A program made the translations under genes and the position numbers. From a virus (Duplodnaviria; Heunggongvirae; Uroviricota; Caudoviricetes), in the IMG/VR virus record IMGVR_UViG_3300035660_001437: a stretch of DNA of 64,000 nucleotides. The stretch is one strand, 5' to 3'. Numbering within the stretch: position 1 is the stretch's first letter; every line of letters starts with the position of its first letter. Positions 1 to 64,000 of this stretch are shown in pieces. The notes beneath the pieces are model-generated. The model was not told the DNA's origin and did not search any database. It saw nothing but the letters and a program-made list of their open reading frames with translations.

Positions 1-954
1 GGTGTGTGTGTGATGCTTGAGTGATGGGGAACGCATCACCTAAAAAGAAACTTCCAGAATTTCGCTCCAGGGTAGCTTCTCATCACTTCAAAAGTAGCTT
101 CCTAATTTGAGTGGGGCAAAAAAAAGAGAGTTTGCAGTTATCTGTCGAATATGCAATGTGGAACCTCTAGGGCAAGCACAGTAGCGCAAATGTACGCAAC
201 GAAGAAGCCTGGAACGCCGAAAGCAAAATAGCCAACGGAAACGAGTACCCCTAAAAGAATTACTGATAGAGGCATTACTATAGCCATGTGAATAGGGTTA
301 AAGTCTTGCCAAACGCTATGTTTCGGCTGGTCTTCTCTGAACAGCAAGAATTTAATTACATAGCTGCACCAACTGCCCAGTCGCCTACATACCATCTGAA
401 ACCTGCTGCGACACTTATGAGGGACGCTACTGTCATTATTGCTGGGAGATACTTTATTATTTTTGTTTTCCACAATCTTTTTCACCTCCCACAAATGTTT
501 AATAATGCGCGGCGCCGCATTACTTTTAGGCTCTTTTACTCTTCTCAGAGCTCACTTCGTTCGCTCTTCGCTACGCTCGGAGTACATTATCATCGCAATG
601 CTCTCGAATAGCTTTATGTCGTTTATATAGTACCCTTCAAGTTCTTGAAGTGCCTCGTTTATTCTCTTCTCAAATTCTTCCACGGTTAATTCGGCTTTGA
701 GGTCTATTATTCTAACTCGCAACGTCCTCACCTCTTTTTGCTTTTGTTGAACCTGCAAAGAGCACAAACCAAGGCTTCTTTCTTCGGTGAAGTGCACTTG
801 CCGTCTTTTATTTCTATGCCGAAAGTTCTGCAAGAACCTTCTTTCTTTGCTAAAGCCGGGAACATGTTTGCTTCTTTTTTAGGCCGTGGTTTCTCGACTT
901 CTACTACTTCAATTGCCTCTGCAGGCTTCTCTTCAACTTCCATTTTATTATCCA

Positions 955-1641
955 CTATCGACCACCTCCAATTTTTTCGCAGTCCCGCCGCACTATGCGT
1001 TTCATGGCCTGCCCGCGTTGCGATAGCGAGCACTCGCTCGCGCGCCGCTGGAGACAACCACGAGCCGGTGCGGTTTCGGGGCAAACTACCTCTCTGAATA
1101 TTTTATTGTCCATCTTCCACTGCTCTATGTAATCGCAAATCACTTCGTTCTGGCCGTCGATTATGATGTAGCCGAAAGGCATCGGCGGCCTTTCGCCTAT
1201 TCTCTTAGGTACTGTTCGGAGTGTCAATTCTCTTTCAACTTGATGGAAGTACCTGAAGAGTTCTTCAACTATGTGAAGAGTGCGAAGTCTAGTCAATATT
1301 CGCTGGACTTTTGAATGAGGCATTACTGCTCCAAATATCGCGTGCGCGTGAAAAGCTTTCATTCCGTCGAGAGTCATGTACCCTCTCCATGGACTCTGCA
1401 TTATGAGCAGGTCTCCACAAGAGTATTTTCTCGTTACCCCCTCGGCTATTTGAGTGATTCTGTACATGTCGAAGCAGTCAAAGTCGAGCAGCAGGCCTTT
1501 TTGGGTTGTAAATGCAAGTAACGGCACGGCTACGCCAACTGTCTGATTCTTTTTCTCGCCCTCTCTCGCGCTAAGAGCATTCTCGCAATTCTTTCCGCGC
1601 CCTTTTCCTCTTCCTTGTACTTTCTGCCCTCTGGTCTCCAA
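955..1641 (-). CDS. hypothetical protein
   Basis: 228-aa ORF in the minus-strand gene array; no recognisable motif; overlaps next ORF start region. Confidence 0.3.
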   Translation of the reverse strand: METRGQKVQGRGKGRGKNCENALSAREGEKKNQTVGVAVPLLAFTTQKGLLLDFDCFDMYRITQIAEGVTRKYSCGDLLIMQSPWRGYMTLDGMKAFHAHAIFGAVMPHSKVQRILTRLRTLHIVEELFRYFHQVERELTLRTVPKRIGERPPMPFGYIIIDGQNEVICDYIEQWKMDNKIFREVVCPETAPARGCLQRRASECSLSQRGQAMKRIVRRDCEKIGGGR

Positions 1642-2099
1642 CTATCGAACTTCCCCCTAACTCCTTTTCTCTTACTAACCTGGGCTATTTCTATAATGCC
1701 CTCGTGCTCTATCCACTTTCCTCTCAACAAGTGTGACGGGTCTAGGAAGAACTGGTAATAATAGTTCTTCGGAATTTGCCCCTTGTAAAGCCGGTCGTAC
1801 ACGGCTTTTTTAATCTCGTAAATCTGATGGTTCGTGTAGTCTCTGTTGTCCCAGACTACGTCGAAAGAGAACTTTTGTCTCTGGCCGTTTATTATCGCCA
1901 TCCCGTATATTGACCATATTCGAGCTTTCGGGTTAATCTCAAAAGTCATTCTTTTTGCGGCGTCGCCAACGGCTCTAATTCTTGCCTGCCTTCTCCTTTC
2001 CTCTGCAATCTTATCGAACTTAGGCATAGGCCGGCCTTGTGCTTTCACGAGCGTCTTTCTTTTACCGAAAGCTCGCTGCTCAAACCTGGATTCGGCCAT
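1530..2099 (-). CDS. hypothetical basic protein
   Basis: 189-aa ORF, K/R-rich termini; no recognised domain. Confidence 0.35.
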   Translation of the reverse strand: MAESRFEQRAFGKRKTLVKAQGRPMPKFDKIAEERRRQARIRAVGDAAKRMTFEINPKARIWSIYGMAIINGQRQKFSFDVVWDNRDYTNHQIYEIKKAVYDRLYKGQIPKNYYYQFFLDPSHLLRGKWIEHEGIIEIAQVSKRKGVRGKFDSWRPEGRKYKEEEKGAERIARMLLARERARKRIRQLA

Positions 2100-2626
2100 G
2101 CTTGTCCACTCTGGCTCTAGGATAGGCGAACCTGACCTAGCAGACTCTTCTTATCTCCACGACACACCTAGCACCTTGCGATGCGGTCTTTAGCTTTTCG
2201 GCGTGTTTAGAGGCGCACTCATGGACGTGGAATTCAACCCCATCCATTTACCGCTTTTTTGCATTTCGGGGCCTGCCATTCCCTACCAACGCAATAAGGT
2301 CTTGCTGATTCGCTTACTTTCCTGCCACATTGGGTGTAAATATGAATTATAAAAAAAGTTGGGCGACGGCGTGTGAGCCGTCAAATAGTCGCTTGTATCC
2401 AAATGCGCAGCCGAGTAACTGCCGAGCATGACTTGTCTACTCTTCTGGCGCTTCCAACTGCAGCTCTTTTGCCGCGTCTTCTAGAGACATTCCTGCTTTT
2501 TGCGCGAATCCTTTGAGGTATTCAAATTGACTGTCTTTAAGGTTATAGCGCTTTTTGATGTCGCCTTCTTTGCCTGCCGGTTCACGACTTTCAGCTGCTA
2601 CTTTTTTTTTTGCCAGGGCTTGGGCT

Positions 2627-3421
2627 TTACAGGCTGCGGTTTGTGAGGCGGAAAGTGTATTCAGAGGCTTTATATGGAGTGATAGTTATTAGCTGGTTAG
2701 ACCTTATTTGACGTTCTTCACCGGTTATGACGTCTCTAACGAGCAACACGTTCCCATTTCGATGGATAATTTCACAGAAATGGGTCATGCCGTCGTTTTT
2801 GTAGCTTGTGATATGCCCATTGAATAAACTCTCTTGGTCAGTTTCCTCCACGCTGTGTAATTCACGCAGCGAAGAGGGAACTCGTTTAGACTCCGTTTCC
2901 TCAACCGCTTCTCCTTCTGCCTCGGCTTCTGGCTCTGCAGCTTTCTTCTTGAAAGGCGACCACTTTTTGATTGGCTTTGCTGGCGCTGCCGCAGTTTTTG
3001 CCGGCTTTTCTGCTGCTGCTTTGACTCCGCGTCCGTATCCTTCGAGAGCATCTGGCGCGTGATTTTCTAGGTACTTTTTCATCATCCATTTGCGGCCGTG
3101 CGTAAGGTCTGTAGCATTAAGCGCTGCGAGCGGTATGCCGTGCGCCGTAAATACGTGCTCTGCTGCTTCCCCGACCTTGAAAACTCCCTCGCCGCAAACT
3201 AGACATCCATAGCCGTTATTCTCTTCGTCCCATTGAAGGTGGACGTCACCCTCTCTGACTGCAATAGGCGCTCTCGCCCTTGCTTGAGCTGGAGCTGCTG
3301 CTCTTTGTTGCGCTGGGGGTACTTGACCGCCTAAAAGACTTTGCAAAATTTCGACGACGTGCTGTAGAGCTGCTTTTTCGTTTTCTCTCATTTTCTCATT
3401 TCTCCATTTTCGGTGCTGCAT
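2627..3421 (-). CDS. hypothetical protein with C2H2-like zinc finger and Ala/Lys/Pro-rich linker
   Basis: CLVCGEG...HVFTAHG C-x2-C...H-x4-H pattern; AEKPAKTAAAPAKP low-complexity stretch; TATA-like motif about 25 nt upstream of start (3441-3448). Confidence 0.45.
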   Translation of the reverse strand: MQHRKWRNEKMRENEKAALQHVVEILQSLLGGQVPPAQQRAAAPAQARARAPIAVREGDVHLQWDEENNGYGCLVCGEGVFKVGEAAEHVFTAHGIPLAALNATDLTHGRKWMMKKYLENHAPDALEGYGRGVKAAAEKPAKTAAAPAKPIKKWSPFKKKAAEPEAEAEGEAVEETESKRVPSSLRELHSVEETDQESLFNGHITSYKNDGMTHFCEIIHRNGNVLLVRDVITGEERQIRSNQLITITPYKASEYTFRLTNRSL

Positions 3422-3453
3422 AGTGTAGCAAAACTAGTATATAAAGTTTGCTG

Positions 3454-3957
3454 CTATTTCCGCCACGAAGGCTTTTGCTCACTTGGTTGTGGTTGCTGCT
3501 CACCCTGGAAGCCGCCTTGCTCGCGAGGCATTTCTGACACATACTGCAGGAACTGAGTTAGCTCTTCTGTGTTTTCGCCTGTTACTTCTATCTTAATGAA
3601 TCCCAGGTCTATCTTAAGTGTCTTTCCTTGTATGTCTATCTGGTCTGCAGAAACTGGAATCATCGCGCTTCTTCCCCAGCCACCGAGTGTAAGTGCCGCG
3701 AACGTGCCCTCGAATTTGCTTGGGAATATCATACATATTGCACCAGAGCGTCCTTGAGCGGCTACTCTTCCACTTATCTGAGCAAAAGGTTTGCCTGTTT
3801 TTTGACTCTCTTTTATGACGAAAGTTGGCGGGCCTTGCCGTCTTTGTTGGTAGCCGCCTCTTCCGTATCCTCCGCTTGGCTGCGCCTGTGGTTGTTCTGC
3901 TGGTGGTTGCTCTGCTTGCGCAGGCTTCTTCCATGTCTGTTGCTTTTTAAAAGTCAT
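3454..3957 (-). CDS. hypothetical protein, Gln/Gly/Pro-rich termini
   Basis: 167-aa ORF preceded by AGGAG SD and by a conserved promoter motif (cacgtatataaacattact) at 4001-4019. Confidence 0.45.
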   Translation of the reverse strand: MTFKKQQTWKKPAQAEQPPAEQPQAQPSGGYGRGGYQQRRQGPPTFVIKESQKTGKPFAQISGRVAAQGRSGAICMIFPSKFEGTFAALTLGGWGRSAMIPVSADQIDIQGKTLKIDLGFIKIEVTGENTEELTQFLQYVSEMPREQGGFQGEQQPQPSEQKPSWRK

Positions 3958-3995
3958 TCTTCATTTCTCCTTTAAAACGGTACATATATAAGGAT

Positions 3996-4020
3996 ACATA
4001 CACGTATATAAACATTACTA
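3996..4020 (-). promoter_or_regulatory. archaeal BRE/TATA promoter (TTTATATA on minus strand)
   Basis: Motif AGTAATGTTTATATACGTG, near-identical to the motif upstream of the flotillin gene at about 15200; about 45 nt upstream of ATG. Confidence 0.5.
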
Positions 4021-4036
4021 TACAAAAAAAGGAGGG

Positions 4037-4576
4037 TTATACGAGCCTTTTGAGCTCGTATTTGCTGAGAGGTCTCAATCCCATCTTTGCCCTCGTTTCG
4101 TTAATTTGCTTTAATCTTCGCTTGTCCGGGTCTGTAAGTCTTGGAGCTTTCATGCCTAAGCTTTTGAGCTGCTTCTTTATCTCCGGCCTTTCGTGGTTTC
4201 TGTAGTGGAAGTTAGAGGTAAGTTTATCGAACGTGGTTACTTTGTCCAGCAGCCGCATATCTTCCTTGTCTATTCTCTTAGTTTTACTTCGAAACTCGCC
4301 TGTTGCTATTTTGAGAGCTTTGACCGCCTTTTTGTCGGTGTTAAGCTTTATGCAGTTGTCAGGAGTGCATTGATTATTGTTTAATTTTCTGCCTCTGCAA
4401 TTCCTCGGGCATTTGAAGACTTTGAACGGCGTAAATCTCTTCTCTGCTTTTATATTTTCGTAAACATTTTGCGCTTCCAGTAGATTTATATCTTTTCGCT
4501 TTACCATTCCACGAAAGCCCCCTCGTGGCAGGTTGGGCATCTCCAAATAGTCATATCTTTGTTGAGACATAAGCAA
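4037..4576 (-). CDS. hypothetical basic protein
   Basis: 179-aa ORF, lysine/arginine rich, no recognised domain. Confidence 0.4.
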   Translation of the reverse strand: MLMSQQRYDYLEMPNLPRGGFRGMVKRKDINLLEAQNVYENIKAEKRFTPFKVFKCPRNCRGRKLNNNQCTPDNCIKLNTDKKAVKALKIATGEFRSKTKRIDKEDMRLLDKVTTFDKLTSNFHYRNHERPEIKKQLKSLGMKAPRLTDPDKRRLKQINETRAKMGLRPLSKYELKRLV

Positions 4577-4776
4577 GCTCCGTGTTCTTTGTAATAGACC
4601 GTCTCTATGCCGTTCTCTTGTCTGAACCAGAATACTTTGCCCTCTGTAACACTATGCAAGCCGTCTTTGACTGAAGAGTTAAAGTTGGGCATGTCTGAAA
4701 TATCTAATAGTCTTTTAGGTCTTTTTACCATCCGCCTCACATCCGCACAGTTAACCTATATTGTCGTTGCACGTAT

Positions 4777-5220
4777 TTATAGTTTTCGATGTTCTTTGCT
4801 AGCAAATTGCTCGCAAATGCCGACCTTTATATCGCTCGATATTCCAATTTTTCTGAGGATAAAGTGCAAAGCTTCTTCTGATTCGTATATGTATTGCTGC
4901 CCTTTCGAGGTTATGCTATATACTTTTTTAGGCCTGCCGTTGTTCAAGTCCCACTTCGAGACTATATATCCAAGTCGCTCTAACTCTGCAAGCATAGGAT
5001 ATATAGTACTTGCGCCGAAGTATATTCCGAACATCCCCCTAAATCTAACTATTGCATGATAGCCGTGCATCGGTTGACCGTTTATTAGAGTTACAAGCAG
5101 AAAGTCCAACATTCCTTTGAGTACTTTCTCCGTGAATATGTCTTTTTTCTGCATTGTTTTCACCTCCGCAAGACGAATAAGCCGTTCTCTGTCCTGAGCT
5201 GAATCTTTGCAATATTCCAA
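4777..5220 (-). CDS. PadR-family winged-helix transcriptional regulator
   Basis: MHGYHAIV...YPMLAELERLGYIVSKWD...KKVYSITSKGQ matches the PadR wHTH signature (GYE(L/I), YP-L-LE-GxI, KxYxIT-xG). Confidence 0.55.
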   Translation of the reverse strand: MEYCKDSAQDRERLIRLAEVKTMQKKDIFTEKVLKGMLDFLLVTLINGQPMHGYHAIVRFRGMFGIYFGASTIYPMLAELERLGYIVSKWDLNNGRPKKVYSITSKGQQYIYESEEALHFILRKIGISSDIKVGICEQFASKEHRKL

Positions 5221-5629
5221 TATTCTATCAGATATGACGCAGCCAACGTTTCAATGTTCTGGCCTTGTATGAGCTCTTTTTGCATCGGTCTGGGATTGAC
5301 TCTCAGCCATAGTCTGAACTCTTTCAAATCTGCTTCCAACATTTCTACCGACCTCCTGAATACGCGCCTATTCCAAAAGGCCTGCTGGCTTCGCTACGCT
5401 CAGCCTGTATGCAGACCATCGGAATTTTTCGCGGAGTCATATTCCGGCTCATGGAATATAGTGCAAATAGAAATATATAAACATTTGCATTTGATAATCT
5501 GCAAAATAAGTTGTCTGCCTCTCTCAGCAGGCAAAAGTTTGTCCTGCTCCGAGGAAGAAGAAGGAAAACTGCGGCCAGCTGAGAGAGTATGCAGAATAAA
5601 AATAAAAAAAATTGGATGGAAGAAGAAGC

Positions 5630-6085
5630 TTACTTCTTCTGCCATTTCTTTGGAGCTGGTTTGGCCGCTTGAGCCTGTTCTGCTGCTATTTCGGCGGATA
5701 TCTTCCTCGCTTTTTTGATAGCCGCGTCTGCTACGCCTGCAATTTCTTTTGTTATTTTTGGCTCTTTTGCCTGCTTTGCCGGCGCCTTCCATTTTGGAAT
5801 TGCCTTGGCTGCCGGAGCTTGAGGAATCTTTGCCGCTTTTTGCTTTGGCTCTTCTTTAGGAGCCTGAGCTTCTGCGGACGCGCGCTTCTTTGCGAAATAG
5901 CGAGCAACTATTTCCTTGAACTTGTCTGGATGGGCCGTTCTGTAGATATAGCCTCTTACGGTTCGAGGGCTAATCTCTAAAGCTTCTGCAATTTGTGGGA
6001 CTTTGTAGCCTTGCTTGTATAGCTGCGCTGCGTATTCGATTTTAGTCTTTGGCTCTGCGACCATTTCTTGCTGTCTTTTTACCAT
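5630..6085 (-). CDS. HTH DNA-binding protein with Ala/Lys/Pro-rich (histone H1-like) C-terminal tail
   Basis: QGYKVPQIAEALEISPRTVRGYI helix-turn-helix; C-terminal about 90 aa AKP/KK-rich low complexity. Confidence 0.5.
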   Translation of the reverse strand: MVKRQQEMVAEPKTKIEYAAQLYKQGYKVPQIAEALEISPRTVRGYIYRTAHPDKFKEIVARYFAKKRASAEAQAPKEEPKQKAAKIPQAPAAKAIPKWKAPAKQAKEPKITKEIAGVADAAIKKARKISAEIAAEQAQAAKPAPKKWQKK

Positions 6086-7095
6086 AATATCGACCTCCTA
6101 CATAATTGATTTGAGCGCATATATCGTTTATGATATTTTTCGCTCAAACATATTGGTAGGCCGGCTCATATATAAAGATTGCTCTTATATTGAAATAATT
6201 TCTCTGCTTGCTTCAATATAAGAGCGAGCGCTGCAAGCGCGAGCTTCAAAAAAGAAGATTTAATTCTGCCAATTTTCTCTGCTGGGAATTATCTCATTTC
6301 AATACAGGCCAAGCTTATCGCCGAACGGCTTGTTCTCTTTTTGTTTTTCTTTTCTTTTTGGCTTTGGCTTTTTACTATGGCATTCAGAGCAAAGAAGCTC
6401 TGAATTTCTTAAAGTTGTCTTGCCTCCATCAGCCCAAGGCTTTTTATGGTGGGCTATAGGTTTTACCAAAATTCAGCACCTTTTCATTTATCGAATTTTT
6501 TCCCGCAATCTTTACATTTGTTATGTTGTCTGTATCTAAGAAGCTCCTTTTGCATCGGCGTTAAAGCTCTTCTGCTGTCCCTTTTTGGCCGCGGATGTAG
6601 AGATATTGGATTTGTGCTTTTGTCTAATAAAGGATTTTTAGATAATAACTTTTTATGCGCCAACTTTCTCACTTCCGGTTAAAGCTGCCTAGGATACCAA
6701 GGGAGCCGCCCGGTTACGAAAGGCTTTGTTATCATTTGCCCGCTTCTTGAATAGCCTTTAGATTTACTTCTTTTTTCATTTGTCTTAGTTATTGTATCTC
6801 TTAGCTCAGATTTCCAAAAGAGGCCAACGTTGTTTAGCAAACTTGTGCTTCTTGCCAAGCCGCTGCTTCGATTACTTCGATTTCTCTTTTCGCTTAAATA
6901 CTCTCTCAAAGAGATACCGAAAGGCGCAGTTCTGTTTATCTTTTCCATATTTCTCAACTCTTACTGCATATATTGAATGCCAGCGACTATATAAAGATTG
7001 CACAAAAGAAATCTGCCAGAAAACTTTGCTAAAAACAGCTCACGGATAGATATGCTCCGTTCGCTCTTTAGTTTGAAAGAGAAAAAAGAGGGAGC

Positions 7096-7290
7096 TTATT
7101 GAGCTCTTTTGCTTTTGATTACGTTTACACTTACGCCATATCCTAAGTCTGCAGGCCATTGAAAGCCTCCGCTGCTGAAGACGATAGTGCTTTTGCCGGT
7201 GCCGGAGATATGCCCTTCTTTGTCTATGTCAAACTCAATCCTCATGTGCCTGCCCTTGAGAGATACGGCCATATTTGGTTTTTCTGCCAT
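7096..7290 (-). CDS. hypothetical small protein
   Basis: 64-aa ORF with TATA-like motif upstream (about 7366-7375). Confidence 0.3.
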   Translation of the reverse strand: MAEKPNMAVSLKGRHMRIEFDIDKEGHISGTGKSTIVFSSGGFQWPADLGYGVSVNVIKSKRAQ

Positions 7291-7593
7291 ATTTTTCTCG
7301 CCTCCTTATAAGTTGAGCGCCTATTCATTGAATTGAATTTTTCGCTCGCATATATACATGGCCTACGGCTTTATAAATGTTGCTCAAACGAATCTGCAAA
7401 AAAAAAAGAGAATTACTGGCCTAGAAGTTCTTTATGATTTTTATGAGCTCTTTTGATTTGTTTTCCTAATAGACGACCTAATTTTGAAAGTATTGCAAAT
7501 CCGCCCATATTAATTAAAATGAAGGTTATTACATCAACTTGTATCATGTTAAAGACCCCTGCAAATTTTTCGGTGCATATATTGGAGACATTC

Positions 7594-7896
7594 TCAAATA
7601 TAAAGCTTGCTACCGGTCTGTCTGCAAACAAGCTCCGGAACTTTTTTCTTTCCGAGCATAATCTGAACGTTCTCTATAGCGAGCAAAAGGACTGTTCCTT
7701 TCTCAGTTGTTGAATATATTTTCTTTTGAGTATCGCCATCAGAAGAAGACAAAAAACCTCGATTATTCAGCCAAGGAACGAAAATTTTCGATTGCGAAAA
7801 GTTAATGTTTGCATCGCTCATTATTCTATTAATGTCATTAGGGCTCCTGCAAACTCTTAGTATGTCTGCGATTATATCTTCATTACTTCGATTCAT
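7594..7896 (-). CDS. hypothetical protein (possible winged helix)
   Basis: 100-aa ORF; weak wHTH-like pattern. Confidence 0.3.
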   Translation of the reverse strand: MNRSNEDIIADILRVCRSPNDINRIMSDANINFSQSKIFVPWLNNRGFLSSSDGDTQKKIYSTTEKGTVLLLAIENVQIMLGKKKVPELVCRQTGSKLYI

Positions 7897-7899
7897 TTT

Positions 7900-8229
7900 T
7901 TAACCTCCAACGACAAAAGATTGCGATAACTTTGCAACTTCGTCATCTATGCGCTTGAACAAGTCAAAATGCTTTTCTCTCCACTCTTTTAGAATGGCTT
8001 TCATTTTAGAATTCTCTTGAGAAAACAGACACACCTCTCTTCTAACATGATTTAGAAACATTGTTGCGTCGCGCTCAAGTTCCTCATCTGTTAATTTTTC
8101 TCTCTCGCGTTTAGTTATGCCATCTTTTACGCCGCAGTTAGTATAGCCGCAAAGTTCGCATATTTTCAGCTGCAGCTCACTGATACATTCGCACAGCTTT
8201 AACAGACTTTCTCTATTTAGAAATGTCAA
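7900..8229 (-). CDS. hypothetical protein
   Basis: 109-aa ORF, coiled-coil-like, Cys pair. Confidence 0.35.
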   Translation of the reverse strand: MTFLNRESLLKLCECISELQLKICELCGYTNCGVKDGITKREREKLTDEELERDATMFLNHVRREVCLFSQENSKMKAILKEWREKHFDLFKRIDDEVAKLSQSFVVGG

Positions 8230-8242
8230 CCTTTTTCACAAC

Positions 8243-9751
8243 CTACTTTAAGGCCCAAGAGAATTTCTTTTGGAGATTTGCCGGATAAATCTTTGCCGCG
8301 TCCAAATCTTTGTCTTTAGCCCACTTGACGAATACTCTCGGGTCTAAATAGCTTCTCAGGCTCGTATTGAGATTATACTCTCTCAAATCACACGCAAGGT
8401 CTATTTCCTTTGCAAGTTTATCGGCCGCTTTTAAGCTGGAAGGAGTAGCTTTCGCCAAAAGCTCGCGCAGTTTCTTCTCCTTCTTTTCGATGCTCTCAAC
8501 CCAGTTCTTCGGCTGCTTGCGCTTGTGGTTCATTGCTATTGCAGCCATAAGATTCGCTCTCTTTGCCTGGTCTACTTTCTCGTAATCATGAGATTTCTTT
8601 GAAACCCTGCTCTCGTCAAGACAATCTTTTGCAACTTTAGTCGCCAAATAAGTCCTGAAAACTTTAGCAGTTAGCCCTTCCATGGCCTCTTTAAGGAAAG
8701 CGTTTACTTTTATAGAGCTTACTCCGTCAAACAAAAGGCCGCTGTCGTTCTTTTCTTTTGAAAATTCAGCCAAGTTTTCAACCACTGCCGGCGGCATCTT
8801 TACCTCTTTGAAGAAGCGCACACCGTCTTTGCCCAGAAAGTCAAAAGTTACTAAATTTTTAGGCTCTTCCAAAATAACAGCATGTTCTCGCCTGAGAGTA
8901 GTAGCGCCAATAGTATCAGCTTCGTCCTCGTCCTTTTCATCTCCCACTCTGATTCCTAAGCTTTCGATTAAATAGCAGCATGTAGCAACTTTCCTTCTCA
9001 ACGGCGCCTGCTTTTTGTCCGCGAGCGTCATTAAAATGTGCATTTTGACTCCGTTTATGTTTTTCGCGAGCTCGTTTGCCTTGTCGTACTTTTCGACTTC
9101 CTCTTCCTGCCTCATAGGCTCCGACTCTGATATCCAAACGTACTTTCTGTTATTGTCCCACTTTGCAATCCAGTAGCTTTCAGGAGCCCACTCTCTTTTA
9201 GCCTTTTCGAAGCCTTTTGGAGTCGGCGCTTCTGACGATAAATTGAGCGTAATGTCTTCAACTTTTACCGCGGGCTTCCATCTGCCTCGAAGCGGATGAT
9301 TGCTCCGGCCCATGAATATTCCGGCCGGCTCGGCCCTGTAATTTGCGAGCTCTACTTTTTTGCCGTCTACCGTTGCATAGCCGTACTTTTCTTTGTTAGC
9401 CCCCGCGATTTTCTTTCTCGCTTCAAGGTCTGCCTTGCGCTCTTCCTTTGACATGCTCTCTTTCTTTTTCTTTTGTTTTTCCACAAAGTTTTCCACGTCT
9501 CTGAAGTCAACTTCCTGCATCGTTACGCCGTTAGAAAGTCCGAAAGCTCTCGCAAAATCATAAAGAAAGTTTCTTATGAACACCTCGTCCTTCATGCAGT
9601 CCAGGTGCTTCTTTTTAATGAAATAGACAGCCATCTCTTCCTGGAGCGGCATCATCTTGACTTTTTTGCCCTTTATGGTTATAGAAAGGCCAACTGGCTC
9701 GTAGATTGGAAGAAGAATCCCAGAATGTTCTAAAGTTTTCATAAAACACAC
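8243..9751 (-). CDS. DNA topoisomerase IB (eukaryotic/poxvirus type)
   Basis: Blocks FMGRSNHPLRGRW, TFDFLGKDGVRFFKEV, EGLTAKVFRTYLAT and the active-site region NTSLRSYLDPRVFVKWAK align with human Topo I FRGRGNHPKMG / EFDFLGKDSIRYYNKV / EGLTAKVFRTYNAS / SKLNYLDPRITVAWCKK (catalytic Tyr in SxxxYLDPR). Annotated start is GTG; the ATG 9 nt downstream (MKTLEH) is the more likely start. Confidence 0.85.
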   Translation of the reverse strand: MCFMKTLEHSGILLPIYEPVGLSITIKGKKVKMMPLQEEMAVYFIKKKHLDCMKDEVFIRNFLYDFARAFGLSNGVTMQEVDFRDVENFVEKQKKKKESMSKEERKADLEARKKIAGANKEKYGYATVDGKKVELANYRAEPAGIFMGRSNHPLRGRWKPAVKVEDITLNLSSEAPTPKGFEKAKREWAPESYWIAKWDNNRKYVWISESEPMRQEEEVEKYDKANELAKNINGVKMHILMTLADKKQAPLRRKVATCCYLIESLGIRVGDEKDEDEADTIGATTLRREHAVILEEPKNLVTFDFLGKDGVRFFKEVKMPPAVVENLAEFSKEKNDSGLLFDGVSSIKVNAFLKEAMEGLTAKVFRTYLATKVAKDCLDESRVSKKSHDYEKVDQAKRANLMAAIAMNHKRKQPKNWVESIEKKEKKLRELLAKATPSSLKAADKLAKEIDLACDLREYNLNTSLRSYLDPRVFVKWAKDKDLDAAKIYPANLQKKFSWALK

Positions 9752-9771
9752 GCACTTTTACGCAAAGGGTT

Positions 9772-9800
9772 GGCATACTAGTATTTAAACTTTTCTAACG
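9772..9800 (-). promoter_or_regulatory. BRE/TATA promoter for topoisomerase IB gene
   Basis: Minus strand reads GAAAAGTTTAAATACTAGTATGCC; TATA about 40 nt upstream of ATG. Confidence 0.45.
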
Positions 9801-9822
9801 AGCTGTTTGCATGTTGCGAACT

Positions 9823-10104
9823 TTATTTCCAAAGTTCAAAGAGGTGAAAAACTAGCGAACCGCCGCGAAGCTGGAAAGTCCCGACGTACTGGAGCTTTTC
9901 GATGTCCTCTTTTATTTCGTGGCCAGTGCCGTACATTCTGAACTCCCGCATTTCATGCTCTGCACTTTCGTCAACCAATGCCCAAATACAAGGCGTTTCA
10001 TTCTGCGTTTGAACTGTTAGAATAACAGCTCCCTTAGGCATCCTGATAAATAATCCCTGTTCTGGCCGTTCTATCGGATATTTGAAAATTCTCAAAGTTT
10101 TCAT
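9823..10104 (-). CDS. hypothetical protein
   Basis: 93-aa ORF. Confidence 0.35.
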   Translation of the reverse strand: MKTLRIFKYPIERPEQGLFIRMPKGAVILTVQTQNETPCIWALVDESAEHEMREFRMYGTGHEIKEDIEKLQYVGTFQLRGGSLVFHLFELWK

Positions 10105-10270
10105 TCACATACCTCGCAAAGCTTGTGGCCGCTCACTCTTCTATGGCAATTCTTTCCTCTAATTTGCTTGCAAGAAGCTAACGCGTCTTTTTTTGATACC
10201 TTGACTTTTTTGCCTTGTATTACAGAAAAGCCTCTTTTGACCTCTCCAAGAGTGATTATGTGGTCGTAAA

Positions 10271-10633
10271 TCATTTCGCTAGCCTTCTTTTTCTATCTCT
10301 GTAAAACCCGGTCTCTTCTATCGGTTTATAATCTTTTACGCGCTCATCTCCGGTCAAAGAAATCTTTGTCAAATTCTTGTACTCTTCGAGCCATTTAGAG
10401 GTGTCGATGCCGAAGACGTAATTGATAACTTTACAGCAAGTACAAACGCAATCTTCCGGAAAAGCGAAGCCGATGTGCTCTATTATAGGTTCTATAACTT
10501 CTACCGCTTTTATCACATGCTCTTCGTCGAGGTACTCTAACATTCCCATGGCACTGCCGAGCTTCTCTTTGAAGAACTCTCTCTGGAAATCTTTGACTTG
10601 TTTATCGAAACTTTTTCTTTCGCTCATCTTCAC
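10271..10633 (-). CDS. hypothetical protein
   Basis: 120-aa ORF. Confidence 0.35.
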   Translation of the reverse strand: MKMSERKSFDKQVKDFQREFFKEKLGSAMGMLEYLDEEHVIKAVEVIEPIIEHIGFAFPEDCVCTCCKVINYVFGIDTSKWLEEYKNLTKISLTGDERVKDYKPIEETGFYRDRKRRLAK

Positions 10634-18620: not shown

Positions 18621-20975
18621 TTAAAAAGCGTAGTAGTTGTCTCCGCAGTTTTTCTCTCCTGTAAAATATTCTAGTATCCTGTTTGAGACCGCTAGGAGCT
18701 GTTTGTTAACGTAATACTTCATGTCGAGGTCTCCAACGCCCTTTACTTCAGTCCAATGTTTGACTCTCTCGTAAAGCTTTTGCTTTTTCTTACCAGGAAC
18801 GACCACGTAACCGACGGTCTGGTCTTCTTCAACAAATTTCTCGGGGTCTCTTCTTGCTACTATCACGTGGCAGGAGTTTTGCTTGTAAGTATGCAAAGGC
18901 CTCCTGAGCTTTTTCCAAATAATGAAATCCTTGAGTGGGTACATGCCGGCTTTCATCGCCTTTTTGACGTTTTCGACGTAATCTCGAGCTTTTTTAATGT
19001 CCCTCTCTTTCAGTATTATCTCGAGGATTCTCATCTGCGCCCTATTCGAAATCGGCGCCCAGTCGCTCTTCGTAAATCCGGCGGTGTCGATTTCTCCGTC
19101 TTCGGTTAGGCCTGCGTAAATCTTTTTGGCTTCGGTGAAGAAGATGAGCGGGTAGAACTTGTCAAAGCCAACTTTGTAGCCCAGAACACCAGAAAGCCAC
19201 TCGGCGAACGCATCACACTCTCCTCTCGGAATTCCTGTTAGGAATGCGCTGTCCGTATCGCCATAAATCGCCTCTATTTCACTGCTCGCGTTCTCCGCTG
19301 TTTCTATCGCTTTCACGGCGCGGTTTCTGCCTTCAGAAGCAACCGCCTCTTGGGCTTCTGCGAGATACCACCTCGATTTCGGCGCTTTAAGATACCCGTA
19401 CATAGAGCGAGCAACCGTCTTCAAAGCCTGCACTTCGCCCGCGTACTTTTGCTTGTACTTTTTGTCTTTGTACCTTATCTTTGCCTCTCCAATTTTCTTC
19501 TGCAGCCTGTCCATCGAGATTTTGAACAAGCCGTCAGGCTCTTTCAAAAAGTAAAACCTTTCTCCAGCATCCGTCACAATCTCATAAAGCTCGTCTTTTT
19601 CAAAAATATGACTGTCAACTGCAATATCCTCTACGTATGTCTCATGGCTGATGTTGTTCTCAATGAGAATGAGCGGGTACATACCTTCAAAATCTACAAC
19701 TGCAACATTTTCTAGAAGACCCTTTTTCGGCTCCATGCAAATTGCGCCTGAAGTATCCGGCTGCTCTCTTGGCTCCACGTTCGGTATGACGATGTTAAGT
19801 TCGTGAGCAATCTTTATCATGAATCCTTCTACCAGAACGTGATAAGGAACCGAAAGAACCTCGTCCGGCGGCAGGTTTGTGAGCCTCGAAAGTTCCACAA
19901 TGAATGGCCACGCATACTCGAAAATGTCCATGCTCAAGCGCACGTCGCTCTCGCAGTGCTTTGTCACTTCTTCTCTTGTCTTCGGGTTGTCCCAAAGCTT
20001 TGCAATCATGTCTCTATTTATTTCATAGAACTGAGTTTTCGGCACTAATCCTGCTCTCTTCAGCTCCGCGTGCACAATCGGCTGCGTCTTCCTGCTGCCT
20101 CGCGGCATCACAAATTTAGCTACGCCGTATAGGTCTATAGTCGGACGGCCGTTTACTGCTATCGTCGACCACTCTGTCTTGTGAGGTCTTGAATAGTCAA
20201 GAGAAATTGTGCCTTTGAGGCCGTTTATTCTATATCTATCCATTATGTACTCCCAGTCGAACTCGTTGCCGTTGTAAGTCACGGTGAAAGTCGGATTTTT
20301 GTCGTTTATCGCTCCAAAAGATTGCTCTATAAGTACATCATCGTATTTGCCTTTTGTCGGTATCATCTCCAAAAGTTTTTCTTTATCTTTTCCCTCGGAG
20401 TACAGCAGCCCGAAAAGAATTATGTAATCTGTTTCAACTTCGAGATGCGCGCCGTGCGGATTATGCACTTCGATATCCAGAGCGAGCGCCGATATTTCTG
20501 GCACGGTATAATCATCTTCTATTTTCTGGACATCAGCATCTCTTATGTTGAAAAGCCTGATTTCTGAGTTTCTGGTTATCTCTTCAGCGCCTTCAATCTC
20601 ATGCCATGTGCACGGGCTGAACCCTCTTTCTTTCATATAAACTTGAGTGTAGTAAATATCCGCTTCAAAAGTTTTTACCTCTGCTCTCTCGAGAATAGTC
20701 CTGAACTTCGGGATGTCCATAGTTGCATCGTGGCCGCAAATCCTGTAAAACTTTTGCTCTTCAAGCTCGTTTACCTTTATCAATTCTTCGAAAGACGCGC
20801 CGAGCGACGTGAGTTTTTGAAAAGGTATATTATTCGCTTCTTCGCACAGCAAGAAAGGCAAAATAGAATTATCAACCAGCTCGATTATTTTATTGTCCTC
20901 ATCAAAGCCTATAAGGTGAGCAGTCTCGGTACCATATTCAACTTTACTCCAAACGTCAAAAAGCCAGAACTTCAA
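18621..20975 (-). CDS. polB: family B DNA polymerase
   Basis: Exo I LALDIEVHN (DIE), motif A VVDFEGMYPLILIENNIS (DxxxLYPS-like), motif C IYGDTDSAFL (YGDTDS), KxY motif region; 784 aa. Confidence 0.9.
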   Translation of the reverse strand: MKFWLFDVWSKVEYGTETAHLIGFDEDNKIIELVDNSILPFLLCEEANNIPFQKLTSLGASFEELIKVNELEEQKFYRICGHDATMDIPKFRTILERAEVKTFEADIYYTQVYMKERGFSPCTWHEIEGAEEITRNSEIRLFNIRDADVQKIEDDYTVPEISALALDIEVHNPHGAHLEVETDYIILFGLLYSEGKDKEKLLEMIPTKGKYDDVLIEQSFGAINDKNPTFTVTYNGNEFDWEYIMDRYRINGLKGTISLDYSRPHKTEWSTIAVNGRPTIDLYGVAKFVMPRGSRKTQPIVHAELKRAGLVPKTQFYEINRDMIAKLWDNPKTREEVTKHCESDVRLSMDIFEYAWPFIVELSRLTNLPPDEVLSVPYHVLVEGFMIKIAHELNIVIPNVEPREQPDTSGAICMEPKKGLLENVAVVDFEGMYPLILIENNISHETYVEDIAVDSHIFEKDELYEIVTDAGERFYFLKEPDGLFKISMDRLQKKIGEAKIRYKDKKYKQKYAGEVQALKTVARSMYGYLKAPKSRWYLAEAQEAVASEGRNRAVKAIETAENASSEIEAIYGDTDSAFLTGIPRGECDAFAEWLSGVLGYKVGFDKFYPLIFFTEAKKIYAGLTEDGEIDTAGFTKSDWAPISNRAQMRILEIILKERDIKKARDYVENVKKAMKAGMYPLKDFIIWKKLRRPLHTYKQNSCHVIVARRDPEKFVEEDQTVGYVVVPGKKKQKLYERVKHWTEVKGVGDLDMKYYVNKQLLAVSNRILEYFTGEKNCGDNYYAF

Positions 20976-21123
20976 ATTTCAACGTCCTCCTCGACATATT
21001 TCGCGACGATTTTATGATGTCTTAATCCGCACAAAATCAGGCCGAACAGACCGAGCCGCTTTTTGCACTTCTCGCAGAAGTAGTAAGAGTCGGTTAAAAC
21101 ACCATAAATCTTGTAATTTTGAC

Positions 21124-21405
21124 TCACTTTTCTTTCACTCCTACTTTAATAACCCCGTGCGGCGGAAACTGCTTTTTCCTTTCAGCGTAAAAGTTAATTA
21201 GCCTATTCCACTCTTCAGCGTTTTTGCCTATTCCCTGCGCCTCGAAGTCCCCTCTTATTATGCAAAGCGCGCAGTCAGGAGTCTTGCAAACAACTTCTAT
21301 GAACTTTTTCTTTTCTTCTACCCAGAAGTTTGTAGTTGGACATATTTTTTGATACTCGCACTCGCTCGGAGCAGTCATCAAACTCTCCTCGATTTCTCGC
21401 TTCAC
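21124..21405 (-). CDS. hypothetical Cys-rich protein
   Basis: 93 aa with CPTT...CKTPDCALC. Confidence 0.35.
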   Translation of the reverse strand: MKREIEESLMTAPSECEYQKICPTTNFWVEEKKKFIEVVCKTPDCALCIIRGDFEAQGIGKNAEEWNRLINFYAERKKQFPPHGVIKVGVKEK

Positions 21406-21409
21406 TATC

Positions 21410-21781
21410 TCACCTCAAATTGTCTATGATTCTGAACCACTTTTTGAAAATTCTCTTGTTTACCCAGTAAGTAATGTACGTGAGAATAAGAGCGTATAAC
21501 GGAACAAGAGTTAAGAACGCTATAACCGTCGCAATTATAGAATATGCGAAGAATGGCCCATAAAGCGTGCCGAAAGCGTTTAGCGCTCCAACCGACCTTG
21601 CAAGCATAAACATGCTTTCAACGCAGTATATCTGCAGCATCTTCTTCCATCCGATTATTGTAAGAAAGAAGCTCATGAACCACGAGCTTATAATATTGCT
21701 CACAATTGGAATACCAATCACAAACGAAAGAGCAAGGTCGAAGCCCATGACTATTCCAAATAAAGTATTTGACTTGTTCAC
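21410..21781 (-). CDS. membrane protein
   Basis: 123 aa, 3-4 TM helices. Confidence 0.4.
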   Translation of the reverse strand: MNKSNTLFGIVMGFDLALSFVIGIPIVSNIISSWFMSFFLTIIGWKKMLQIYCVESMFMLARSVGALNAFGTLYGPFFAYSIIATVIAFLTLVPLYALILTYITYWVNKRIFKKWFRIIDNLR

Positions 21782-22030
21782 TTAGACCCACTCTCTAATT
21801 ATCTTTTCCTCCTAGGTATGATGAACACGTTTGCTCTCTCATACCACCCGCCGAATCTACTGCCTATAACCCTAGCAACTTCTCTGAAGAGTTCTGCTCC
21901 TAGAAACTTTCTTAACTTGAGCACTCCATAGCCGTTTCTAGACGACACTACGAAATCTACCGGTAAAGCTTCTTCAGGCAGAGCGTTTATCACGAGCTGC
22001 TCAAAAAGCTTGTCTTCTTCTATGCTCATT

Positions 22031-22561
22031 TTATGAACCTCCGAATGCAACTAGCTGAGTGTTGTTCGAAAGATAGAGCGGGTGTTTTGGAGTGCCATCT
22101 GCATTCACGCCCAAGCACATTAGCCTGACACCTTTAAGCAGCTTTAATATTTCTTCTTGTCTATTAAAACGCTTTCCTAAAGTGCCCCACCCGACTATTA
22201 CTAAATCAGCTCTTTTACAATACCACGATATATGAAAGTCGTTATTTGGCCCGACAGGGTTTAGGCGAGAGAGCAGTACTTTTGAATCAGTTGTCCTGAA
22301 GGCAAACGCGTTAAGCATTACCAGCGTACCGCACTTTTCTCTCCTAGCGAATCCTATGCACCTTCTTACAGTCCTATCATCAAAAATCTCATCTGCGACA
22401 CTTGGATTAAGCCCTATAAACACGCACTTTGGAAGAGATTTATCCCACATTCTTCTTAGAACGTATCTGTATTTTCTGTTATCTCCTCCCCATACCGCAC
22501 CGGAATCAATTATGTCCGGTTGCAGTTTTATTTTAGCGCTTTCCGGAAGCACGGCAATCAC
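22031..22561 (-). CDS. DUF1643-family protein
   Basis: N-terminal CVFIGLNPS motif and overall length about 175 aa typical of DUF1643. Confidence 0.45.
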   Translation of the reverse strand: MIAVLPESAKIKLQPDIIDSGAVWGGDNRKYRYVLRRMWDKSLPKCVFIGLNPSVADEIFDDRTVRRCIGFARREKCGTLVMLNAFAFRTTDSKVLLSRLNPVGPNNDFHISWYCKRADLVIVGWGTLGKRFNRQEEILKLLKGVRLMCLGVNADGTPKHPLYLSNNTQLVAFGGS

Positions 22562-22927
22562 CTATTTCGGCAGCCTCTTCATAATAGCATACTTGAGCTC
22601 TTCCATGCCTATTTTTTCTACCTCCGCAACGTCAAAACCAAAGCAAAAGCAGAGCATATTAATTTGAGCTATCGAATCGGCGAGAGCCTTTTTGATTTCG
22701 GCATTATAGCCTCCAGAAAAGCTGTAATATTCCTTGTACGTCAGCGCTTTCGCCAGGCTCCCAACTTCGTCAACCACTCTCAACAGCCGCCACTTTTCGT
22801 CCTGCTGGAGGTATTTGTCCTTGAGCTGCACCCAAACCAAGCGCCACTCTTCAATTGTTGGCCTATTACTTCTTTCCAACACATTCAACCTCCTGATACA
22901 TTGGCGAGCGCATAAATATGTATGCAA
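22562..22927 (-). CDS. MazG-like nucleotide pyrophosphohydrolase (putative)
   Basis: All-alpha pattern EEW...LLRVVDEVGSLAKAL...EIKKALADSIAQINMLCFCFGFDVAEVE resembling MazG E-x2-E / E-x2-D metal-binding helices. Confidence 0.4.
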   Translation of the reverse strand: MHTYLCARQCIRRLNVLERSNRPTIEEWRLVWVQLKDKYLQQDEKWRLLRVVDEVGSLAKALTYKEYYSFSGGYNAEIKKALADSIAQINMLCFCFGFDVAEVEKIGMEELKYAIMKRLPK

Positions 22928-23103
22928 TTTTAATCAACAACAGAACTGCGAACACGGCAAAGTAGGTATCACTTTGTATAGGGACATTATTGCCAATAAA
23001 AATCTCAAATATGACAGTCGGAAAAAGCCACCATACGAAGAACGCTTCAACTATTTTGAAAATGAACTTACTTTTGTCTAGCTTCCACTTTTGAACATGC
23101 AAA

Positions 23104-24117
23104 TTAGACCTCTCCTACAGACATTTTCATGTATTTCATGAATGTGTCAAGCTCTTCTTCGTCTTTTGGAGCCCTGCCGTAGCTGTCCAGAAAAAGTCTC
23201 TTCGCGTCGTGCTTTATGAGCTTTGCGTACCGCTCTTTCAAATACTGGCGCCTTGCGTCAAACCACTCCATCCACCTCGCGTGGACTGCAGAGCTCTCTA
23301 AATTCATTAGCTGGCACAAATTCACCTTGCCGGTTCCGTATTCAATGCTGCAGTATTTGCAGCGCCACTTGAAGAACGCTTCCGGCAGGCTGCGCCAATC
23401 TCCGTTCATAAGGCCGTTGTGCAGCATATCGCCTCTTTCAACGAATAACGGCCCGAAATAATCGTCTTTCAGAGTTACTTCCCACGTGCGCTCGTTCCTT
23501 TTAATGTCTTTTTTGACAGTTGCGTCCAGCCCGGCTATCTCTGTATCAACAGTCTCTTTCGGCGGCGCCATCACGTAAACTTTTACCCTGCCGCTCCTCT
23601 TGCTGTCTCCGACAACGTACGTAATCAGCTGCAGAACTTTATCCAGCGGCGGGTATTTTCTCGGTTTCTTCTCGGAGCCGTAAAAAAGCCTCGTCGCTAT
23701 CTCGTAAATCTTGCCGCGCATTGAAATGTCTATGCTGCCTATCGAACGTCCTAGCCTGACAATTTTTTGATGGACTACGCCGTGCTCTCCCATCACGTTT
23801 TTAAGGGCGTTAACTGTGCCAATTTCGACGCCTTTTCCTCTGAGCCAGTGCCATACGCCTTCATAGTTTTCTTCGCTGTACTCTTTCATGAACACCTTGT
23901 TCGCCCAAGAGAGTCTCAAGCAATAAATCAAGTCAGTGTTGTGTATGACGAACCTTCGCTCGCTGTCCTCCCTCGAAATTCCATCGTAAATCGCTTTTCT
24001 AAAGGCCACGTCGTCAATTTCTTTAATGTCGGCGTGTTCTAAAATCCAATTCAGAATCTCGCGTTCTTCTGCGTCTAACTCTTCTCTTTCTGCTTTTCGC
24101 ACTTTCAACACACTCAT
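23104..24117 (-). CDS. hypothetical protein
   Basis: 337-aa ORF, no recognised motif. Confidence 0.45.
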   Translation of the reverse strand: MSVLKVRKAEREELDAEEREILNWILEHADIKEIDDVAFRKAIYDGISREDSERRFVIHNTDLIYCLRLSWANKVFMKEYSEENYEGVWHWLRGKGVEIGTVNALKNVMGEHGVVHQKIVRLGRSIGSIDISMRGKIYEIATRLFYGSEKKPRKYPPLDKVLQLITYVVGDSKRSGRVKVYVMAPPKETVDTEIAGLDATVKKDIKRNERTWEVTLKDDYFGPLFVERGDMLHNGLMNGDWRSLPEAFFKWRCKYCSIEYGTGKVNLCQLMNLESSAVHARWMEWFDARRQYLKERYAKLIKHDAKRLFLDSYGRAPKDEEELDTFMKYMKMSVGEV

Positions 24118-24299
24118 GAAATCCTTTTAATCTTCAACCCAAAAAACATCGCTATTTTCTTGTTTAGTTCTTTCATTCCATCGCAATCTTTCGGCGTTTG
24201 GGTCAAATCACCGAATACGTCGCACTCTGCACAATAAGCGGCGCGGCAGTCTTTCTCTTTATGTGTGTGCCCACAAATTTTGCATTTCATTTTCAACAT
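24114..24299 (-). CDS. zinc-ribbon protein
   Basis: CKICGHTH...CAECD. Confidence 0.35.
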   Translation of the reverse strand: MLKMKCKICGHTHKEKDCRAAYCAECDVFGDLTQTPKDCDGMKELNKKIAMFFGLKIKRIS

Positions 24300-24535
24300 C
24301 TCTTTTCTAACAACTTTTCCAGAATAGAAACTGCTAGTTCTATCTGCCCTTCTCTCGCGTATTCGACCAACTTCTGTGATTCTCTTCGACTAATAATTTT
24401 CTTATCAAGTGCTTTTGCTAAAACTTCTAAAAACTTTCTGTAAGTGTTGCCTTCCGGCAGCTTTGAAGCTCTGTGCCTCAAACCCCATGCTGAATGAGGC
24501 GAGTGGAAAATAAACAAAATGTCGTTCTTGTTCAA
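24293..24535 (-). CDS. hypothetical protein
   Basis: 80-aa ORF. Confidence 0.3.
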   Translation of the reverse strand: MNKNDILFIFHSPHSAWGLRHRASKLPEGNTYRKFLEVLAKALDKKIISRRESQKLVEYAREGQIELAVSILEKLLEKRC

Positions 24536-24717
24536 CTAACTTCACCTTTTCATTTCTGCTAAATTCCACGCTATTTGAGAGATACTCATAAACTTGTCAA
24601 GCTCTTTCTTGCATTTCGAACATCTCACAACCCAAATGGCATTTGGTCTTCTTGCGTAAGTTTTCTTAGCTACTGTGAAAGTTTTGTTTCCACATTCACA
24701 GATTAAGTTTTCGCTAG

Positions 24718-25662
24718 TCAAAAGTTATCCCTTCGGTGCATGTAAATTTGAGCTACAAAGCCGTACATGTGCTTCTTTTCACCCAAAGCGTAACCCGGCG
24801 GAAGATTTCCTAAAGCAGCAGCTATTATAGCTTTTTGACTCTCGCTGAACTTTGAGCCCAAAAACTCTTTCTCTATGACGTCGTATATCGCCTGCGGCGG
24901 GTTCCTGTACAATATTTCATCCAAAAGTCTTATAGCGTCCGTGAACTCGCCGTTGAAAGCAAAAGTTATCATACTACCCACCTTTTCTACATCAGCTGAA
25001 GGCAAAGACATTTCTACGTCCTCGTTGGTCACGGTTTTTCCACCCTCGCAGAGAGACTGCAGCACTTTTATCGCACGCCTCGCATCACCGTAAGAGTTGG
25101 CCGCTATTACTTGCAGCTGCTCTTCTGTAATTCTGCCAAGAGCGTTTTCAATTCTCGCAATTTTGTGGATTATGAGGAACACGTCGTTATCCGAAAGCCT
25201 GCCGAACCTCACTATGTAGCACTTGCTCGTGACGTAATCTTCCAAAGACGCAAGGTTATTGGTGGCGAGTATGAACTTGCAGTTGTAGCTGTACTTTTCA
25301 AATATCCTTCTAATTGCGTCCTGCGAATCTGATGTCAGCTTCTCACACTCGTCCAAGAAACCTATTTTAATAGGCTTGTCCATTGAGCGCGTCATCGCAA
25401 ACGGCTTGATTTCTTTTCTGACTATCGCTATGCCTCTTTCATCTGAAGCGTTCCATTCCCTAAACTCCGCGTTTACTTCTCTTGAAAGTATTTCAGCGCA
25501 GCAGCTCTTACCGCAACCAGGAGGCCCAGGAAAAATCAGGTGCGGGAAATTGCCTACTCTTCCAAACTCTCTGAGCTTGTTCACGGCCCACGTATTGCCC
25601 ATTATCTCGTCAAACGTTTGAGGCCGGTGCTTGCTATCAGCCCAATCCAAATGCTGGCTCAT
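24718..25662 (-). CDS. rfcS: replication factor C small subunit-like clamp loader ATPase
   Basis: KHRPQTFDEIMGN (RFC box II), Walker A GPPGCGKS, LNASDERGI (box IV), Walker B FLDECEKL, SDSQDAIRR (sensor 1), SKC in place of the SRC arginine finger. Confidence 0.85.
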   Translation of the reverse strand: MSQHLDWADSKHRPQTFDEIMGNTWAVNKLREFGRVGNFPHLIFPGPPGCGKSCCAEILSREVNAEFREWNASDERGIAIVRKEIKPFAMTRSMDKPIKIGFLDECEKLTSDSQDAIRRIFEKYSYNCKFILATNNLASLEDYVTSKCYIVRFGRLSDNDVFLIIHKIARIENALGRITEEQLQVIAANSYGDARRAIKVLQSLCEGGKTVTNEDVEMSLPSADVEKVGSMITFAFNGEFTDAIRLLDEILYRNPPQAIYDVIEKEFLGSKFSESQKAIIAAALGNLPPGYALGEKKHMYGFVAQIYMHRRDNF

Positions 25663-25938
25663 TTTTATTACCTCAGTTTAACAAGCATCGTCATATTCGC
25701 CCCAAGCAATCAAAACCTGCTTTTCCGCTTCTGTTAAAGGTTTCTTGCTTTTACGTTTCTTTAATTTTTCCACGGTATTATAACTCATTTCGCTTCCCCT
25801 TTGGCATCATGCCAATTTTATTCGAAATTATCGTGGAAATGTACTCCTGCAAAGTTTCTAATTCCTTGATTTCTAGTTCGCTGCTAATATACCGTAGAGA
25901 TGCTTTGTCTTTAGTTATTTCAAACAAAGCGATTTTCA

Positions 25939-26181
25939 TTATTTCGCCTTCCACCCCTCCAGAAAATCGCACAAATCTTTCACATTTGCATCGTCCGCGT
26001 ATCTGATGATAATACTGTTGTGCCCGCACTTTTCGCAATTGACTCGAGTGATAAGAATTTTTCCTATTTCCTTCCATCCGACGTGCAAGTGGCCCTGCCT
26101 GTGCCCGCAGCTCGGGCAGCACGTGCCGAGTTTCGGCATCATCAAGTCCTTGCACTCCGGCTTATGCTCTTCTGTTGCCAC
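25939..26181 (-). CDS. zinc-ribbon protein
   Basis: CPSCGHR...CEKCGH. Confidence 0.35.
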   Translation of the reverse strand: MATEEHKPECKDLMMPKLGTCCPSCGHRQGHLHVGWKEIGKILITRVNCEKCGHNSIIIRYADDANVKDLCDFLEGWKAK

Positions 26182-26182
26182 A

Positions 26183-26518
26183 TTAATCCCTTCTTCTCTT
26201 TCTTGATTCTTTATCCATTATGTCTTCCGAACGCAACTTTTCTCCCCTTTTAAGCACGTCTCCTTCAGAAAAGGCATCGCCTTTTTCAAGTTTGAGTTGA
26301 TGCAAAGCTCTTCCTCTCAAATCGCGTTCGTAGTGCGACTTTTGGACACCTGCGAGCCAATCTCTGAAAGCTTCGAACGGGATGTTCAGCTTCCACAGCA
26401 GGCCGCCTCTCTTGTAAACGGTCAGACACTTTGGGCAGTACTTGTTACGGTATTTGTGCTTTTCCGGGTTGTCGGGGAACCTATACCCGCAGTTTTCACA
26501 TTTTATTATCTCTATCAT
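26183..26518 (-). CDS. zinc-ribbon protein
   Basis: CENCGYRF...CPKC. Confidence 0.4.
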   Translation of the reverse strand: MIEIIKCENCGYRFPDNPEKHKYRNKYCPKCLTVYKRGGLLWKLNIPFEAFRDWLAGVQKSHYERDLRGRALHQLKLEKGDAFSEGDVLKRGEKLRSEDIMDKESRKRRRD

Positions 26519-26775
26519 GTTTCATCACTTTTCTCCTGACTTGTCGCGCTCGGACGCCTCCCGACTGCGCGCTGGGATACTTCGAAAAACGCAATTACAA
26601 ACGTTATAAATAAGCCGATTATGAACTTGATTACGAACAACTGGCTAAAAATATAATACGGGTCAAATAACACTCGAAACATTTCGAAAGAAAACCACCC
26701 AATTGCAAACTCACTTGTAATCGTTAAAACCCTGATTACCTTGTAGAGCATCGAAAAAAAGAACATCCAAATCAC
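26515..26775 (-). CDS. membrane protein
   Basis: 86 aa, two TM helices. Confidence 0.35.
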   Translation of the reverse strand: MIWMFFFSMLYKVIRVLTITSEFAIGWFSFEMFRVLFDPYYIFSQLFVIKFIIGLFITFVIAFFEVSQRAVGRRPSATSQEKSDET

Positions 26776-27191
26776 CTTTTTTTCACTTTTTTCAATTTAA
26801 TTTTTTGCGTGAACATGTTGACTCTGTATTTTTCAGGCTCATCGCAAGTCACGCAGCTTCGCGTCGCCTCGATTTTTGGACACTCGCTCTTAATGCAAGG
26901 AATTCTTCTCCGTAAAGAAATATCGTCAACAACGGCGTTGCAAATTACTATACCAAGCAACACCCCGGCTGCTGTAAATAGCTGAAGCCACAACAAGATA
27001 GCCATAGCCGCACCTGTATAAGCGATGCCGGCAATTATGGAAAGAACTGGATTTTTCTTGTCCAAAAACCTCCACCAACCGGTCATCTCTCTGAAAAATC
27101 TCTTGTACTTGACTCTCGCAATATAATTGAGATAAGCCAGGTACCCTTCGGCGACCACGTAAGTAGACGCAATCACAACAGATTCAAACAT
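26772..27191 (-). CDS. membrane protein with Cys cluster
   Basis: 139 aa; TM helices plus CIKSECPKIEATRSCVTCDE. Confidence 0.4.
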   Translation of the reverse strand: MFESVVIASTYVVAEGYLAYLNYIARVKYKRFFREMTGWWRFLDKKNPVLSIIAGIAYTGAAMAILLWLQLFTAAGVLLGIVICNAVVDDISLRRRIPCIKSECPKIEATRSCVTCDEPEKYRVNMFTQKIKLKKVKKR

Positions 27192-27516
27192 TCAAATCAT
27201 CCGCTCCTTGCGCAATCATTTCGAGCACTTTTTTCTCCAACTTTTCAACGGTTTCCGACTTTTCGTAAACGTTTTTGAGAATCTTCACAAGCGCATACAT
27301 TTCTTCCGCTTTCCCTCTATAAATTTTAATGGTATTTGCTCGCCACTTTTCCTGCCTCGCGAGCATAAACACATTGAAAAAAGCAATCATTTCTATCGCA
27401 GCTTTCTCATCAACACCAAATTTTTCCAAAATTTCCTTTACTGTTTCTGATGTTCTATGCCCTTCAGTATCAATACTATATTCTCCACTCAAACTTCCAA
27501 CTCTCCTTAACTCCAA
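27184..27516 (-). CDS. hypothetical protein
   Basis: 110-aa ORF. Confidence 0.35.
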   Translation of the reverse strand: MELRRVGSLSGEYSIDTEGHRTSETVKEILEKFGVDEKAAIEMIAFFNVFMLARQEKWRANTIKIYRGKAEEMYALVKILKNVYEKSETVEKLEKKVLEMIAQGADDLNV

Positions 27517-27749
27517 TTAACGGTAAATTTGTTGCCGCAGTCCTTGCACTCGTAATCGACGAACATTTCGGTTACTTCCGCTGCATATCTCCTAAGCTCT
27601 TTTACGTTGAAACTTGCGCATTTCGGGCAGGCCGGCTTTCCTTCTTTCGGTTTCTTCCCAGACCATTTGAAACGGCTGTAATGTATTTCCCATCCTCTAC
27701 TAGACATCCAATTCACCTTCTCTGTGCACCACGATAAATTTGTCATCAA
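27507..27749 (-). CDS. zinc-ribbon protein
   Basis: CPKCASFN...CKDCGNKF. Confidence 0.4.
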   Translation of the reverse strand: MMTNLSWCTEKVNWMSSRGWEIHYSRFKWSGKKPKEGKPACPKCASFNVKELRRYAAEVTEMFVDYECKDCGNKFTVNWS

Positions 27750-28209
27750 GATGTCTTTCTAAAATTGGTTTGACATCTTCCCATTTAAGCCTTCCATTCC
27801 CGCAACCAACTCTTGGAATATAAACAGGAGATGGTATAGTTGCAAATTCTTTGTCTAGCAATATAACCAACTCCCTGCACATGTGTTCTATTAAATCCAA
27901 ATCTGCCTTTTCGTACCACTTGTCTTTAACTGGAAAAGTTATCAACCTAAATCTGTGAAAATCACCGATAGTATTTTCCTCAGCTCTAATATGCTCACCT
28001 AATTCCTTTGGAAGAGATGGAAATTTCTGCTTGGCTTCTAATGCTAATCCTCTACCCATAATAGCTTCTCCATTTTTCTTAATTGAACCATTTGTTGGAA
28101 TGACAATCCAGTGTCCTTTTTCCCAGAAGTCCCAAAGGTCTCCTTGTATTTCTTTCAATCTAAAGTCACCTTTTTCATTTCCTCTGGAGGAATAAACAAC
28201 TTGTCCCAA
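27700..28209 (-). CDS. macro-domain (ADP-ribose binding/processing, Poa1p-like) protein
   Basis: VIPTNGSIKKNGEAIMGRGLALEAKQKFP resembles the macro-domain core (N..G.MG.G.A...K..FP). Confidence 0.5.
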   Translation of the reverse strand: MGQVVYSSRGNEKGDFRLKEIQGDLWDFWEKGHWIVIPTNGSIKKNGEAIMGRGLALEAKQKFPSLPKELGEHIRAEENTIGDFHRFRLITFPVKDKWYEKADLDLIEHMCRELVILLDKEFATIPSPVYIPRVGCGNGRLKWEDVKPILERHLDDKFIVVHREGELDV

Positions 28210-28451
28210 CTTTTAGGCGTTCCTGCACAAGCGCACCATCCTGTCTTCGACATTTCTTCTAATGTTCCATCATTAGGAACAAACAGAAAACTCTCAAATC
28301 CTGTCACTCCACCTTTCGTTACCTGAAACGCTAACTCACCCGGCTTTGCATATTTAGAATCATGCGATACAATTTCATATTCTACTTCAACTTGTCTTTC
28401 TTCACCTGTCCAAGCATCTGTACGAACGCCTGTAAGTTTTCCATTTCTCAT
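28155..28451 (-). CDS. hypothetical protein
   Basis: 98-aa ORF. Confidence 0.3.
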   Translation of the reverse strand: MRNGKLTGVRTDAWTGEERQVEVEYEIVSHDSKYAKPGELAFQVTKGGVTGFESFLFVPNDGTLEEMSKTGWCACAGTPKSWDKLFIPPEEMKKVTLD

Positions 28452-29089
28452 ACTTCTAACTCTCCTTCTCCCTCAAACATATTTTGAGCTAACGGTCTCA
28501 CCAACTCATACATCCTATTTGCCATTTCTCTGATTTCCCATTGTGCTTCTTTAGCACGCCTAAGTTTAAAGAAATGCCTAAGCTCACGGGTATTCATTGT
28601 AATCACGATGTTAGTTTTGCAAGCGTTTGGTAACACAAATCGTGCATCCTCTTTTGGAATACCTAAATCAACAAGCGTTTGATAAAATCCAGCTATTTTG
28701 TTCATAAAATCATCATAATCCCCACCCTTCTGCAAATAATATCGAGCAATAGATGGAGGAGTTACAAACCAATCATCTTCCTGCGTGCGAGAACTTTCGC
28801 TTGCTTTTGTTGGATTCACATGTCTTTGGCTCTGTTGAGAATAACTTGCTATCCTATGTCTTACCAGCTGATGAGTACAAGCCCTCGATATTCCCTTAAC
28901 TGAGAATGTGAATGACGCATGCTCTAGTACGCTTTCATGCCCAGACTCAATAGCCATTCTTATCATCTTTTGAACCATTTCCCCAGAAGGAGGAATCTCA
29001 AACGCAGCCTTCGTACTTTGACAACCCATCATTGCTTCAGCACAAACGTCTTCTGGATTTTGAGTATATCTCAATAATTTGACTTCCAT
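28448..29089 (-). CDS. thyX: flavin-dependent thymidylate synthase ThyX
   Basis: ThyX signature RHR-x7-S (LVRHRIASYSQQSQR) and about 210 aa length. Confidence 0.8.
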   Translation of the reverse strand: MEVKLLRYTQNPEDVCAEAMMGCQSTKAAFEIPPSGEMVQKMIRMAIESGHESVLEHASFTFSVKGISRACTHQLVRHRIASYSQQSQRHVNPTKASESSRTQEDDWFVTPPSIARYYLQKGGDYDDFMNKIAGFYQTLVDLGIPKEDARFVLPNACKTNIVITMNTRELRHFFKLRRAKEAQWEIREMANRMYELVRPLAQNMFEGEGELEV

Positions 29090-29288
29090 TACTCTATCAC
29101 CTCGCTTTCATTCGACTCTACCATCATCTTCATAAGCGAACCTATATTCATCCTCCTGATTTTCTTGTTAGCTTTGTTGCGTATAACTATGTTCCAATCT
29201 TTGTCAATTCTTATTGAAAACCCACTGTCTTTGCTGCCGGGCGTCATGTCGATTTCTACAGCTTCTACTTCGGTTCTAACTTCCATTT

Positions 29289-29594
29289 TCACTCATCTTC
29301 CATAATATTGAATTGATGCACAAAAACAACCTGGCTCGGGTTAAAACCCTTGATAGGATGAATCTCTCTCCACACTGCTTCTAACTCTTCTTTTGAAGAA
29401 AGTCCCTCTTCACGAAAATGCTCTGCAACTTCTCTTAACGTCTTTTTGCTGACTTTTTTAATCACGAACGTCCTTCCAAACGCTTTGAAAGTATCTCCGG
29501 GATTTCCAAATGCTCTTGTCCTCGATGTCCACGTTTTAACTCCGGATATCATCGGCTCTTTGAACATTGAAAGGAACGGTATTTTAACTTCCAT
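29289..29594 (-). CDS. ASCH/PUA-like domain protein (putative)
   Basis: ISGVKTWTSRTR resembles the ASCH GxKTxExR core. Confidence 0.35.
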   Translation of the reverse strand: MEVKIPFLSMFKEPMISGVKTWTSRTRAFGNPGDTFKAFGRTFVIKKVSKKTLREVAEHFREEGLSSKEELEAVWREIHPIKGFNPSQVVFVHQFNIMEDE

Positions 29595-29850
29595 ATACTT
29601 TCCTCCATGTTCCTATACAAGCTCCATAAAGCCCACACTCATCAGTGCATTTCTCATGCAATTTTGACGGGCACTTTCCATTATTATCAAAGATGTCTTT
29701 TTTCATTATTATCTACCGGCCCTTTCATCTGCGGTGAAATCTTCCGAAATAGGGTTAACGTTCCCTTTTTTAACTTTCTCAATTGCTTCATCACGAAACT
29801 TTGCTTCAACCTCGTAAACGGTTTGTTTTATCACTATCCAAACTTTATTG

Positions 29851-30045
29851 TCAGCCAAGCAAATCCTTCTCCTTTACAATATTTCCACACTTTTTATGCT
29901 TCACTACTGTTACCAAACACCAATAAGGCTCTATTTGAATATAAGCCATTTCCAGGCTTGATGTTGTATCTACTGGAAGAACAATTTCCTTGCAATGCTC
30001 GCAGTAATACAATTTTTGCTTAGGTGCAACTTCCATTTCAATCAC
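29851..30045 (-). CDS. zinc-ribbon protein
   Basis: YCEHCKE...HKKCGN. Confidence 0.35.
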   Translation of the reverse strand: MIEMEVAPKQKLYYCEHCKEIVLPVDTTSSLEMAYIQIEPYWCLVTVVKHKKCGNIVKEKDLLG

Positions 30046-30214
30046 CTATAACAAATTTCTCTCCAATTTTTCCTGACCGTTCATGCAACAATCTTTGCTT
30101 CGGTAAGGGCATTTGACGACGAACGCATCTACCGGCACTTTGTCATAGAAACGGTCAAACATTCGTTTGAAAGTTTCACATTTTAAGGGTTGACATTTTA
30201 TTCTTGTTGATACG

Positions 30215-30532
30215 CTACTCATTCAAAATCGCCTCTTTTTCAACCTCGAGTACGTTAAGAATTTGATACTTTATTTTATCGTAAGTAGCTGGGCTGCACA
30301 ACAAATAAACGTGCTTGCCTGATTGAATTAATTTTCTGACTGTTTCTGGTAGAAGTTTCATCGAATTTTCAGTAAAATCGTTTATTTCCAAAACTACGTT
30401 GTGCGCCGCACCGATTTGCTTCAAACCACTCGGAGTTAGGTTAAAATAAGCCTGGGCGTTTTCAAGATGCCTGGCTAAAAAGCTTTTTCCGGAACCGTGA
30501 TTTCCAACTATAAACAGCGCATTTCCTTTCAT
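30215..30532 (-). CDS. small P-loop NTPase
   Basis: Walker A GNHGSGKS near N-terminus; 105 aa. Confidence 0.45.
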   Translation of the reverse strand: MKGNALFIVGNHGSGKSFLARHLENAQAYFNLTPSGLKQIGAAHNVVLEINDFTENSMKLLPETVRKLIQSGKHVYLLCSPATYDKIKYQILNVLEVEKEAILNE

Positions 30533-30997
30533 TTAATCCACTCTCTTCATCGTGATTTTTCCTGTAGTCTCGTCTACTATTATTACTCGATGAACCAACT
30601 TCTTTTTAACGAGCTTTACCGGTATGTGCTTTTGATAGTATTCCACAACTCGCAATATCAATTCGATTTTTACTACCAGCACGTGAAACGTAGCAACGTT
30701 GGATACCGTTTGAATTATCCAGTGCGAAAGGTCGGACATACTTGAAATTTCTACTTGCTTACTCAAGTTTCTCGCCTTTTATGGTGATATGCAAAAAATG
30801 ATGCCGCAGCCCAAAACCATGCAGAGCCAAGCGTAATCGAAACCAAAATTTCTTGACCTGTCATTTCTGGTCGTCCTCTTTCAACTTTTTGCGAAGCGCT
30901 TTCAACCTAATTTCAAAAAATTCACTCGGATGAGCTTCGGCTATCGTAACGTCTATGCACGTTATCAAGTCTTTTCTATCCTGTTCTGTTAATTTTA

Positions 30998-31321
30998 TCA
31001 AATTTTCGTCTCCCTTTTCTTTACGATATTTGCCATCTCATCACGGAATGAGACCACGGCTTCGTCAAATATTTCCTCTATCGGCTTTCCCAACATTTCA
31101 GCAACTATGTAGCAGTGAACCATGATATCGCCGATTACTTTTGTGAGGTCTGCCTCGTAACCCTTCATCTTCTCTGGGTTTTTCTCGGCGTATGCTCTGC
31201 TGTGATAAATCAGTCTGAGACCTTGACCTGCTTTTGCACCAATAACAACTACTTGCCTCCACCAACCTTCGTCTGCACCGGCTTGTCTTAGTAAGTTTCT
31301 TAACGTTGTTTGCAGCCTCAC
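30998..31321 (-). CDS. MazG-like all-alpha NTP pyrophosphohydrolase (putative)
   Basis: KVIGDIMVHCYIVAEMLGKPIEEIFDEA resembles MazG EExxE/D helices. Confidence 0.35.
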   Translation of the reverse strand: MRLQTTLRNLLRQAGADEGWWRQVVVIGAKAGQGLRLIYHSRAYAEKNPEKMKGYEADLTKVIGDIMVHCYIVAEMLGKPIEEIFDEAVVSFRDEMANIVKKRETKI

Positions 31322-31807
31322 CTAAATACTCTCCTTTACTCCTCTCCAAACAACTCATCAAATTCCTTTAACCATTTTTCAAAGTCTTTATCTTTAGCTA
31401 TGAAAACTTCTCCTGTCTCTTTTCCGCTAGCATCACGAATAAAATGGCTTTCTGGATATTTGGCTAGATGCGATTGTATTTTCTGTTTCCAATCCGCTAA
31501 TGCTTTCTTGGTTAAAAATTCAAGTTGCCTAGTAAATTACTTTTGGCATTCTTCAAGCTTTCTTTCAATATCCTGTGCTTCCTCAAGCCTAACCAATAGT
31601 TCATCGTAAACAACTCCATATTCATTATGATTACACCAACCAGCAACAAAAGAACCACAATGCATAGAATAGCCAGCATCATTATAGAGAGGACAAGTTT
31701 TCCCTTGACATTCTTTTCTCGGTTCTCTTTTTCTTTCTTTAGGATAATGCCATATATAGAAGGCTTTTTCTTTCAAACTCTTTCTCATTTGAGTTCGCTT
31801 CCCTATT

Positions 31808-32203
31808 TTACTCCAAATATTCTTTCAAATCCTCTTCCAGCAACTTTCTCAGATTAATATCTGAGATGTTCAAACCCGCGTTTGGAAATTTCATCTTTAT
31901 CTTCCCGCCTTCCGCTTCTCTTATAACAGCGAACATGCAGTTGGCTCTGTCAGACTCTATTATCTGCGAGTTCTGCTGCTCTTTAGAATAATACGTTTTG
32001 ATTCCCTTGACCTCTATAGGAATGCCTATCTGATTTTTTATTGCGACCAAATCGAACAGTTGGCCTCTGCTCGGTATCCAAATCGTCTTGCCGTCTTTCA
32101 CTATTGTGCGTACGGGTGGCGCAAGTGTGAAGGCAAGCCACCCCTTACTCTCGAGTATCTTTTTCAATTTCAGCCTTAACTGGGATTCCTTCACTTTTAC
32201 CAC
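31808..32203 (-). CDS. PD-(D/E)xK nuclease (Hjc/VRR-NUC-like, putative)
   Basis: GQLFDLVAIKNQIGIPIEVKG gives D...EVK catalytic triad spacing. Confidence 0.4.
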   Translation of the reverse strand: MVKVKESQLRLKLKKILESKGWLAFTLAPPVRTIVKDGKTIWIPSRGQLFDLVAIKNQIGIPIEVKGIKTYYSKEQQNSQIIESDRANCMFAVIREAEGGKIKMKFPNAGLNISDINLRKLLEEDLKEYLE

Positions 32204-32425
32204 CCATTTCTTCCAATATTTCTTTAGCTCTGTCTACAACGCGAGATTTTCTATTTCCCTCGAAGCACTCAAACAATTCGCCGTACTGGCTGATTGGCTC
32301 GCATACGTCGGTGAATAAATTTCTGTAACCGCACTTCGCGTTTTTGTTGCACAGCAGCTTTAGCTCCGGCCCGTCTTCGGTTTCTATAACGGCCTCTCTG
32401 AACCTTTCCCTCCCCAACGGTTACT

Positions 32426-32926
32426 CTATCCAACTTCTTCAGCCTCCTCAAGCCAATAGTAATCGTAGGTGATTCTGTACTTGACTAAATACGTCGCTCC
32501 AATTTTGAATGACTTTATGTCCACGAAAGCAAAAGTCGTGCCGTCCTCGAACTTGACAGTTGTCAAAGCCCTTTTATCGTATCCGCCAGCTCCGTAAGAC
32601 ACGTGGACTACCTTGCCCGTGAACTCGTAATAGGTGTAATTGCCTTTGGGATTAGTCAGCGCAGGCGCCAGAGAAATAACAACAAGAGCAGCGAGGATGA
32701 GAGGAACGACAAATATCAAATTGTCAGCTAATCCACCAATTATTCTCCCAAATTGCCTTCTTGCTCGCTTTGTCTTCGCCCGTCGCTTTTTATTTATCTC
32801 GTCGTAGCCAACAAGTATCTGCTGCGAAAGCGGAGCGCTTTTTCCTCCGCTGTCTGAAGTTACGGCCCTATCGTACAGCTTGCGCTCTCTTCGCCTGTAC
32901 AGCCATTCTCTAAGTCTTCTTAGCAT
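32426..32926 (-). CDS. membrane protein
   Basis: 166 aa with a central TM helix (LIFVVPLILAALVVISLAPAL). Confidence 0.4.
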   Translation of the reverse strand: MLRRLREWLYRRRERKLYDRAVTSDSGGKSAPLSQQILVGYDEINKKRRAKTKRARRQFGRIIGGLADNLIFVVPLILAALVVISLAPALTNPKGNYTYYEFTGKVVHVSYGAGGYDKRALTTVKFEDGTTFAFVDIKSFKIGATYLVKYRITYDYYWLEEAEEVG

Positions 32927-33437
32927 GCAGTCTTTCCCTCAGAGCTAATCTGGCCTCTTCATGCACTTTGTCTATCTCTTTTTGTATTTCTTCTTCAGGC
33001 TTGCCGTCGATTCTTGATATGTCTTTGACAACTGCTTCTGGAGCCGTGAATTCTACCAATCTATCTATCAGCAAGCTTCTTATGCCGCTTATGAGAGTTT
33101 TTGCTATTGCAAGAGAGTCTCTGCCGGTTATTTTTATTATCGGGTCGTGCCTTGTGATTCTTCGAGTCTCGACGTCGAAGTCTACAATCGCTATAGTGTT
33201 CACTCCGTTGCTGACTATAGCCACGGTATCATGTCTTGTGGTTTCGAGCAAGCTAAACGCGCTCAGCTCTTGCATGCCTCGGCTTTCTGCGGTTATCAGG
33301 TCGAGCATTTGGTAGGAACCGTCGTCTATTATCGGCGAAAGGATTTTCATGACTTCTTTCAGCGATAGAACTTCCGTGTTCAGCTCCAGCATTTTTTGCG
33401 ATTCTTTCGTTTTGAGGTCGACTGTTAATATTTTCAC
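32910..33437 (-). CDS. hypothetical protein
   Basis: 175-aa ORF. Confidence 0.4.
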   Translation of the reverse strand: MKILTVDLKTKESQKMLELNTEVLSLKEVMKILSPIIDDGSYQMLDLITAESRGMQELSAFSLLETTRHDTVAIVSNGVNTIAIVDFDVETRRITRHDPIIKITGRDSLAIAKTLISGIRSLLIDRLVEFTAPEAVVKDISRIDGKPEEEIQKEIDKVHEEARLALRERLHAKKT

Positions 33438-33455
33438 TTTTTCTTACCTCCTTTT

Positions 33456-33797
33456 TTATTTGATTACTTTTACAAGAGAAACCCTGTATAAATAAAAGTA
33501 GTTTGCCCTTGCGTAAAAGGCTCTTGCAATTCCAACCCATTCCGCCGCATTGTTGAACCCAGATGACTTTGCGTACGGCTCCAACTCTGAAAAATCTCGC
33601 AGGTCAACTTCTTTTATGAATTTGACAGTTACTAGCGCAAAAGGAACGCCTTTATTCGTCGCGTTTACGTTCGTCTCGAAATTTGCAGTTCTTCTATAAG
33701 CTCTTAGAGTATATACGTATCCGTGTCTTAGCAGATGATTCCTTGCCTTCTCTACGTCAAACGCAATTCGCCCTGCTCTCGCCATTGCACTTCCCAA
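33456..33797 (-). CDS. hypothetical protein
   Basis: 113-aa ORF. Confidence 0.35.
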   Translation of the reverse strand: MGSAMARAGRIAFDVEKARNHLLRHGYVYTLRAYRRTANFETNVNATNKGVPFALVTVKFIKEVDLRDFSELEPYAKSSGFNNAAEWVGIARAFYARANYFYLYRVSLVKVIK

Positions 33798-33803
33798 ATA
33801 AAA

Positions 33804-34907
33804 TCACCTCAGATAGTATTTCGTGCCCTCTTTCAAGCACCGCTTTTCGAAAGCTATCTGCGGCGCTATGTTGTCTCTTATGAGTTCTGCCCTCGCGAAA
33901 ACCCAATCTTCAACCCTCGTGAAAAGCTTCGGATACCTGTACACCGAAGTCAAAATCGACGAAATCCCGCCTATCAGGGTCTCTTTTTTCGCCAGAGCTT
34001 GCATCGAAACGCCGTTGTTTATAAGAGCTTCAGAGAGAAGCTGGAGCGCGTCTGTGTCTATTACCAACGGGCTTGAAATTGACTTTTTGCTGCTCGCCCA
34101 CTTTTCGGCTTCTATGTTGGGCCTGTTAAGGAGGATGAATTTTGCATCCGCATCAGTCGCAACGTGCTGGTGATTTAGCGACGCAGACGCTTTTAGCAGC
34201 CTGTTTGAGTAATCGTATGCTCTTTGAGGTGAGAACTGGGACGTCAGCATCTCGACAATCTCTTCGAAATACGAGGTATCGACCTTTATAGTGTCAATGC
34301 TCGGAAAGTTTATCGTTATTTTAGGCGCGGGTTTGTCCAAATTTATCCTGTTCATGTCGAGGTTGTACGCAAACACGAAATATCTCGCCACCCTGTCCTT
34401 TGTCGTGCCTCTCCACGTCACGAGCTGCCACATTTTGTTGAATATTTCGTAAGTGCACGCTGCCAGGAAGCTGACGTAGGAGTTTTGTATGTTGCACACG
34501 TAACTCGAAGTATTAATCTCGCAGTAGTGGTCGTATATGAGGTCTCCGACGACCCTGAACATGTTCTCCATCACGATATCAGACAAATCCGACATCTCAA
34601 GGCAAATCCACGAGAGCTCAGTGTTTGAGAAAGTCTTGCTGAACCTCTTTGACGCGGCAAGCGTGAACTTTTTCTGGAATATCAACCTGTGCTGCAGGCT
34701 CATTACCCCGTGCAGGCTGGCGCTTTTTCCGCATCCCTGTATTCCGACGTTCATGCAGCCTATATTTGCAATGTCGCAAAGCTTGTTGAAAGCGACTCTG
34801 ACGCCGAGGTTCGGATGCGTTTCAGTAACCTGCCTGACAACAGATATCGTGTTCGGGATTTTTCTCATCTCGTCATCTGTCAGTTTGAGTTCGCTCAATC
34901 TACCCAC
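33804..34907 (-). CDS. hypothetical protein with P-loop-like motif
   Basis: 367 aa; GIQGCGKSA Walker-A-like. Confidence 0.45.
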   Translation of the reverse strand: MGRLSELKLTDDEMRKIPNTISVVRQVTETHPNLGVRVAFNKLCDIANIGCMNVGIQGCGKSASLHGVMSLQHRLIFQKKFTLAASKRFSKTFSNTELSWICLEMSDLSDIVMENMFRVVGDLIYDHYCEINTSSYVCNIQNSYVSFLAACTYEIFNKMWQLVTWRGTTKDRVARYFVFAYNLDMNRINLDKPAPKITINFPSIDTIKVDTSYFEEIVEMLTSQFSPQRAYDYSNRLLKASASLNHQHVATDADAKFILLNRPNIEAEKWASSKKSISSPLVIDTDALQLLSEALINNGVSMQALAKKETLIGGISSILTSVYRYPKLFTRVEDWVFARAELIRDNIAPQIAFEKRCLKEGTKYYLR

Positions 34908-35245
34908 ACTACCTTGCCTTCAACAATCGTCTCGTGCTCTCGATTAATTCTCAAAAAAGAATTTGGACTTAAACCGTGCAAATGAAAGCACTTTAACATG
35001 TGATAGATGCTCCAAAGCCACAATTTTAACCACGAACTTGTTTTGACAACTTTCTTACACTTGTCGCAGTAGATGCCTTGCTTCCAACCTTCTTTAATTT
35101 CCTTTGGGCAGTTCTGCATTATCCACTTTCTAAATTCTCCTTCCGCTTTGATTCTTTTTACAGGGTCATCTATGCGGTCTATTGCCAAACGCTTCTTCTC
35201 AACTTCTCTGTAGTATTCTTCATTTGTTTGTCTGAATTCGCTCAA
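34895..35245 (-). CDS. hypothetical Cys-containing protein
   Basis: 116-aa ORF. Confidence 0.3.
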   Translation of the reverse strand: MSEFRQTNEEYYREVEKKRLAIDRIDDPVKRIKAEGEFRKWIMQNCPKEIKEGWKQGIYCDKCKKVVKTSSWLKLWLWSIYHMLKCFHLHGLSPNSFLRINREHETIVEGKVVWVD

Positions 35246-35357
35246 ATCGTCACCAGCATTATGAGCCGCCTGCGCAAGCGACGCACTTGGAACTCACGCC
35301 TTGACGTCTTTAATCCAAGTTATAGACTACGCAAACGGTTTCTCATGCGTTTTATCT

Positions 35358-35390
35358 TGAGCGAGCGAAACATATCTGTTCGCGAGCTCA
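35358..35390. repeat. palindromic element GAGCGAGCGAAACATATCTGTTCGCGAGCTC (R2 family copy)
   Basis: Near-identical to copies at 37951-37990 and 41165-41210; imperfect inverted repeat GAGCGAGC/GCTCGC(GAGC) flanking ACATATCT. Confidence 0.6.
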
Positions 35391-35840
35391 TGCTTTTTTT
35401 TGCACCTATCCAGCCGGCTGTCTCTCGCCCTGCTTTCTCGTGTTCGGGGCACCGCTCCGTCCTTTCAGGGGCTAACGGTAACCTTTTACGGTATTAAGCT
35501 CCGGATATCGCACCGTGCAAGATTCGAGCAGCTCTTAATACACCGCCCGATAAACGCCACATGTCTGTGATGCAATCATTAATTGCCTTCTTTAGCGGAT
35601 GCCCTCAGTTTTTGACGCAGTAAGTCGCCAACATCTGCGATGAGCTTTTCTTCCCAGCTTCTTGTCGCCCACTGAGCCTGCTTTAGGCCTCTGGCGATAC
35701 AGCCAGTACTGCCGCTCCAGCGTGCGAGCGTCGGCTCTTTGCCGCGGCACCAACCGTAGATTAGCTAGGACAGTATTTACGCTCCTCGCGTTGCGACCGC
35801 GAAAGAGCTTTTTTATTTCTCTCGCCGAAGGCAAGTAACA

Positions 35841-35876
35841 TTATATAATATGCACCGGAGTATTTAAACTTTTGGT
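35841..35876 (-). promoter_or_regulatory. conserved promoter with CCGGTGCAT element facing a GC-rich ORF-poor region
   Basis: Minus strand CCAAAAGTTTAAATACTCCGGTGCATATTATATAA. Confidence 0.4.
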
Positions 35877-36545
35877 GCTTCTTAAAGCGAGCGAGTTGCC
35901 TCCCGTTTCACGGCGTCGAGATTAGAGAGAAAGGGATTTTTGCGTTCAAATTAAACGCTAGCGCAGAATATCTCGACGCTCTCGTGCGGTCGGTCTCCTG
36001 CTTTTCCAGGCTGCGGGGCGCGCGAACCTTTCTTCCGCTAGGAGGTCGATATTCCCGGCGCGCCGAGGTGATTTGCCGCAGCTTTCTGGAGCTGTTACCG
36101 GCTGTTCGGCAACTCGATATCAATATTTACCGGCACCGGCTTTTTGCCTTTCCATATTCTGTCGATGTCGCTGTGAAATATTTTTCTAGTCTTAATTACG
36201 AGAGTCGTCACTCCTTTTTTGTTTATTGCAAACGAGTATATCAGCCCGTCAATCTTCAGAACCGTCATCTTTTGCAAACACCTCCCGTACGGCTTATCTC
36301 TCGATTTCAAGTATCGCTATGCTCTCCGTATCCAGGAGCATTTTGTAATATCTTTCTGCTCTGATAATTGTTCTTACTTTGCTCTCGTCGTCTTTGACCG
36401 GAAATACCACACAGCAAGCGATTACTCTTGGCGTTACTGGGTAACATTCGAAAAGCTCTTTGTATTTTTCTTGCTGCAAATCAGACGGGTCTTTTATCGC
36501 GCTGTCGACTGCCAATATCGCAAGTGATAAAAATGGCATTTTTAT

Positions 36546-37007
36546 TCACCGCTTTATCAGGCCTGCTTCGCCTCGCAACTCTGACCTCACCTGCATTAAA
36601 AGCTTTCCCAGCATGTCCTTTCCTCTGATACCCCAAAACGAATCTGTTGGGCTGTCTTCGTGAATTGTAGCGTCCCCTGTAGCAAGCAACTTTGCTTTCA
36701 ACTCTGAATTTTGAAATTTCGCTCTCAAACCTTTTAGCATGACATCTACTTTCATATCGTCCCAATTGTCCACAAGCTCTTTACCGCGCCTCAACGAACG
36801 ACCAGCTTGCATAGCAAGAAATGGTGTCGGCGCAGAACCTATCCAATCGTGTACAAATTTGTCCCTGGCTTTTTGAGATTGATAATAATGTTCGTTAGTC
36901 GGATAGACTAGAACTCCCACAACTTGCTTGGCTCTGTAAAAGTTTGAAAGCCACCCGTATTCGCCGTCTCTTGTGTAAAAGTTGATTTCTTCGCAAGCTT
37001 TTTTCAA
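36546..37007 (-). CDS. NADAR (YbiA-like, DUF1768) domain protein
   Basis: FYTRDGEYGWLSNFY...YPTNEHYYQSQKA matches the NADAR N-terminal signature. Confidence 0.6.
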   Translation of the reverse strand: MKKACEEINFYTRDGEYGWLSNFYRAKQVVGVLVYPTNEHYYQSQKARDKFVHDWIGSAPTPFLAMQAGRSLRRGKELVDNWDDMKVDVMLKGLRAKFQNSELKAKLLATGDATIHEDSPTDSFWGIRGKDMLGKLLMQVRSELRGEAGLIKR

Positions 37008-37188
37008 ACGCTACGCAACTCCATCACCCTGCTATCTGTTTGCTGGTTACAGCTATCTTCGAGTCTGCACAGCACCATAGCCGCATCTCCATTTTTGCTA
37101 TTTTTAATCCTTTCGCGCTTCTTATAACCGCAATCTCCTTTGAAATTACAGTTATTTGCGTTCTTCGCAATCCAATTTTGCAAACTTA

Positions 37189-37944
37189 TCACTCTACCAT
37201 GCAGTTTATAATAGTGCTGGCCTTGTTTACTACGACCATGAAGCACCCGTCCACGATGTAGATTTTGCTCTTCGATTTCTCCGTCGGTTCTTCCTCTTCC
37301 AGCAGCTCTTCTTTTTGCAAAAGCGAAGATTTGAGCATTTTCATCGCGTCTTCCGTCAAAATCACCGTTGCGGGTACGCTGCATTCTATTTTGTAAGCCA
37401 TCTCTGCGCCGTTGTTGTGGTTTTTCATGTTGAGAGCGTTGTTCTCGTTCGTGAAAATCTCCAGTCTTTCACTCTCGCCGATTTGCGAGAGCATGTCCGC
37501 CAATATCGCGTTGTCTATTTTGAACACTGCTACCGCCTTGTCCTCTTTCGTCTTCGGGTCTTCGAAAGTGTTGCCCGAGATTACTCCTCTTATGTCTTCA
37601 ATGACGCCAACTCTTTTCATCGCTTCTGAAACAAGACTGTCGTCTTCGAGCAGCGGAATCTTCGAGTTGAAAAAGTACGGGTCGGTGATTTCAATGAAGC
37701 CTCGCTCGGGACACATCGTAATCGTATCTATGACTCTGCTTTTCAAGCGGTCTTTTAGCGACAGACAGTCGTTCACTATTGGGTTCTCAGAGCCCACGTT
37801 TATCTTTTTCGATTTTATGCAGGCAAAAGCGTAGAGCTGCGGGTGCATCGAACAAATCATCCCGTCTACGTGGATTAGATTTGTATTTACGTTGAGCATG
37901 TGCGTCAGCGAATCTTTCTCTTTTCTTAGGCTAATCTTAAACAT
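37189..37944 (-). CDS. PCNA-like sliding clamp (putative)
   Basis: 251 aa starting MFK; VDGMICSMHPQLYAFACIK aligns with archaeal PCNA EDGISMRAMDPSRVALIDL; genomic neighbourhood with RFC and PolB. Confidence 0.5.
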   Translation of the reverse strand: MFKISLRKEKDSLTHMLNVNTNLIHVDGMICSMHPQLYAFACIKSKKINVGSENPIVNDCLSLKDRLKSRVIDTITMCPERGFIEITDPYFFNSKIPLLEDDSLVSEAMKRVGVIEDIRGVISGNTFEDPKTKEDKAVAVFKIDNAILADMLSQIGESERLEIFTNENNALNMKNHNNGAEMAYKIECSVPATVILTEDAMKMLKSSLLQKEELLEEEEPTEKSKSKIYIVDGCFMVVVNKASTIINCMVE

Positions 37945-37950
37945 GTTCTT

Positions 37951-37990
37951 TTTCTCCTAAAGAGCGAGCGAGACATATCTGCTCGCGAGC
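37951..37990. repeat. palindromic R2 element in 5' leader of PCNA-like gene
   Basis: TTTCTCCTAAAGAGCGAGCGAGACATATCTGCTCGCGAGC immediately upstream of ATG (SD AGGAG within it); near-identical 45-nt copy at 41165-41210. Confidence 0.6.
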
Positions 37991-38536
37991 TTTTCTCAAA
38001 CTTATTTTGAACATTCTTTCACCTTTTCATTTTCCTTTAATTGAATTGGAACATTTTTAGTAGGATGTATATCATAAAAATACAAAAACCTGCGCAGGCT
38101 CCAGCAGTAGAAACTATGACTTTTCCAAAGACCGTCACGTTAAGAGGCATTATCAATGTAGGCATCGCCATTACCCAAATCATCAAGAGAGTTACAGCAA
38201 TCGCATGTTCTACTATATCTTTTCGTTTCATTGTTTCTTTCCCTCATCCTTTCTTTGACTCTTGTACATTTCTTTATCTGCTTCCGCAAGTTTGCCTATT
38301 ACATAAGCAACTGATATAATGGCAGTAACAATGATAATGCTTCCACAAACTACTATTAAAGACGCTATATCCCAAATCATTTTTATTTTTTCACCTTTTC
38401 ATTTGTTGTTTCATTTTAGTCATTGCGTCTGTTCCGAATAATAATTCTATGACTTCCCAGTGGATTGTTCTTTCTGTTGTCGGCTTTCCGTCTTGGAATT
38501 CTATCGTTGTCTCTGGCAGGGTTTTCATTTTTTCAC

Positions 38537-38857
38537 TCACCGTGATTCGTCTAACATATATGTCAATTCTTTTTTTCGATGGAGTACTTCTACCAATCCG
38601 TAAAACAGCATGAACACTGTGATTATAATTAGAGAAGGGTTGCTCGAGAATTGGCCAAGAATATATGATGTAGTTGAAACGTAAATAACTTGTAAAAGCC
38701 CGCCTGAGAAAGATATGAAATAGATTTTTCTTTTGTTTAACTCCGTTGGGCGATATCTTACGTACAGGCCTTCTCGCGATGCCCCGAAGCGCGGCGACCA
38801 GCCGAATATTTTCGCAGGTAAGTAGTGCCCGCACTCGTGGACAATGTAACTTGACAA
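38537..38857 (-). CDS. membrane zinc-metalloprotease-like protein (HExxH)
   Basis: YIVHECGHY HExxH motif with flanking TM helices; an overlapping alternative-frame ORF 38391..38894 is less likely. Confidence 0.4.
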   Translation of the reverse strand: MSSYIVHECGHYLPAKIFGWSPRFGASREGLYVRYRPTELNKRKIYFISFSGGLLQVIYVSTTSYILGQFSSNPSLIIITVFMLFYGLVEVLHRKKELTYMLDESR

Positions 38858-38900
38858 GATTATTGCAAGACCGATTATATAAGTCGCTGAACATTTTTAG

Positions 38901-39185
38901 TCACCGTGATTTATGTAATTGCTTTTTCTGTTTTTTCGAGTATATATTCTCAATGATGAGTATTGCATATTTTGCGCATGGCAACGTCAACATTCCAAGC
39001 GGAAACCAAAACAGCCACCCGGTTAAAATTGAGAATTGGTGACCTACCAGAATCATTACAATACCAAAAACGTAAACAATGAAAATCGAAATGTTCTCTT
39101 CAAGCTCTGAACTTAATCCCAAAGATTCCCTGGGATTTCGCACGCATTTCTTTCTCAATTCGCCATTTTTAATTTTGGTATTCAT
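38901..39185 (-). CDS. membrane protein
   Basis: 94 aa, two TM helices. Confidence 0.35.
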   Translation of the reverse strand: MNTKIKNGELRKKCVRNPRESLGLSSELEENISIFIVYVFGIVMILVGHQFSILTGWLFWFPLGMLTLPCAKYAILIIENIYSKKQKKQLHKSR

Positions 39186-39186
39186 C

Positions 39187-39777
39187 TCACCCGAGCCCTC
39201 CGCGAATTAGTAAGACTTCTAGAATTGCCGCTTCAAACAGCAGCACGAAAATGATGAACACCGCATTCTTCGAGTCTTGGAACGCTTTGTGCAGCCGCCG
39301 TTTTGTGAGGCAGTATAAGATTTTCACCGAGTAGAACGTCGAAATAGTGTACGCTGCCATTTCCATCCAAACTATCGGGTTGAGAGCTAATTCCAGCATC
39401 GAAGCATCCAACGCGTTTAACGCTCTGCCGGTGTTCAGCAAAATTTGCCAAATAATCGGGATGCCGAGTATAGGAATCAACCCAAAAAGCGCGATAACGG
39501 CGTTGTTTCCGAATATCGACGCGACCGTAGCATTTTGAGCCATGCTCTGCACTTTCTCCTGGATTTCCTCTTTTTGTCTCTGCTCGATGGTCTCAAACTG
39601 CGGGTAGATGAGAAGAGCTACGTTGATAAGCAATAACGCTGCGAAGAGTGCTTTCGCAATTCGCGCTCGGACGTGTTTCGGCAGCGCGCTGGGAAAGCTT
39701 ATTCCAGTTTTTTTGATTTTGTTCCCAATGCGCAGCCGAGAGACGTCCGAGCATGACATTGTAATTTTCATTTTCAC
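39187..39777 (-). CDS. polytopic membrane protein
   Basis: 196 aa, about 5 TM helices; N-terminal 20 codons run through R1 repeat copies, so the true start is uncertain. Confidence 0.4.
   Translation of the reverse strand: MKMKITMSCSDVSRLRIGNKIKKTGISFPSALPKHVRARIAKALFAALLLINVALLIYPQFETIEQRQKEEIQEKVQSMAQNATVASIFGNNAVIALFGLIPILGIPIIWQILLNTGRALNALDASMLELALNPIVWMEMAAYTISTFYSVKILYCLTKRRLHKAFQDSKNAVFIIFVLLFEAAILEVLLIRGGLG
39658..39757. repeat. inverted pair of R1 dispersed repeats (copy in reverse orientation 39658-39699, forward copy 39721-39757)
   Basis: Forward GTTCCCAATGCGCAGCCGAGAGACGTCCGAGCATGAC; upstream reverse-complement variant CGCGCTCGGACGTGTTTCGGCAGCGCGCTGGGAAAGC. Confidence 0.65.
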
Positions 39778-40163
39778 ACCCTCAGCAATCCCTCGTGTAT
39801 TATCTTTACGTGCTGGTCTGACGGCTCGCGCTCAAATATTATCATTTTCCCGAGCGCGAGAGCGAACCCAATTTCTATCGCCGTTGCCAGCCCGATATGC
39901 TCTTCGCCGTCTTTCTCGTTCATGACGTAAACTTGACTGCATTTTGATATTTCTCGGAGATAAATCCTTTCTCTTTCTGCAAGCATTTTAAGAAGAGTCG
40001 GCGATAGAGGCACCTTGTCGAAATGATGGGCGAGTATAATCGGCTTTCCACCGTCGAAGAACTGCTCGTCAGGAAAAACCTCGTTTCCCTGCTCTAAAAA
40101 CTCTTTTCTCTTCTTGAGTATGTTGTGCTTGTTCTTGAAGCTGCCGACAATAACTATCTTCAT
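39774..40163 (-). CDS. hypothetical protein
   Basis: 129-aa ORF flanked on both sides by R1 repeats. Confidence 0.35.
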   Translation of the reverse strand: MKIVIVGSFKNKHNILKKRKEFLEQGNEVFPDEQFFDGGKPIILAHHFDKVPLSPTLLKMLAERERIYLREISKCSQVYVMNEKDGEEHIGLATAIEIGFALALGKMIIFEREPSDQHVKIIHEGLLRV

Positions 40164-40185
40164 CTCTTATTCTCTCCAAAACTGT

Positions 40186-40226
40186 GTCGCGATATCAGAC
40201 GTCTCTCGGCTCCGCGCTGGGAAAAC
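40186..40226. repeat. R1 dispersed repeat, reverse orientation
   Basis: GACGTCTCTCGGCTCCGCGCTGGGAAAAC is the reverse complement of the R1 consensus. Confidence 0.6.
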
Positions 40227-41277
40227 TGTAATACTTTCCATTCTCAAACGCTCTTCTGCTGTAAGTAACACAAGGATTCTTGTAGTCAAACCTTATCGCC
40301 TTGCTTTGAGGAATGAACACTCCTCTAAAAGTCTTCCCAATTCCGGCTTTTAAGCCCAACTTACACCTCAAGTGAGGCCCGTGGAATTTACTGTGCGTAC
40401 AGTTCTCGCAGAGTTGAATGTAGAGAAGCGAGCAAGTGTAACATTCTGAGTAAAGATATCCTACGCTCCATCTTCCTCGGCACAAGTTTGATATGTTAGC
40501 GTACTTGCTTGAAAAGCACGATGGGTATTTGTTATCTTTTATTATTCCCTCGTCTCTTCCAAGCCTTGCCATATCTCTCTTAGCTCTTTCTATCATGTCT
40601 CTTCTAATTTCTCTCGCTCTTTCAGACTTTCCTTGCTCTATGAATCCGGTCTCGTCTGCGGGAGAAAGATTTGCGGAAACGGGTTGAGGGGGTTGAAGTC
40701 TTGGGGGTTCATCCCCATTACTACAATTATGGTGAGGGCAATAACCGTAATGTCCTATGGAGAAGTTACAATTCAAGCATAAAACTCTATAGCCTTCTGG
40801 ATACCCACTTTTCTTTAAGAACCTGTAGATACTTCCAGAATGACCAGATTCTCTTAACTCTTTCACGTGCTTATTACCGCTGCCTTGTATGTGGTCAATT
40901 GTTAAGAATTCTATCCTTTTCTCATTGCAGCAGCAACAAATTGGTTTGCCATTAGAATAATGCGATAAGACTTCAATCTTTAATTTGTGTCCGTATTCCT
41001 TTAGATACTGCCTTGCTCTTTCTTTATCTTTAAATGGCAATTCTGAATCCCCATTATCTTCTAGTCCTTCTTGTCTTAAAGACTTTATTTCCATTTCTTC
41101 AGGGTAGTAACGAGAAATAGTCTCTGAGAGAAGCGAAGAGAGGCCATCAGGCGTCTCTCTTCCTTTTTCTCCTAAAGAGGAGCGAGCGAGACATATCTGC
41201 TCGCGAGCTCCTAGTATTAAAAGCGAACAACCAGAGACAAACGTGTAGCGAGAAAGAGAACTCTCTTTGTCTGTCAT
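40195..41277 (-). CDS. tandem HNH-motif endonuclease-like protein (paralog of 54845..55663 and 59656..60303)
   Basis: CCCCNEKRIEFLTIDHIQGSGNKH...YPEGYRVLCLNCNF matches HNH C-x2-C...DH...N...CN. N-terminal 45 codons run through the R2 palindromic element, so the true start may be the internal MEIKSL. Confidence 0.5.
   Translation of the reverse strand: MTDKESSLSRYTFVSGCSLLILGAREQICLARSSLGEKGRETPDGLSSLLSETISRYYPEEMEIKSLRQEGLEDNGDSELPFKDKERARQYLKEYGHKLKIEVLSHYSNGKPICCCCNEKRIEFLTIDHIQGSGNKHVKELRESGHSGSIYRFLKKSGYPEGYRVLCLNCNFSIGHYGYCPHHNCSNGDEPPRLQPPQPVSANLSPADETGFIEQGKSERAREIRRDMIERAKRDMARLGRDEGIIKDNKYPSCFSSKYANISNLCRGRWSVGYLYSECYTCSLLYIQLCENCTHSKFHGPHLRCKLGLKAGIGKTFRGVFIPQSKAIRFDYKNPCVTYSRRAFENGKYYSFPSAEPRDV
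41165..41210. repeat. palindromic R2 element
   Basis: TTTTCTCCTAAAGAGGAGCGAGCGAGACATATCTGCTCGCGAGCTC; 45-nt identity with the copy at 37951. Confidence 0.6.
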
Positions 41278-41783
41278 ATAGTTTGACTCCGATTTTTTGT
41301 TGATTCGCGGTTTCCGAGTCTCGGGCGCCCTCTTTCGCCGCCGGCGTTCCCAGCACGCAGCCGGGAGACGTCCGAGTGCGCATCGGCGTTCTCAGCGCGC
41401 AGCCGTGATACGGCCGAGCGCGACCGTTTGCGGCCAATGTTCAGAGCGCTAGGGTCTCGTCTTGGGGGTGTCATGCTGCTACACAGCTGTGACCGTGATT
41501 TTATTCTTCTCGCTGCGATTTGCATTAAATCTCCATTTTTCAATCTGAGATAATTCATTATTTCTATTGGAACTTCGAAATAGTAAATGGTGGCCAGGTA
41601 TTTGCCGCTCGAATGTTTGTTGTTTGGTTTATACGTTCTTTCTTCTTTTGCCGTTCTTACTCTCCCAGCCCATGATTCAAATGTTCTGGAGTCTGCAATA
41701 TCTTGAACAATAACTTCCTGTTGTTTTTGGGAGAGCGTCAACCTCGCATCACCTGAAAAGTATAATTTAAATAGAAAATACAA
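41274..41783 (-). CDS. hypothetical protein (doubtful ORF)
   Basis: TTG start directly abutting a TATA motif; C-terminal third is translation of tandem R1 repeats. Confidence 0.25.
   Translation of the reverse strand: MYFLFKLYFSGDARLTLSQKQQEVIVQDIADSRTFESWAGRVRTAKEERTYKPNNKHSSGKYLATIYYFEVPIEIMNYLRLKNGDLMQIAARRIKSRSQLCSSMTPPRRDPSALNIGRKRSRSAVSRLRAENADAHSDVSRLRAGNAGGERGRPRLGNRESTKNRSQTI
41343..41425. repeat. tandem R1 repeats (two degenerate forward copies)
   Basis: GTTCCCAGCACGCAGCCGGGAGACGTCCGAGTGCGCATC followed by GGCGTTCTCAGCGCGCAGCCGTGATACGGCCGAGCGCGA. Confidence 0.6.
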
Positions 41784-41862
41784 TATAGCACCGGCGTTTA
41801 TATACTTTTCCAGCTTCTTTGCGCTCCTTTAAATGCCTCCTAAACATCACTTTTTCATCACG

Positions 41863-41893
41863 CATCACTGTTTAATTTTTTTAAACAGTGATG
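41863..41893. promoter_or_regulatory. perfect 13-bp inverted repeat with 5-nt T spacer (CATCACTGTTTAA-TTTTT-TTAAACAGTGATG)
   Basis: Directly read; lies in the AT-rich strand-switch intergenic region; preceded by CATCAC direct repeats; followed by a second palindrome CTCCTATAGGAG at 41921-41932. Confidence 0.6.
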
Positions 41894-41993
41894 TAAATTT
41901 TTTGAACTGGAGGGCAATTGCTCCTATAGGAGTATTATAGTTTTTTTAATAATGGAGGCTTTGCTCAAGCTTTGTGAACGCAGGCGTGATGGC

Positions 41994-42029
41994 GTTCCCA
42001 ATGCGCAGCCAGGGCATGTCCGAGCATGA
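41994..42029. repeat. R1 dispersed repeat, forward
   Basis: GTTCCCAATGCGCAGCCAGGGCATGTCCGAGCATGA. Confidence 0.6.
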
Positions 42030-42128
42030 AATGGAAGCTAAGAAAGCTTTATATATGAGGTCGTCTTCCTTATAGAAGCCGGAGAAGGTCGATGGAAACA
42101 TCACTTCTTTAAATTTGCATTGGCGCAC

Positions 42129-42160
42129 TCGAGCGTCTCTCGGCTACGTGCTGGGATAGC
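42129..42160. repeat. R1 dispersed repeat, reverse orientation
   Basis: GAGCGTCTCTCGGCTACGTGCTGGGATAG. Confidence 0.55.
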
Positions 42161-42172
42161 GTTGTTGCAATA

Positions 42173-42499
42173 TTGACGTTCAAAAGATTTTACAAATGTT
42201 CTGCTGCTTGCCCGACCTTCTCCAACCTAAAAAAGGTGGTTAGAAAAAACATGGCTGGTGATGCAGTTCAAAACAACCTCGTGCTGATTATAGTGCCTCT
42301 TTTCGCTCTGTTGGCTCTGGCAATCATATTCGTGGTGATTCCAATCTTCGCGGGTATGGTCGGCTCAGGCTCAGCAAGCGTTGGACTTGTCAGCATGAGC
42401 AACACAATGGCAAGTTTCGCGCCCATTTACGGTATCGGGCTTGCCATAGGATTGCTTGTTATGTTCTTCGGTTTGGCAGCTTGGTTTGCGGGCAGATAG
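42173..42499 (+). CDS. small membrane protein (paralog of 15213..15506)
   Basis: Two TM helices; shared IYGIGL(A/V)(I/L)GL motif. Confidence 0.4.
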   Translation: MTFKRFYKCSAACPTFSNLKKVVRKNMAGDAVQNNLVLIIVPLFALLALAIIFVVIPIFAGMVGSGSASVGLVSMSNTMASFAPIYGIGLAIGLLVMFFGLAAWFAGR

Positions 42500-42580
42500 A
42501 CCACCTCTGATTAACTGCCGGCATACAAGCTGGTAAATCGAGGGCATTGCAAGCATCCGCCATACAAAGGAGAGAGAAAG

Positions 42581-43558
42581 TTGGAAAGCATATCTAAAGG
42601 TTTGCACGGAATCAACAAAAAGATTCCCACAATATCTTTGGAACGCGATTTTCTGGCTTTCTCTCTCCAAATAGTTTCCCTTTTTGTTTGCATTCTCATG
42701 GCCGCGATTTGGCCGATATTCGGTTTTGACAGCACGGTTAACACTGTTATGAAGTCGATACAAGGAGAGGCGTTAGAGCCAGCTGATTTCGGCGGTCTTC
42801 ATCTTTCGACTGTTCTCAACTTTTTCATAATTGCCTTCCTCGTGAGCAATTATCTTTCTTCGAAGAAAATAATAGCGTTTCACAACGTAATAGTGAGTAT
42901 AATGACGCCGATTGTCGCAATTATGGTTTTTGAGTTTATCTGGGTGTTTTTCACAGATTTTTTCCACAGCGTTCCAATAGAGGGATATTGGGCAATTACG
43001 GCGTACGGTCTCGGATTTATTGATTTTGGAATGCTGGCTCTTGGGATGGTTTTGATACCAATGTCTGCGTTTTACTTCGCTTTTCACCTCGCTTACAACA
43101 AGATAAACTTTTCTCCAAAAGCTGCAGTTAACATGTCGCTTGCGACTGCGACGTTTTCGGCAGGCGCTATACTCGCATTCTCAATTATTTTCGGCACGCC
43201 AACTGTTTTGATTAGAAACTCTTTCGCTGTTATGCTTTTTGCGTTCATGCACGCAACTTTAATGGACTCTCGCAGAGGCAATTTAATTTACGAGTTCAAA
43301 CAGAGAACAGGGCAAGCAATTATACTGGCTGCAGCAGCAATAGTGGTATTAGCGATTTGGGTGTTTTTGCCGCATTTAGAGGTGGTCAAGGGCGCGCTGT
43401 GGCCTCAGACCATATATGCGTTCTACAATAAAGGCGTGATTACGCAGGTGCTGTACGTTCAGAACAACGTGATTCACGCGCTGAACGTTTTGAGCAAAGC
43501 TCTTACTACTGGAGCTGTTTCGCTTGCAATTATACCAAAAATAAGAGCGTGGGAGTGA
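42581..43558 (+). CDS. polytopic membrane protein
   Basis: 325 aa, at least 8 hydrophobic helices; ends 10 nt into the next gene. Confidence 0.5.
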   Translation: MESISKGLHGINKKIPTISLERDFLAFSLQIVSLFVCILMAAIWPIFGFDSTVNTVMKSIQGEALEPADFGGLHLSTVLNFFIIAFLVSNYLSSKKIIAFHNVIVSIMTPIVAIMVFEFIWVFFTDFFHSVPIEGYWAITAYGLGFIDFGMLALGMVLIPMSAFYFAFHLAYNKINFSPKAAVNMSLATATFSAGAILAFSIIFGTPTVLIRNSFAVMLFAFMHATLMDSRRGNLIYEFKQRTGQAIILAAAAIVVLAIWVFLPHLEVVKGALWPQTIYAFYNKGVITQVLYVQNNVIHALNVLSKALTTGAVSLAIIPKIRAWE

Positions 43559-46500
43559 AAATGAAAAAACAATTAATGGCGTTTGTGTTGATGTGCTTTG
43601 TATTAATACCATCATGCATGGTTCTGTTACCGAAGGCATTTGCATACACGGACTATACGGATTTTGAAACTGGTTGGAACGGTTGGACTACTGACGGAAA
43701 TGTTTCTTCTTACGTAAGAGGAACAGTCTATGCACATAACGGAAGTTATTCAGTTTACACGGAGAATGAAAGTCTCACCGAATTTTACATTAACAACACG
43801 TTCACATGGTCTAATGAAACAACTTATCTTACTGTTTGGGCATTAACGGTTGATAATGTTGGCGAGTCAACCGTAAATTGTAAATTAGACTATGAAAACG
43901 GTACGCAAATAAAAGGCTGGTCTTTTCTAGCAAATTTGGAGTATTTAGTGTGGGTAGAGGGATACGCAAATTTAACGCAAGAAGTAGAATCTGAAGTCGG
44001 CGAGCTTGATGGAAAAGTAGTAATTCTTTATTTGGACACGGAAACTTATTATGTAGGGAACACAACTAATTATTATGGTCTTGGAGCAATCGACGACATT
44101 AACCTTACCGAAGAAGCTCCAAGCTTTCCAAGTGCAAGCGTTACCGTTGCTGCATCACCAGAAGGTGTGGGTTCAGTTTGGTTTACATTAAATTACGAGC
44201 CGCACCAAACCGTTTATTCAGAGAACTTAACGTTAGGATTCTATGAATTTGTTGTCCAAAATCTTACTGCTGGTAATTATAGCTTTTCTCATTGGACAGT
44301 GAACGGAACTTTAACTTATGAGAATACTGAGCTCGACATCACAATAGGGGGAAACACGAATATTACCATTGTTTACATTTATACTGCTGGAATTTCATTT
44401 GAATTTTCCAACATTGGTCACAGCACGTATTATGCAGGATGGCAAATCCAATTCTGGTGCACGGTAAAGTGCGAAACAAATGAGTTAATAGGCTACATTT
44501 TTGGGTGGAACGCAAGCGGAACTTGGTACGATTATGATTACAAAACTTTCACTCCGACTTATGAAAAGTACATAAACACTTTCGAGCTCGGAAGCCAATA
44601 CTTACCGTCAAGCTTTACGGAAGTAGTTTACGCATTTCGGGTTAAAGTCGATGGAAATGTTTGGGGATTCAGCGGTTATCAAACTCTTATCAATAAAGCG
44701 CCAGAAACAATAATTTCGGGAGATAATATAGGGCTGAACTGTCCTTGGCAAAGAAATTCATTTTCAAAATATGGAGATAATTATCAGTTCTTTTTCAACA
44801 GTACAGACAAAAAAGTCTATTACGCTGTTAAACCGTTTAACGAGACGGCTTGGGTAGTCGTGCCGAACGCTACTACGACTGCATGCTACTACAGCGCGAT
44901 TGATTGGGGCATTTGGTTCGACGGAAGCTTTGTTTACATAGCTTGGGTCGGAAGTGGCAAAGTAATTTACATGAAAAAGGGGTACATTGATGGTTATGCT
45001 CATAGATTAGCTTGGCATTGGGGCACGGAGACAGTAGCAACCATGGATTGGAGTTACATTGGTTATGGTTATACAGATGTATGCACGAAGTGGGTTAGTG
45101 GAAGCACATATTACTTTGTAAGCGTTAACTTCAAAGGAGTTACTTTCTTCTGGAAAAAAGCAACAGATACAACGTGGCTAAACCAATCAATTTTCGGCCT
45201 TAGTGCGGCTGCTACTCATGCAGAGATAGTGCCATATAGAGACGGCATAGTAGCATTCGCGGTTAAAGGTTGGTACCCTTGCTACGTTTACTATTGGGCA
45301 CTTGCAAATAATAACTTTACATATATGTTTGAACCCGTTCATGTGCCTAATGACTACACTGAGCCAATTGCTCATTCTCTAACTGCGACAGAAGACGGAA
45401 CAAAAGGTTACTTATTAATATCATGCGCTTATTCTTTTAATTATGGTTACGAAATTCAGCTTTTTTCCTTTGAAATAGGTTCTTCTGAATACAATGTAAC
45501 TATCCTCGCAAGAAATGGCGTTGAACAGTATGGCGGGGTTCAAATATTTATTGTGGGAAGTAGAGTAATACCGATGTGGTATGGCGGTTCGACTGGATAC
45601 CCGCCCTACGTTTCACATGTCGTCTTTCAAAACTATGACCTTGGTTTAACAGCGAGTTCACAATACATTTATGTAATAAGAGATTCGTCAATGATTAGTT
45701 CTACTTTCATGATTGGCTTTACGGATTACAAGTACATGCTTTCTTGGATGGCATCTGGCTCTAACGTGATAAAGTGCCAAGAAGCGGACTGGGGAGAACT
45801 TATGCCTTCAATAGACATAGGGAGTTTAGAGATATTAAACAGAAGTTGTCTCGACAGCATTTATGACACAACAAATGGAACGGGTTGGTTAATTGTCGAA
45901 AAGCAATACTACATTTTCAGGATGAACCTGACTGTTTATGGGTGTTCCTTGCATTATGCATCTTTTAAGTTTACGGATGTGGCTGGCAACGACGTAATCC
46001 CATATTACAATAACGTGACGTCTAAAGCAGGTCTTCTTTCAGACACTTCCTTTTCAGCCGTTAATAACCCAATTCTTGTTAAAACTGGCAGCTATTCATA
46101 TTCCATTATGCTCAGCGCTTGGCTGAAAAAGCCTTTAATTGATACGTGGTACGTTGACCTATATGGTTATGCAAACGATACTACTGGCGACATATCTACG
46201 GGTTGGGTTCTCGGTAGAATTGATTACTTCAACATTTACTCGCAAGGTGGTCTCGAGAAGATGACGGCAAGCGGAGATGCTGGAAGGCTTGACGGCGGTG
46301 ATTTCTTTAATCTTTACGCTTACAATAACAGCTTCGCAATGTCTGAAATTTATTGGCGTCATCTCGTCGACGTAAAGTTGTTGTTTTCGTTCCAATGGGA
46401 GCACGGGGCGCCACCTTCAGAATTTCCAACATTGTGGCTTGATTTAGGCTTCAATTATTTTGCGAGAGGCAATTGGTGTGATAGCCAGGAAATATATGTC

Positions 46501-47709
46501 AGGTTAGGATTAGATAGCTTTGCCTACGGCGCTGATTGGCAATATTCGAAGTGGCTTATTCAGATTAAAAGAGGCAGCACCACAATTTTTAGCGACTACA
46601 TTTACGGTTGGTTCGATAGCGAGGATAATACTTTCACAATTTGGCTCGACCTTTGGTTCAACAAAGCCAATGCTTCTTCGATATTTGGCATAAGAGCAAC
46701 GAGCTATTGGTACGCCGTTAAAAATAGCGCAGATTGGCTGCATAGGATTTTTACAGGAAATGATTGGGGTGTTTATTACGCGAATCAAAGTTCATACATT
46801 ATTTTTTCAGAATTACGGGATGAGAGCGAAAATAAGCTTTTCAGTTCAGAGATAGAAATGATAGAGTTATGGGCCAAGCTTTATCAATATAGTCAAAGTT
46901 ATAATTACTCCGGGAAAATAATTCGCATTCAACAATTTGACTATACTTTTAATGTCGAGATGCAAGGCATACCCACACCTTCTTTCGAGGCGCCAAGAAC
47001 GCCGGCCATGCCGATGGGCGGGTTTTTGGGAGTTCTGGCGTCTTGGTTATCAGCTCTTGTAAACGCACTTGCGCCGGCATTTGCATTCATGTGGTCAGGC
47101 GTCGTCTATGTGCTTGACGGCGTACTGCAAGCTCTCACCGGCCAGCCTGGTGTATTCACTAATTTCGTTTCTTTAATATCTGCGATAATAAGTAGCATAG
47201 TTTCGTTTTTCGGCATTCTTGCGAGCAATTTCGTAAACTTCGTGACCGTTGTGTACAACACCGTAACGTGGTTCTTCGGCAGCTTCTTCAGTTATATATG
47301 GGGAATCGTAGAATTCATATTTCTGACGCCGGCATTTAACATAATAACCGTCGTCGCGACAATTTTCGGCATCTCGATTGCGTGGCTCGCAGGGACTTCT
47401 TACACGAACGGCTTTGGTCAGACGTACGACTTCACGAACCTCTCAAATCTCCATTTTGCAGGGCTAAGCGGCGGCATAGTGATATTCTTCTTGATTTTCG
47501 TGGCAGGGTTTTTCCTTCAAATTCTCAAATGCATTTCTACGCTCAGCCTCGGGCCGATACTTGAGCCGATTGGCCTTTTCATGGGCGTTGTGAACTTCGT
47601 GATAAGAATAGTAGAAGTCATCTGGTATCTGATAAGAGGCGTAATACAACTACTTGTGCAAATCGCCCACGCGCTAAGGGACATCGCGCCTCGTCCGATG
47701 GGACTATAA
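43549..47709 (+). CDS. large secreted/surface glycoprotein candidate with C-terminal polytopic membrane domain
   Basis: 1386 aa; N-terminal signal peptide MKKQLMAFVLMCFVLIPSCMVLLPKAFA; W/Y/N/G/T-rich; dozens of N-x-S/T sequons (NGS, NES, NET, NLT, NVS...); last about 250 aa form at least 7 TM helices. Confidence 0.7.
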   Translation: MGVKMKKQLMAFVLMCFVLIPSCMVLLPKAFAYTDYTDFETGWNGWTTDGNVSSYVRGTVYAHNGSYSVYTENESLTEFYINNTFTWSNETTYLTVWALTVDNVGESTVNCKLDYENGTQIKGWSFLANLEYLVWVEGYANLTQEVESEVGELDGKVVILYLDTETYYVGNTTNYYGLGAIDDINLTEEAPSFPSASVTVAASPEGVGSVWFTLNYEPHQTVYSENLTLGFYEFVVQNLTAGNYSFSHWTVNGTLTYENTELDITIGGNTNITIVYIYTAGISFEFSNIGHSTYYAGWQIQFWCTVKCETNELIGYIFGWNASGTWYDYDYKTFTPTYEKYINTFELGSQYLPSSFTEVVYAFRVKVDGNVWGFSGYQTLINKAPETIISGDNIGLNCPWQRNSFSKYGDNYQFFFNSTDKKVYYAVKPFNETAWVVVPNATTTACYYSAIDWGIWFDGSFVYIAWVGSGKVIYMKKGYIDGYAHRLAWHWGTETVATMDWSYIGYGYTDVCTKWVSGSTYYFVSVNFKGVTFFWKKATDTTWLNQSIFGLSAAATHAEIVPYRDGIVAFAVKGWYPCYVYYWALANNNFTYMFEPVHVPNDYTEPIAHSLTATEDGTKGYLLISCAYSFNYGYEIQLFSFEIGSSEYNVTILARNGVEQYGGVQIFIVGSRVIPMWYGGSTGYPPYVSHVVFQNYDLGLTASSQYIYVIRDSSMISSTFMIGFTDYKYMLSWMASGSNVIKCQEADWGELMPSIDIGSLEILNRSCLDSIYDTTNGTGWLIVEKQYYIFRMNLTVYGCSLHYASFKFTDVAGNDVIPYYNNVTSKAGLLSDTSFSAVNNPILVKTGSYSYSIMLSAWLKKPLIDTWYVDLYGYANDTTGDISTGWVLGRIDYFNIYSQGGLEKMTASGDAGRLDGGDFFNLYAYNNSFAMSEIYWRHLVDVKLLFSFQWEHGAPPSEFPTLWLDLGFNYFARGNWCDSQEIYVRLGLDSFAYGADWQYSKWLIQIKRGSTTIFSDYIYGWFDSEDNTFTIWLDLWFNKANASSIFGIRATSYWYAVKNSADWLHRIFTGNDWGVYYANQSSYIIFSELRDESENKLFSSEIEMIELWAKLYQYSQSYNYSGKIIRIQQFDYTFNVEMQGIPTPSFEAPRTPAMPMGGFLGVLASWLSALVNALAPAFAFMWSGVVYVLDGVLQALTGQPGVFTNFVSLISAIISSIVSFFGILASNFVNFVTVVYNTVTWFFGSFFSYIWGIVEFIFLTPAFNIITVVATIFGISIAWLAGTSYTNGFGQTYDFTNLSNLHFAGLSGGIVIFFLIFVAGFFLQILKCISTLSLGPILEPIGLFMGVVNFVIRIVEVIWYLIRGVIQLLVQIAHALRDIAPRPMGL

Positions 47710-47734
47710 GTTTAACTGCAGGTGTTATAAATGG

Positions 47735-48238
47735 ATGAAATTACTTCGCAAAGGGGAGTGCTTTACCATAGACGATGACACAACATCTTTCTTCCTCATA
47801 TTTTTCGCGATTTGGGCCGTGATTTTAGTTGTTGCTTCGGCGTACTCCGGCGCGCACGAGCTTTCAAAGCCGCAAGCGGGTGTAATGCTGCTCCAGTCGC
47901 CAGATTTGAACCAGAAGCAAATACTGATAAATCCGATGTTGATAAGAGGGCAATTTTCAACAGGCTCAATTGATTGCGTGTTCTACATTTACAACGAAAA
48001 GACTTACAGCCAGAACGTAACGATTGGATGGTGGCTTGGATTTCAGATGGTAGAGGAGGCAAAATACGTTGACTTCTATTGCTCTGCCGGTAAGAATTTT
48101 ATGATTGCTAACAAAACGCTTTTGGAGTGCTACGTAAAGTTCTCAGTAGCGGCCAGCGCACCGCAAAACGTCAAAGACAAACTTGCAGATGGAAACCCTG
48201 GGATTTATTTAGTGGTAACCGCAAATGTGGAGGAGTAA
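47735..48238 (+). CDS. membrane-anchored hypothetical protein
   Basis: 167 aa with N-terminal TM helix. Confidence 0.45.
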   Translation: MKLLRKGECFTIDDDTTSFFLIFFAIWAVILVVASAYSGAHELSKPQAGVMLLQSPDLNQKQILINPMLIRGQFSTGSIDCVFYIYNEKTYSQNVTIGWWLGFQMVEEAKYVDFYCSAGKNFMIANKTLLECYVKFSVAASAPQNVKDKLADGNPGIYLVVTANVEE

Positions 48239-48500
48239 AATGACAACTGTTCAAACTGTTATTGTGATAATTAAATTCAAGAGCGAAGTCGACGTGTCGG
48301 CATTTAGAAGACCTGCTCCGCCGGGGTTATTCGGCAGCAGAAGACAGAGCATGGGCGTGAACATCATGGAAACTCAAACTATTCCGCTCGACAGGCCGAT
48401 TATTATAATACCGAACGGCGAGGCTGATAGCGTCGAAATAATACCGATAACAGACCAAACTTTGATTCACGGCAAAAATATAAAGAGGCTTTTGAAATGA
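48225..48500 (+). CDS. hypothetical protein
   Basis: 91-aa ORF overlapping neighbours by ATGA. Confidence 0.35.
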   Translation: MWRSKMTTVQTVIVIIKFKSEVDVSAFRRPAPPGLFGSRRQSMGVNIMETQTIPLDRPIIIIPNGEADSVEIIPITDQTLIHGKNIKRLLK

Positions 48501-49012
48501 GCGAAGAGGAAGAGCAATCAAAAGTTGTTAGGCGCGGCCCATTTTACGCTCCGAGACCGCTAACCGAAAAAGAGAAAAAAGAGAAAGAGTTAAAGAGGAA
48601 AATCAACAGAAAATTGCTTGATAAAATGTTTAAAGACGGCAGCTTCGACAGAGCGACTCAAATTATAGCTATGATGATTTCATACGTCAGCTTTCCGCTG
48701 GCAAAGTTTTACCTGTGGCGTTCGCAAATGTTCAACTTCATGTTGGTAGGAGCATCTGGATGTATTTTAGGTTGGCTGCTCTTCAATATCTTTAGGCCGT
48801 TACTATTCTTCGAGTTCCTGGCCTGGGTCGTGGCGACGCTCTGCGTGTTCATGTGGAACTATACCTGGAACAAGGTCTGGTCGCTGAACGCTTTTGCGCA
48901 GTTGAATTTCATGAAGAGAGCGCAGCTGCAGGAAATGAGAGAAAGAATAGACGAGATTTTGAGGAGTAAAAAACATGAAAATCTCAATAATAATCGCTCA
49001 TCATCCGAGTAG
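48497..49012 (+). CDS. membrane protein
   Basis: 171 aa; basic N-terminus plus 3 TM helices. Confidence 0.45.
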   Translation: MSEEEEQSKVVRRGPFYAPRPLTEKEKKEKELKRKINRKLLDKMFKDGSFDRATQIIAMMISYVSFPLAKFYLWRSQMFNFMLVGASGCILGWLLFNIFRPLLFFEFLAWVVATLCVFMWNYTWNKVWSLNAFAQLNFMKRAQLQEMRERIDEILRSKKHENLNNNRSSSE

Positions 49013-49733
49013 GAACAGCTCTCTTTTAGAGGAAATAAAGAAGCTTGAGAGCGAAAAAGTAGAAGTATTAACTTCTTCTAGCGGAAACAAGTCGAAATGC
49101 AGGAATGAACTTGCAAAAATTGCGAGCGGTGAAATTCTGGTGTTCTTTGACGATGATGTGATTCTTAGGCATAATACTATAGAAGAACTGCTGCTGCCTT
49201 TTGACAAGTTTGAAAATGTTGCTATAGTCGGCGGTATAAATGTGCCTATGTACAGCGCTGGTGATTGGAGAGAAACGATTTCAAGTTCTCTGCTTTCTTC
49301 ATCGCTATCTATGGCAAGGTCTGCTGCAAGATACACGTCGAAAGGCGATATCCGCGAAACCGACGAGTCTGAAATAATACTGTGTAATATGGCAATGCGA
49401 AGAGACGTTTTTCTAAAAGCAGGCGGGCTGCCAGAAAACATTATTCCGTGTGAGGAAAACGTTCTTATTAATCGAGTCGCGAAATTGGGATATAAAATAA
49501 TTTACAACCCATTTGCAGTAGTGTATCACGAGAGGCCGAAACTTTTCATGTCTTATTTTAAAAAAATGTTCGGGTACGGTAAGGGCAGGGGAATCATGAT
49601 GCGGAGAGGAGAGGGCGCGCCGAAAATGTTGTGGAGGCCGAATTTAAAGTGGGTTGTTTATCCGATTGCTTTCGCGGGGCACTACGTTTCTTACTTGAGC
49701 GGCGTGCTTTGGGGTTTGGTGAGAGGAAAATGA
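48975..49733 (+). CDS. family-2 glycosyltransferase
   Basis: MKISIIIAHH at N-terminus (GT-A fold start) and DxD (VFFDDDV). Confidence 0.55.
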   Translation: MKISIIIAHHPSRNSSLLEEIKKLESEKVEVLTSSSGNKSKCRNELAKIASGEILVFFDDDVILRHNTIEELLLPFDKFENVAIVGGINVPMYSAGDWRETISSSLLSSSLSMARSAARYTSKGDIRETDESEIILCNMAMRRDVFLKAGGLPENIIPCEENVLINRVAKLGYKIIYNPFAVVYHERPKLFMSYFKKMFGYGKGRGIMMRRGEGAPKMLWRPNLKWVVYPIAFAGHYVSYLSGVLWGLVRGK

Positions 49734-51178
49734 AGATTTTGTGGCTTTGCCCGCCAAGTAAAGTCGAGGGCGAATACCCACTTGTTGGGCAAAATCGCTG
49801 GTTCAAATACCTTCCTTTTAAAGCGAATTTTATTTATCCGATTATCGCTGCAGAAGGCGTCACGCTTATAAAGAACGCGGGTCACGAAATAGACTTTTTG
49901 GAAGCGCCTGCAGAGCAAAAGAGCATGGTAGATGTTCTCCAGCAAATATGGAAAAAAGGTTACGACCTCGTAATCATGGAGGGCAGGACTGCTATAATTA
50001 CGTGGATTTGGCAAGTCGCGAAAACAATAAAGAGCACCAGCATCAGAACAAAAGTGGCGCTGTACGGCGACCACGTGATAGTGAGGCCTCATGAAAGCTT
50101 GCAGAATGGAATAGACTACATTATTGACTGCGGCGACTACGATTATGGCGCTTTTAAACTCGTAGAAGAGCTCTCAAAGACCGGATACGCAAATCCTATA
50201 TTCAGCGAAAATATCATGAAAAACCTCGATGATTTGCCATTCGCGGACAGAGATTTGGTGCCGTGGCACAACTACTTCGAGTCGTGGCGTCACAGAGATA
50301 AATTTGGTTGGTATCAGAGCGGGCGGGGATGCTGGGCAAAATGTACGTTCTGCTCTTGGGTTTACACTTTTTACGGCCATACCATCAGGCTTTTCTCTCC
50401 GAAAAGAATCGCAGACGAAGTGCAGTACGCAACGGAAAAATGGGGTATTGAGGAATACCTCGATGACGCAGACACGTTCATTCCAAAACCGTGGGGCGTT
50501 CAATTTGCGAAAGAGCTCGAGGGCAGAGAGATTGAAATACTATGGAACGTGCAAACTCGCGCGGATACCGCGCTTACCGCCAATGAAAGTGATTGGAAGT
50601 TAATGCGAGACAGCGGGTTGAGAGTAGTAAAGCTCGGCGTCGACGGCGGTAACGAATACACGCTCAACAAAATACAAAAGGGGTACAGAATGGAAGACGC
50701 AGAGAATGCGGTAAAGTTGCTGAAGAAAGCAGGCATAGAAGTCCACATAAACATGATTATTGGCTGGCCTTGGGAAACGAAAAAGGAAGCTTACGGCGTG
50801 ATAAAGTGGGTCAAGCGGTTGAAACCGAATCAGGCGCAGTTTTCTCTTATAGAACCGTTCATCGGTACGCCGATTTTCCAAGAAGCAATAGATAATAAAT
50901 GGTTCGTGAACGCACCGCAAGATTGGGACAAATACGACATGAAGACGCCTATTTTGCAAGGAGAAATGAGCGCCAAGGAAATAGCAAAATTGCACAGGGA
51001 CGCGTGGAAGATGTTTTACTTGAACCCGAGGTTCATAATATATCAGCTTGAAAAATCAACTAAATTAGCTTTCGAAGAAAGAAATCTTGACAGCTTCAGA
51101 CATATTTGGAGAGGGTACAAAGGAGTTACAGAGGGGCACATGAAGGCGGTTAGCACAGGGGATACGTCTAATGAATAA
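49730..51178 (+). CDS. B12-binding radical SAM enzyme
   Basis: Likely starts at MKILWLCPP (ATGA overlap with upstream stop; the track ORF begins at 49631 with an in-frame extension). N-terminal B12-binding-like Rossmann region, then radical-SAM CxxxCxxC (GCWAKCTFCSW). Confidence 0.7.
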   Translation: MKILWLCPPSKVEGEYPLVGQNRWFKYLPFKANFIYPIIAAEGVTLIKNAGHEIDFLEAPAEQKSMVDVLQQIWKKGYDLVIMEGRTAIITWIWQVAKTIKSTSIRTKVALYGDHVIVRPHESLQNGIDYIIDCGDYDYGAFKLVEELSKTGYANPIFSENIMKNLDDLPFADRDLVPWHNYFESWRHRDKFGWYQSGRGCWAKCTFCSWVYTFYGHTIRLFSPKRIADEVQYATEKWGIEEYLDDADTFIPKPWGVQFAKELEGREIEILWNVQTRADTALTANESDWKLMRDSGLRVVKLGVDGGNEYTLNKIQKGYRMEDAENAVKLLKKAGIEVHINMIIGWPWETKKEAYGVIKWVKRLKPNQAQFSLIEPFIGTPIFQEAIDNKWFVNAPQDWDKYDMKTPILQGEMSAKEIAKLHRDAWKMFYLNPRFIIYQLEKSTKLAFEERNLDSFRHIWRGYKGVTEGHMKAVSTGDTSNE

Positions 51179-51827
51179 ACTGTCAAATCTTAAAATACCA
51201 AAAAATGTCGCAATTCTTGCGGTAGTGATTGGATTCGTATTTGTGTCCGTTTATTTCGTCTTGCTTTTCATACCGACAGAAGCAATAATATCTGTTGCCA
51301 GCATAACTAGTATCGGCGGCTCTCACCCGCTTGGAATTTGCGCTTTTATAGGCATGAACGTTTACGCGGCATATAGGTTCGCCAGGCTGGCGAAACTAAA
51401 TCCGAATTCCTCTATTGGTGAGAAGATATTGGCGAAAGTTATTGCAGTAGGAGCGGGAATGTCAGTGGCCCACTCTTTTTTTTACATGTGCGACATGTGT
51501 TCAATACCGACTTTCATAGTTAGAGAAGGAATTGAAGTCCTGCCAAGAATAAGCTATTTGGGCTGGATATGGAATCATGATTTGGGATTTATGAGGTCGA
51601 TGGGATTCCAACTAGTCGTGCTGTACGCTTACAGGAAGTTCATAAATTGGAAGTCGCTCATTGCGATAATCCCTCTAATGTTAACCCTCGCCTTTTACAC
51701 GTACTTCCTCTTTAGCTTCACCGGAATGCACCCACTCGTAGGTGAAACTAGAGCTCTGTTTTTCCTTTTCAGCTACATCCCAACCTGGATTATCTTCTAT
51801 TGGGCATTTGCCAGGTTCTTGAGGTGA
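51171..51827 (+). CDS. polytopic membrane protein
   Basis: 218 aa, about 6 TM helices. Confidence 0.45.
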   Translation: MNKLSNLKIPKNVAILAVVIGFVFVSVYFVLLFIPTEAIISVASITSIGGSHPLGICAFIGMNVYAAYRFARLAKLNPNSSIGEKILAKVIAVGAGMSVAHSFFYMCDMCSIPTFIVREGIEVLPRISYLGWIWNHDLGFMRSMGFQLVVLYAYRKFINWKSLIAIIPLMLTLAFYTYFLFSFTGMHPLVGETRALFFLFSYIPTWIIFYWAFARFLR

Positions 51828-51834
51828 TGAGACG

Positions 51835-52929
51835 TTGAACATTATAGAGCGGATTTTTTGGACAATTCCAAACGTAAACCTATTTGCCGGGAGTCTTAAC
51901 ATTGTTGGTGCCGTTTGGTTCTTTTGCTTGTTTGCTTATGCCTACAGGAGATTCAGACTCGGCTTTCCGCAAACTACTGCAATTTCTCTTGCTTTCATCA
52001 TATCTTTGTTTACGCACTACCTCTTAGATGAATCTTCCGTCATTATTGTTTGGATAATGTACCATTTTGAGTATAATCTTTTCTTGAGCAAAATTCCAAT
52101 ATATATCAGCATGATTATAGCGTTTTATATCATTGCGAGATTTGCGAGGCCGCATCTCAAGGTGGATAGAAAAACAGTTGCTATGTTCGTGACGGTGTGC
52201 CTGTTCGATATGTTTGTATTTTACGTGCTTGTCTCAAATTATGGAACAGCGGGATACAGGAGTTATGACTCTCCAGACAGAGAAATAGCTTTTTGGACTT
52301 TCTATCCTCTTGCAAAAGTTATGTGGTTCGGCTTCTTTTTTACTATGTGGAAAAAGAGAGAATTGTTTGGTCTTGATTTCTTGCAAAAGTACGGAATTGG
52401 TGAGGCGTACATGCTTTGCGCTCTAAAACGATTGTTGAGAAAAATCAAAAAAGAGTTTAACATACATCAGATTTCAGAGATTCTAACAAATGAGTCGTCT
52501 GTAGACTTTCCCGATAGGGACTGGGAAATTGGCGAAAATTCAGAACTTTTATTTGTTTTCAGACCGACTGGCGATGCGATGAACAAGGTGAAAAACAGCG
52601 GCGCAAAATATGTGCTGCTTGCAGCGACAAACAAAAATCATTTCTTGCGCATGGTCAAAAGGCTGCATAGTTTGCTGGGTACAAAAGGAGAAGTTTATGC
52701 GACAAAAAAAGAGCTGAAAGAACTGGCAAAAAAGCACGGGTTTGAACCAATAAAAGACGGGTATTACGACTCGCCGCCTTGGGTCGACCACTCTACACGC
52801 GTTATCGTACCTGCAAAGAAACTTAGGATTGACTTGAATGACGTAAAGTCTTTATTATTTTTTGAGCTCTTTAACTCCAGGTTTACGTCTCACCATCCAT
52901 ACGTTCTGGCCAGGAGGAATGCGAGATGA
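51835..52929 (+). CDS. membrane protein with C-terminal soluble domain
   Basis: 364 aa; N-terminal about 200 aa polytopic, C-terminal soluble. Confidence 0.5.
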   Translation: MNIIERIFWTIPNVNLFAGSLNIVGAVWFFCLFAYAYRRFRLGFPQTTAISLAFIISLFTHYLLDESSVIIVWIMYHFEYNLFLSKIPIYISMIIAFYIIARFARPHLKVDRKTVAMFVTVCLFDMFVFYVLVSNYGTAGYRSYDSPDREIAFWTFYPLAKVMWFGFFFTMWKKRELFGLDFLQKYGIGEAYMLCALKRLLRKIKKEFNIHQISEILTNESSVDFPDRDWEIGENSELLFVFRPTGDAMNKVKNSGAKYVLLAATNKNHFLRMVKRLHSLLGTKGEVYATKKELKELAKKHGFEPIKDGYYDSPPWVDHSTRVIVPAKKLRIDLNDVKSLLFFELFNSRFTSHHPYVLARRNAR

Positions 52930-53675
52930 CTGACTTGCCGAAGATAATGCTGTCGAAAGCTCTGTCCAATCTGATGCTTTTAGGAGGAAAAATAAAGTGG
53001 GCATGCGAGAGAAATTGCGCAACGCTACCTGATAGCAAAATAATTTATTTTTATCCAGGAGATAGAGTAAACGTTTACGGCTATTTGACAACTATATGGA
53101 AATATAACGTCTACGGAGAAATAGAAAAAAATGGGCTGGTAGTTGACGCTGGGGCAAGCATAGGTGTTTACAGCTTGAAAGTTGCAGACATCGCATCCAG
53201 AGTTATCGCTGTAGAGCCGGTGCCGAGAATATTCACGATGCTCGAGAAAAATATAGCGGCAAACATGGTGACAAACGTTATTCCGGTAAACCTGGCTTTA
53301 AGCAATTATGATGGCTCTATAGAGCTGCATTTAACGTCGCAGCTTTTCGGAGAGGGACATGAAATTTCTCCGCTGCACGTTCCGAAAAGTAAAATAGTAG
53401 TTCCGTGCGCTAAATTGGACACGCTCATGAAAAATCTCAAGGTAGACGAAATCACAAATCTCAAAATCGACATAGAGGGGCACGAGCTTTATCTACTTGA
53501 CGGTTCGAAAAGTCTATTATCGCGAGGTTCAATAAAGAATATGTCTATTGCTGTTTATCATTTCAAGGACGAAGAAATGCAGGTTCGAAAGTTTTTGGAG
53601 ATTTACGGCTACAGCACCACTTCCAAGTTCTTCTTTGACGGCGACATAATACTCTATGCGAGGCTAAGAAGATGA
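52926..53675 (+). CDS. FkbM-family SAM-dependent methyltransferase
   Basis: VVDAGASIGVYSLKVA SAM-binding motif typical of FkbM family; 249 aa. Confidence 0.55.
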   Translation: MTDLPKIMLSKALSNLMLLGGKIKWACERNCATLPDSKIIYFYPGDRVNVYGYLTTIWKYNVYGEIEKNGLVVDAGASIGVYSLKVADIASRVIAVEPVPRIFTMLEKNIAANMVTNVIPVNLALSNYDGSIELHLTSQLFGEGHEISPLHVPKSKIVVPCAKLDTLMKNLKVDEITNLKIDIEGHELYLLDGSKSLLSRGSIKNMSIAVYHFKDEEMQVRKFLEIYGYSTTSKFFFDGDIILYARLRR

Positions 53676-54331
53676 GCGTCGGAATAGTTATACCCACTTT
53701 AAACGAAGAAAAGAATTTAGAGAAACTTCTTCCTGCGCTTAGAGAGTATTTTAACGGCGCGAAAATAATCATCGTGGACGACCAGAGTAAAGATGCAACG
53801 GTTGACGTTGCGAGGAGTTACGATTGCATCGTTCTCAAAGCGTACCAAAGAAGAGGTCTTGGCAACAGCTATAAAGAAGGATTATTGACAGCATTGACTT
53901 TGGATTGCGAAATAATAGTGCAATTAGACGCAGACCATCCCGCGCGTCCGGCTTTTGAAATGGTTAACACACTTTTGGCAAAAGAAGACGACATGATAAT
54001 TGGAATTGAAACCGGTAGCAGGACGTTGCACAGCAAAGTGGCGAGTTGGATTGCAAGAAATTATCTCGGCCTTGATTTCAAACAACCGACTTGTGGGTAC
54101 ATGGTGTTCAGCGCAGGTTTCTTAAGCAGACTCGACGTTTCAACTCTTAAATCAAGAGGAGATGCGTTCCATTTGGAGCTTCTCTACAAAGCAAGCAAAA
54201 TGTCGTCGAAAATAGAAGAAGTCAGATTCCAAGGCGTCGCGCATGAAAAAGCTTCTTACAATAGAGTTTTGCGCTGGCTTTGGGAGCTGTTTTTAATGCG
54301 CTGGAGGCAGAGAAAAGCTTATAAACCTTAA
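53672..54331 (+). CDS. family-2 glycosyltransferase (dolichyl-phosphate sugar synthase-like)
   Basis: MSVGIVIPTLNEEKNL...KIIIVDDQSKD pattern of Dpm1/GtrB-like GT2. Confidence 0.6.
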   Translation: MSVGIVIPTLNEEKNLEKLLPALREYFNGAKIIIVDDQSKDATVDVARSYDCIVLKAYQRRGLGNSYKEGLLTALTLDCEIIVQLDADHPARPAFEMVNTLLAKEDDMIIGIETGSRTLHSKVASWIARNYLGLDFKQPTCGYMVFSAGFLSRLDVSTLKSRGDAFHLELLYKASKMSSKIEEVRFQGVAHEKASYNRVLRWLWELFLMRWRQRKAYKP

Positions 54332-54588
54332 AATATCATATATAGGCTGAGGTATGAAAAGTGAGTGAAGCGGTGTACGGATTTGTGGCGCTCGTCGTTC
54401 TAATACTCGGAGTTTGGAAGGCTATTGAGCTCCTAATAAAGATAGTTCGATACACTATTCGAGTAGTCAGAAGAGAGAAAATCTCTGAAGAAGACGAGGC
54501 GCTGAGAAAGAAAATAGAGGAAAAGCTCAAATTTTTAAAGAAGAAAAAGCGTTCTTAGCTTCGCAAAGAGAGCGAGAAACATTTATAT

Positions 54589-54858
54589 ATGCGTGCGCAT
54601 ACGTTAAACCGAGGACTTATTATGGTATGGCGCTGCAATAAATGCGGGTTAGAGCTAAAGCCTGAAGATAAGATGCCAACAAAGATGCTTGAGAGGTTGC
54701 TGAAAGACTCGCGCTGCCCTAAAGACATCAAGCGTGCTTTCAAATACGGCATGGTTTGTCCGGAGTGCGGGAGAAAGCTGAGGATTATTGGCATTTACCT
54801 GTGCCCGAACTGTGAGGCAATATGTTTAGAAGGAGCGGAGCATATTGAAGCCTTTTGA
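54589..54858 (+). CDS. zinc-ribbon protein
   Basis: CNKCG...CPECG...CPNCE. Confidence 0.4.
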   Translation: MRAHTLNRGLIMVWRCNKCGLELKPEDKMPTKMLERLLKDSRCPKDIKRAFKYGMVCPECGRKLRIIGIYLCPNCEAICLEGAEHIEAF

Positions 54859-55663
54859 AGAGCTTTCAATAAGCGGAAAATGGGCCATAGAACATCCTGG
54901 GTATTCGAGAGAATACCGCAGAACGCAGAAGTTTAGAGAACGGCAAAGAAAATATCACAAGTGGTATTTTAGACATCTCGAATCCGCAAGGAAGCGCGGC
55001 GAAAAGTGGCGAAGGGAGCATCCCGAGTACAATAAAGAATATTTCGCAAGGTCGGAAGTTAAAGATAAGATGAGAGAATATGTGAGAAAATGGCAGAAGG
55101 ATTTGAAAGAAGAAGTCTTTTCTCATTACTCAAGCGGCGCGCCGGAATGTGCCTGCTGCGGAGAAATGAGAATTGAATTCCTGACCATTGACCACATTGG
55201 AGGCGGAGGGAATAGGCATAGAAAAGAAATAGGTGGCAGCTCGACGATTTATTTATGGCTCAAGCGAAACAATTATCCGCCAGGATTTAGAGTTCTCTGT
55301 TTTAACTGCAACTTCCTAGTATTCAAACAGAAAGTGAGATGCGCAAAATATCCTCGCCATCAAGGGCGGAGGATTAATCTTAGGCTGGAGGTCTTGTATC
55401 ATTACTCTAACGGTGCATCTGTCTGTAAGTGCTGCGGCGAGGGCAATATTGACGTCTTGACTATTCACCATGTTGGAGGAGGCGGGCTAAAACATCTTGA
55501 AGAAATAGGCGGAGATATTTGCGGCTGGCTCAAACGCAACAATTACCCGCCGGGCTTCCAGGTGCTGTGCTGGAACTGCAATGAGGCAAAAGCCCATTAC
55601 GGCTTCTGCCCGCACGAAATTGAGAGAGCAAGGGAAGAGTTTAAGAAAATTTGTATCGTCTAG
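54845..55663 (+). CDS. tandem HNH-motif endonuclease-like protein
   Basis: Two copies of CxCCGE-x5-(F/V)LTI(D/H)H(I/V)GGGG...YPPGF(R/Q)VLC(F/W)NCN. Confidence 0.55.
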   Translation: MKPFEELSISGKWAIEHPGYSREYRRTQKFRERQRKYHKWYFRHLESARKRGEKWRREHPEYNKEYFARSEVKDKMREYVRKWQKDLKEEVFSHYSSGAPECACCGEMRIEFLTIDHIGGGGNRHRKEIGGSSTIYLWLKRNNYPPGFRVLCFNCNFLVFKQKVRCAKYPRHQGRRINLRLEVLYHYSNGASVCKCCGEGNIDVLTIHHVGGGGLKHLEEIGGDICGWLKRNNYPPGFQVLCWNCNEAKAHYGFCPHEIERAREEFKKICIV

Positions 55664-55949
55664 CTTCTGAAGCAGAGTTTTCAACGAGCGAATTGGCAGC
55701 ACACACCCAAGTGAGCTTCGTAAGAAATAGCGCTCTTAGCAACTAGTTTTTAATATCGTTTTCCGCAAAGTATCGTAGAAATATTTAAATAGTAGCTTCA
55801 TCACTTAGGTGCTGAATATGTGATAAGAAAGTGATTCACATGGCAAAAAGAGCGAAATTGTTGCTTGACAAGCACCATAAAAAACACAGAGCCAGAGTGC
55901 GCAAATGGCGTTCTAAGCATCCCGGCAAAACCTACAAGAAAATCGGCCC

Positions 55950-56153
55950 ATGTTGGAAGTGGGTAGCTCCAAAGAGGCGATAAAGTTGCCAAAGACCAAG
56001 CACGTCAAACTAGGAGACGGGCTCGACAAACTTTTCAAGGAGAGAGCGACGTACAGCTCGTCGGCACACAAAGCAAAAGGCTCAACCTGGCTAAAAGAAC
56101 CCCCGAAATACGGCACACAAAAAGCCGGCGGTAAAAGACGGAAGAGGAGGTGA
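55950..56153 (+). CDS. small basic protein
   Basis: 67 aa ending GGKRRKRR. Confidence 0.35.
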   Translation: MLEVGSSKEAIKLPKTKHVKLGDGLDKLFKERATYSSSAHKAKGSTWLKEPPKYGTQKAGGKRRKRR

Positions 56154-56157
56154 TTGC

Positions 56158-56367
56158 GTGGTGTACAGTTGGAGAGGTAAAAAGCCACTTCCGATGGGCG
56201 GGTTCGTCACGGAGGAAATCAGCGGCGGCAAAGTTGGCAAAAAATCTTCTAAGAAACGTGCAAAGAAAGTGTGGACAGGCCCAATCAAATCGCCTGCCAA
56301 ATCGTCTTTCCACAAATCCATCGAAAAGGGCAAGAGAGCGAAGAAGAACTGGACTGGAGGGTTCTAG
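56158..56367 (+). CDS. small basic protein with repeated KRAKK(V/N)WTG motif
   Basis: 69 aa; KRAKKVWTGP and KRAKKNWTGGF. Confidence 0.4.
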   Translation: MVYSWRGKKPLPMGGFVTEEISGGKVGKKSSKKRAKKVWTGPIKSPAKSSFHKSIEKGKRAKKNWTGGF

Positions 56368-56736
56368 ATGGCAGTGGGCTTTAGAAAAAGAGTGAGAGGC
56401 ACTGCCAGGCAGATAGGAAAAGCTTTTCCTGTTTTTACAAAGAGGAAACTGCCCACGAAATTCGGAGGCAAAAGAAGATTGAAGCCGAAAGACACGATTG
56501 TTCTGCAATTTGAATACCCGGACGAGGCTGAAGCTTTCAGAGATGCTTACTATGCAGTAGGCGCGGTGTCTGACTTCCCAGCGCCCGAAGATGAAAAGGT
56601 GGTTAAAAACACAGTCATTCTCAGGTTCGACAAAGAAATCATAGAAGACAATCCAGACCTTGCAGACGACACGCTTGAATACCTCAAAAGAGCAAGTTTC
56701 TTTACGGTCAAGCCGAAAAAAGTGTGGACGGCCTAG
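56368..56736 (+). CDS. basic-leader paralog family member A
   Basis: N-terminus MAVGFRKRVRGTARQIGKAFPVFTKRKLP; SD GGAGGG upstream; C-terminus ends KPKKVWTA. Confidence 0.55.
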   Translation: MAVGFRKRVRGTARQIGKAFPVFTKRKLPTKFGGKRRLKPKDTIVLQFEYPDEAEAFRDAYYAVGAVSDFPAPEDEKVVKNTVILRFDKEIIEDNPDLADDTLEYLKRASFFTVKPKKVWTA

Positions 56737-57057
56737 GTGGTTGACATGGCAATCAAAGCAAAAAACAAGAGCTGCATAGCCGGCGCGCTGAGAGGCAAAG
56801 TCGGCTGGCCACTTGTCAGCAAGCGAAGGAGAGGCGGAAAAAAGCCGAAATATTGGATTCAAGAAGCAATCGGTGTCAAGGGCTCGCTGAGAGAAGAAGT
56901 CATGCGGAGGAAGGGAAGAGCCGGTTTTGACTCGCGCGGCAGGATAAAAGCGAGTGTCATAGAAGAAATCATACGCAAAGACGGCTTCAAAAAGCAGGCA
57001 GTCCTGGCAAGAACGCTCCGCGGGCTGAAAAAGCGAGGTAAAAGGAGGGAGAAGTAA
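56737..57057 (+). CDS. small basic protein
   Basis: 106 aa, K/R-rich. Confidence 0.4.
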   Translation: MVDMAIKAKNKSCIAGALRGKVGWPLVSKRRRGGKKPKYWIQEAIGVKGSLREEVMRRKGRAGFDSRGRIKASVIEEIIRKDGFKKQAVLARTLRGLKKRGKRREK

Positions 57058-57059
57058 AA

Positions 57060-57302
57060 ATGCCGAATCCCGTAAGAGCAATGTTTTGGGGACTGCGGAA
57101 ACAGGGGTACTCAGCTGCAGAAGCAGAAAAGCGAACTAGAGAATATTTTTCGGCGAAAAAAGCACGCAAAAGTGATAAGAAAATGCCGCAAAGGAGAATG
57201 GGAAAACCGAGGACAGATGCAGAAAGGAGAGCTAGGCACATGGCTATATATGGTACTGAAAAGTTACCGCCTAGAGGAACAGGGCTGCGAAGGAGAGGCT
57301 GA
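57060..57302 (+). CDS. small basic protein (MPN...)
   Basis: 80 aa; SD AGGAGGG upstream. Confidence 0.4.
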   Translation: MPNPVRAMFWGLRKQGYSAAEAEKRTREYFSAKKARKSDKKMPQRRMGKPRTDAERRARHMAIYGTEKLPPRGTGLRRRG

Positions 57303-57593
57303 AAGTGCCGAAAACAAACATAAAAGCAAAACATATCTTCATAAGAAACAAAAAGACAGGCACGTCAAAATGGGTGACGAAAGCGCAGTGGAACAAAATC
57401 AAAAAGACTCCCCCGAAAAAGAGGCCATGGAGAAGAGTTCGAGCGTTTTGAGGCGAAAGTAAATGCCAAAAAGAAATAAAAGCAGAAAATACGTGCACGT
57501 CGTAACTAAAGAAACTCCAGTTCCAACGCATCTTTTCCTGACCAAAAAAGAATACAATAAGCTCTCCAGAAAAGCACCAAAAAGATTCCAAAA

Positions 57594-57842
57594 GTGGAGA
57601 TACTAATGACAATCGAGTTTTACAAGAGAAAAAAGCAAGCGAAGAACTGGGCTAAGCAAGTGAAAAGATTTGCAAGAAGAGACATAAAAGTCGCCAGAGT
57701 CAGAGTTGCAAATGTAGGTTTTTTGAATAACGCCGGCGGAAGAAAGATAGGCGGAAGTGGCAAGTTCAAACCAGGAGAAGTGGGCTACGTTCTAGCTTTC
57801 AGAGGCATGAGCGAGGCAGGATTGAGGAGGGCGCGAAAGTAA
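57594..57842 (+). CDS. small basic protein
   Basis: 82 aa. Confidence 0.4.
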   Translation: MEILMTIEFYKRKKQAKNWAKQVKRFARRDIKVARVRVANVGFLNNAGGRKIGGSGKFKPGEVGYVLAFRGMSEAGLRRARK

Positions 57843-58002
57843 AATGCCATGGACAACTAGGAAAATGAAGCTCAACAAGAGGGGCGACAAGCTGGGCACA
57901 TTAGAAGGGATATATTCTCTGAGAACCGTGAAATGGAACCCGAAATCTGGAATACTCAAGCTTCGGTATTTCAGGCCAAAGAAAAAGCGAGGGAGAAAAT
58001 AG

Positions 58003-58203
58003 ATGCCGTACAAAATCAGGTTCTATCCAAAAGGCGTGAAGAAACGAAGCCTCCTTAGAAAGATGGCCAAGCCAGGCGCGATAAGCGTATCCAGTGAAGC
58101 GACTTGGCCATCAAAGCAAAAAGCTAAAAATTCAAAACTGTACAAAACTGCATTCTGGTCTGGTTACAGCCCGAGAGTTGAAAAAGTGAGGCGAAAGAAA
58201 TGA
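58003..58203 (+). CDS. small basic protein (MPYK...)
   Basis: 66 aa. Confidence 0.4.
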   Translation: MPYKIRFYPKGVKKRSLLRKMAKPGAISVSSEATWPSKQKAKNSKLYKTAFWSGYSPRVEKVRRKK

Positions 58204-58388
58204 CATACAGACTGAGAGTTGCAACGAGAATATCCAAAAAGACCGGCAGACCCGCCGGCCCCAGAATGACCAGCGTCAAATATCGAAAACTAAAATCAGC
58301 CAGGATAGACGCAAGAGCTATCGCAAATCCATACGATATCGTAAAAGTTGACAAAAAAGGAAAAGTCGTAAAGAGGTATTACAGATGA
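58200..58388 (+). CDS. small basic protein
   Basis: 62 aa; ATGA overlaps both sides. Confidence 0.4.
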   Translation: MTYRLRVATRISKKTGRPAGPRMTSVKYRKLKSARIDARAIANPYDIVKVDKKGKVVKRYYR

Positions 58389-58951
58389 GCAAAATCGGTT
58401 TCAGAACGCGCAAGCGTGGCACTCCTAAACAAATAGGGAAGAAATTTCCGGTGCTGGAGAAAAAGCCGCTGCCTAAACTGAGAGTTGGCGGCAAGACTAT
58501 CATGAAGGTAAAAGAGGGCGATAGATTCGTTGCAGCCAGAGACGTTCCGATAAGAAACACCGAGCTCAGATGGAGAGACCCCGTAGGTCTGATGGAGAAA
58601 CTGCATTCGGGAAAATTCATAGTCGACAAGGTGATTGGAGACGAAGTTTGGCTTGCAGACGCTGATTGGGAGCCAACCGGCAGAATCACTTTTCACTCTT
58701 CAAAGCACGGCCACATCATATTCAAGAAAGACCTGAAGAAATTGAGGCGATGGAGAAAATTGCGAGATGCCGGCAGTTTAGGAATAATGACACCGCCTTC
58801 TCAAGAGACATATCGCAGAAGAGGTACTGCAGCAGGCGTTGATATTCCAGTAGAGCCTCGCAAGGAGAGGCTCGAAGAAATAGCTGAAAGAACGAGACGA
58901 AGAATGGCGTCGAAGCCAGAAAGAATGAGAAAAAAGAGAGGATTTGTATGA
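58385..58951 (+). CDS. basic-leader paralog family member B
   Basis: MSKIGFRTRKRGTPKQIGKKFPVLEKKPLPKL. Confidence 0.55.
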   Translation: MSKIGFRTRKRGTPKQIGKKFPVLEKKPLPKLRVGGKTIMKVKEGDRFVAARDVPIRNTELRWRDPVGLMEKLHSGKFIVDKVIGDEVWLADADWEPTGRITFHSSKHGHIIFKKDLKKLRRWRKLRDAGSLGIMTPPSQETYRRRGTAAGVDIPVEPRKERLEEIAERTRRRMASKPERMRKKRGFV

Positions 58952-59355
58952 AGTTCAAAAAGCGAATTAGAGGGACGCCAAAACAAATAGGAAAGCCGTT
59001 TCCTATTGGCGAAAAGAGAAAGCTGCCGAAGCTGAGAATGGCACGAAGAAAACTAACGCCTTATGACTTGCCATACGAGAAAGACATATCAATTGGGCCG
59101 TACACGATTCACTGGCGCTATCACGAATACGCCGATGACTACGCAGTGAGCTTGTGGTTAGGCGACAAGTGCATAGATTGGCGTATGCCAAAAACCAAGA
59201 GAGACACAATAAAGGCAATCAAAGAGTTCAGAAAAAGAGCTTCTGAAGAGTTGGGGAAGTCAGAAAGGGCAACCGAATGGTACGCCAGGCGCTATCCAAT
59301 GATGTTCAGAGGCGGCGGCAAGCGCGCCGCGTACTACGGCGGAAAAACAAGATGA
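58948..59355 (+). CDS. basic-leader paralog family member C
   Basis: MKFKKRIRGTPKQIGKPFPIGEKRKLPKL. Confidence 0.55.
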   Translation: MKFKKRIRGTPKQIGKPFPIGEKRKLPKLRMARRKLTPYDLPYEKDISIGPYTIHWRYHEYADDYAVSLWLGDKCIDWRMPKTKRDTIKAIKEFRKRASEELGKSERATEWYARRYPMMFRGGGKRAAYYGGKTR

Positions 59356-59369
59356 GAGGGATGCTGTAA

Positions 59370-59576
59370 ATGCCAAAAACAAGGCGAAAACTGATGGGAA
59401 CTAAAAAGCCTTATGGTTATGTTGTTAGTGGCTCAAGAGTTAAGCATGGAGTTTATTGTAAGACCCTGACTGCGGCAAAAAAGGAAATGAATAGGCAAAT
59501 GTTCAGGCTTCGCAGCAAGGAATCTGGAATTAGAGAAGTTTCAAAAGAAGAATGGCTAAAGCGGAGGAAAAAGTAA
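59370..59576 (+). CDS. small basic protein (MPKTRRK...)
   Basis: 68 aa. Confidence 0.4.
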   Translation: MPKTRRKLMGTKKPYGYVVSGSRVKHGVYCKTLTAAKKEMNRQMFRLRSKESGIREVSKEEWLKRRKK

Positions 59577-59655
59577 TGCGCGAGAAATGGAAAAAGAAGC
59601 GGCAGCGAAGAGAGAAAAAGAAGAGAGAGAAAAGAAAGGAGAGATATAAATAAAA

Positions 59656-60303
59656 GTGCAAGAACTAAAGCCATACGACGAGCTTTCTCAAGGCGGAAAA
59701 TGGGCTAGAGACCATCCAGAATACAAAGAACACAACAAAAAACATTTAAAAGAATACAAAAGAGAATACCGCCTAAACAATAAACTCCGGGTTTTAGAGC
59801 ATTACTCCAATGGTGCTATGGCATGCGCAGTTTGCGGAAAAAAGAACATTAACTTTCTGACGGTAGACCACATAAATGGCGGAGGATGCCGGCATAGGAG
59901 AGAAGTAAATGCCGATATGTTGTATTGGCTCGAACGCAAATACAGGACAACCGGCATTTGGCCTAAAGGATACCAAGTGCTGTGCGCCAACCATAATTTC
60001 ATAAAGAAATTTGAAGAGAACGGTTATGCACCAAATAACCAAACTTTGGCAATAGGAAGGTTGATAATCGAAATACGCCATTTGTTGGGAGAAAAATGCG
60101 AAATTTGTGGGTTTGAAGACGCAAGAGCGCTACACATAGACCACGTTAATGGCGGTGGCTTGGAAGAGCTAAGAAGCTTCAGCGGCACTTATGCCTATTA
60201 TAAAAACATTCATGACAAAATCCTGGCCGGCTCAAGAGATTATCAGCTTTTGTGCGCGAATCATAATCTTGAAAAGGAATTAAGCAAAAGAGAGGCTAGG
60301 TGA
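59656..60303 (+). CDS. tandem HNH-motif endonuclease-like protein
   Basis: CAVCGKKNINFLTVDHINGGG...YQVLCANHNF and CEICGFEDARALHIDHVNGGG...YQLLCANHNL. Confidence 0.55.
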   Translation: MQELKPYDELSQGGKWARDHPEYKEHNKKHLKEYKREYRLNNKLRVLEHYSNGAMACAVCGKKNINFLTVDHINGGGCRHRREVNADMLYWLERKYRTTGIWPKGYQVLCANHNFIKKFEENGYAPNNQTLAIGRLIIEIRHLLGEKCEICGFEDARALHIDHVNGGGLEELRSFSGTYAYYKNIHDKILAGSRDYQLLCANHNLEKELSKREAR

Positions 60304-60354
60304 AAAAACATTGAGCTTAACGGAAAACAGAGAGGTACAATAGAGGTATAAGTA

Positions 60355-60810
60355 ATGCCAAAAACAGCAAAATACCCCGTTGAAAAAAGAGGGGCAAGCT
60401 ACCAGCGCTATCTCGGAAAACTGCGCAGGAGAAGCAAGTGGAAAAAGCGGGCGCGCAGGCCAAAAAGAGAGAAAGCCGCTCCTATACTCGTCGTTGAGAA
60501 GAAAACCAAGAGAGTTCTAGTGAAGAAAGAGAAATTGCCAACCAGTATGCGAGAGCTGGCAGCTGCTGTGTCAAAGCCGGCAAAGCATAAAGATTTCAAA
60601 AAGTGGAGACTAGAAAAGCCAAAACCGATTTCTGTCGTCAAAAGAGCTACCATGAAAGAAATCGCGACAATGAGAAGAGCGATGGGCATATCTGCAAGCA
60701 AAGCGAGGAGACTTCTCAGGATGGCTCAAAGAACCGCGCAGCCGGAATACAAACCAAAAAGAAAGAAGAAAATATGGCTACCCAAAACAATTCAGAGAGG
60801 ACTGAGATAA
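60355..60810 (+). CDS. basic protein (MPKTAK...)
   Basis: 151 aa, about 35% K/R. Confidence 0.45.
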   Translation: MPKTAKYPVEKRGASYQRYLGKLRRRSKWKKRARRPKREKAAPILVVEKKTKRVLVKKEKLPTSMRELAAAVSKPAKHKDFKKWRLEKPKPISVVKRATMKEIATMRRAMGISASKARRLLRMAQRTAQPEYKPKRKKKIWLPKTIQRGLR

Positions 60811-61047
60811 ATGCCGACATTTCTCCAGGAAACTTTTAGCTTCGCTCCTCACTCCGTTCGGAGAAAGCGTAAAAGAGCGTATACCAGAAAAAAGTCGCGG
60901 GTTAAAAGGAGAGCAAAGACAACTCGAAAGCGCAGCGGGTATGCTTTTGGAAAAGAAGGCGAAGCAATTATTAGGACAACAGGCGCGCTCATGGCGACAG
61001 GCGCAGCGATAGGAACAATGGGTCTTATAGGCAAACTCGGTAAATGA
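60811..61047 (+). CDS. small basic protein with C-terminal Gly/Ala-rich hydrophobic segment
   Basis: 78 aa. Confidence 0.4.
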   Translation: MPTFLQETFSFAPHSVRRKRKRAYTRKKSRVKRRAKTTRKRSGYAFGKEGEAIIRTTGALMATGAAIGTMGLIGKLGK

Positions 61048-61058
61048 GGTGGAAATAG

Positions 61059-61280
61059 TTGCCAATAGGCAAAAAGCTGCCTCGATACAAGGTGATTCGC
61101 TGCAATGCGACCAAAGAGAGGCATTTAATCACAAGAATTGACAGAGACAAATATCCTCGCAGGCACGTTCCTGTTGACGTCATTTTTAAAGCCATTCGCA
61201 GGCACTACAAAAAATACCATCCAGTTTTGTTCAAAAGAATGATTAGGAAAGCGCAATATACGAAGAGGAAGCGCAAATAA
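61059..61280 (+). CDS. small basic protein (MPIGKK...)
   Basis: 73 aa. Confidence 0.4.
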   Translation: MPIGKKLPRYKVIRCNATKERHLITRIDRDKYPRRHVPVDVIFKAIRRHYKKYHPVLFKRMIRKAQYTKRKRK

Positions 61281-61405
61281 TGGGAAGGCAAGAATTGACT
61301 AAGAGGCAAAAGCGAATATCGTGGAAGAAGCGATATTATGAACTTCTTAGTGAGCTTCTTAAACAAAGCAAACCGAGGAAGAAAAAGCGATAGGGGAGCG
61401 CGCTC

Positions 61406-61708
61406 ATGCCGCGAAGAAGACAAAAGCCAAAAGTATCCATTAAAAAGAGATTGGTAAATGGCAGCATAAAGTTCACGTGGACTAACGATGGTTGGTTAGC
61501 TGTTGTCGCAAAGCCTATCCCTCGCTCTACGTTGTGGGCGCTAAGCAAACGCGGCAAAAAGCGAGGCATGAAATTTTATAATCTATATTCAAAAGACCCG
61601 CGCGAGCCAAAATATTTCACCATTCCGTTCAGCGATGAAGAGCGGAAAAATATAGCTAGCGGTCTCGACCCGCACGGGTTGCCATTTGGCAGGAGAAAAA
61701 AGAAATGA
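61406..61708 (+). CDS. small basic protein (MPRRRQK...)
   Basis: 100 aa. Confidence 0.4.
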   Translation: MPRRRQKPKVSIKKRLVNGSIKFTWTNDGWLAVVAKPIPRSTLWALSKRGKKRGMKFYNLYSKDPREPKYFTIPFSDEERKNIASGLDPHGLPFGRRKKK

Positions 61709-61902
61709 GTCTTAAAACAATAAGAAGAACAGTCAAAAAATCAATTACCGACGAGAAGCAAGCTTCTCCTCACTACAGAAAACTGGCATCCAAGATGAGC
61801 AAAGCCGGCCTTAAGAAAGAGGCCAAAACAGTTCGAGGAATAGCGAAAGTTGAAACGCAGCACAGGAAAAAGCTGAAGAAGATTTTGAGGAAACTGAAAT
61901 GA
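61705..61902 (+). CDS. small basic protein
   Basis: 65 aa. Confidence 0.4.
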   Translation: MSLKTIRRTVKKSITDEKQASPHYRKLASKMSKAGLKKEAKTVRGIAKVETQHRKKLKKILRKLK

Positions 61903-62453
61903 AATGGCTCAAACGCAAGCGCGGAACAGATAGACAGAAAGGAAAGCCGTTTCCGGTAAGAGGCAAAAGAAAGCTTCCTGAGATTGTTTACCCGATAAAG
62001 TACGACAAGAAAAAAGCCGTAAACAGTAAGCGTGCGTTTTATCGCTTCTTCGGCCATCTAACTCGCTCAGCATACGAGAGATTGAAAGATAACAAATTGC
62101 CTGGAAATGACGCCTATTTTCTTCTCGATGATAACACAATCTTTGCGGGAGAACTTCCTGAGAACAAGAAAGCGTGGCGTGGTTTAATCAAAAAAGCCGT
62201 AAAAGCTGAAAAACCTCTAGCTTACGGCGTAATTACGCCGATATGGATTTCTCCTCCAACAAAAGGGGTGTTGCCAAGCCGCCATCCGTTCAGGAAAGAA
62301 GGTGTGATTATAACGGTGTATTCGCCGCGCGAGCAGAAGGCGTCTTTCGTGGAATACGAATTTATTACTCCCAAGCTAATAGAAGTGAAGAAGCCAGTTG
62401 TTTGGGAGAAGTTCGAAGACAGTCTCGTCGGGAACGTTTATGGGGTGAAATGA
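61899..62453 (+). CDS. basic-leader paralog family member D
   Basis: MKWLKRKRGTDRQKGKPFPVRGKRKLPEI. Confidence 0.55.
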   Translation: MKWLKRKRGTDRQKGKPFPVRGKRKLPEIVYPIKYDKKKAVNSKRAFYRFFGHLTRSAYERLKDNKLPGNDAYFLLDDNTIFAGELPENKKAWRGLIKKAVKAEKPLAYGVITPIWISPPTKGVLPSRHPFRKEGVIITVYSPREQKASFVEYEFITPKLIEVKKPVVWEKFEDSLVGNVYGVK

Positions 62454-63091
62454 ATTTGAAGTGGAAGAAAAGGGTTAGAGGCACTCGCAGGCAAATAGGG
62501 AAACCGTTTCCTGTTGGCGAGAAAAAGCGGCTGCCCAGATTCGAAGTGCCGTCGACAAAAGAGTGGCCGCGCATAAAGCTCTATTACAATTACATCGAGC
62601 AGGTCGGCCAGAAGATGCTTGCGGAGGGCTTCGACCCAAAAACAATCGAGAAAATCCTGTCTATGGCGTCTAAAAAGAAAGTGCGAAACTTCAATGAGAT
62701 GGTGATGGACATACAGCTTCCGCTGGCAAAAGACAAGAGAGTAGACATCGACACACTCGATACTTTTATTGGAAGATTGATAAAATATGATGTGAGAGCC
62801 GGCACTCTTTCTGGAGGCAAACGCAAGCCGACCAGCGTCGCAATTACGTACCGCGACGAGTTCGGAATCGAGCGAAAAAAGAGGGTGAAAGTGAAAGATA
62901 CGCCAGAGTTTTACCAGCAAGTGAGAGCAAAAGGGTATGAAATTCACGACGTATCGGGCAGAAGAGGCAGTTCCCAATGCGCAGCCGAGAGACGTCCGAG
63001 CATGACAGGCGGGAAGTTCCTTGAAAAATTGGCATGGATGTTGAGACATCCAGGAGACCCTATGCCAGAGTGGATTCCTGTTGGCGATTAG
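62450..63091 (+). CDS. basic-leader paralog family member E (contains an R1 repeat copy in frame near the C-terminus)
   Basis: MNLKWKKRVRGTRRQIGKPFPVGEKKRLPRF; ATGA overlap with D; R1 repeat at 62970-63006 is translated as SSQCAAERRPSMTG. Confidence 0.5.
   Translation: MNLKWKKRVRGTRRQIGKPFPVGEKKRLPRFEVPSTKEWPRIKLYYNYIEQVGQKMLAEGFDPKTIEKILSMASKKKVRNFNEMVMDIQLPLAKDKRVDIDTLDTFIGRLIKYDVRAGTLSGGKRKPTSVAITYRDEFGIERKKRVKVKDTPEFYQQVRAKGYEIHDVSGRRGSSQCAAERRPSMTGGKFLEKLAWMLRHPGDPMPEWIPVGD
62970..63006. repeat. R1 dispersed repeat, forward, inside a CDS
   Basis: GTTCCCAATGCGCAGCCGAGAGACGTCCGAGCATGAC, identical to the copy at 39721-39757. Confidence 0.65.
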
Positions 63092-63105
63092 GAGATTGAG
63101 CGCAG

Positions 63106-63693
63106 TTGAAGTGGAAAACTCGCACGCGGGGAAGCGCCAGGCAAATCGGGCAAAAGTTCCCGGTAAGAGAGAAGAAAAAGCTGCCGAAACTGATACAAAC
63201 AACATTTCCGTCTGGCAGAAAGGGGTTAGAGCCATTTTATAGAAAAGCTCAATCTTACAGAGAAGCTCTCGCAAAGCGAATGGCGAGAAAGCCTGTGTTG
63301 ATGCGCTATTATGTAAGCCCGGAGGGATACGGAAGCGACCAATTCGGAATGATACAATTTTACTACGACGGCGCTTTTCTCTCAAATGCGGTGAGGCTGG
63401 TAACTCACGATAAGTGGGTCGGCAGCTGGGACAAGAGCAAGCCGTGGATTTACATTGACGACGATGTACCGCCAAAATATTGGAAGTCTCTAGCAATTCA
63501 CGAATCAGTTGAAAAATATCTCAAAGAAAAATATGGTTTGGACGAGAACGCAGAGGGACACGAGGCATCTGAAGAGGTTGAAAGGAGAAGATTCTGCAAA
63601 GAGAGCAAATGCCCGGCAGATTGGGACGAATATTCGAAAATAGTTGAGAGAGTGCACAGGGCGGAGATGAAATATGCCGAAAGAAATAGTTGA
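63106..63693 (+). CDS. basic-leader paralog family member F (TTG start)
   Basis: (M)KWKTRTRGSARQIGQKFPVREKKKLPKL; SD AGGAG 13 nt upstream. Confidence 0.5.
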   Translation: MKWKTRTRGSARQIGQKFPVREKKKLPKLIQTTFPSGRKGLEPFYRKAQSYREALAKRMARKPVLMRYYVSPEGYGSDQFGMIQFYYDGAFLSNAVRLVTHDKWVGSWDKSKPWIYIDDDVPPKYWKSLAIHESVEKYLKEKYGLDENAEGHEASEEVERRRFCKESKCPADWDEYSKIVERVHRAEMKYAERNS

Positions 63694-63931
63694 CACTTTT
63701 CCGAATACACACGCCGGTCTCGCAACCTCATCGGTTGTTTTGAGGTACATGAGAAAGAAAGACCGCAGCCACAGGTACAGCAGGCATTTCCCGCGCGGTC
63801 TGCGGTCGATAAAGTTTCACATCGTAAAAGAATCGTGGCATAAGCCGAAGAAGAGGATTAAAGATACGGTAACAAAAAAAAGAAAAAGAAGAGAAAAAAG
63901 GAGAAGAGAAAGATTAGGTGAAAGAAAATGA
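63674..63931 (+). CDS. small basic protein (MPKEIV...)
   Basis: 85 aa ending KKRKRREKRRRERLGERK. Confidence 0.4.
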   Translation: MPKEIVDTFPNTHAGLATSSVVLRYMRKKDRSHRYSRHFPRGLRSIKFHIVKESWHKPKKRIKDTVTKKRKRREKRRRERLGERK

Positions 63932-64000
63932 GAAAAATTAAAAAGAGACGTGAAATCTCTTTCAAGGCAACACCTAGAAAGCCAAAGATAGTTCACATTT

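Follow-up and report, generated by a model that had tools for sequence, protein, structure and literature searches.

A basic N-terminal leader family joined to unrelated cargo domains in a probable archaeal virus-like mobile element

Six leader genes in an array of small basic genes

The last part of the window (the whole 64,000-nt stretch of DNA analyzed here) contains an array of about 25 tightly packed small genes on the + strand (55831..64000), most of whose products are very basic (K+R 20–36%). Embedded in this array are exactly six + strand genes, starting at 56368, 58385, 58948, 61899, 62450, and 63106, whose products begin with the same motif of ~30 aa, [WF]xxRx[RH]G[TS]xxQ[IV]GKxFP[VI]..KKxLP, here called the leader. 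Searching the six-frame translation of the window with a profile of the six copies returned exactly these six genes (E 1.4e-19 to 3.9e-17), and the next best match had an E-value of 0.28. The six copies agree without exception at R, R, G, Q, G, F, P, K, L, and P. Thus, the opening module reported for these genes in the first-pass annotation is confirmed, with its length corrected from 35 to about 30–32 aa. The C-terminal parts, described there as mutually unrelated, are indeed not homologous to each other (best BLASTP E 0.096). At the DNA level, the leaders show only ~65% identity per column with varying third positions, and therefore the set does not represent a recent DNA repeat.

A GGAGG-like motif precedes each of the six leader starts. 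ATGA stop/start overlaps, initially noted for three tandem genes, are found at four of the six starts (58385, 58948, 61899, and 62450). The genes 62450 and 63106 are separated by 14 nt, and 63106 begins with TTG. The start at 62450 is an internal ATG within a longer mechanical ORF (62243–63091); a Shine-Dalgarno-like motif of its own precedes it, and the relative of this gene on contig L021 starts at the leader.

Leader gene 1 (56368..56736; 122 aa) encodes the leader in codons 1–32 (56368–56463), directly followed by GGK (56464–56472) and an acidic cargo of about 85 aa; its product is identical to protein P0001, and the L021 ortholog is 92% identical. Leader gene 2 (58385..58951; 188 aa; product identical to P0003) has an ATGA overlap at each end and GGK after the leader at 58487–58495. 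The C-terminus of leader gene 3 (58948..59355; 135 aa) contains two GGK motifs (59314–59322 and 59338–59346) inside a recurrent '...YPMMFRGGGKRAAYYGGK' module that is common to P0007, P0013, P0026, and P0043. Leader gene 4 (61899..62453; 184 aa; product identical to P0005) is a QKGK variant without GGK and has a 60% identical ortholog in L021/L023. Leader gene 5 (62450..63091; 213 aa) carries a three-module cargo with GGK separators at 62813–62821 and 63008–63016, and its modules also occur in P0002, P0030, P0025, P0031, and P0041. Leader gene 6 (63106..63693; 195 aa) has as its cargo a folded domain of zincin-like fold that contains an HExxE...H...E motif.

The array is interrupted by an HNH-type endonuclease gene (59656..60303, + strand), a paralog of 54845–55663; the assignment is based on PHROG 2255 (HNH endonuclease), which matches two members, while Pfam HNH matches are weak. 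L021 and the L026 island each carry a similar gene. The following gene (60355..60810, + strand) encodes a basic protein of 151 aa with an N-terminal 'KYPvEkRGpSYQrYLxKLRRRSKW' module (HMM E 1.6e-5) and, behind it, a leader-like stretch (WKKRARRPKREKAAPILVVEKK) that the leader HMM does not score as significant (E 4.1; not among its hits at E ≤ 0.01). The same N-terminal module directly precedes a true leader in P0068 and is C-terminal in P0024, P0074, P0075, P0079, and P0104. Both synteny and protein-level conservation of the array are seen in a 79-kb relative contig (L021/L023). The array also extends beyond the window, as a contig identical to the window end (L020) has a seventh leader gene ~1 kb downstream.

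The leader family and its predicted fold

A search of 1.84 billion representative proteins identified 113 metagenomic protein clusters with the leader. In all 117 leader occurrences, R, G, Q, G, and F are unchanged. Most occurrences (98/117) are N-terminal, starting within residue 5; however, P0012, a protein of 1234 aa, carries three internal motif copies in tandem, and N-terminal position is therefore not obligatory. Across 46 distinct DNA versions, every synonymous codon is used for the invariant residues, showing that the leader is conserved at the peptide level. Leader genes are densely clustered in tandem, with 10 copies over 12 kb of L021 and 7 over 6.5 kb of L017, and were seen only on mobile-element-like contigs or in one small island. 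In agreement with the initial impression, the leader matched no family in Pfam or PDB, and searches of phages, plasmids, and GTDB gave no match. Likewise, a strict pattern search showed that it is absent from 185,579 reference genomes, IMG/VR, and known phages and plasmids. The leader is a real, previously undescribed family.

Two independent AF2 runs gave the same hairpin for the leader with pLDDT 90–97; for leader gene 1, the strands E4-7 and E19-22 were modeled with pLDDT 92–97. The hairpin core is conserved and consists of aromatic and aliphatic residues (W/F, I, F, V), and the linker behind it is modeled as disordered (pLDDT below 50). The mean net charge of the leader is +8.9 per 32 aa. 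The leader is thus predicted to be an autonomously folding, strongly basic mini-domain, a two-stranded β-hairpin with a long loop, behind which come the KKxLP tail and a flexible linker. That G, Q, G, F, and P never vary is also compatible with a specific protein–protein docking site.

Cargo modules, GGK joints, and the VP2-like module

The combination of one leader with diverse cargo extends from the six genes to all 113 clusters, whose cargo regions split into 56 BLAST components, 44 of them singletons, i.e., at least 56 cargo groups. Cargo domains are folded, range from 50 to 350 aa, and include enzymes; Pfam matches comprise VP2 (three), ParB_N (three), DUF5661 (two), Zn_peptidase_2 (two), M78, and SprT. 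Leader-free copies of the same cargo domain also exist. Most cargos have a basic character of their own (median +5.3 per 100 aa), so that they do not depend on the leader for charge.

GGK is the commonest tripeptide in the cargo regions, with 70 copies observed versus 9 expected (7.8-fold enrichment), and K follows the GG dipeptide in 70 of 138 cases. The array at 55831..64000 contains 9 GGK motifs versus 1.7 expected, whereas the 55.8 kb to its left show no enrichment. GGK sits exactly where stand-alone VP2 proteins begin and also where the zincin-like domain ends, marking leader/cargo and cargo/cargo module joints. It is present in only 39 of the 113 cargo regions, and BLAST alignment boundaries did not coincide with it significantly (6 observed vs. 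3.4 ± 1.7). Two window genes carry it directly after the leader, but only 9/113 representatives have it within 7 residues of the leader end. Thus, a cleavage site, which the first-pass annotation had hoped to define from the leader alignment, did not emerge as a conserved feature.

The gene adjoining leader gene 1 (56737..57057, + strand) encodes a VP2-like small basic protein of 106 aa, in which an N-terminal extension of 32 residues, the last of them RRRGGK (GGK at 56833–56841), precedes the VP2-homologous module. The match of this product to Pfam PF25632 is under the gathering score (E 9.4e-4), but hhalign aligns the module to SSV1 VP2 with a probability of 96.8% (E 3.1e-10), and tblastn recovers SSV VP2 and gp10 of the Thermus phage Tsatsa. 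In the latter genome, the stand-alone VP2 homolog sits among structural genes. Based on these similarities, the GGK-bounded module is homologous to the small basic fusellovirus protein VP2, a DNA-binding protein of the virion (PMC10541130). A homologous module is leader cargo in three clusters. SSV1 VP2 and Tsatsa gp10 are free-standing proteins of 66–74 aa, whereas the module described here is preceded by the extension or by the leader and further modules, beginning right behind GGK; the leader is not part of VP2.

GGK may be a proteolytic processing site which frees modules such as VP2. In adenovirus and African swine fever virus, clan CE cysteine proteases process core-protein precursors and polyproteins at Gly-Gly-X. 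In both cases, basic, DNA-associated proteins have GG-X at the borders of separate virion units. However, the motif here is specifically GGK, no clan CE or other protease was identified, and neither the hosts nor the elements are related.

Comparison with a close relative places a recombination breakpoint at the leader/cargo junction. The upstream sequence and leader of gene 63106 are 97.8% identical at the DNA level to one gene of the relative contig, whereas its cargo matches the next gene on that contig. In addition, the extra modules of the relative contig begin at GGK exactly at the end point of gene 63106.

Possible roles of the leader

The window arm with the leader arrays also encodes a large secreted protein (1386 aa), glycosyltransferases, and a B12-binding radical SAM protein (49631–51178). 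Genes for capsid, portal, terminase, and maturation protease were not detected in the window or in the continuation of the relative, nor was a scaffold or HK97-type capsid gene. The element belongs to a group of uncultivated, virus-like mobile elements, probably of archaea, and its viral nature, and hence the term packaging, rests on VP2 homology and overall gene content.

Our preferred interpretation, to which we assign a probability of roughly 0.4, is that the leader acts as an address or tether that brings diverse cargo to the nucleoprotein or virion core of the element, with cassettes shuffled by recombination. Leader-bearing proteins would converge on a single destination, for which the DNA or nucleoprotein core of the element itself is the most likely candidate; both this destination and packaging are what we infer. 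The cargo, i.e., zincin-like peptidase, ParB-like and VP2-like DNA-binding modules and many unknown domains, would travel with the genome, become co-packaged, and reach the next cell. Tandem genes would acquire new leader–cargo combinations by recombining through their similar leaders.

It is rather unlikely that the leader is instead a small DNA- or RNA-binding domain which places enzymes and regulators on nucleic acid in the infected cell, with no packaging or delivery. A basic β-hairpin whose variable positions keep basic character but not residue identity would suit such a domain, as would the location of the leader genes among many other small basic proteins. Candidate cargos would be SprT/Wss1/IrrE-type DNA-dependent metallopeptidases and ParB-like proteins, and the cargo types SprT-like, M78/IrrE, and ParB_N are known to work on DNA-bound substrates. 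However, VP2-like virion modules are among the cargos, and the arrays lie in the secreted-protein/glycosyltransferase arm, where structural genes would be expected by analogy with ANME-1 viruses, for which a two-arm layout has been described (PMC9894754). Moreover, profile searches of Pfam and all PDB chains revealed no similarity to ribosomal-protein or known nucleic-acid-binding motifs, a possibility that had been raised against the initial interpretation.

The first-pass annotation had compared the leader to capsid-targeting sequences. In T4, these tags are carried by the internal proteins IPI-III, Alt, gp67, and gp68 and are removed by the prohead protease gp21; they are about 10 aa long, not basic, form no folded hairpin, and end in an L/I-x-E cleavage site. 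The shared features are a single short N-terminal tag on proteins that are otherwise unrelated but encoded by the same element, the presence of several such genes per genome, and cargo including enzymes potentially useful on arrival in a new host; a VP2-like virion module that adjoins a leader gene or is itself cargo fits as well. Nevertheless, a strict T4-type propeptide, which would dock to scaffold, portal, or capsid, be removed by a maturation protease, and have no DNA-binding role, appears unlikely. A specific protein interface would suit the non-charged residues that never vary (G, Q, G, F, P), the linker behind the tag is predicted to be disordered, and GGK directly follows the tag in the two window genes and 9 representatives. 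On the other hand, the leader is about three times as long, predicted to fold, has a net charge of about +9 and no sequence similarity to the T4 tag, lacks a uniform cleavage motif in most members, and is internal in P0012. With neither a capsid nor a protease gene detected, the analogy is only partly supported.

An assembly module, with hairpins that self-associate or add a strand to a common β-sheet to form one hetero-oligomeric complex, is quite improbable. The confident hairpin prediction with its conserved W/F, I, F, V core, the many paralogs per element, and the three tandem copies in P0012 would favor it, but with a net charge of about +9 each, the hairpins would resist associating with one another unless a polyanion were present.

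Polymorphic toxin/effector systems and MuF-type phage head proteins, which have variable C-terminal domains, resemble the leader proteins in the constant N-terminal module, swappable C-terminal domains, junction recombination, and cargo types including peptidase and nuclease-like domains. The effector analogy drawn earlier is not supported: the secretion machinery and immunity genes typical of such systems were not seen, no known trafficking domain matches the leader, and many cargos are not toxins but small basic modules.

Double-glycine leader peptides are known from class II bacteriocins and Nif11/NHLP precursors such as prochlorosins, in which, as here, tandem paralogs combine a conserved leader with hypervariable C-termini and GG at the junction. 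That the leader is of this RiPP-like type, read by a modifying enzyme (the B12-radical SAM protein) or an export peptidase and cut at GG, is very improbable even though radical SAM genes also lie close to leader genes in L021 and L027: the cargos are not short core peptides but folded domains of up to 350 aa, the leader shows no relationship to known RiPP leaders, GGK seldom directly follows it (9/113) and also occurs between and behind cargo modules, no C39 peptidase or ABC exporter is among the 25 of 44 Pfam families listed for the 72 window ORFs, and the neighborhood of the radical SAM gene, with glycosyl- and methyltransferases and the gene for the 1386-aa secreted protein, fits glycan modification.

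The leader is a conserved peptide module

Six genes on the plus strand of the window, starting at 56368, 58385, 58948, 61899, 62450, and 63106, open with a shared basic module, the leader, as the first-pass annotation had proposed. A profile built from the six copies matched the six-frame translation of the window exactly six times, with E-values from 1.4e-19 to 3.9e-17, and the next match had an E-value of 0.28. Across the six copies, the invariant positions are R, R, G, Q, G, F, P, K, L, and P, and the conserved stretch covers about 30-32 aa rather than the 35 aa originally assigned to it. The parts downstream of the leader, referred to here as cargo, proved as dissimilar as had been described, with a best mutual BLASTP E-value of 0.096. 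The ATGA overlaps reported for the array were found at the starts 58385, 58948, 61899, and 62450; the genes at 62450 and 63106 do not overlap each other. A Shine-Dalgarno-like GGAGG motif is present at each of the six starts; the gene at 63106 begins with TTG and the gene at 62450 with an internal ATG within a longer, mechanically called ORF. A seventh leader gene lies about 1 kb further on, on a contig that is identical to the window end.

Conservation of the leader acts at the peptide level, since its invariant residues vary synonymously. The six leader DNAs are about 65% identical per column and differ at third codon positions. A set of 46 distinct DNA versions of a 17-aa core, drawn from related contigs as well as the window, shows all synonymous codons in use at the invariant residues: R is encoded by AGA, AGG, CGC, CGA, or CGT and G by any of its four codons, with the same freedom at Q, F, and P. 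Together with an Rfam search of the entire window, which found no RNA families, this variation rules out an RNA- or DNA-level signal as the explanation of the leader.

To collect the family, we ran an exhaustive HMMER search over 1.84 billion representative proteins with a cut-off of E ≤ 0.001, which returned 113 protein clusters with the leader. It starts within the first five residues in 98 of its 117 occurrences, whereas in 13 it is preceded by an N-terminal extension of 16-60 aa, which has a conserved pattern of its own in the long-form proteins (KPKWDSRAARIKQ..RRKSK). Three more are internal and all belong to one 1234-aa protein (P0012), so the motif is not strictly N-terminal and polyprotein-like forms exist. 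All 117 occurrences share the residues R, G, Q, G, and F, and the family core reads [WF]-x-x-R-x-[RHK]-G-[TS]-x-x-Q-[IV]-G-K-x-F-P-[VIL], followed by K-K-x-L-P. In P0012, which is a metagenomic protein of low complexity, each internal copy has E-W before it and KKKTLPKPPKI after it.

The earlier failure to place the leader in a known family was confirmed. Pfam gave no match, and a profile of 54 leaders compared with all PDB chains reached a best E-value of 1.5 (topoisomerase III-beta). The leader thus has no significant match in PDB or Pfam to a ribosomal-protein or nucleic-acid-binding motif, a relationship that, together with homology among the C-terminal domains, had been named as fatal to the idea of a novel module. 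As look-alikes, ribosomal proteins, histone tails, HU arms, AbrB/MazE hairpins, and PIP boxes were dismissed for want of a profile match in the same two databases. Known phages and plasmids contained no leader match, a word-indexed protein search with the leader alignment had no matches, and neither two leader-containing alignments nor the DNA pattern yielded confirmed relatives among IMG/VR contigs. A strict DNA pattern of the leader was absent from 185,579 reference genomes and matched 18 metagenome contigs, all from a small number of JGI samples; one GTDB match to the DNA pattern, in an Acidobacteriaceae MAG, is due to chance, as its translation is nothing like the leader. A Sec or Tat signal peptide is ruled out by the lack of a hydrophobic region after the basic stretch: none of 121 proteins has a 19-aa window with a Kyte-Doolittle value above 1.6 in its first 60 residues. 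As judged by these comparisons, the leader represents an undescribed small domain family, absent from Pfam and, by sequence, from PDB.

AlphaFold was run on two different window proteins, encoded by the leader genes at 56368 and 63106, with different alignments. The two models agree in predicting two short strands, x-[FW]-[KR]-x and x-F-P-V, with the RGTxxQIG loop between them. This hairpin has a pLDDT of 92-97 in the first model and of about 90 in the second, in which a linker (pLDDT below 50) connects it to a well-folded cargo domain. Fold searches of the first model against PDB and of the second against BFVD returned nothing significant. The mean net charge of the leader is +8.9 over 32 residues. 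The predicted hairpin could be defined as a new small protein domain family.

Cargo exchange and the GGK tripeptide

Removal of the leader from the 113 representatives left C-terminal regions that fall into 56 BLASTP components, 44 of which are singletons. Pfam domains among the cargo are Fusello_VP2_Capsid (3), ParB_N (3), DUF5661 (2), Zn_peptidase_2 (2), Peptidase_M78, and SprT-like. The cargo of the gene at 63106 belongs to a putative zincin-like family that does not contain the HExxH zinc-binding motif and has HExxE instead, together with a nearly invariant H about 20 residues after it and a further E. With more than 50 unrelated domains, most of them without an assigned function, the cargo list represents a catalogue of candidate delivered effectors.

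Comparison with L021, a contig of a 79-kb syntenic relative, points to exchange at the leader. Window positions 63008-63185, i.e., the region upstream of the gene at 63106 and its first 27 codons, share 97.8% DNA identity with L021 9436-9613, where the leader belongs to a gene whose cargo is different (P0021). The window gene's own cargo has its match in the following L021 gene (P0040), at 83-97% DNA identity, and about 520 bp that are absent from the window relative to L021 comprise the cargo of the first gene and the leader of the second. Since leader and cargo match two successive L021 genes, the leader/cargo junction is a recombination breakpoint between these close relatives; unequal crossing-over within a tandem array of similar leaders would be expected to leave such a trace. 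The breakpoint illustrates how an array with a shared leader produces new protein combinations. The extra modules of P0040 begin at a GGK, exactly where the window protein ends.

GGK is the commonest tripeptide of the cargo regions (70 observed, 9 expected), and half of all GG dipeptides in these regions have K as the next residue. In the window, the arm of basic genes from 55.8 kb on contains 9 GGK compared to 1.7 expected, including those at 56127-56135, 56464-56472, 56833-56841, 58487-58495, 59314-59322, 59338-59346, 62813-62821, and 63008-63016, whereas the other 55.8 kb show no enrichment (6 observed, 5.3 expected). The preceding residue is usually small (A/S/G/T/V) and the one further upstream often basic. 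GGK stands directly after the leader in the proteins of the genes at 56368 and 58385 and in nine representatives, and is also found between modules and near C-termini. In alignments, it clearly coincides with the start of a VP2-like module and with the end of the zincin-like domain, and it flanks a module of about 50 aa in P0041 on either side; a global test of BLAST alignment starts against GGK positions was not significant. By its positions, GGK marks module joints, which may be cut.

The best argument for GGK as the border of a unit comes from the VP2-like module. Directly after the first leader gene, the plus-strand ORF 56737-57057 encodes a small basic protein whose N-terminal extension of 32 aa has RRRGGK at its end; the module behind this extension is homologous to VP2 of the fusellovirus SSV1 (hhalign probability 96.8%, E-value 3.1e-10, 43 columns). 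The corresponding Pfam family, PF25632, matches this ORF with an E-value of 9.4e-4 and 20 bits, under its 27-bit cut-off, and flags three members of the leader family, the best with an E-value of 2.6e-6. The module also comes after GGK in the long-form leader proteins P0032, P0086, P0100, and P0102. Two free-standing homologs, SSV1 VP2 (74 aa) and gp10 of the Thermus phage Tsatsa (66 aa), begin exactly at the position of the GGK junction, suggesting that GGK marks the start of an independent unit. Tsatsa gp10 is encoded among structural genes. VP2 is a basic DNA-binding protein of SSV1 virions, and it is for SSV1 VP2 only that presence in the virion, bound to the genome, is established (PMC10541130, PMC3367457). 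Judging from the GGK junctions, virion proteins that stand alone, such as VP2, may originate from, or be made as, modules of larger precursors.

Candidate role of the leader

The leader finding is real and reaches beyond a local curiosity: the small domain family is new, its modular logic is clear, and a junction motif accompanies it. By analogy, its functional type would be that of a shared N-terminal addressing module with swappable cargo, a known principle. Most likely, the leader serves as an address or tether that would bring the attached protein to a common destination, most probably the DNA or nucleoprotein core of the element. The support for this reading is indirect and comes from the predicted basic hairpin and flexible linker, the VP2-like cargo and neighbour, the DNA-related types of cargo, and the confinement of the family to mobile-element contexts. 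Should the leader prove to be an addressing tag, it would be the first signal of its type reported for such elements and could be used directly to list the DNA-borne proteins of these uncultivated elements and to load foreign proteins onto them.

One rival explanation holds that the leader is a pure protein-docking tag for capsid targeting, in line with the comparison to T4 drawn in the first-pass annotation. As in T4, one short N-terminal peptide is attached to unrelated proteins of one element (six copies in the window; 113 clusters and 56 cargo groups in the family). The T4 tag ends in an L/I-x-E protease cleavage motif, whereas there is no uniform cleavage motif at the end of the leader: aligning the leaders to define a cleavage site revealed no conserved T4-like motif after them, and only 9 of the 113 representatives have GGK within 7 residues of it. 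The capsid-targeting analogy is reasonable but only partly supported, with the shared tag on unrelated proteins upheld and the uniform cleavage motif missing.

A second rival, an intracellular DNA-binding domain with no packaging role, would be consistent with the basic hairpin and the DNA-related cargo. Against it stands the VP2 homology which, as judged by profile comparison, is the only positive link between the array and virions. The leader could also be an oligomerisation hairpin; this would fit the predicted two-strand fold, but the strong positive charge would oppose self-association unless a polyanion is present. A RiPP-like leader is much less likely: double-glycine leaders (bacteriocin/Nif11/NHLP) differ in that the present leader has no Pfam match and its cargos are folded domains of 50-350 aa, and neither a C39 peptidase nor an ABC transporter is among the Pfam families listed for the window.

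Polymorphic effector systems, the other analogue suggested initially, share with the leader family the variable C-terminal domains that are swapped by recombination at the leader junction, as seen between the gene at 63106 and L021. This part of the comparison holds, but the leader, having no Pfam match, does not belong to a known trafficking family, and secretion apparatus or immunity genes are not among the Pfam and PHROG families listed. Core precursors of adenovirus and ASFV resemble the present proteins in having a GG-X motif, here GGK, at the borders of units; no clan CE or other processing protease family is among the Pfam and PHROG matches listed.

Extending the address or tether reading, we can envisage an uncultivated archaeal virus lineage whose nucleoprotein core would be built from modular precursors. 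The hairpin address would load dozens of cargos, including peptidases and nuclease-like domains for the next host, onto the genome, a protease cutting between GG and K would free units such as VP2, and new cargo would be captured by recombination at the leader. Taken as a whole, we regard this scenario as rather unlikely. If its core maturation at GGK were true, the logic would parallel that of adenovirus and ASFV cores and would have evolved independently in the archaeal virosphere.

Organization of the element and its gene array

Coding sequences of the window lie on the minus strand up to about 42 kb and on the plus strand beyond, and GC skew changes sign at the same place. A replication origin or divergent promoters may be located in the switch region (about 41300-42600). 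A 42-bp tandem repeat with 1.9 copies lies at 41342-41422. A Borg-like element was considered because of the two divergent single-strand arms, but the G+C content of 38-49% in 2-kb windows and the single tandem repeat give no support to it. The two-arm layout resembles, by analogy only, that of ANME-1 viruses, whose genomes are split into 'structural' and 'enzymatic' arms (PMC9894754).

The minus-strand arm serves replication and nucleotide functions and encodes a family B DNA polymerase, a eukaryotic-type topoisomerase IB, ThyX, a Dam-type methyltransferase, and a clamp-loader-like AAA protein, as well as a Pol-beta-like thumb domain, NADAR, DUF1643, PadR, and HTH proteins. The polymerase is nearest to those of tailed haloarchaeal viruses, with 23% identity. 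The topoisomerase (8243-9751, minus strand) is full-length, with N-terminal, core, and C-terminal Pfam domains (E-value 1e-60); it is unusual for a prokaryotic mobile element and may be a clue to the host lineage. Also on the minus strand, 17324-17572 encodes a very hydrophobic, almost uncharged two-helix protein of 82 aa with 1% K+R and no Pfam match, a candidate capsid protein. An almost uncharged, very hydrophobic character is general to the major capsid proteins of spindle viruses. The window contains no tRNA genes. Capsid, portal, scaffold, terminase, and protease genes, including a prohead protease, are not among the top 25 Pfam and PHROGs families listed for the 72 ORFs of this partial-genome window or for the 10 ORFs (10 kb) that follow in the relative, a comparison that remote homologs would escape.

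The plus-strand arm begins with a cluster (42581-54331) comprising a 1386-aa protein, two GT2 glycosyltransferases, methyltransferases, and a B12-binding radical SAM enzyme. The 1386-aa protein looks secreted, with an N-terminal hydrophobic segment, and has no Pfam match. A similar transferase/radical SAM cluster precedes or interleaves with leader genes in L021 and in L027, a 27-kb contig. Two paralogous HNH-type endonuclease genes on the plus strand (54845-55663 and 59656-60303), each apparently with an internal duplication, also lie in this arm. The second of them interrupts the leader array, at a point where the relative contig lacks a counterpart; L021 and the island of L026, a 217-kb contig, carry similar genes.

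The array itself (55831-64000, plus strand) consists of about 25 tightly packed ORFs of 45-150 aa with 20-36% K+R. Many of them begin with M-P-(K/R), many are joined by ATGA overlaps, and their protein sequences are conserved in the 79-kb relative. A second recurrent module, KYPxxxRG(P/A)SYQxYLxKL(R)n, forms the N-terminus of the plus-strand ORF 60355-60810, directly precedes the leader in P0068, and forms the extreme C-terminus of P0024, P0074, P0075, P0079, and P0104. Homology of this KYP...RGPSYQ.YL module to the extension of the long-form leader proteins was suspected but not established. AT skew ranges from +0.25 to +0.39 in 2-kb windows over 56-64 kb. Two minus-strand ORFs that overlap the array, 56035-57081 (348 aa) and 62438-63496 (352 aa), are most likely shadow ORFs of the purine-rich coding strand and not genes.

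Leader arrays recur on other metagenome contigs. The 79-kb relative (L021-L023) carries 10 leader genes in 12 kb, L017 (6.5 kb) has seven, and L027 has six among its transferase/radical SAM genes, upstream of a beta-helix protein. L026 (Ga0568894_0000037) contains an island of about 8 kb at 7241-15313, in which three leader genes are accompanied by one HNH and one HTH gene. The island lies between cellular genes, and the rest of the contig is cellular in content (Cas1, aspartate kinase, HcyBio), which points to integration into a host chromosome. The island may represent an integrated minimal relative of the element. The Cas1 gene adjoins the island.
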